A DNA stretch of 27,968 nt from an uncultured Lentisphaerales bacterium. GTDB taxonomy: Bacteria; Verrucomicrobiota; Lentisphaeria; JABSQK01; UBA12247. The position numbers and the translations under genes were made by a program. This document shows positions 1 through 27,968 of this stretch, piece after piece (the stretch's first letter is position 1; each line of letters begins with the position of its first letter). Where the stretch lies: NCBI GenBank assembly GCA_943788985.1, contig CALSSJ010000042.1, positions 1-27,968 of the forward strand, read 5' to 3'. Below the pieces are notes generated by a model that was not told the DNA's origin, made no database searches, and saw nothing but the letters and a program-made list of their open reading frames with translations.

Positions 1-100
1 CGGCCAGCCACCATAGTTGCCAGCCGCATCCAGCTGATATCTCAAAAACTCCGTGGCTTCGAAAAAAGTGTAATCGGGCCTGGCGGAAACCAGCGCAACC

Positions 101-127
101 TGGGACCGGCAGGCGGCTCGCCTGCAT
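101..127. repeat. REP-like short palindrome
   Basis: TGGGACCG-GCAGGCG-GCT-CGCCTGC-AT: 7-bp stem. Closely resembles the element at 11216-11243. Confidence 0.45.
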
Positions 128-364
128 CTGTGCCTCGTGGGCCCGTCTCCCGCAGGTCGGCTCACGGGCTATTCCCTTTTGTGGCTCCCACCTCCTAGCT
201 CTCGCAGAATCGGGCAGGTAGTAAAAGCGGCGAGTTCGGGCACATTTGTAACTGTAGGCAGGGACCTTTTCGTACGGATTGCGGTCTTCTATTCTGCCTG
301 CTTTACCCACAACAACCGGCGTAGCCACAACGGCGAAGCCACAAAGAATTAAGGAAGTACCCCC

Positions 365-772
365 ATGAAGACACTCACCTCACTGAGTCTGATGTTCGCC
401 CTGCTATTCGTCGTATCGTGTAAGAAAGAAACTCCTGCTGCCGACACCGGCACAGCTGCTGAATCGGCTGTAGCCGCTTTGACAGAAGCTGCCGGCGAAG
501 TAACTGACGCTGTTGCTGCTAGCACCGAAACAGCTGAGTATGAAGTTGCCTGTGCTGGCTGCATCTTCAAAATGGCCGGCGCCAAGGGCTGCCAGGCTGC
601 CATCAAGGTCGACGACAAGACTTATTTGATCAAAGGAACACCAGTAGACGCACACGTGGTTGGTCTTTGTGGCGCATCTGCCAAGGCGAACCTGTCTGGT
701 GCCGTAAAGGACGGCGTATTCGTCGCCACCTCCTTCGCACTGCTCCCAGGCGAAGGCGGCCACGGCCACTGA
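365..772 (+). CDS. Lipoprotein with DUF6370-like Cys/His-containing domain
   Basis: AAGGAAG RBS. Signal peptide with lipobox VVSC, Ala/Thr/Glu linker, then EVACAGCIF..GC..AIKVD..Y...G..DAH..GLC...A..SG....G.FVATSF, matching the DUF6370 pattern as recalled. Confidence 0.8.
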   Translation: MKTLTSLSLMFALLFVVSCKKETPAADTGTAAESAVAALTEAAGEVTDAVAASTETAEYEVACAGCIFKMAGAKGCQAAIKVDDKTYLIKGTPVDAHVVGLCGASAKANLSGAVKDGVFVATSFALLPGEGGHGH

Positions 773-811
773 GCTGACCCCAATAACGGCCATCGCTTGA
801 TGGCCACGATC

Positions 812-850
812 TGACTGATCGGTCCGCCCGGACCGGTCAGTCATTTTTTT
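812..850 (+). terminator. Rho-independent terminator
   Basis: TGACTGATCGGTCC-GCCC-GGACCGGTCAGTCA, a 14-bp stem with one G-U pair, followed by T7, 40 bp after the stop at 772. A small hairpin at 788-805 precedes it. Confidence 0.8.
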
Positions 851-1096
851 GTCCACGGGCTTCGACATCCCGAGCGCAGTCCAACATCCTTAACACGATT
901 TCCTTTTTCCTTTTTACGTGATCCATTACGCTGAAGGGAGTGCTCCGGCACCATCCGTCCTCTTTCCCCAAATGGATTGGCTTTGCCGTCCCGGCACGAG
1001 GCTACATGCATCAGACCACAGAGCGTGACTCAATTTGCGAGCTGGCGTTGGCCCAGCTCTCGGTTTGACTGGAGGCCGACTATGCGAACTGGCGCA

Positions 1097-1628
1097 TCAT
1101 CTCCGCGGCTCCTTTTCTGGCGGAAGTTCGTACCAATCAGCCATGCTATGAGTGTGGGCTGCTGCTTCCTGCTTCGAATGCGACAGTGGACACATCCCTA
1201 ATGGGCCGCACACCTGAGTTTGAAGAACGGTGCAGCGGTGAATGACGCGATGTCCGCCTTTGTCAATCAGCGAGAGCTCCGTGACCGAGCAATTTACCAA
1301 GAAGGCTATCGAGAGCTCGAGGGCCGCTCACCAGCTGATAACCCAGCCTGTGGATAGGGCCTGCTCCAGGGTAATTCTGATCGTAAACTCGCTTTATGCC
1401 TTCGTCATCGTTGATCACCGACGGGCGCTCTCCGAAGCCCTCGCTCGTCACATTCTCGAGACTGATGCGCTCTGATGTATTGATCACCAGAGCGATAGAG
1501 GGACCGCGTGAAATCTTGCCGTTTGTCTCAACCCGCAGCTCAATGTCCTTCAGCAACGCCTTGGGCACGAGGGCGATATCCTGAGCCTTCAGCTGTGCCT
1601 GCGGTGAGCTCTCGCTCCCCCTGACCAA
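1097..1628 (-). pseudogene. Possible decayed coding remnant (beta-helix-like fragments)
   Basis: Protein-like stretches in different minus frames (IALVINTSERISLENVTSEG; FLVNCSVTELSLIDKGGHRVIHRCTV), broken by frameshift and stops. No clear start or RBS. Confidence 0.25.
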
Positions 1629-1660
1629 AGTTGCGAATTCCGCAGCTCGCGACCCCGTAA

Positions 1661-1993
1661 ATCTCGACTGGCGACGGCTACTTCTTCAACGGCGAATATC
1701 TGCCGCCCACCACCGGCCTAGATGCTGGCCGCGACTCCTAGGTCCACAGCGCGCTCCCGCAGCAGCTCAGCACCCACGACATCCTGGCCGACGGCGGCAT
1801 CACCCTCCAGACCGGCAGCAACCTTTTTAGCCCACCGGAAGACATTGCTCTGCCCGTCGCGGCACCTCTCAGCATCATCTGGGCCTGGGATGTCCCCGTG
1901 CAGGCCTGCTATCCAGAAGCCACCCAGCTCTCCGCGGGCCAGAGCTACTAGCTATACCTGGAGGGCGATCAGGCTCGCGTGCTGACCGACTAG
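1661..1993 (+). pseudogene. Remnant of a two-repeat 'GWNL...W.WD...Y...L.AG.GYW'-type C-terminal domain of a secreted protein
   Basis: One frame reads GDGYFFNGEYLPPTTGLDAGRDS*VHS...ITLQTGSNLFSPP...IIWAWDVPVQACYPEATQLSAGQSY*LYLEGDQARVLTD*. Internal TAGs at 1739 and 1949, terminal TAG at 1991, no start codon. Confidence 0.6.
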
Positions 1994-2084
1994 GTCCCTC
2001 GCTTGGCCAAGAAAACGCATCTTGATCCTAACGCCCTGCCTTCCGATCCTCGCTAGGAACGGAGGCCTCTGGGGGGGATGATTC

Positions 2085-2131
2085 ATCGGACTGATCGGTC
2101 TTGATCAGACTGATCGGACGAACTATCGGAC
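2085..2131. repeat. Degenerate tandem ~9-mer repeat (ATCGGACTG-like, 5 units)
   Basis: ATCGGACTG ATCGGTCTTG ATCAGACTG ATCGGACGAACT ATCGGAC. The same unit occurs at 809-826. Confidence 0.65.
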
Positions 2132-2167
2132 AATCTCTTCCTTCGTCCCGAGCCACAGCACTCCCCG

Positions 2168-3046
2168 CTACCGCCCGCGGAAGCGGCGCCGGTATCCTGA
2201 CGGGGCTATGCCGTTCTGCTTCTTGAAGAAGCGGCTAAAGTAAAAGGCATCCGAGAATCGCAACTGATGGGCAATCTCTTTGACCGTCAACTCCGTGCCA
2301 ATGACCAGCTCAGCGGCAGCCTGATTGAGCCGACGGTTTAGATAGGCTTTGGGCGTAAAGCCGGTGCTCGCTGAAAATGCCATCGAAAACGCATGCGCAG
2401 CCGTCCCGTAAGCTCGCGCCATATCTGTAATGCGCAGGTCCGCCCCCAGGCTCTCCTCTACCAGCTTGAAGACCGGCTCGAACTGCGCGTGAGTCCTCAG
2501 GTGTTGCTCGATGATCGTGAACAACGGCGGCAGAATCGTAGCCAGCCAGGTCTGGATCTGACCATGCACCAGCAACATGTGGTTGTCCTCTGCGTCCCGT
2601 TCAGACTGCAGCCATGCCAGCCAGTCGGACTTGTCGCTCGGACCGATGCAAACCGGGGCCCGCTCCACCCAATCCAGAAGCGGATCGACCCCGGGCAGCC
2701 ACTCGCAACGAAAGGTCAGATAAAGCACCTCACCCGGCTCCTCGCAGCGACGCCCCACTGGCGTGTTTCCTGGCAAAAAATATGCATGCCCGGGTGCCAG
2801 TTCAAGAGCTCGATCGCCATGGTCCACCCAGCGACTGCCCGCGAACGGGATCTCGATGTGGTGCAGAAAGTCACACTGCCGCCGGCCATCGGATCCCCAC
2901 TCCGGCCCAACTTGGGCGTGATACATGCCCCCCAAGTGAATGCGAAATCGGTCTACGACGGCGAGTGAGCGACGCGGCGCATCGTCCTCGAATAGGCTCC
3001 TCGCATCCTGATGCGCTTGTGGGTCGGTCGTGTCAACCATTTTCAT
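2168..3046 (-). CDS. AraC-family transcriptional regulator
   Basis: Cupin-like N-domain (L.PGHAYFLPGN) and C-terminal HTH signature VKEIAHQLRFSDAFYFSRFFKKQNGIAPSGYR. The track ORF is over-extended into the divergent gene, so the start is placed at ATG 3046 (alternatives 3040 or 3097). Confidence 0.9.
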   Translation of the reverse strand: MKMVDTTDPQAHQDARSLFEDDAPRRSLAVVDRFRIHLGGMYHAQVGPEWGSDGRRQCDFLHHIEIPFAGSRWVDHGDRALELAPGHAYFLPGNTPVGRRCEEPGEVLYLTFRCEWLPGVDPLLDWVERAPVCIGPSDKSDWLAWLQSERDAEDNHMLLVHGQIQTWLATILPPLFTIIEQHLRTHAQFEPVFKLVEESLGADLRITDMARAYGTAAHAFSMAFSASTGFTPKAYLNRRLNQAAAELVIGTELTVKEIAHQLRFSDAFYFSRFFKKQNGIAPSGYRRRFRGR

Positions 3047-3090
3047 GGACAGCTCCAATTCTGACGGAAAAGACGTATTTTTCGAAAAAA

Positions 3091-3148
3091 TGTACATGGA
3101 TTTCGCCACTTTATCCAGCGTTCTTTCTTCACGGCTTGAGAGTATGAT
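3091..3148 (+). promoter_or_regulatory. Candidate AraC-activated promoter of the glycoside hydrolase
   Basis: TATGAT -10 at 3143-3148 with a poor -35. Weak direct repeats TGTACA (3091) and TATCCA (3112) are spaced 21 bp apart, as in AraC-type half-sites. Confidence 0.3.
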
Positions 3149-3187
3149 ACGAGCCTCACAGCAGAGCTTACCAACGGAGGGCCAAAA

Positions 3188-6100
3188 TTGAAAAAAGAAT
3201 CCAGTACACCTATTCCCGGCTATCCCGATCGCTCCTCCGATCTGGATGCGCACCCAGGCTTCAAAAATCCACCGCCCGGATACGGCGAAGTCCCCTTCTG
3301 GTGGTGGAGCGGTGACGATCTGGATCCAGATCGCCTGCTGTGGCAAATTCGCGAGTTGCATAAAAAGGGCATCAGCGGAGTGCAAGTGAACTACTCACAT
3401 GCCGATACGCCTGGCTGGCTGACCGACTGCGGATCGCCCGGGTTGTTTACCGATGACTGGTGGCAAATCTACACGCAGGTCTCGGAAGAGTGCGGCGAGT
3501 TGGGTATGGGGATTGGCCTGAGTACCTACACGGTGGATTGGCCTAACGGCGCCGAGAACCTGTTCTATGAGCGCTTCTATAAGCACGAAGAGCTGCATGC
3601 GCTCCGCCTGGTTGTGGGGGAACGACAACGGCTCCATGGCGGCGAGTCCGTGACCATCGAGCCTGTCGACGAGCAGTTTGCCGCCCGCGCCTACGAGATC
3701 CACGATGGCTTGGTCTGTCGGGGCGGCGTGGCGCTGGACGTAGCAGAGGACGGTAGCGCCAGCTGGACTGCGCCGAATGGTGAATGGGAGATCTGGCGCT
3801 TTGGCTGCGCTCGCACAGAGGGCTCGTTGAACGCGCTCATGCCGGATGCCGGCGAAACCGTGATCCGAGGCTTCTACCAGCAGTTCGAGGACCATTCGCC
3901 GGGCGGCACCGGCAAAGGGCTGAACTACTTTTTTAATGACGAACTGCATATCGGGGAAGGAAAGTTTGCCTGGCACCACGACTTCGCTGCGGAGTTCGCA
4001 CGTCGCAAGGGCTATGACCTGCTGGACGTCCTCCCGGCACTGTGGACAGACATGGGGCCCGTCACCCCGAAGGTTCGGATGGACTACGCTGACGTGCGTA
4101 TGAGCCTGATGGAAGAGCGCTACTTCAAGCCGATCTTCGATTGGCACACGTCCCGCGGTATCATCTACGGCTGCGACAACAATGGCCGCGGCTTGGAGCC
4201 GGCAGCCTACGGGGACTATTTCCGCGCCACACGGTGGTATTCCGCTCCTGGACACGATACGCCGGGCGGCCTGGCAAACCTGATCAAAGGCAAGGTATCC
4301 TCCTCCATTGCGTCTCTCTATGAGCTGCCACGCGTCCAACTGGAAGGCTACCACAGCCTAGGGTGGGGCGCCACCACCGAGCGCATCATGGAAGCCACCT
4401 GTGAGAACTACTTGTACGGCTGCAACATGCTCAGCCTGCACGGTTGCTACTACACGACCCGCGGCTCGCATTGGGAGTGGGCGCCTCCGTGCTTTCATTT
4501 CCGGATGCCGTACTGGGAGCATATGGGCGTCTTCCTCAAGTACTTCGAAAGGCTCTCGTACTTGATGAGCCAAGGCCATCATGCCTGCGACGTCGCGGTG
4601 ATGTACCCGGTCGCTCCGTATGAGGCAGAAATGGACGGCCAGATGGCCACGGACACCGCCTTTGAGATCGGCCGTCAACTGGTGGCTGCCGGGATCGATT
4701 TCACATTCATCGACCACCAGTCCCTGGCTGGCGCAGCAGTGCGGGACGACACGCTGACCGTGAAAAACGGTGCTGCATCGTACCGCGTCATCATCTTCCC
4801 GAACATGCAGGCGGCGCGCTGGCACAGTGTCGCAAAGGCAGCTGAGTTCGCCGAGGCTGGCGGTCAGGTGCTGGCGGTCGGCGCTCTGCCCGAGGCATCC
4901 GATCGGGTAGGAGCGAACGACACCGAACTTGAGACCCTGCTGGGACGGGCATTCCTACCAGGCCAGCGCTTGGCGTCAGCGGAACAAGCTGTCGAGCTCG
5001 TGCGCAATGCGTTCGTCCAAGATGTCCGTGGTTTGAACGGGCCGGTTCGGGCCACTCATCGGCGCATAGGCTTTCGCGATGTTTACCTAGTGATGGGGGC
5101 AAATCCCGGCGATGTGGTCGAGTTCCGAGCCCGCGGAAAGGTCGAGCTGTGGGATCCATGGACCGGCGAGTCGCAGCCACTTCCGATCGTTGCGGAGTCC
5201 GCAACCGGCACGCAAGTGGCCCTCCCGCTCGAGTCGTCCCAGGCTCAAGTCGTGGTCTTCACGCCGGGTGAACCGACCAAGCTACCGCGACCAACGCCAG
5301 CCCAGACGGTGTCCCGGGCACTCACGGGCAGCTGGCAGGTTCGCTTTGAACCGACCATGAACAACCGCTTCGGGGACTTCCGGCTGCCGATCACGGCAGC
5401 GAACGAAACGATTGGCCTGGAAGCCAGGCGCTTTCGCTGGCAGCAAGAATCTGCAGAGTCCGCAAAAACCGCCATGTTGCCCGAGACCGATGACACAGCG
5501 TGGCGCACACAGCGCCATGGGCATGGCCTGCAGTTCTATCGCCTGGGACCAATCCCGGAGACAAATGACGTGGCAGAGCTAGATGCCCGGCTGGCAACTC
5601 TTGAGAGCATCGAGCCAACGCTACCAGTCACCATAAATGGCCAGCCCCACCACTGGCAACCTTACGACTTTTCTTGGCGAGAAGGCCGCGAAGATGATGC
5701 AGGCCACCAGGGCTTCCATGGCTTGAAGGGTACGATCAGCGAGAACTTCATCCGACTCGGAAAGTTGGCGGGGCAGCGAGCCCATGCAGTGGTCCTAGAG
5801 GCGGACACGCATAATCGCAACTACCTGTGGTCCAGCGTGCAGCTGGCGGAGGCGGCAGAGGTGACGCTGCACATCAGCGAACCTGCGCCAGCAGTCACAA
5901 ACGGGTCGCCGGTCAATGCGCCAGCTGCAGTCTTTATCGACGGGCAACAGGTGGCGGACCTGAACGCGACGCTCTCGCTGTCGGCGGGGAGCCATTCCGT
6001 TCTGCTCCGATACGAGGATTGTGGCGAGAGCCATGTGGTCTTACGCCGCGCCGGGGCACCGACGCCGGAGCAGCTGCCGGAGTTGGCCATGCCGTGGTAT

Positions 6101-6754
6101 GCAGACCCGGCCGTGATCCGCTACGCGCCTCTGGCCGACACCGCGGAGTGGTTTCGGTTTCTATCCGCGCCCGGAACGACGGCGATTCAGCTGCAGACGC
6201 AGAGCCGCGAGCCGGCTCAAGCCTGGTGCAACGGCCAGCCGATGCGGGATTGTGGGGATGGCAAGTTTGAGGTCGAGAGCCCCGCTGCCGAAGCGGCGCT
6301 CATTGCGCTCCGGCTGCTGCCCGAGACCGGCTGCCTCGGCGGTGCCGCGATTCCCGAGCCCATCCTGGTGAAAACTAACGGCGAGGGCACGATGCCGCTC
6401 GGCGATTGGTCCGAGCTAGGCATTCTCAATAACTACTCGGGTGGTGTCTGCTACCAGACCAACATTTCGCTCACAGAGGCGGAAGCCTCCGGTTCGGTTC
6501 AGCTAGATCTGGGGCGCGTGGTGGCAACTGCCGAGGTGCTCGTGAACGGCGAGCTAGCAGGTATTCGTGTCGCGCCACCCTGGAAATTGGACCTCAGCGG
6601 CTTGCTGCAAGCAGGCCAGAACACGCTCACCGTGCGCGTGTTCAACACGCTGTCCAATCATTACCAAACGAGTCCCTCCCGCTACCGTGGCGACCCGGTA
6701 TCGGGCCTCATCGGCCCGGTCAGCCTAATCCTGGAAACTGACGCGACCTGCTAG
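3188..6754 (+). CDS. Large glycoside hydrolase, GH106 (alpha-L-rhamnosidase-like) family
   Basis: TTG start after GGAGG. N-terminal PFWWW..D.L..Q..E...KGI.G, FFNDE, EGYHSLGW, N..SLHG.YY.T..HWEWAPP. C-terminal beta-sandwich LDLG.V...AEV.VNG...G...PP...D...L..G.N.L.V.V.NTL.N. Confidence 0.8.
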   Translation: MKKESSTPIPGYPDRSSDLDAHPGFKNPPPGYGEVPFWWWSGDDLDPDRLLWQIRELHKKGISGVQVNYSHADTPGWLTDCGSPGLFTDDWWQIYTQVSEECGELGMGIGLSTYTVDWPNGAENLFYERFYKHEELHALRLVVGERQRLHGGESVTIEPVDEQFAARAYEIHDGLVCRGGVALDVAEDGSASWTAPNGEWEIWRFGCARTEGSLNALMPDAGETVIRGFYQQFEDHSPGGTGKGLNYFFNDELHIGEGKFAWHHDFAAEFARRKGYDLLDVLPALWTDMGPVTPKVRMDYADVRMSLMEERYFKPIFDWHTSRGIIYGCDNNGRGLEPAAYGDYFRATRWYSAPGHDTPGGLANLIKGKVSSSIASLYELPRVQLEGYHSLGWGATTERIMEATCENYLYGCNMLSLHGCYYTTRGSHWEWAPPCFHFRMPYWEHMGVFLKYFERLSYLMSQGHHACDVAVMYPVAPYEAEMDGQMATDTAFEIGRQLVAAGIDFTFIDHQSLAGAAVRDDTLTVKNGAASYRVIIFPNMQAARWHSVAKAAEFAEAGGQVLAVGALPEASDRVGANDTELETLLGRAFLPGQRLASAEQAVELVRNAFVQDVRGLNGPVRATHRRIGFRDVYLVMGANPGDVVEFRARGKVELWDPWTGESQPLPIVAESATGTQVALPLESSQAQVVVFTPGEPTKLPRPTPAQTVSRALTGSWQVRFEPTMNNRFGDFRLPITAANETIGLEARRFRWQQESAESAKTAMLPETDDTAWRTQRHGHGLQFYRLGPIPETNDVAELDARLATLESIEPTLPVTINGQPHHWQPYDFSWREGREDDAGHQGFHGLKGTISENFIRLGKLAGQRAHAVVLEADTHNRNYLWSSVQLAEAAEVTLHISEPAPAVTNGSPVNAPAAVFIDGQQVADLNATLSLSAGSHSVLLRYEDCGESHVVLRRAGAPTPEQLPELAMPWYADPAVIRYAPLADTAEWFRFLSAPGTTAIQLQTQSREPAQAWCNGQPMRDCGDGKFEVESPAAEAALIALRLLPETGCLGGAAIPEPILVKTNGEGTMPLGDWSELGILNNYSGGVCYQTNISLTEAEASGSVQLDLGRVVATAEVLVNGELAGIRVAPPWKLDLSGLLQAGQNTLTVRVFNTLSNHYQTSPSRYRGDPVSGLIGPVSLILETDATC

Positions 6755-6761
6755 CCTGGCG

Positions 6762-6789
6762 GCCTCGCAGCGTGAGCGCGCTGCGAGGC
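6762..6789. other. GC-rich hairpin after the GH106 stop
   Basis: GCCTCGCAGCG-TGAGCG-CGCTGCGAGGC, a perfect 11-bp stem with no U-tract. Confidence 0.55.
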
Positions 6790-6862
6790 ATCAAAAACCA
6801 GAGGGCTGCATCGCGCGCGGTGATATTGTAGGCGCTTTTGGCCACCACGTCTGGGGCACACC

Positions 6863-8125
6863 ATGAACACCACTGCACTGCGCCTGTACGGCGAGGATGA
6901 TCTGCGCCTGGAGAGTTTTTCACTTCCAGAGCCGGGCGATGACGAGATCCTGGCCGAAGTGGTCAGCGATTCGCTCTGCATGTCCTCCTATAAGGCGGCC
7001 AAGCAAGGCGTGAAACATGCGCGCGTGCCCGAGAATGTCGCCACAGCTCCGGTGATGGTCGGGCATGAGTTTTCCGTGAAGTTGCTCAAGGTCGGCAGCA
7101 AGTGGGCCCATCGCTATCAAGAAGGCGCACCGTATGGCATTCAACCCGCCCTGCTCCACCGCGGCACGCTGGATGCACCAGGCTATTCCTTTCCCTACAT
7201 CGGCGGCGACGCCACCTACGTCCTCATCCCCTCCTGCGTCATGGAGATGGGCTGCCTGCTGGACTACACGGGAGCAGGCTACTTCCGGGCTTCGCTAGCC
7301 GAGCCGCTATCCTGTGTCATTGGCGCCGCCCGGGCCAGTTACCATGTCCCCGTCGGGTCACACGAGCATCAGCCAGGGATTGTCGAAGGCGGCCGCGCCG
7401 CAATTCTCGCGGGTGCCGGGCCCATGGGCTTAGCGATGATCAGCCTGCTAATCTATGGCCCACGCCGCCCCAGCGTCCTGCTGGTGACCGATATCGACCA
7501 AGCACGACTGGATCGCGCTGCCACCGTGCTCCCGGTCCAGGCAGCCGCGGACAATGGCGTGCAGCTGATCTACCAGAACACCGCATCCGAAGCAGCCGCG
7601 CAAACCGTGCGCCAAGAAAGTGCTGGCACGTTCGATGATGTCTTTGTCTTTGCCGCAATCGAGTCGCTGATCGAACAGGCCGATAGCCTACTCGCCAGAG
7701 GTGGCTGCCTTAACTTTTTCGCTGGCCCCACAGACACCGACTTTTCCGCGCCGCTGAACCTCTACAACGTCCACTACCGCGGTACCCATATCGTGGGAAC
7801 CAGCGGTGGCAACACCGAAGACATGCGCCTCGCCCTCGAGTGGATTAGCGACGGCACGATTGATCCAGCCATTCTGGTCACCCATGTCGGCGGCCTCACC
7901 GCCGCCCGCGACGCGACTATGAAATTACCCACTCTCCCCGGTGGCAAGAAGCTCCTTTACACGCATTTTGACATGCCACTGGTGGCAATCGAAGACTTTG
8001 CCAAGCGTGGAGAACAAGCCCCCTTTTACGCCGTCTTAGCCGAGATTTGTGATCGCCATCGGGGCCTCTGGAGTCTTGAAGCGGAACACTATGTACTGGC
8101 CCACGGCCCCAGATTGAAACCTTGA
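6863..8125 (+). CDS. sorE: L-sorbose 1-phosphate reductase-like zinc-type (MDR) dehydrogenase
   Basis: Follows enterobacterial SorE along its length: TTALRLYG..DLRLE.F.LPE, DSLC.SS, GHEF, PGYSFP..GG.AT, EPLSCVIGA, GPMGL, GCLNFFAGP, VGTSGGNT.DM, GGKKL.YT. Confidence 0.8.
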   Translation: MNTTALRLYGEDDLRLESFSLPEPGDDEILAEVVSDSLCMSSYKAAKQGVKHARVPENVATAPVMVGHEFSVKLLKVGSKWAHRYQEGAPYGIQPALLHRGTLDAPGYSFPYIGGDATYVLIPSCVMEMGCLLDYTGAGYFRASLAEPLSCVIGAARASYHVPVGSHEHQPGIVEGGRAAILAGAGPMGLAMISLLIYGPRRPSVLLVTDIDQARLDRAATVLPVQAAADNGVQLIYQNTASEAAAQTVRQESAGTFDDVFVFAAIESLIEQADSLLARGGCLNFFAGPTDTDFSAPLNLYNVHYRGTHIVGTSGGNTEDMRLALEWISDGTIDPAILVTHVGGLTAARDATMKLPTLPGGKKLLYTHFDMPLVAIEDFAKRGEQAPFYAVLAEICDRHRGLWSLEAEHYVLAHGPRLKP

Positions 8126-8628
8126 GCAAGGACATCGCGATGCAAGTCGAGCAAAAGATACGCTCTCTGGACGAGGCAGCTGCCTGGCGCGAGACCCTAC
8201 GCGGGCAAGGCCGCAAGCTAGTCGTCACAAACGGCTGCTTCGACCTGCTGCACCCGGGCCATGTCCGCTATCTCACCGCCGCCCGTGCCGAAGGCGACGC
8301 CCTATTGGTCGCGGTAAACAGCGACGTCTCGGTGCGAGCGGTAAAGGGCCCATCCCGACCTGTCATCGCCGAACATGACCGGGCATTCATGCTCGCCGCT
8401 TTAGCAGCCGTCGACGCGGTGGTCATATTCGACAGCCATAACGCCATCCCCGTCTTCCATAAGATCCCGCCAGACGTGTACGTGAAGGGCGGCGATTATA
8501 CCGAAGAAACACTGAATCGAGATGAGTACCCCATCTTGAAAGCGACAGGCTGTAGGTTTAGCTTTATTCAGTTCGTAGATGGATACTCCACAACTACCTT
8601 GATCGACCAACTCTCAGGAGGCGCCTGA
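8122..8628 (+). CDS. Stand-alone HldE/RfaE domain II (heptose-1-phosphate adenylyltransferase-like) nucleotidyltransferase
   Basis: TNGCFDLLHPGH (HxGH), VNSD.SV...KG..RP, YVKGGDY, G.STT. The TTG start overlaps the upstream TGA; ATG 8140 is an alternative. Confidence 0.88.
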   Translation: MSKDIAMQVEQKIRSLDEAAAWRETLRGQGRKLVVTNGCFDLLHPGHVRYLTAARAEGDALLVAVNSDVSVRAVKGPSRPVIAEHDRAFMLAALAAVDAVVIFDSHNAIPVFHKIPPDVYVKGGDYTEETLNRDEYPILKATGCRFSFIQFVDGYSTTTLIDQLSGGA

Positions 8629-8910
8629 ATGGCTTACATCGTTGCAGAACCATGCGTGAAATGCAAATACACAGACTGCGTGGAAGTCTGTCCCGTAGAC
8701 TGTTTCTACGAAGACGAATTCATGCTCGTCATTGATCCGGAAGAATGTATCGACTGCGGTGCCTGCGTGCCCGAGTGTCCGGTGGACGCGATTTTTGAGA
8801 TTGATGACCTGCCCGAGAAATGGGAAAGCTACATTCAGATAAACGCCGACAAGGCCAAAGAAATGCCAGTGATTACCGAACAGAAAGAGGCGCTTGCGGA
8901 CTATCCATGA
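8629..8910 (+). CDS. fdxA: 7Fe ([3Fe-4S][4Fe-4S]) ferredoxin
   Basis: [18 protein letters not shown] and [12 protein letters not shown] motifs of the Azotobacter FdI type. GGAGG RBS. Confidence 0.93.
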
Positions 8911-9731
8911 AAGGCAGCATTCACCAGATCTATGTCGCAATCGACGGCTCCGTGTATGCGGAGCCCGCAATCCAATGGGGCGTCATGCTCGCGAAAGAGG
9001 CAGACGCCGAACTTACACTCGTGCATTGCGTCGAGCAGCGCTTCTACAACAGCAGTCTGTTTATGGACCTGAGCGGCATCCTCGGCGCTGCGCCCTACCG
9101 CGACAACGCGGAGCAACTGCGTAGTTGGCTTGTATCCCGTGGCGAGAACGTCTTGGAGAGCGGCCGCAAGATCGCTGCGCAACTGGGAGTGACCGCCAAA
9201 ACAGACCTGCTAATCGGCGCCTGCTCCGAGAAAATCTGCGAAGCTGCGAAGTCCGCGAACTTGGTAATTCTCGGCCGACGCGGCGAAAACTGCGATGACG
9301 GCAGCCACCTTGTAGGCTCCGATGCCGAGCGCATCATTCGCCGCCTGAAATGCTCCTGCCTCGTAACCCCGCGCTTCTTCGACAAGCCCCAGACTATGGT
9401 CGTGGGCGTGAACGACAGCGGCCCAGGCCGGGCAGCGATTCAGTGGGCCGAGTACCTGCACGAATTGTTCGCAGACTGCGCAGTCAAGCCATTGCACATC
9501 CGCGAAAAGGACAACGATGACGACTACTCCGGCAGCCAGGTTGCTGGCGCAGAGCTTGAGCTTGCCGATGGCAACCCGGAGGAAGCCCTCGTGGCCGCCT
9601 GCCAAGATGAGAAGCAGCTAGCCATAATCGGCGTAACTGGCCATTCCCGGTCGCTCCGCGAGCTACTTCTCGGGACCCTGTCGTTCAACGTCCTTCACCA
9701 CGTCCAGGGGCCAGCGCTACTCGCGCGCTGA
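8907..9731 (+). CDS. Universal stress protein with tandem USP domains
   Basis: ATG 8907 overlaps the ferredoxin stop (ATGA). [27 protein letters not shown]...CSCLV and a second repeat ending [12 protein letters not shown]...PALL. Confidence 0.88.
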
Positions 9732-9735
9732 AGCT

Positions 9736-10392
9736 ATGAAACGCGTAATGCGGCGCACCTGGAAACAGGTGCGCTTCCGTCTCGTCTCTGGGCTGTTGGT
9801 GTTGGTCCCACTCGCCATCACCATCTTCATCCTGCGGCTTCTTCTCGGCTTTCTTCAGGATTTCATCCAGCCGCTGGTACGCGTTCTGCGGCAACACTGG
9901 GACTTCGGCATCTCCAGTACCGGCGTTGACTGGCTGACGCCCATCCTGGCCATTCTGCTCGTCATCTGCGCCCTCTTTCTCGTGGGTTCTCTGACCACCT
10001 ATGTGGTGGGACGACGCGCCATCAAGGCAGCCGAGGCCCTGATGTTGCGCATCCCCGGTGTCAGCGCCATCTATTCCGCTTCCCGCCAGCTCGTAGATGC
10101 CATTGGCGGCAAGAACAAGAACGCATTCGAGTCCGTGGTCGAGTTGGCCATGTTCAGCGGCGTCCACCAGACCATCGGCTTCGTCACCGCGACCATCCCC
10201 CATGAAGGTGAAGAGAAGTACATGGTTTTCGTCCCGACCGCGCCCAACCCCATGTCAGGCTTCCTGCTGATCGCCAAAAAGGAACACTGTAAGCTGATCG
10301 ACATCTCAGTCGAGGATGCCTTGAAGCTAATCATGTCCGCCGGCCTGCTTTCCAATACAATTCTGCCAGGCACTCAATCAGGGCCGGAATAA
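9736..10392 (+). CDS. DUF502 family membrane protein
   Basis: GLLVLVPLAIT, RIPGV..IY, IGFVT, VFVPTAPNPMSGF, SVEDALKLIMSAG. Confidence 0.88.
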   Translation: MKRVMRRTWKQVRFRLVSGLLVLVPLAITIFILRLLLGFLQDFIQPLVRVLRQHWDFGISSTGVDWLTPILAILLVICALFLVGSLTTYVVGRRAIKAAEALMLRIPGVSAIYSASRQLVDAIGGKNKNAFESVVELAMFSGVHQTIGFVTATIPHEGEEKYMVFVPTAPNPMSGFLLIAKKEHCKLIDISVEDALKLIMSAGLLSNTILPGTQSGPE

Positions 10393-10470
10393 TCGCTTGT
10401 TACGGACCATGAATCGACAATAGTACCCCTCCGCTTCACACCTTTCCCGAAACGCTGGAATCCAACACCC

Positions 10471-11211
10471 ATGACCTCCTTGGGGAAAAATCTCCTCTTC
10501 GCTTGCCTCATTGGCAGTCTGCTGGCTGGCTGTGGCAGTAGCGAGGCGCCAAACGAGCAGAACCGCTTCTATCTGCGTGGGCGCAAGCATGTCCAGGCCA
10601 ATGAGCCCGACAAGGCTGTGACCGCATTTCGCGAGTGCCTGCGGCGCAGCCCCGGCTCGCACAAAGCGCACCTTGAACTGGGCATGCTGTCCGAAGACCA
10701 CCTGCACGATCTCAACGGTGCCATCCTCCACTACCGCGCCTTTCTCAAGGTATCGGTCGACGACCAGAAGAACGCCGCCGTGCGGCTGTGGCTCAATCGC
10801 GTCGAGCGCGACCTGCTGCGAGAACTGCGCCTGATTTATGAAGGCCCCGAATTGCCCCGCGTGGCACGGCCGGCCTCACGCCCCTCTACCGTCCCTACAG
10901 CGCCGCGGCCCCGCTCGAGTGCACGACCGCCAGCAGCGATCGAGCCGCCAGTCATCGTGCTCGGCACGCCAGGCAGCACACCGTCCCGGACGACTACGCT
11001 CGCTCCCCAGGTCACCGCGCCACCACCCAATCAGCCAGAGAAAGCCTTTCGCTGGTACACCGTAAAAGGCGGAGATTCACTGGCGCGCATTGCCAAGAAG
11101 GAGCTGGGAAGCGAGAAGTTCTGGGGCGTCATCTACAACATGAACCGTGACATCTTGCCCAACGAAAGCCGCGTCGGCGTAGGCCAGCGCCTCCGGATCC
11201 CCACCGACTGA
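10471..11211 (+). CDS. Lipoprotein with TPR-like region, Pro-rich linker and C-terminal LysM domain
   Basis: Lipobox LAGC; AV..F..CL...P....AHLELG TPR pattern; YTVKGGDSLARIAK...IYNMN...VGQRLRIP. Confidence 0.88.
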   Translation: MTSLGKNLLFACLIGSLLAGCGSSEAPNEQNRFYLRGRKHVQANEPDKAVTAFRECLRRSPGSHKAHLELGMLSEDHLHDLNGAILHYRAFLKVSVDDQKNAAVRLWLNRVERDLLRELRLIYEGPELPRVARPASRPSTVPTAPRPRSSARPPAAIEPPVIVLGTPGSTPSRTTTLAPQVTAPPPNQPEKAFRWYTVKGGDSLARIAKKELGSEKFWGVIYNMNRDILPNESRVGVGQRLRIPTD

Positions 11212-11215
11212 TTTT

Positions 11216-11243
11216 GGGAGCGCGGGCGTCTCGCCTGCGCCCC
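11216..11243. repeat. REP-like palindrome between convergent genes
   Basis: GGGAGCGCGGGCG-TCT-CGCCTGCGCCCCC imperfect hairpin, 4 bp after the LysM gene stop. Confidence 0.6.
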
Positions 11244-11346
11244 CAGCCAGGCACAAAAGGCCCTCGTGCTTCGCGAAGGGCGCAGAAAAGATAGACTCGA
11301 GTCGTTTTTTGGGCCGTTCTCGCCCTTGTTGGCGCTCTCAGGCAAG

Positions 11347-11742
11347 CTACTCGACTACAGAAGGGCCTCGGACGGCGGCGGCGGCTTGCGGCAGAATCGG
11401 CATCCCGCAGGCTTTCATCCCCCAGCCCAGCAGCAGATAACACAGGGCGGTCAGGGCAATCCCGGCCAACAGCGCCAGCCAGAAATTTGTCCCCTGCCGC
11501 AGCATCCGGGACATCAGCAGAAACATTGGCAAGCTCGGCAGAACCAGCCAAAAGGTGAAGTAGGCGTGGTTGGCGATTTTCTCGCTCGGCTGCTGCTCGA
11601 CATGCAGCCAGATCATGACCATGATCGTGATCAGCGGCAAGGCCGCAATCAATGCCCCCATGCGGTCGAAACGCTTCGCTATTTCTGAAACCGCAACGAT
11701 GACCAAGGTGGTGATTGCGAACTTCGCAACTAAAAGATACAT
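11347..11742 (-). CDS. DUF3147 family small membrane protein
   Basis: KF.IT...IV.VSEIAKR....GALIAALPLIT, FW.VLPSLPMFL; four hydrophobic segments. Confidence 0.82.
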   Translation of the reverse strand: MYLLVAKFAITTLVIVAVSEIAKRFDRMGALIAALPLITIMVMIWLHVEQQPSEKIANHAYFTFWLVLPSLPMFLLMSRMLRQGTNFWLALLAGIALTALCYLLLGWGMKACGMPILPQAAAAVRGPSVVE

Positions 11743-11766
11743 AACGCGATGCCAGAGTTTGGGCTG

Positions 11767-11932
11767 CTAGTGGTGAATCATAAGTTCGTAGGTCAATGCG
11801 AAAGGCATTTTGGATGCTCCGGTGCGCTGGTGATCACGAGTCGATGCTGGGCCATCGGCGAGGTGGCGCCGGTGCGGTGGAGCGCCGAAACGCCCTCGCA
11901 TTTCTCGACGAACCTGTGATTCACCACACTAG
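11767..11932. mobile_element. Non-autonomous miniature inverted-repeat element (MITE) flanked by CTAG
   Basis: CTAG at 11767-11770 and 11929-11932. Terminal inverted repeats TGGTGAATCATAAGTTCGT (11771-11789) and ACGAACCTGTGATTCACCA (11908-11926), 17/19 match. The interior is also self-complementary. No transposase. Confidence 0.75.
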
Positions 11933-11975
11933 ATCCAAGCCATATTGTCGCCGCGCAGGCGGCGATTGCAAGCGG

Positions 11976-13286
11976 TCACTGCACTTGTTGGGCCCCGCGA
12001 GCCAGCGCCGCCCCTAGGGCCAGGACCATGAACACCAGCGCAATGCCCAGCATCGCCCGATCGCTCAGCCACTTCTTCGTCACGTTACCTGGTGCGTAAT
12101 TCGCATTCGGGACAGGTTTTGCGAACTCCGCAACGCCTGGAAGTTGGTCCTTTAGCCGATCCAGCACATCCCCCACGGCGTACTGCGGGTGGCCCTTGGT
12201 CGGGTTGCCGTAGCTCAGGGATACAGGACCGGTGGGGATAAATGCCAGCTCATACCGCGGCCCGCGTAACAAGACTGTGCGCACCGTGAGAGGCGCCTCA
12301 TCGTTGTTTGGAATTCGCAGCCGATACTGCTCATGCCGATCCGCGCCCAGATGAATCATGTGGTCGCCCTGCTCAGCCCCGGAAACTGCCACGAATCTGG
12401 CCGATCCCAGCCTCTGCCACATGCCCTCGCCTGCCTGCCCTTCGAGGATGACGGTTCTAGCCCAAGCCTGCTCCCCCACGGTGAGCCCGATGCTGGTAAG
12501 CTCGCGCGGCCCACGCGGAAAGGCGACCATGGTCTCGTTGCGGTCTGTCTGCTCGCTCCCACTCGGCGTCACGGGCCAGGTATCGTAGATTGCCTTGGCT
12601 TCGACGCGCTTCACGAAACTGAAGAGCTGGATCGCTGAAACCTGCAGAACCTTGTCAGGCACCGCCCTGATCTCGGTCACAGAGGACCTGCCGTCGTCAT
12701 GCGCGGTCTGCGTCACGGTCCGAACCGGGCCTACCCCCTGATGCTGGTCTGGCCCTACCGTGATTCGATAGTCCACGGCGGCGTGTGCCGGAAGCATCAC
12801 GGTGACCTCGCGGTGCTGGGAGAGCTTGCCGCGGTCGTAAATGGTCGCTCCAGTGACCAGGCGCTGCCATTGCCCCTGAACGAGCACGTCTACATCTACC
12901 GCATGCTTGAAGCCACGACTGCTGGTCGCAAACTCCAAGCCGGAGGCTGGGACCTTGCCCTTCGCCTCCACGCCAATCTGCAGCCTGCCTTCTCCGACGC
13001 GCTCGATGTCCGCCAGGCGCGATTGCAAAGGCTCACGGATGCGGCGTTGGCTGCGTTTGGCTGCCTGTTGCAGAAGATACGGCACGATTAGACCATCCTG
13101 GTTAAAGAGCCGTAAGTCTCCGAGATCGCGCCGTGTGTGGACCGCGACATGGCCGTCTACCTGCACAAGCGCCCAGGCTGGAGTTCCAGCCCACGAGAGC
13201 TCTCGCGAGAATTTAAAATCACCAGGATCATCACCGCCCCAGGCCATCAGACCCAGGACGCAGAAAAGCGAACAGACCGTACGCAT
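11976..13286 (-). CDS. DUF3999-like exported protein with C-terminal membrane anchor
   Basis: Signal peptide, DLGDLRLFN.DG..VPY, YRLRI.N.D..PL, LSYGNP....PQY, C-terminal TM helix. Lies 5 bp downstream of the DUF2339 gene, its usual partner. Confidence 0.72.
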   Translation of the reverse strand: MRTVCSLFCVLGLMAWGGDDPGDFKFSRELSWAGTPAWALVQVDGHVAVHTRRDLGDLRLFNQDGLIVPYLLQQAAKRSQRRIREPLQSRLADIERVGEGRLQIGVEAKGKVPASGLEFATSSRGFKHAVDVDVLVQGQWQRLVTGATIYDRGKLSQHREVTVMLPAHAAVDYRITVGPDQHQGVGPVRTVTQTAHDDGRSSVTEIRAVPDKVLQVSAIQLFSFVKRVEAKAIYDTWPVTPSGSEQTDRNETMVAFPRGPRELTSIGLTVGEQAWARTVILEGQAGEGMWQRLGSARFVAVSGAEQGDHMIHLGADRHEQYRLRIPNNDEAPLTVRTVLLRGPRYELAFIPTGPVSLSYGNPTKGHPQYAVGDVLDRLKDQLPGVAEFAKPVPNANYAPGNVTKKWLSDRAMLGIALVFMVLALGAALARGAQQVQ

Positions 13287-13291
13287 CAGTC

Positions 13292-15670
13292 TTACTCCGG
13301 CTGTCGTTGAAAGTGTACATAGAGGAACGAGCCACCGAGAATCAGCACCCCCAGCACCAGGAACGCCACGATGCGATACAGCTGATGCAGCGCCGCTAGG
13401 TCATTGAAAAAGACCTTGCCAATCACGATCACGAACATGCCCAGCCCAGCGTACCGGAGCATCGGGACCGAGCGCACCATTCCCTGATGGACCAGGGTGA
13501 GAGCAAAGCCAGCCCAGAGAATGCTGATCCCGCCGGCCTGCATGTCCGGCAGAAAGACCAACAAGGCGGTATTTACCTCCAAGGTAAGCAGCACAGCCGT
13601 CAGCACCAGCCCGGCCGCCAGGTACAATCGCGCGATATCCCCCTTGAGCCCGCGATAGGCCACCAGCAAAAAGCCAGCGACCAAGGCCGCATCCAGCGTC
13701 CGCCCCAGCACCGCAAGGGCCGTGTAGTCCGCTCGGTAGATCCAGGCATCGTTAATGCCCCAAAAGCCCAGATCCATAATCAGCTTCACTGTGGCTACGA
13801 CTGAGAACAGCACCAGCCAGTCCAACACTCCCTTATGCTGCGTCCGGCGATACGCCAGCAGCAATCCCGCGGCCAAGGCAACCCAGATGCTGGTCACCGC
13901 ACCATTGCGCAAGTCCGGCAGGTAGCGTCCCACCGTGTAAAACAGCTCGACTTGGCAGAAGACGAACGCCATCGCCACGGCCACCACCAGCGCTGTCTGC
14001 GCCAGCGAGTGGTCACGCATCATCGCAGCCGGCTCATCGGCCTCCTCCTCCGGTAGCGCATTCCGCAACATTCGATAGCCCACCAGCAGCGTGCCGATCG
14101 GTACGCAAAAGACGACCATCCGCTCCAGCAGTAGCGTTGCGAACTCCCCAAACGTGGCCGTGGATTTCGCAGCCGCATATTGCATGCCAAGATCGTACGT
14201 GACAAACTGGAAGATCACGCAGCCGAACAGCAGGCAAGCGACCCTCTTGAGAAAGTTGCTGCCCAACCGAAGTGCCAGCCAGAGCAGCAGCAACGACTGC
14301 ACGGCCCACGTTGCGGACAGCCAGTTTCTGGAAAAGTACAGCGGGATCGTGATCGCCAGAAAGGCCGCGCTCAGTCCCAAGAAACTCAGCATCTGGGTGC
14401 GGTCGGCGCTGCGCTTGAGCCAGAGCCCAAAGTGCGCGGCATAGTACACGCTGATGGCCAATGCCATTAGGGCGACGCCCGACTTGTCGCCCAGTGCGAA
14501 GCAATGCGGCCTGGCCAGAATTGCGAACACCGCAGCGTTTACCACCAGCGCGATCACCTCCAGCACCGTCGCTCTCTCACGCCGCATCAGGTGCGGCAGA
14601 AACACCAAGGTCGAGTAGATCACGAAGCAGGCGATCAGAAAGCCGAGAACCACGGCGCTGTCGCCGGTGCCTGCGTGGCGTAGCACCCAAGCCCCAACCC
14701 CGTAGGTGGCCACGAAGCTCAACGCGTTCAGGACCCGCCAGTTCTTGTACGCCGACACCCCAAGCACACCCAAGGCCAGAACCAGCAGGTAGCCAAACTG
14801 CCCGGCCCAATCCGTGCCCGTCAGCATGATGGGAGTCCCAAAGCCACCCAGAACCCCCAGCACGGCAATGAGAATCGCATCTTGCCGTACCGCAATCACG
14901 CCAGCACACAGCGTCACCGCTGCCATCAACGCGTAGCCTGCCAGCAGTGGAATGAGCGCATGGATCTGGGCTGCCGTAAAAATGCTAAAGTACAAGGTCG
15001 CCAGACCGCCACCGATCAGGCCCTGCCCGATCAGATTGTAGCGCTTGCCCAGCTGGCGCACGCCGAAGCTGAGCATCACCGAGCCGATGATGACACCCAG
15101 CGCGACACGAGCGGCTGGCCCCAACCAGCCTTGATCGATCGAATAGCGCAGGAAAAAGCCCATCCCCAGCACGAACACCGCAATGCCGATCCGCAGCAGC
15201 CAGTTCGCCGCTACCGCATACTCCAGCTTCATGCCCGGCTGGCGATACTCCTTGCCCACAATAATCCAATTCCACGCGCGCCTCAGCACCTGAGCTGCCG
15301 CGCTGTCCGCCTTTTCCTCGGGTTCCGGCTCTTGCTCGGCCTCTGTGACAGGTATTGCGGAGTTCGCAATCACTGGTACCGGAGCTGGTGCCTGGACACG
15401 GACGGCTAAGGGCGGCAGCCGAAATGGCTCAGGTTTTGCGATCTCCGCAATCGGCTCAGGAGCGACCACCACCTTCGGCTCTGGAACTGGGGCTGGTTTG
15501 CTGGCGGGCTCAGAGTCACGCAGCGACTTCAGCGCCGCCTCGTGTTTCCACAGCATTTTCAAGACGGTCCGATGATTCTCGCGCTGCTCGCTCAGCATCG
15601 TGTAGATCGCGCGGACCGCGACCACCATCAGCGTAACTGCCACAGCTAGCAGAAAAGTTTCCAGTGCCAT
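13292..15670 (-). CDS. DUF2339 family polytopic membrane protein
   Basis: E..VAANWL.RIG...FVLG.GFFLRYS...GW.GP..RV, L.GGG.A.LY, GGF.TP; C-terminal KVFF.DL..L...YRIVAFL.LG. GAGG RBS. Confidence 0.9.
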   Translation of the reverse strand: MALETFLLAVAVTLMVVAVRAIYTMLSEQRENHRTVLKMLWKHEAALKSLRDSEPASKPAPVPEPKVVVAPEPIAEIAKPEPFRLPPLAVRVQAPAPVPVIANSAIPVTEAEQEPEPEEKADSAAAQVLRRAWNWIIVGKEYRQPGMKLEYAVAANWLLRIGIAVFVLGMGFFLRYSIDQGWLGPAARVALGVIIGSVMLSFGVRQLGKRYNLIGQGLIGGGLATLYFSIFTAAQIHALIPLLAGYALMAAVTLCAGVIAVRQDAILIAVLGVLGGFGTPIMLTGTDWAGQFGYLLVLALGVLGVSAYKNWRVLNALSFVATYGVGAWVLRHAGTGDSAVVLGFLIACFVIYSTLVFLPHLMRRERATVLEVIALVVNAAVFAILARPHCFALGDKSGVALMALAISVYYAAHFGLWLKRSADRTQMLSFLGLSAAFLAITIPLYFSRNWLSATWAVQSLLLLWLALRLGSNFLKRVACLLFGCVIFQFVTYDLGMQYAAAKSTATFGEFATLLLERMVVFCVPIGTLLVGYRMLRNALPEEEADEPAAMMRDHSLAQTALVVAVAMAFVFCQVELFYTVGRYLPDLRNGAVTSIWVALAAGLLLAYRRTQHKGVLDWLVLFSVVATVKLIMDLGFWGINDAWIYRADYTALAVLGRTLDAALVAGFLLVAYRGLKGDIARLYLAAGLVLTAVLLTLEVNTALLVFLPDMQAGGISILWAGFALTLVHQGMVRSVPMLRYAGLGMFVIVIGKVFFNDLAALHQLYRIVAFLVLGVLILGGSFLYVHFQRQPE

Positions 15671-15706
15671 TTTCGTTCTCCCTCATGAATTAGATGAGCA
15701 ACCTTA

Positions 15707-15723
15707 TGCAACTTGCGTGCCAA
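15707..15723 (-). promoter_or_regulatory. Sigma-54 (-24/-12) promoter for the DUF2339 operon
   Basis: Minus strand reads TTGGCACGCAAGTTGCA, matching TGGCACG-N4-TTGCW, and ends 36 bp upstream of the ATG at 15670. Confidence 0.75.
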
Positions 15724-15775
15724 TGCCTCGCAGCCAACAATGGGGAGTATGGACTGAACATAGCTCGTACATTTG

Positions 15776-15819
15776 GATTGTGTAGTGTGCACAATCGGTA
15801 TATGGGATATTGTTCCCAT
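15776..15819. promoter_or_regulatory. Two dyad-symmetric candidate operator/enhancer sites
   Basis: GATTGTG-N7-CACAATC (15776-15796) and ATGGGA-N6-TCCCAT (15802-15819) in the divergent promoter region. Confidence 0.4.
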
Positions 15820-15836
15820 TTTTCAACGGAGCAAGA

Positions 15837-16826
15837 ATGAAACGCCTCAGCCTATTTACGATCTTGTTGGTTCTATGCCTGTGTAGTTGCGGAGATCGCA
15901 ACACCGGGCTCACGGTCTACTGCGCCCACGACGCGGTCTACTCGCAAGAAATCCTAAACGCCTTCAGCGCCGAGACCGGCATCGCCGTGACTGCAGTGTT
16001 CGACACCGAGGCGACCAAGTCCCTCGGCCTCATCGAGCGGATTCGCCGCGAGAAGACCAGCCCGCAGTGCGACGTATTTTGGAACAATGAGCTGCTGGGA
16101 ACCGTACAGTTGCAGCAGGAGGGCCTGCTCCAGCCCTACCAGGGAACGGGCTACGCCCGGATGCCGGCGCATGCCAAAGAGCCAGCCGGGCATTGGGTAG
16201 GCTTTGGCGCGCGAATGCGCGTGGTCATGGTCAACACCGAGCGATCGTCCCACACAGCGGCCAGCACGCTAGACGGTGACCTGAGCCAGTTTGCCATGGC
16301 CAAACCGCTCTACGGTACAACCCTCACCCACTATGCCGCCTTATGGCGTGAACTCGGCGCTGAGCTGCCCGCCCTGCATGCCGACCGCCTTGCCCGCGAG
16401 ATGAACATCCTGAACGGCAACGGCGCGGTGAAGCAAGCCGTAGCGATCGGCGCCGTCGAGTGGGGCTGGAGCGATACGGACGACTACTTCCTAGCGGTCG
16501 ACAGCGGCATGCCAGTGACGGCCTTTCCCGCGCGCCTGCCCAGCGGAAAGACGATCGCCATTCCGAACACCGTGGCCATCATTGCCGGAACGGCCCACAG
16601 TGCCGAGGCACGGCAGTTGGTGAACTATCTGCTGTCGCAGAAAACCGAGCTGGCCTTGGCCAACGGCCGCTCGCGCCAAATTCCGCTGGGGCCAGTGCCC
16701 GCCGACGCCCTGCCCGAGGCCCTGCGCCCCTGGCAAGCCTGGGCCCAAGAAGCAGTCAGCCTCGAAGACCTGAGCGACGCTCGCGCACGCTGCATCGCCT
16801 GGCTGAAAGCCGCCCCCCAAAAGTAG
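15837..16826 (+). CDS. ABC transporter extracellular solute-binding lipoprotein (Fe(III)/thiamine-like PBP2 group)
   Basis: ATG 15837 after GGAG; lipobox LCSC; VYCAHD..YS..IL..F..ETGI.V, DTEATKS.GL, CDVFWNNE, IPNTVAII.G....AEA..LV.YLLS. Confidence 0.85.
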   Translation: MKRLSLFTILLVLCLCSCGDRNTGLTVYCAHDAVYSQEILNAFSAETGIAVTAVFDTEATKSLGLIERIRREKTSPQCDVFWNNELLGTVQLQQEGLLQPYQGTGYARMPAHAKEPAGHWVGFGARMRVVMVNTERSSHTAASTLDGDLSQFAMAKPLYGTTLTHYAALWRELGAELPALHADRLAREMNILNGNGAVKQAVAIGAVEWGWSDTDDYFLAVDSGMPVTAFPARLPSGKTIAIPNTVAIIAGTAHSAEARQLVNYLLSQKTELALANGRSRQIPLGPVPADALPEALRPWQAWAQEAVSLEDLSDARARCIAWLKAAPQK

Positions 16827-16905
16827 TGTCTCCCCCAGCGTCCCCATCCCCTCAGAGGCTTGACGTTGTGGTAGATATCCGGATTAGGACAAGAAAATGG
16901 AGCAG

Positions 16906-16934
16906 TTGTAACTGCCCCGACAATTTAGTATAAC
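16906..16934 (+). promoter_or_regulatory. Sigma-70-like promoter with no downstream protein gene
   Basis: TTGTAA (16906-16911), 17 bp, TATAAC (16929-16934). Confidence 0.4.
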
Positions 16935-16965
16935 GCGGGACGGAGATCGAATGCTCTTGACACTT

Positions 16966-16984
16966 CCTATGGCCAGGCCATAGG
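16966..16984. repeat. Perfect 9+1+9 dyad
   Basis: CCTATGGCC-A-GGCCATAGG, starting 3 bp after a TTGACA at 16957-16962. Confidence 0.65.
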
Positions 16985-17049
16985 TCCCCGTGCCCGCTTG
17001 GCTCTTGGAATTCAGGTCACCCTCCCATTCATTCGTTCGCCTTCTTCTC

Positions 17050-17095
17050 TGTAACGTGACCCGTATGCTGCGCGCAGCATACGGATCACGTTACA
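17050..17095. repeat. 46-bp near-perfect palindrome (REP-like)
   Basis: TGTAACGTGACCCGTATGCTGCG|CGCAGCATACGGATCACGTTACA: 23-bp arms, one mismatch, no spacer. Confidence 0.85.
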
Positions 17096-17310
17096 TGGAG
17101 CCAGAGTAGGACCAGAAAATTGGGCAATGCCCTGGTGAAGTAGCGTGTTCTTCTCCCTTCAATCTTCTTATGCCATTCGGGCGCTAGCTGGCAAAAACCG
17201 CAGTTAGCGCGACTCGGCTCAGAAAGCCAAGCTACCTGCTATGACTCATGATCCTACTTATTGCCACCGACACATCCTGCCGGTAAAAGGCGGGGCTATC
17301 GTGGTCCTAT

Positions 17311-17388
17311 TTTTTACAGGAAGGTCAGGAAGGCGTGGTGCATGTCGCCCTCCATGCCTTCTCACCCTTCTCTTGCTTCCTGTGAGAA
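17311..17388. repeat. Degenerate inverted repeat built from 9-bp-period GAAGG/CCTTC units
   Basis: ACAGGAAGGTCAGGAAGG ... CCTTCTCACCCTTCTCTTGCTTCCTGT. Outer arms ACAGGAAG and CTTCCTGT are complementary. Confidence 0.55.
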
Positions 17389-17426
17389 TTGGAATCATCG
17401 CGGTATGATTAGGGTGCCTTTGGGCC

Positions 17427-17849
17427 TCAACTGCGCTCTCCAGCGAGAAAGGCCTGGAGAGCGAGCCAGGGCAAGGTGGCGCATTTGATTCGCATCGGGG
17501 TTTTGCGGAGTTCGCAAAGCGCAGTCATGCTGTCGTCTAAGCCGTGTTCCCAGGCGTCACGATGGTCGAAATAGGCCAGATAGGCCTCGATAATCTCGCT
17601 GGCTTCTTTGAGCTCTCGGTCGACGAGAAGCACGCTCTGAATAGAGGCAGAGGCCGTCAGTACGGCGCAGCCTTTGACGCTGTAGCTAATGGTGGCCAGG
17701 CAACCTTGGTCAAGCTCTGCCTGGATGGAGATGGCGTCGCCACAAAGAGGATTGTTTAAGAGGAAGTGCGGCTCGTCGGGGGCCCAGACGCTGGCATGGC
17801 GCGGGGTCCGGAAATGATCGAGCAGAATCGCCTGGTACGGAGAGCTCAC
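17427..17849 (-). CDS. sufU: SufU-type (NifU-like) Fe-S assembly sulfur-transfer protein
   Basis: YQ.ILLDHFR.PRH, NPLCGD, GCA...ASAS, RIKCATLPW. No LPPVK motif. GTG start overlaps the upstream TGA. Confidence 0.85.
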   Translation of the reverse strand: MSSPYQAILLDHFRTPRHASVWAPDEPHFLLNNPLCGDAISIQAELDQGCLATISYSVKGCAVLTASASIQSVLLVDRELKEASEIIEAYLAYFDHRDAWEHGLDDSMTALCELRKTPMRIKCATLPWLALQAFLAGERS

Positions 17850-18808
17850 GTCTCGGTCCAGGAGTCCACGATGAGGTCGAGGCCGCGCTTTACGTCCGGG
17901 CCTTCAACTTTGGAGCCGGGCTCAAGGACGAGGAGCGAGTGGTCGGGGATGTGGGGGCCGAAGAGGGGGAAGTTGATCATGCCGCTGGGGGGCATCCGGT
18001 GGTCGCCGTCGGTGGGCACGACATCATGGATGTGCATGCCGCCCATGACGGGGCCGAGCTCGGCAAAGGATTGGACGTGACTGCCAAAACCAAGGTTCTC
18101 GCGAATCTGCGCGTGCCCGAAGTCGTGCCAGTAGCAGAGGTGGCTGTCGCCGAAGTGTTGGAGAATGGTCTTCACTTCGGCTTCGGTGGGGATGGCTTCG
18201 TAGGTGGGGAGGATCTCGAGCCCGAGCCGGACGCCAGTGGCTTCGAGGGTGGGAATGAGCCGCTCAAGGCCGCGCATGAGGAAGCCGAGCTGCGCAGTGA
18301 CTTTCTTCTCTCGCTGGGTGATGAGCTTGAGCTTGAGCTTCTCGTAGGCATTGGTGTAGCGCTCGCCCTGGTCAGACATGGCCACGAGCTTGGGCGTGAG
18401 CGGCCGGATGGCGACATTTCCGCAGTGCATGACGACGAGCTTAGCGCCCATCTCGGCGGCAAACTGGATCGTCTGCGTGGTGCTCATAATGGCTGCTTCG
18501 TGAATCTGCCAGTGACCGACGGCGAGGGTGTAGAGCTCGGGACCACCGCGCGTGGCCTCGGGGGGGACGGGGCAGTAGTTGTGGACACTGTCGATGCGGA
18601 CCTCGCCGGCATCCTGCTTGCGCTTGATGCCGTCTACGTGATAGCTGCGGAGGTCGTAGCCAAGCTCCAGACGGCGTATGCCAAGCTCCAGGATTTCATC
18701 CACGATGCCTTCGCCGGTCTTATGCCGCGATGCGTTCCAATGTGTAGAGATCGCGAACCTGTCGCGCATCGTGTCCCCCTGAACGGTAGGAGCGGCGGTC
18801 TCGGTCAC
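17846..18808 (-). CDS. Sugar phosphate isomerase/epimerase-like TIM-barrel protein (AP endonuclease 2 family)
   Basis: ISTHWN, SVHNYCP, VVMHCG, LGLE, YWHDFGHAQI, GMHIHDV...DH..P..G.I.F, VLEP metal-binding pattern. Confidence 0.82.
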   Translation of the reverse strand: MTETAAPTVQGDTMRDRFAISTHWNASRHKTGEGIVDEILELGIRRLELGYDLRSYHVDGIKRKQDAGEVRIDSVHNYCPVPPEATRGGPELYTLAVGHWQIHEAAIMSTTQTIQFAAEMGAKLVVMHCGNVAIRPLTPKLVAMSDQGERYTNAYEKLKLKLITQREKKVTAQLGFLMRGLERLIPTLEATGVRLGLEILPTYEAIPTEAEVKTILQHFGDSHLCYWHDFGHAQIRENLGFGSHVQSFAELGPVMGGMHIHDVVPTDGDHRMPPSGMINFPLFGPHIPDHSLLVLEPGSKVEGPDVKRGLDLIVDSWTET

Positions 18809-19617
18809 GAATAGCAGCGATCCAGTTCAGCGGTGAGGAAGTCAAATGCGGCGTCGACTTCGTCGAATTTGCTCATCAGATGGATGTCGGCAGCGGCGAT
18901 GGTGCCCCACTTGACCATAGCGTCCAGATTCATCACTTCGTTCCAGTACTCGGTGCCATAGAGCACGATGGGCAGATAGCCGTCGGTCTTTTCAGTCTGG
19001 ATCAGCGTGAGCAGCTCGAACATCTCATCGAAGGTGCCGAAGCCGCCAGGAAAGACGATGAGTGCCTTGGCTGGGTGAAAAAGCCAGAATTTACGGACGA
19101 AGAAGTAGTGGAATTCAAAGCACAGTTCGGGGTTTTGGAAGCCGTTTGGGCTTTGTTCGAAGGGCAGGCTGATATTCATGCCGATGGACTTCCCGCCGCC
19201 CAGCTGGGCACCACGATTGGCTGCTTCCATGATCCCGGGACCACCGCCGGTGCAGACATTGAAACGGTCTGGCGCGGCGTGGTTCTCTACGGACCACTCG
19301 GTGAGGCGCTTGGCGAGCTCCATCGCGTCTTTATAGTAGCGGGCCATCTTGTTGTTTCGCTCGGCCAGCTCCAGTGCTGCTTTGGCGGCAGGGCTGTCGT
19401 CGGTAGTGGCCTGTTGTTGCGCAGTTCGCAACTCACGAGCGGCCTCCTCTGGTGCCTTTGTCCGGGCAGACCCGAAGAAGACGACGGTATTGGAGATCTC
19501 GTTGGTCTTGAGACGCTCGCCAGGCTCGACCAGCTCACACTGAACCCGGATGGAGCGTGCTGCGCTGCTCTGGAGAAAGTCCAGATTTTTGTATGCTTTT
19601 ACCGGGAGCTTAGTCAT
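18805..19617 (-). CDS. LOG family nucleotide phosphoribohydrolase
   Basis: VFFGSAR, TGGGPGIMEAANRGA, FHYFFVRK, PGGFGTFDE. Confidence 0.92.
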   Translation of the reverse strand: MTKLPVKAYKNLDFLQSSAARSIRVQCELVEPGERLKTNEISNTVVFFGSARTKAPEEAARELRTAQQQATTDDSPAAKAALELAERNNKMARYYKDAMELAKRLTEWSVENHAAPDRFNVCTGGGPGIMEAANRGAQLGGGKSIGMNISLPFEQSPNGFQNPELCFEFHYFFVRKFWLFHPAKALIVFPGGFGTFDEMFELLTLIQTEKTDGYLPIVLYGTEYWNEVMNLDAMVKWGTIAAADIHLMSKFDEVDAAFDFLTAELDRCYS

Positions 19618-19720
19618 CGCTGTTCCTTTCGGGTGAGTGGGCCTGCAGAAGGTATAAAGGTGCTGGTCTGGACGGTATTTTCAACGAGCGCTTGCCCGCT
19701 TGTCTGCATCTGAGCAGCGG

Positions 19721-22321
19721 TCAACGTCGCGTGAGTGTGAGTTCAATGCCGGGGCGCGGCTCGAGATGCATGGAATGCCCGCCGTGGTACTCGACGTACC
19801 ATTCCTGCACGTCGTTGCCGATGGAAACATACATGATGGAGCCATGCGTGTAAAAGGCGACATTCGCGCCCTTGCCATCGAACGTGAGTTCGAAAGCACG
19901 GGTGCCGGTCATCATCATTTTGAACTTTGAGGGCTTGTTGGCGTATGCCGGTCCGCCGAATTTGGTGGCGTTCCAGGAGCCGCGCAGCTGGCTGGCAAGT
20001 GCGTCTCCGGCGAGGATACCTGCCAGAACGCCGGGGCGCCCGTTAACCACGGCCCGTGCCTCACCAGGCATGTTGGACCGAAGGGCCAAGGCGGCGCGCA
20101 GGTGGGCCCGACTGACGTCGTCCGGCAGCATTTCGGTGCGCGCAGTCAGCTCCGCGTAGGCGAGATCGTTGGCGGTGAGACGTAGTTCACGTCCCTTGGC
20201 GCTGGCGTAAACAACTGAGCCCACACGGCGCACAATCTTGACTTCGCGGGCTCCGCGTATGGTGCGCACGGTGATCGTCTGCCCGCGGTCGACCTCGTAG
20301 GTGCCCATGATGCGCTGCGGCCAATTCCTCAGTGTCTCAAGGTGTGCGATTTCCTGGATGATCGCCTGGCGAACGTCCGCATACTTGCGGGAACGTTGCC
20401 CGATCTCCACAATTCGGGTGAACTCTGCGTGGTTATTTACCCGGATCTGGCCCCAGGCCTCACAGACCCAGCGCGTCACCAGCTCCTTGCGCTTGGCTTC
20501 CGCCTGCAGGAGATCAGCCTGTGCCAAGCGAGGTTTCTTGGTCTCTTCGGCAAATGGCCCGCGGTAGCGTTCATAGACCCGGGCCGCTGCGCTAAGCTGC
20601 CCGCGTACCGCGTACGGCTGGGCTTCGGCGCGGACTCCGGCGTAAATTTCGTTGGGGGCGAGGGCAAGTCGCTCCTTTAGCTTGCGAATTTCGTCATCGG
20701 CGACAAGCTCAAACTTGGTCCCCTTGCCATGGTCCTTCACCTTCTGGAAGTGCGCGATGGCTTGCTTGATACTGTACCGGTTCTGCCGCGCGAAGTTGCG
20801 GGCGAAGACCACCATTTCGTCGAGACGTTTCATGCGCTCACGCGCCAGCTGCTTCACCTCGGCTTCGGTGATTTTGGCTCCGATATGCGCATCGATGTCC
20901 CCGACCTCCACGCGTTCCTTCATCTCGTTCGCATGTTTTTTCTCCTTCGCCTCCGCTCGCTTGTCTTCAATGCTTTGTCGCGTCTGGTTGACGATGACCA
21001 GGATCACGGCAATCACCGTCAGGGCAATGAGAGCCACGACGGAATAGACGAGGCCATTGCTGGCCTTGGTCGGTGGTTTCCAGGCTGACTCCTTGGGCTT
21101 GGGAATCGGCTGGGCCGGGACGATCGCCGGGGCGGCTACGATGGTACTTCCGGCTGGCACTTCGCCCTCGCCGTCATCTTCGGGCGCCAGCGCCACGGTG
21201 CGGTTGGCCTGTGTGGGCTTGAGCAGCGGAATATCGGCATCGGCCAGGAAGTCGTGGACCATCGTCGGCGCCCCTTGGACCAGAGTCTCAGCATCTTCTG
21301 GATAGGCGGAGGTGCCCAGCACTGTGGGGGGCGCGTGACCGCGAGCTGCCGAGGCACGTGTACTCATCAATGTCTGACTGGAGAGAAGGGTACGAACCTC
21401 CTGGCCGAGCGCCTCCCAGGAAGCATGCCGATCGTTCGGGTCCTTCGCCATCATCTTGTGCAGCAAGGTGGCGGTGGATGCAGAAACGTCGGCCCGGCGT
21501 GTCCGCGGGTCTGGGAGCGGTGCGGTGACGTGCTTAGTGAGTACAGCCACGGCGCTCTGGGCATCAAACGGCCGCGTGCCGGTGATTAAGTGGTATAGCG
21601 TAGCTCCGAGTGCGTAGATATCTGAGCGAAAATCCATGGTCGGCAGAGACTGTGCCTGCTCCGGGCTCATGTAGTACGGGGTCCCGACGAACAAGCCGAC
21701 CATCGTCAGCTTGCTGTCTTCGGTCATGGTTTTGGCGATTCCCATATCCATCAGCTTGACCGTGCCATCACTGTCCACCATGATGTTCGCCGGTTTGATA
21801 TCGCGATGCAGCAGGCCGTATTTGTTCCAAGCATAGCCGAGCGCATCGGCCATCTTCGCGCAGATCTCCAGGCCTTCTCTTTCACTGAACTGCTTCTCGC
21901 GTTCAAGACGGTCTGCCAGATCCTCGCCCTCTACGAACGACATCGCGAGAAAGTAAAAGCCGTCGTCCTCACCGGCATCAAAGGCACTGACGATGTTCGG
22001 ATGGTCGAGCTTGCCAGCCATCTGGATCTCGTGCAGAAACCGCGTCAACAGTTCCGGGCTCCGGGTCATGGCTGGCGGCAGCACCTTAAGCGCTACGTCA
22101 CGATCTAGGGCAACCTGTTTGGCTAGGAAGACCTCTCCCATGCCGCCAACGCCCACACGACGCAGCACTTCGAAGCCGCCCAGCCGGGATCCAGGCCAAA
22201 TCCCCGCAGCAGGGACCAACAGAACTGTGTCACAATTCGGACAGCCAAGCTGATCGCCGCAGAGCTCACTCTCTGCTTCGATCGCCACGCCGCAATTGAA
22301 ACAGGTAAATGCGATTTCCAT
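19721..22321 (-). CDS. Membrane-anchored Hanks-type Ser/Thr kinase with N-terminal Zn ribbon
   Basis: CFNC...CPNC; GVGGMG, VALK, HPNIV, HRDIKPAN, DMG, GTPYYMSPEQ, SDIYALG; linker, TM helix (LVYSVVALIALTVIAVILVIV) and a ~420-aa C-terminal region. Confidence 0.93.
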   Translation of the reverse strand: MEIAFTCFNCGVAIEAESELCGDQLGCPNCDTVLLVPAAGIWPGSRLGGFEVLRRVGVGGMGEVFLAKQVALDRDVALKVLPPAMTRSPELLTRFLHEIQMAGKLDHPNIVSAFDAGEDDGFYFLAMSFVEGEDLADRLEREKQFSEREGLEICAKMADALGYAWNKYGLLHRDIKPANIMVDSDGTVKLMDMGIAKTMTEDSKLTMVGLFVGTPYYMSPEQAQSLPTMDFRSDIYALGATLYHLITGTRPFDAQSAVAVLTKHVTAPLPDPRTRRADVSASTATLLHKMMAKDPNDRHASWEALGQEVRTLLSSQTLMSTRASAARGHAPPTVLGTSAYPEDAETLVQGAPTMVHDFLADADIPLLKPTQANRTVALAPEDDGEGEVPAGSTIVAAPAIVPAQPIPKPKESAWKPPTKASNGLVYSVVALIALTVIAVILVIVNQTRQSIEDKRAEAKEKKHANEMKERVEVGDIDAHIGAKITEAEVKQLARERMKRLDEMVVFARNFARQNRYSIKQAIAHFQKVKDHGKGTKFELVADDEIRKLKERLALAPNEIYAGVRAEAQPYAVRGQLSAAARVYERYRGPFAEETKKPRLAQADLLQAEAKRKELVTRWVCEAWGQIRVNNHAEFTRIVEIGQRSRKYADVRQAIIQEIAHLETLRNWPQRIMGTYEVDRGQTITVRTIRGAREVKIVRRVGSVVYASAKGRELRLTANDLAYAELTARTEMLPDDVSRAHLRAALALRSNMPGEARAVVNGRPGVLAGILAGDALASQLRGSWNATKFGGPAYANKPSKFKMMMTGTRAFELTFDGKGANVAFYTHGSIMYVSIGNDVQEWYVEYHGGHSMHLEPRPGIELTLTRR

Positions 22322-22615
22322 GGGGCCTCGCAGGCGGGGGTAACGATGGCGGCTACACCGGTAGCCGTTGTCGCAAAGTGTTTAGGTTTACCTGACTTTC
22401 AAGGCAGATTTGGGGAGATCCTGATGCAGCGCCACGTGCGGACCAAAGGAATGCGACGCGCTTGCCTGCCCACGACAGTACAGATCGGCGCCTTACTATC
22501 GCCGATGCTTGCTCACAATGGTGCACCTCCTGTGTCAGAGAAGAATAAAACTTTATTCGTACGGAAATAGTCTATCTATCGTGACGCGCGGAAGATATCG
22601 CACTGGGGAACGCTT

Positions 22616-24002
22616 GTGGCTTTCGTACCTAAAATAAACCGCCTACTAAAACGCACCGTATATTTTCGTTAACAAGTCATTGTGGCTGACGCTGATCCAA
22701 CGATAAGTGGCATCGCTACCCGAGCGCTACCCGGCGCCGACTGCAAGACCTATATGAATAGTGCTGAACTGCTGGGCCTTCTCGAGCAAGGGAATCAAAA
22801 AAACCGGGTTCTTTTTCAAGCAACGGAGTTACCCGATTGCGAGCCGATCGAGCTGTTAAGAATCATCCGCAAGCGATGGCCAGCCCTGCCGTTAATTGTC
22901 TGTGGAAAATCCGTGGAGATGGACGTGGCGGTTTCCGCAATGAAGCTGCGGGCCTTGGATGTGCTGGATAAACCCTTTAGTCCCGATCGATTGCATGACA
23001 GTACGCACCGCCTGTACCGAGAGCGACAAAGCCAGCCGATCATTCCGTTCGAATCCTCAGTTGGCCTTTACGCTGTCGTCGGCGTATTTGGGGAAGGCGC
23101 GATGGGCAGAGCGTTTAAGGTACGCCGCGGGCACGACCTTTATGCGCTTATGCTGCTTAGGTCTGCCATCCCGCACGAGTCCAGTGCCATCATGCGCTGG
23201 CGGCGCTTTTCACACCAGGCGAAGGCACTCAGGGAGGTGCAGGCCCCAACATTGTCTGTTTGGTAGAATACGGGGTCTTTCTCGAGCGTAACGTACCGTA
23301 TCTGGTCACGGAGTTTCTGGAGGACGTGAGCTTGTGAGACTAGATGAAGGCCAGTGCCCTCTGATTTGAGGGCAAGCTGTTTATCCTCAACGAGATACTC
23401 CGGGCGCAGAAATCGCTCCACAAAACCGGCATATTTCACCGAGATGTGAAACCCGGGAACATCATACTCTGCATAGACTGCCGGGTGGTTATAATTGACT
23501 TTGGCCTAGCGCATATCCTCGACTTTTCGATCACAGAGACCACGATCTCATAGGGTTCCCCAGTTATCTGCCCCCTCGGGCCGTTGAAGGGGCCAAAATT
23601 GACCATCGGACAGACCCGTGGGCGTTTGGCGCTCTCGCCTATGAGCTCCTGGGCGGCGAACGCCCATTCGACAGCCCGCCTTTTTCTGGCGTGGTGCTAA
23701 ATATTCTGAGTCCCCAGACAGGTCATCCTTGTGCGTCGGTGCCAGAGTTCCACGCACCGCTGGCGGAGGTCCTGCGGGCGCTGATGGCCAAATCCCGCGC
23801 CCTCCACTATCAGCACGCGGAGGAAGCGCTGGAAGACTGGGATCATGCGGTAGCTGGTTTCGCACTGCACTACGCCGAGGACCGCCTTCCGGAAATATTG
23901 CCCGACGAAGAACGACGCGCCCACGACCCAAAACCCGCGCCCCCGCGCTTGCCCATTCAACCGCAGGCTGGTAGTACTATGGTTTTCCGAAAATTTTGGT
24001 GA
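22616..24002 (+). pseudogene. Pseudogene of a receiver-domain + Ser/Thr kinase fusion
   Basis: Receiver-like part (VIVADAD...PLIV...AV.AMK..A.D.L.KPF), GEGAMG, frameshift ~23243, PNIV, stops at 23335/23341/23362, HRDVKPGN (23437-23460), DFG (23497-23505), frameshift ~23540, D.WAFG..AYELL.G.RPF, ending at TGA 24002. Also TAA at 22670. The 5' boundary is approximate. Confidence 0.88.
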
Positions 24003-24005
24003 CAT

Positions 24006-25358
24006 GTGAAGACGTTTGATCTGTTTGTCATTGGTGCCGGATCCGGTGGAGTTCGGGCAAGCCGCATGGCTGCTGCCACGGGCGCTGCGGTCGGCATTGC
24101 CGAATCCGGCCCGCTGGGCGGGACCTGCGTAAATGTGGGCTGCGTGCCCAAGAAGCTGCTCGTGTATGCCGCACACGTCGCGCATGATGTCGAGGATGCG
24201 CGCGGATTCGGCTGGGACATCAGCACCCCCATTCATGACTGGGCCGCGCTGATTCGAAGCAAAGATGCGGAGATCGCACGCCTCAACGGAATCTACGGCG
24301 GCCTTCTGGATGGCGCTGGTGTGAGTTTGCTCTCCGGTCAAGCACGGCTGCTGGATGCGCACACCGTGCAGGTGGGCGAAGAAGTGGTGCGCGCGGAGCA
24401 CATCGTGATCGCGACCGGCAGTACGCCGCGGCCCCTGGAAATCCCCGGTGGAGAGCTGGCCATCACCTCCAACGAGATCTTTGCCCTCCCCGCCCTGCCG
24501 CAGCGCGTGCTGATCGTCGGTGGCGGCTATATTGCCGTCGAGTTTGCCGGAATCCTGAACGGCTTGGGCGCAAAGGTGACGCAGATTTACCGCGGAGAGA
24601 TGTTTCTGCGTGGCTTCGATGATGACCTACGCCAAGGACTGGCGACGATCATGCCCACCCAAGGCGTGGACCTGCGGTTCAATTGCAACGTCAGCCAGAT
24701 CGAGCAAAAAGACGACGGACTTCATTGCACACTTACCGATGGCTCAACTCTAGTAGCAGACCAGGTGCTGTCTGCCATCGGGCGCGTGCCGCTAGTCGAC
24801 GGGCTGGGGCTCGACGCGGCAGGCGTACGTTGCGCGGCAGATGGCGCGATCGAAGTAGACGCCTGGTCGCGCACTAACGTGCCGCAGATCTCGGCAATCG
24901 GCGATGTCACCAATCGCATGAACCTTACACCGGTCGCGATTGCCGAGGCGATGGCGCTGGTGCAGACGTTATACCATGACAATCCCACCAAACCGCAATA
25001 CCAAAACATAGCCACCGCGGTCTTTAGTACCCCCCCAATGGCCACAGTCGGGTTGACGGAGCCAGAAGCTCGTCAACAGTATGCGCATGTGGACGTCTAC
25101 CGCTCCACATTTCGCCCGATGAAATATACGCTGGCTGGCCGCGAGGAGCGCTCTGTGATGAAGTTGTTGGTGGACCGAGATACCGATCGCGTGCTGGGCG
25201 TGCACATGTTGGGCCCCGATGCAGGAGAAATCATGCAAGGCTTTGGCGTAGCCTTGGTCTGTGGCGCGACCAAAGCACAGTTTGATGCCACCATTGGCAT
25301 TCATCCTACCAGCGCAGAGGAGTTTGTGACCATGCGTACCCCGGTTCAGGAGATCTGA
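24006..25358 (+). CDS. gor: Glutathione-disulfide reductase
   Basis: FDLFVIGAGSGGVRA, redox-active GGTCVNVGCVPKK, GGGYIAVEFA, NADPH-type YRG...LRGFD, HPTSAEE. Confidence 0.92.
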   Translation: MKTFDLFVIGAGSGGVRASRMAAATGAAVGIAESGPLGGTCVNVGCVPKKLLVYAAHVAHDVEDARGFGWDISTPIHDWAALIRSKDAEIARLNGIYGGLLDGAGVSLLSGQARLLDAHTVQVGEEVVRAEHIVIATGSTPRPLEIPGGELAITSNEIFALPALPQRVLIVGGGYIAVEFAGILNGLGAKVTQIYRGEMFLRGFDDDLRQGLATIMPTQGVDLRFNCNVSQIEQKDDGLHCTLTDGSTLVADQVLSAIGRVPLVDGLGLDAAGVRCAADGAIEVDAWSRTNVPQISAIGDVTNRMNLTPVAIAEAMALVQTLYHDNPTKPQYQNIATAVFSTPPMATVGLTEPEARQQYAHVDVYRSTFRPMKYTLAGREERSVMKLLVDRDTDRVLGVHMLGPDAGEIMQGFGVALVCGATKAQFDATIGIHPTSAEEFVTMRTPVQEI

Positions 25359-25359
25359 G

Positions 25360-25734
25360 ATGCCGGGACTACGAGCGCTCATCGACTTCAGCTGTGCCGA
25401 AGATGGCTGTGGCCAACCCATACAATTCAATCTGCTCGACCTGCGCGCGGGCGAAGGTGTCGTCACCTGTGAACGCTGCCGCCAAAGCTATGACTTTGAC
25501 GACGAGTTCTTGGATAAGCTGAATAAGCTGCGCGTGCTGATTCTGGCCGTGAAAGACGCGGAAGACATCTTGGGAGACTGCAGTGTCGGCGTCGCCACCG
25601 CAAACGGCGAGATAAAACTCCCGTACAAGCTGCTACTCACCCGCCTGAATACCCAGATCACCTTCGCCGGCTCAGGGAAGACCATGGACTTCCACTTTCG
25701 TGTCGAACCGCTCGCGGGCGAGACCTTTCGCTAG
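25360..25734 (+). CDS. Conserved hypothetical protein with N-terminal Zn-ribbon-like Cys pairs
   Basis: C-x4-C ... CxxC, then A.DILG...V.V....G.IKLPYKLLLTRLN...F.FRVEPL. Starts 1 bp after the gor stop. Confidence 0.8.
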   Translation: MPGLRALIDFSCAEDGCGQPIQFNLLDLRAGEGVVTCERCRQSYDFDDEFLDKLNKLRVLILAVKDAEDILGDCSVGVATANGEIKLPYKLLLTRLNTQITFAGSGKTMDFHFRVEPLAGETFR

Positions 25735-25791
25735 CAAGATGCGTAGCGGGTCTTCCATTCCAACTGGTTCCCACCACGGGGGCGCTGCCTC

Positions 25792-27174
25792 GTGACTGTC
25801 ATGTTCGCAATTGCTATGCTCTGTCTACTGATTGCATGCGTGATCTGTGACCGACAACGCCGACAACTGGCGACTTCTGAGCGAGCACGCGAACGCGCCG
25901 AGCTCGAGCGCAACAAAATGGAGGGGTTTCTTCGCGCCTCCTTCCATGCGCTGACCACCGCAAGCTCGCCAGAAGCGTTTCTCGATTATATCGCCGGGGA
26001 GCTCACAGACGCTGTCGATACGCTGGCTATCCGCATCTTTGAGCTCGAAGGTGACACACTCAAGCTTGTCGCCGAGTTTGGTCAGATCCCGCCAGACCCG
26101 CCGGAAGAATGCCGCATGGGCAAGTCTGCGACGGTCCTGCACCAGCTGCATCAGAATGAGCTCTCGATCCGTACCGGCCACATTGGCGAGATGGCAGTCA
26201 GCGGGACGGGTTGGATCCTAAACACGCCGGCGGATGACCCCAGCGGCCTACCTACATTTATGACCGTCCCTCTGTCGATCGACAACACCCAGCGGCTGGG
26301 CGTGATCTGCGCCATTGGCCATCGCCATGGCGGTAAATTTGATGGCCGCGACAGCCGGCTCCTCTCCTCGCTTGGCTCCGAACTGGCGCTCGCGATGTCC
26401 CTGATCGACGCCAACGATGACCTCGAAGAGAAAGGCCGCCTGGACGTGGAACTGCAGTCTGCGCGGGAGATGCAGGCCGAGTTGCTGCCGGATGTCATCC
26501 CCTTCAGCACGCGGCTGGACATCCACGGCACCAACATCACTGCCCGACAGGTTAGCGGTGACTTTTTTGATATTGTGCAGTTGGACAATGACACCGTGCT
26601 GGTAACGATCGCAGACGCCAGCGGAAAAGGTATTCCTGCCTGCATGATTGCAGCCATGTGCCGCAGTTTCGTGCGGGCCAATGCGACGCGGTTTCGTTAC
26701 AACCTCGAAGGGCTGCTGTTCGAGCTAAACCAGCATCTTTACGCAGACACCCAACCGGGCCTCTTTGTGACCGTGGCCTGCTGCCTGATCGACAAGAAAG
26801 AGGGCACCGTAGACTATGCCCGCGGGGGCCACGGCCCGTTGCTCATTCGTCACACAGACGGCCGCATTGAAGAGATCAAACCGCAGGGTGCTGCCGTCGG
26901 CATGCTTGACAACGAGCTGAGCTTTGGCTTCGACACCTTTTCATTTGCCTGGCCCATCGGCACCTCCATGCTGATGTACACCGACGGGATCAGCGAGGCA
27001 GAAAACCCGAGCGCCGAGGAATTCGGCAAGAACCGCCTCATCGAAAGCTGGTCTAGCCAGAAGGGAAATTCCGAATCTGCAATCGATGGGATTATGCTGG
27101 ACCTGGCGGAGTTTACCCAGTCACACCCCCAAGGGGACGATCAGACCCTGGTCGTAATGACCCGAAAAGCGTAA
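25792..27174 (+). CDS. RsbU/SpoIIE-like PP2C phosphatase with N-terminal TM helix and GAF-like domain
   Basis: EL..A..MQ..LLP, VSGDFFD, IADASGKG, FVT, ARGGH.P, YTDGI.EA, EEFG..RL, DDQT. Confidence 0.9.
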   Translation: MTVMFAIAMLCLLIACVICDRQRRQLATSERARERAELERNKMEGFLRASFHALTTASSPEAFLDYIAGELTDAVDTLAIRIFELEGDTLKLVAEFGQIPPDPPEECRMGKSATVLHQLHQNELSIRTGHIGEMAVSGTGWILNTPADDPSGLPTFMTVPLSIDNTQRLGVICAIGHRHGGKFDGRDSRLLSSLGSELALAMSLIDANDDLEEKGRLDVELQSAREMQAELLPDVIPFSTRLDIHGTNITARQVSGDFFDIVQLDNDTVLVTIADASGKGIPACMIAAMCRSFVRANATRFRYNLEGLLFELNQHLYADTQPGLFVTVACCLIDKKEGTVDYARGGHGPLLIRHTDGRIEEIKPQGAAVGMLDNELSFGFDTFSFAWPIGTSMLMYTDGISEAENPSAEEFGKNRLIESWSSQKGNSESAIDGIMLDLAEFTQSHPQGDDQTLVVMTRKA

Positions 27175-27183
27175 GGCTGACTC

Positions 27184-27968
27184 ATGGCAATTGAACGATT
27201 CCGGCTCCCTAAACTGTACGAGAACATGGACGAAGCCACTGTCGGACAGTGGCTTGTCAAAGAAGGCGACCAGATCGAAGTCGGCCAGCCGCTGGTGGAA
27301 TTGATTACCGATAAGACCGTACTCGAGTATGACTCGCCAGTCAGCGGCCCTGTCCGCAAAATTCTGGCACCGCCCAAGAGTGTCGTGCCCATCGGCTACA
27401 TCCTGGCCCTGTTTGGGGACGGAACCCTGCCGAACGTGGCCGATGAGAACGAAGCCATGATCGCCGCTGTCTCTCAAGAGTTGCAGGCGGTCGAGGCCGT
27501 GGCTGTCGCCAAGCCCGCCGCCAAGCCCCGCGCTCGAGTAGCCCCCGCCGCCAAGGCGCTGGTCAAGAAGCACGGGCTATCCATAGACCAGCTCGTCGCT
27601 GCGTTTCCCAGCCAAGTCATTCATAAGCGCGATGTCGAAGAGTATCTAGAATCGCGCGAGAGTGAGGACGAAGATACGCCTACCACCGAAACTGCGGCAA
27701 TGCCTGAAACGCTTTCCCCCGATGCCCAGCACATCGCGCTCATCACTGGTGCCACAGGCGGCATCGGCCAGGCCATCGCCCATGCCTTTGCCCGCAAGGG
27801 CTGGTCGCTCGCCCTTCACTACCACAGCAATCAAGAAGCCGCCGAGGCGCTTGCCCGCCCCTTGCGCGAGGCAGGCTGTGAATGCATTACTTTCCAGGCA
27901 GATCTCACCGACTCCGCTGCCACACGAGGCCTCACCGACGCCGTGTTGGAGCGCTTCGAGCGCATTGA
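27184..27968 (+). CDS. Lipoyl domain + E3-binding domain + FabG-like SDR fusion protein (3' truncated by window)
   Basis: Single open frame from ATG 27184 to the window end, absent from the ORF track. W.VKEGD....GQPLVELITDKT (lipoyl Lys at 27313), APAAKALVKKHGLSID...IHKRDVEEYL, acidic linker, then IALITGATGGIGQAIA (TGxxxGIG at 27745-27768), LALHYHSN, QADLTD. Confidence 0.88.
   Translation, partial: MAIERFRLPKLYENMDEATVGQWLVKEGDQIEVGQPLVELITDKTVLEYDSPVSGPVRKILAPPKSVVPIGYILALFGDGTLPNVADENEAMIAAVSQELQAVEAVAVAKPAAKPRARVAPAAKALVKKHGLSIDQLVAAFPSQVIHKRDVEEYLESRESEDEDTPTTETAAMPETLSPDAQHIALITGATGGIGQAIAHAFARKGWSLALHYHSNQEAAEALARPLREAGCECITFQADLTDSAATRGLTDAVLERFERI

Follow-up and report, generated by a model that had tools for sequence, protein, structure and literature searches.

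The window considered here, a stretch of 27,968 nucleotides, ends inside a gene encoding a lipoyl domain, a divergent peripheral-subunit-binding domain (PSBD) and the beginning of a short-chain reductase (SDR) of the FabG type. Three genes precede it in the same direction, and the gaps along the row are 1, 57 and 9 nt. The genes and their features are as follows.

24006-25358, + strand: glutathione-disulfide reductase, an E3-family flavoprotein (TIGR01424, 633.8 bits, cut-off 606.05)
25360-25734, + strand: 124-aa protein without family
25792-27174, + strand: GAF and SpoIIE/PP2C phosphatase
27184..27966, + strand: 5' part of the gene for a 425-aa lipoyl-PSBD-FabG-type fusion (261 codons, stop-free, open at the 3' end of the window)
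27184..27423, + strand: lipoyl domain, residues 1-80 (Biotin_lipoyl, E 5.9e-13; family signature LPKLYENMDEAT at residues 8-19)
27313..27315, + strand: K44 codon; predicted site of lipoylation, in the hairpin turn TDKT (invariance, position between strands)
27439..27492, + strand: conserved helix after the lipoyl domain, residues 86-103 (structure models, invariant columns)
27493..27537, + strand: Ala/Lys/Pro-rich flexible linker, residues 104-118 (low pLDDT; gappy, variable columns)
27538..27666, + strand: divergent PSBD, residues 119-161 (weak E3_binding, family profile against solved E2s)
27667..27726, + strand: second linker, acidic and disordered, residues 162-181, with an in-frame ATG at 27700 (M173)
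27727..27966, + strand: N-terminal third of a FabG-type classical SDR, with TGxxxGIG at residues 188-195 (adh_short, E 1.1e-14)

Domain structure of the protein

The frame described in the earlier note as stop-free was confirmed in the list of open reading frames. The missing C-terminus is supplied by P0001, a 425-aa protein 100% identical to the window fragment, whose cluster comprises 8 sequences on 18 contigs, one of them of 236 kb. In full-length P0001 an E2-type lipoyl domain is followed by a helix, a divergent PSBD and, after a disordered linker, the whole of a FabG-type SDR. Public sources name the fusion protein plain FabG, and a literature search found no published description of the lipoyl-PSBD-FabG architecture.

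Pfam matches in the window fragment are Biotin_lipoyl at residues 5-75 (48.9 bits, cut-off 22.1), adh_short at residues 184-261 (54.8 bits, cut-off 26.6) and a weak E3_binding at residues 119-152 (E 0.038, 14.6 bits, cut-off 23.7). The 2-oxoacid_dh acyltransferase/assembly core, already said to be replaced by the reductase, was not found in P0001, where Pfam gives only Biotin_lipoyl and SDR-type families. The full-length model has three well-folded domains with two disordered linkers between them; the low-confidence segments, with pLDDT below 50, are residues 104-112 and 162-179. The first of them falls in the Ala/Lys/Pro linker, which is as originally described. The second linker was described as acidic, and this holds for the window protein; it does not hold as a trait of the family, since in 43 relatives the interdomain linker before the SDR has 11-45 residues with on average 11% D/E and 68% A/P/S/T/G/Q.

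An E2-type lipoyl domain with a D-K-A/T hairpin lysine is present. The mean pLDDT of the arm model is 91.9 (94-98 in the lipoyl beta-sandwich), and the model fits human PDH E2 lipoyl domains at 0.9-1.3 Å over 77-79 columns. The motif ITDKT, reported previously, occupies residues 41-45, and in the model K44 lies in the turn between strands 36-41 and 46-50. This lysine is invariant in 43/43 fused proteins and in 23/23 arms. A helix follows the lipoyl domain (the arm model places it at residues 86-107 and the full-length model at 86-104, pLDDT of the block 87-94), with invariant or near-invariant G78, P83, D84 and N89 ahead of it.

The PSBD proposed on first reading is weak by Pfam here and is supported by the comparison of the family profile with solved E2s. 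The arm profile, built from 23 sequences, covers solved PDH E2 chains from the lipoyl domain through the PSBD, the six best having E 5e-39 to 4.5e-34; it matches the PSBD chain 1w85_I and also aligns with isolated PSBD structures. The conserved residues of the domain are A120 P121 A122 A123, H147 and D150, and the full-length model predicts helices at 121-129, 134-140 and 148-161. Relatives exceed the Pfam cut-off for E3_binding, whereas the window's own PSBD is below it. Among stand-alone arms 55 of 57 match this family, 49 of these above the cut-off; a precomputed match exists for only 8 of the 120 best relatives. At the level of the family, a PSBD follows the lipoyl domain, the signal being weak in the window alone. 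As the window's PSBD is divergent, its partner may have changed. In the alignment of 23 arms the lipoyl domain as a whole is more conserved than the PSBD.

In the arm tree these arms form a clade of their own, apart from ordinary E2 arms, with 97/99 support. There is a large family of stand-alone lipoyl-PSBD proteins of about 170 aa. The same arm has been independently fused to holo-ACP synthase (P0197, ACPS E 3.9e-22), a fusion that accounts for six of 124 hits, with identities from 100 to 44%. The fusion with holo-ACP synthase ties the arm family to ACP-dependent synthesis.

The SDR domain is complete and FabG-like, as its N-terminus had suggested. The full domain of P0001 matches adh_short_C2 with E 5.9e-67 and carries NNAG, TGxxxGxG, Ser319 and the catalytic pair Tyr332-x3-Lys336 that was to be looked for beyond the window. 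It exceeds the cut-off of the FabG subfamily NF009466 (260.5 bits, cut-off 222) and stays below that of the FabG equivalog TIGR01830 (288.5 bits, cut-off 297.75). The unfused SDRs of loci L014 and L015 exceed the latter (309 and 300.8 bits). Among solved structures the FabG 2ph3_A is the best match (E 6.9e-62), and FabG or acetoacetyl-CoA reductases make up almost the whole list of 60. All 43 fused proteins share N266, S319, Y332 and K336. In E. coli FabG numbering, none of the 45 sequences departs from S138, Y151 and K155, and 39/45 retain N110. Of the ACP-docking arginines R129 and R172, the former is kept in 40/45; at the latter position 41/45 have L, S or M, and just 4/45 have Arg. The family also has residues of its own, Asp after the catalytic Ser (D320) and Arg three positions before the catalytic Tyr (R329). 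Prediction of a complex between the lipoyl domain (1-82) and the SDR (182-425) with paired 43-row alignments gave no answer (score 0.00).

Conservation of the fusion

The fusion is real and under selection. Among the best 120 relatives, whose identity goes down to 37%, 112 have both domain sets, Biotin_lipoyl and adh_short, in a single ORF; neither in these nor in the window is there a stop or frameshift between the PSBD and the SDR. Genomic loci were considered for 36 family members (35 fetched loci and the window), with 45 ordinary E2 loci in the same scan as the control. The arm and the SDR are linked at 30 of the 36: there are 23 single-ORF fusions (22 at the 35 fetched independent genome loci), six adjacent gene pairs, and L029, where the two halves are contiguous, in different frames. 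The halves are thus not always unlinked in relatives, as the split forms are adjacent.

The earlier note took the internal ATG at 27700 as a sign of two ancestral genes joined in frame. The two genes are supported by one lineage in which the arm and the SDR are separate abutting genes. The ATG itself is not evidence of this, as a single one of the 43 fused relatives has M173; the codon also lacks a preceding Shine-Dalgarno-like sequence. A search for triple fusions of arm, SDR and ketosynthase (KS) longer than 744 aa gave 45 hits, none of which combines arm and SDR; this is weak evidence.

Genomic context

As originally stated, tblastn finds no E1, E2 core or E3 gene upstream in the window; the product of 24006-25358 belongs to the E3 family but is a true glutathione-disulfide reductase. 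None of the three upstream genes clusters with the neighbours at the 35 related loci, and among the family loci the Lpd probe matches the window only. A functional link between them and the fusion gene is therefore not supported. Glutathione reductase was also considered as a surrogate E3, and as a general explanation this was rejected, since an Lpd-like gene is near only 1/36 loci.

Across the 36 family loci, no genes for E2 core, E3 (the window's reductase being the one Lpd-like gene), LipA/LipB/LplA, ACP, FabD or FabH were found within 10 kb. The AceF probe matches 0/36 family loci versus 42/45 ordinary E2 loci; E3 is near 34/45 and LipA near 7/45 of the latter. With 0/36 for each of the FabH, FabD and AcpP probes, the fused SDR lies outside the fabH-fabD-fabG-acpP-fabF cluster. 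A pattern search for ACP genes among small ORFs yielded nothing, the 11 candidates looking like spurious high-GC frames, and no dehydratase or enoyl reductase was found nearby at the family loci.

The recurrent partner is a KS together with a catalytically dead KS-like subunit (KS'), present at 11/36 loci from three phyla. This bears out the expectation of a ketosynthase among the downstream genes. The KS gene lies downstream on the same strand at these 11/36 loci versus 0/45 ordinary E2 loci (Fisher p 5e-5, the loci not being independent). Of the 25 loci where an SDR is present and the sequence continues downstream for 1.3 kb or more, 10 have it and 15 do not. The nearest relatives of the window, L001, L003 and L026, have no KS, and the gene of the rRNA methyltransferase RsmI is downstream. 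The Cys-His-His residues are intact in 9/9 KS, and all three are missing from 9/9 KS' genes or tails. The long KS of Lentisphaerota end in a tail that shows homology to KS' where this has its own gene (E 1e-13 to 1e-23). These tails, of about 250 aa, were identified by the Atlas feature search and by homology to KS' genes; Pfam assigns no family to four of five, and a weak ketoacyl-synt to one (E 0.024).

In two unfused operons, L015 of Verrucomicrobiota and L014 of Armatimonadota, the E1 genes follow as well, the order being arm, SDR, KS, KS', E1alpha, E1beta, GT2. The KS' and E1alpha genes overlap by 4 nt in both operons and are translationally coupled. The E1alpha proteins of L015 and L014 match E1_dh with E 4e-90 and 2e-88, and E1beta scores above the cut-off of the subfamily model for PDH E1beta (365 bits, cut-off 321). 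A probe with AceE of E. coli (0/36) is blind to the alpha/beta-type E1, and the E1 proteins of L014 and L015 were used as probes instead. E1alpha/beta genes are found within 10 kb at only 2/36 family loci. In the Lentisphaerota, the clade of the window's arm, they are found at 0/27 loci of the arm tree, counting the window. At L028 the arm gene overlaps the start of the KS/KS' pair, and there is no SDR. At L014, a gene of the AhpC/TSA family is directly upstream of the arm.

Related architectures

The E2 subunits of the pyruvate, 2-oxoglutarate and branched-chain 2-oxoacid dehydrogenases begin like the arm, a lipoyl domain being followed by a linker and a PSBD. However, in the fusion a FabG-type SDR takes the place of the 2-oxoacid_dh core, and the family is not encoded with E3, while E1alpha/beta accompany it at only two of the loci and not in the window. 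Protein X and AcoC resemble the fusion in placing lipoyl and PSBD arms on something other than an active canonical core. The arm profile matches protein X chains 1zy8_K and 6h60_A (E 1.5e-16), and residues 2-157 give a hit to the AcoC model PRK14875 (E 1e-19), scoring 70.8 bits, well short of the 307 bits of its cut-off. The C-terminal domain of the fusion is a Rossmann-fold ketoreductase, whereas protein X has retained an E2-like but inactive core and AcoC has a domain of the alpha/beta-hydrolase fold.

With FabG the fusion shares the complete classical SDR, including TGxxxGxG, NNAG and the Ser-Tyr-Lys residues. It differs from FabG in having a 180-residue N-terminal E2 arm and in not being encoded with the fab genes probed (FabH, FabD, AcpP). 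A precedent for a lipoyl domain attached to another enzyme by a flexible linker is P64K of Neisseria, whose lipoyl domain (1gjx) is among the fold and sequence matches of the arm. However, P64K has as its partner E3, itself an ordinary component of the lipoate cycle, whereas here the partner is a ketoreductase or, in another lineage, AcpS. The active KS and dead KS' of the relatives resemble the type II module of KS/CLF and KR, with no dedicated ACP gene. In systems of the naphthyridinomycin NapB/NapD type, a TPP enzyme reportedly loads the lipoyl group and the C2 unit passes to a thioester-based assembly line rather than to CoA. These are said to keep an acyltransferase domain and an ACP. The family loci have neither, and the neighbours are KS/KS' and KR.

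Possible functions

The idea of a non-canonical lipoate-linked system is supported by these data. The KS/KS', E1 and holo-ACP synthase partners point to an arm that serves a chain-elongation module, the SDR being its ketoreductase, rather than to the delivery of acyl groups or reducing equivalents to the SDR itself that the earlier note considered. No E2 core occurs at any of the loci, so something else must take the acyl group. We tentatively propose, as a possible rather than a probable reading, that E1 loads the lipoyl arm, from which KS/KS' and the tethered ketoreductase receive an acyl primer, a core-less entry to elongation that bypasses CoA.

Under this proposal, the family would consist of "core-less" E2 arms working with chain-elongation enzymes rather than with an acyltransferase core. 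The protein itself is a swinging arm (the lipoyl domain with K44, and the PSBD) joined through two flexible linkers to a complete NAD(P)H ketoreductase of the FabG type. A PDH-like E1alpha/beta of the heterotetramer type, which is the kind that docks on a PSBD, would bind the arm, decarboxylate a 2-oxoacid (probably pyruvate) and reductively acylate the lipoyl group. The acyl-dihydrolipoyl arm would then swing to KS/KS' and prime the KS cysteine, the step that an E2 core performs with CoA. The KS would condense the primer with malonyl-ACP from the cell's own fatty-acid machinery, the tethered FabG domain would reduce the 3-oxoacyl product, and the cellular E3 would re-oxidise the arm. We infer the lipoylation, the partners of the PSBD and every chemical step of this scheme. 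As the window ends inside the fusion gene, KS/KS' and E1 in its own organism are only inferred.

Counted in favour of priming were the conservation of the fusion, the linkage of arm and SDR, the KS synteny, the residues of KS and KS', the E1 genes of L014 and L015, L028, the lack of an E2 core, and the fusion with holo-ACP synthase. Counted against it were the rarity of E1, the absence of KS near the window's relatives, the lack of nearby E3 and lipoate-attachment genes, the divergent PSBD, and an SDR so similar to FabG that it could be a housekeeping FabG. We also know of no precedent for acyl transfer from a lipoyl group to a KS, which counts against priming too.

The arm could instead be only a tether. 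The PSBD, and perhaps the lipoyl domain, would hold FabG, or elsewhere AcpS, on a hub such as E1, E3 or KS/KS', creating a fatty-acid-synthesis metabolon beside the source of C2 units with no acyl group passed from lipoyl to KS. The arm has indeed acquired two different partners related to fatty acid synthesis, FabG and holo-ACP synthase, with no substrate chemistry shared with lipoate. The flexible linkers, the conserved PSBD and the resemblance of the SDR to ordinary ACP-dependent FabG are also consistent with tethering. However, pure docking leaves unexplained why K44 is invariant in all fused proteins and arms and why the lipoyl domain is the more conserved of the two domains. We consider the tether rather unlikely.

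The dihydrolipoyl arm might also replace ACP in a minimal type-II-like module, in which the growing chain would be bound to the arm as a thioester and shuttled between the fused ketoreductase and KS/KS'. The set of KS, dead KS', KR and a carrier-like arm mirrors the minimal type II set, the AcpP probe found nothing, R172 is replaced in most SDRs, and a fusion of arm and KR is what a substrate carrier would favour. On the other hand, no malonyl-loading enzyme (FabD) is present at the loci, R129 is mostly kept, dehydratase and enoyl reductase are not nearby, and the fusion with holo-ACP synthase implies that a real ACP takes part. Such a surrogate for ACP is improbable. That the lipoyl-lysine arm is the thioester carrier of the module, with E1 writing the acyl group and KS/KS' and the ketoreductase building and reducing the chain on or via the arm, is in our opinion a long shot as well.

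By analogy with the mycobacterial Lpd-DlaT-AhpD-AhpC system, the dithiol/disulfide of the arm might feed reducing equivalents to a peroxiredoxin-type acceptor, or might sense the redox state and regulate FabG. The window gene closely follows those of glutathione reductase and the GAF/PP2C phosphatase, and the AhpC/TSA-family gene of L014 would fit too. However, these neighbours are not conserved, the Lpd-like gene being unique to the window and the redoxin to one locus, and the synteny with KS/KS' and E1 and the AcpS fusion are left unexplained. A redox role thus has a low probability.

GcvH in Bacillus is a relay that accepts octanoyl or lipoyl groups, and the arm might similarly be an acceptor on the enzymes that make octanoyl-ACP, passing lipoyl groups on. 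It is a bona fide lipoyl domain with an invariant lysine attached to enzymes of fatty acid synthesis, and a relay needs no E2 core. However, LipA, LipB and LplA are near none of the family loci although LipA is near some ordinary E2 genes, and neither the conserved PSBD nor the co-operonic E1 would be necessary. A role in lipoate assembly seems very unlikely.

Finally, an assembly chimera, or a stop or frameshift missed between two neighbouring genes, can practically be discarded: P0002 (97% identity, 265 aa, one contig) leaves the frame after GGIGQAIA and continues in the window's other frame, and L029 has its halves in different frames, but the intact form is known from the 18 contigs of its cluster, the single-ORF architecture recurs among the best relatives and at independent loci, and both halves have invariant residues.

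Conclusions

To our knowledge, only five enzyme systems use lipoate as a cofactor, namely three 2-oxoacid dehydrogenases, acetoin dehydrogenase and glycine cleavage. The dehydrogenase complexes among them have an acyltransferase-type core that bears the arm. Here a well-conserved arm has no core and is associated instead with fatty-acid or polyketide enzymes, sometimes with its own E1, which hints at an undescribed link between PDH-type lipoate chemistry and fatty-acid synthesis. The plain label "FabG" mis-describes at least 112 protein clusters. One carrier of the family, Oligosphaera ethanolica DSM 24202 (locus L012), is cultured and non-pathogenic, and the question is directly testable. If the arm were a thioester carrier, this would be a sixth lipoate-dependent system and the first lipoate-based chain-elongation chemistry. 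If the arm passes an E1-derived acyl group to KS, as we tentatively propose, it would provide a CoA-independent shortcut from 2-oxoacids to lipid synthesis and a new use of lipoate.

The fusion gene and its neighbours

A stop-free frame runs from the ATG at 27184 to the end of the window (261 codons in the ORF list). The encoded fragment has the following Pfam matches.

Residues 5-75: Biotin_lipoyl, E 5.9e-13, above the gathering cut-off
Residues 119-152: E3_binding (peripheral-subunit-binding domain, PSBD), weak, E 0.038, 14.6 bits against a cut-off of 23.7
Residues 184-261: adh_short, E 1.1e-14, above the gathering cut-off

In NCBIfam, residues 2-176 match best the N-terminal half of E2 models (sucB, AcoC), with scores well under every cut-off, and residues 180-261 match best short-chain reductase (SDR) models. 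The public protein P0001 (425 aa; a cluster of 8 sequences from 18 contigs) has 100% identity across the window's 261 residues. P0001 ends in a complete classical SDR that has NNAG, Ser319 and Tyr332-x3-Lys336 (adh_short_C2, E 5.9e-67), and no 2-oxoacid_dh core was found by Pfam over its full length. The order lipoyl - PSBD - SDR without an E2 core, proposed in the earlier note, is borne out by Pfam on the fragment and on P0001, the PSBD being weak in the window itself and seen by the family profile.

The fusion gene is the last of four co-directional genes at 24006-27966, separated by 1, 57 and 9 nt and probably forming one transcript. It is preceded, from 24006, by genes for a glutathione-disulfide reductase, a 124-aa protein without matches in Pfam or NCBIfam, and a GAF + SpoIIE/PP2C phosphatase. 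These three are neighbours in none of the 35 related loci. The rest of the window (1-23300) contains the following genes, as identified by Pfam.

365-772: DUF6370 protein
2168-3385, minus strand: AraC-type regulator
3188-6754: 1188-aa GH106-like rhamnosidase
19721-22321, minus strand: 866-aa Ser/Thr kinase
Others: zinc-ADH-like protein, cytidylyltransferase, universal stress protein; DUF502, DUF3999 and DUF2339 membrane proteins; solute-binding protein, NifU-like protein; xylose-isomerase-like TIM barrel, LOG/lysine-decarboxylase-like protein, response-regulator receiver protein

Conservation of the fusion

Among the best 120 of 609 hits (37-72% identity, except P0001 and its frameshifted near-copy P0002), 112 have Biotin_lipoyl together with adh_short on a single chain of 316-453 aa, and the remaining eight are lipoyl-only proteins. 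Residues K44, N266, S319, Y332 and K336 are invariant in all 43 aligned fused proteins. An assembly chimera or a missed stop or frameshift, which the frameshifted P0002 might suggest, is effectively excluded by these fused relatives and invariant residues. In P0002 (265 aa, 97% identity, one contig) the reading frame changes right after GGIGQAIA (approximately residue 199) to that of ORF 27662-27967, which overlaps the fusion gene in the window. The cause is an indel of 1 nt, explained either by an error in sequencing or by a sister strain carrying a pseudogene. For another fused protein, P0004 (49% identity), NCBI gives a Rhodothermales MAG as the source. This lineage lies outside the PVC group, and either horizontal transfer or a binning error could account for it.

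A scan of species-representative genomes yielded 80 loci. Loci L001-L035 have the family signature LPKLYENM..., whereas L036-L080 are ordinary E2 genes ending in the acyltransferase core and served as an internal control (n=45). With the window counted, the 36 family loci are arranged as follows.

Single-ORF fusions: 23
Adjacent arm and SDR gene pairs: 6 (L002, L004, L005, L006, L015, L014)
Halves in different frames: 1 (L029)
Incomplete, truncated locus: 1 (L035)
Arm with no SDR in reach: 5 (L007, L008, L024, L028, L033)

In the first five pairs the SDR match starts 3 nt past the end of the arm ORF; in L014 the gap is 457 nt. Locus L010:9977-11605 encodes a 542-aa fusion variant in which some 100 additional residues separate the lipoyl domain from the SDR (E3_binding match at 238-258, SDR from 300). 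A GT2 gene 9 kb upstream of it, on the other strand, shares 38% identity with the GT2 of the L014 operon. Just upstream of the Oligosphaera ethanolica fusion gene, the opposite strand of L012:9557-9910 translates into short repeated peptides (SDQ..., SRI..., TDR...), a pattern that points to a tandem DNA repeat within the promoter region rather than to a gene.

Predicted structure of the arm

The arm model, built on 23 family sequences (mean pLDDT 91.9), has a beta-sandwich at 1-78, followed by a helix at 86-107 and a small domain of helices at 121-158. The sandwich superposes in Foldseek on human PDH E2 lipoyl domains (3crk_C, 0.9 A over 78 columns; 1y8n_B, 1.3 A over 79 columns), and the turn that joins strands 36-41 and 46-50 carries K44. 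The arm profile aligns with solved E2p chains over the lipoyl domain and PSBD (E 5e-39 to 4.5e-34) and likewise with PSBDs on their own, among them 1w85_I, which is the PSBD chain in an E1 complex. Residues 86-103 (window 27439-27492) form a confidently predicted helix directly after the lipoyl domain and outside the Pfam lipoyl and PSBD matches. It is flanked by invariant G78, P83 and N89, and the helix's own sequence motifs are kept across the family's phyla.

In the full-length model, built on 43 sequences (pLDDT 88.1), three domains are confidently predicted, and pLDDT drops below 50 in two segments, 104-112 and 162-179, which coincide with the Ala/Lys/Pro and acidic stretches pointed out in the earlier note. 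Thus the modelled fusion protein looks like beads on a string.

The SDR domain

The fused SDR is FabG-like by sequence: its 260.5 bits against the FabG subfamily model exceed the cut-off of 222, and against the FabG equivalog it falls below the cut-off (288.5 against 297.75 bits). Names in public sources are '3-oxoacyl-ACP reductase FabG'. For the split-form SDR of L002 the best solved match is FabG 2ph3_A (E 6.9e-62), and almost all of the 60 matches listed are FabG or acetoacetyl-CoA reductases. When compared with E. coli FabG, all 45 sequences retain the catalytic Ser, Tyr and Lys. At the positions of R129 and R172, both ACP-docking residues of FabG, Arg is found in 40/45 and only 4/45, respectively. 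Two residues of P0001 beside the active site, D320 and R329, both beyond the end of the window, are family-specific: an Asp immediately following the catalytic Ser, and an invariant Arg at the third position before the catalytic Tyr, give SDAG...R.NY, as against SVVG...Q.NY in E. coli FabG. They may point to an altered substrate.

Split and fused forms

A tree was constructed for 39 arms: the window, 33 family loci and, as the outgroup, five ordinary E2 arms (L029, L035 and 40 of the 45 E2 loci were left out). Family and E2 arms are separated with support 97/99. All 23 fused forms, together with one clade of four split forms, make up one Lentisphaerota clade (98/96), in which the nearest relative of the window's arm is L001 (54% identity); this placement suggests that the window comes from Lentisphaerota. 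Arms from Armatimonadota, Verrucomicrobiota, Planctomycetota and a PVC bacterium, all unfused, branch outside the clade, and therefore separate genes look ancestral in this tree and the fusion looks to have arisen in Lentisphaerota. The tree does not order the base of the clade, and the split lineage of Lentisphaerota may be a secondary fission. The in-frame ATG at 27700, earlier taken for a trace of two joined genes, is not a relic start: Met occupies this column in one of 43 proteins, linkers range from 11 to 45 residues, and an SD-like sequence was not seen before it.

The wider arm family

The arm profile had 50,676 matches at E <= 1e-3 among 1.84 billion representatives, mostly ordinary E2, and 414 at E <= 1e-30. 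The best 150 were classified with probes from this analysis.

Short stand-alone proteins, 137-215 aa: 59
SDR fusions: 7
E2 core present: 34
Others, mostly multi-lipoyl proteins missed by four core probes: 50 (8 considered further)

After removal of fragments P0124 and P0202, Biotin_lipoyl was found in 57/57 short proteins and E3_binding in 55/57, above the cut-off in 49. The stand-alone lipoyl + PSBD family is large, with proteins of approximately 160-200 aa and no catalytic domain (among P0126-P0264). One of the eight others, P0197, has the arm joined to the 4'-phosphopantetheinyl transferase ACPS (E 3.9e-22). Six of 124 hits, drawn from several sources, share this architecture (P0197, P0314-P0318; 100, 96, 94, 50, 44 and 44% identity), and thus the arm was joined independently to two enzymes of ACP-dependent synthesis, the FabG-type SDR and ACPS. 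Some of these proteins are named holo-ACP synthase by JGI.

Outside Lentisphaerota, genes of the envelope or of glycoconjugates are frequent in family loci: GT4 immediately ahead of the arm (L007, L008), GT2 and GT4 (L014, L015), an LptC/LptA-like gene (L024), Wzy_C (L028), and GHMP kinase with a nucleotidyltransferase (L033). The stand-alone arms of L007, L008, L024, L028 and L033 adjoin glycosyltransferase, LptC-like, sugar-activation or ketosynthase genes. Given these neighbours, one may speculate that the pathway product is a hydroxy-fatty-acid-containing glycolipid.

Ketosynthase and E1 genes

Neighbouring genes were clustered, and the 36 family and 45 control loci were scanned by tblastn with E. 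coli K-12 probes. In the family loci no matches were found for AceE-type E1, the E2 core, LipA/LipB/LplA, FabH, FabD or AcpP; FabG-like genes were found in 28, FabF-like in 12 and Lpd-like in one, the latter being the window's glutathione reductase (TIGR01424, 633.8 bits, cut-off 606.05). The same scan of the control loci gave AceF in 42, Lpd in 34, LipA in 7 and FabF in none. The arm family has thus departed from the usual E2 neighbourhood.

A ketosynthase (KS) downstream on the same strand recurs as the partner, in 11 of the 36 family loci: 10 of the 25 with an SDR and at least 1.3 kb downstream, and L028, whose arm gene runs into the start of the KS gene. The Fisher p of 5e-5 for the difference from the control loci overstates its significance, since the loci are related. 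The KS of Lentisphaerota have 640-692 aa. Their first approximately 400 residues are FabF-like (259-272 bits, cut-off 493.75) with an intact Cys-His-His triad, and the tail of about 250 residues is homologous to a separate second gene, KS', of L014, L015 and L028 (E 1e-13 to 1e-23), as also seen from Atlas features. The triad is kept in 9/9 KS, whereas all three residues are missing in 9/9 KS' genes or tails. By these residues, KS/KS' is an active ketosynthase with a dead, chain-length-factor-like partner. The long form, with the FabF-like KS fused to a truncated dead half, was seen in Lentisphaerota (L012:11349-13280, L009, L019-L022, L029), and separate genes in other phyla (L014, L015, L028) and in L013 within Lentisphaerota.

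Two unfused operons from different phyla have one gene order.

L015 (Verrucomicrobiota MAG): arm 9800-10495; SDR 10498-11235; KS 11255-12439; KS' to 13691; E1alpha 13688-14650; E1beta to 15612; GT2 to 16475
L014 (Armatimonadota MAG): arm; SDR; S9-like hydrolase; KS; KS' (ends 16179); E1alpha 16176-17132; E1beta; GT2; GT4

In both, KS' and E1alpha overlap by 4 nt, and the SDRs pass the FabG equivalog cut-off. E1alpha matches E1_dh (E 4e-90 and 2e-88) and scores 365 and 355 bits, just below the equivalog cut-off of 393.85; E1beta, at 365 bits, exceeds the cut-off of 321 for the PDH E1beta subfamily model. With these genes as probes, E1alpha/beta were found only in these two of the 36 family loci, as against 14-15 of the 45 control loci, and none near the Lentisphaerota fusions. 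The window was said to lack E1, and indeed none was found in its 27 kb with these or the AceE probes. Thus the family travels with an E1 that could load the arm, yet away from the Lentisphaerota fusions.

Possible mechanism

One possibility is that E1alpha/beta would dock on the PSBD and reductively acylate lipoyl-K44. With no E2 core for handover to CoA, the arm would give the acyl group to the KS cysteine, KS/KS' would condense it with malonyl-ACP, and the tethered FabG domain would reduce the product. This scheme uses every conserved part and is proposed tentatively. It is put in doubt by E1 being adjacent in only two of 36 loci, by the absence of KS beside the window's nearest relatives, by the divergent PSBD in the window, and by the lipoyl-to-KS acyl transfer, for which we know of no precedent.

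That the arm is only a tether, serving as scaffolding, seems rather doubtful. It is unlikely to be an ACP surrogate. A redox relay or sensor would agree with the glutathione reductase and phosphatase next to the window's fusion gene, and is likewise improbable. A relay in lipoate assembly is very improbable.

A full-text literature search found no description of a lipoyl/PSBD-SDR protein or an E1/arm/KS operon. There is a precedent in naphthyridinomycin biosynthesis, where lipoyl-bound C2 units are reportedly handed to an ACP. The fusion family hardly seems to represent categorically new chemistry; the finding would be one of E2-type lipoyl arms serving thioester chemistry.
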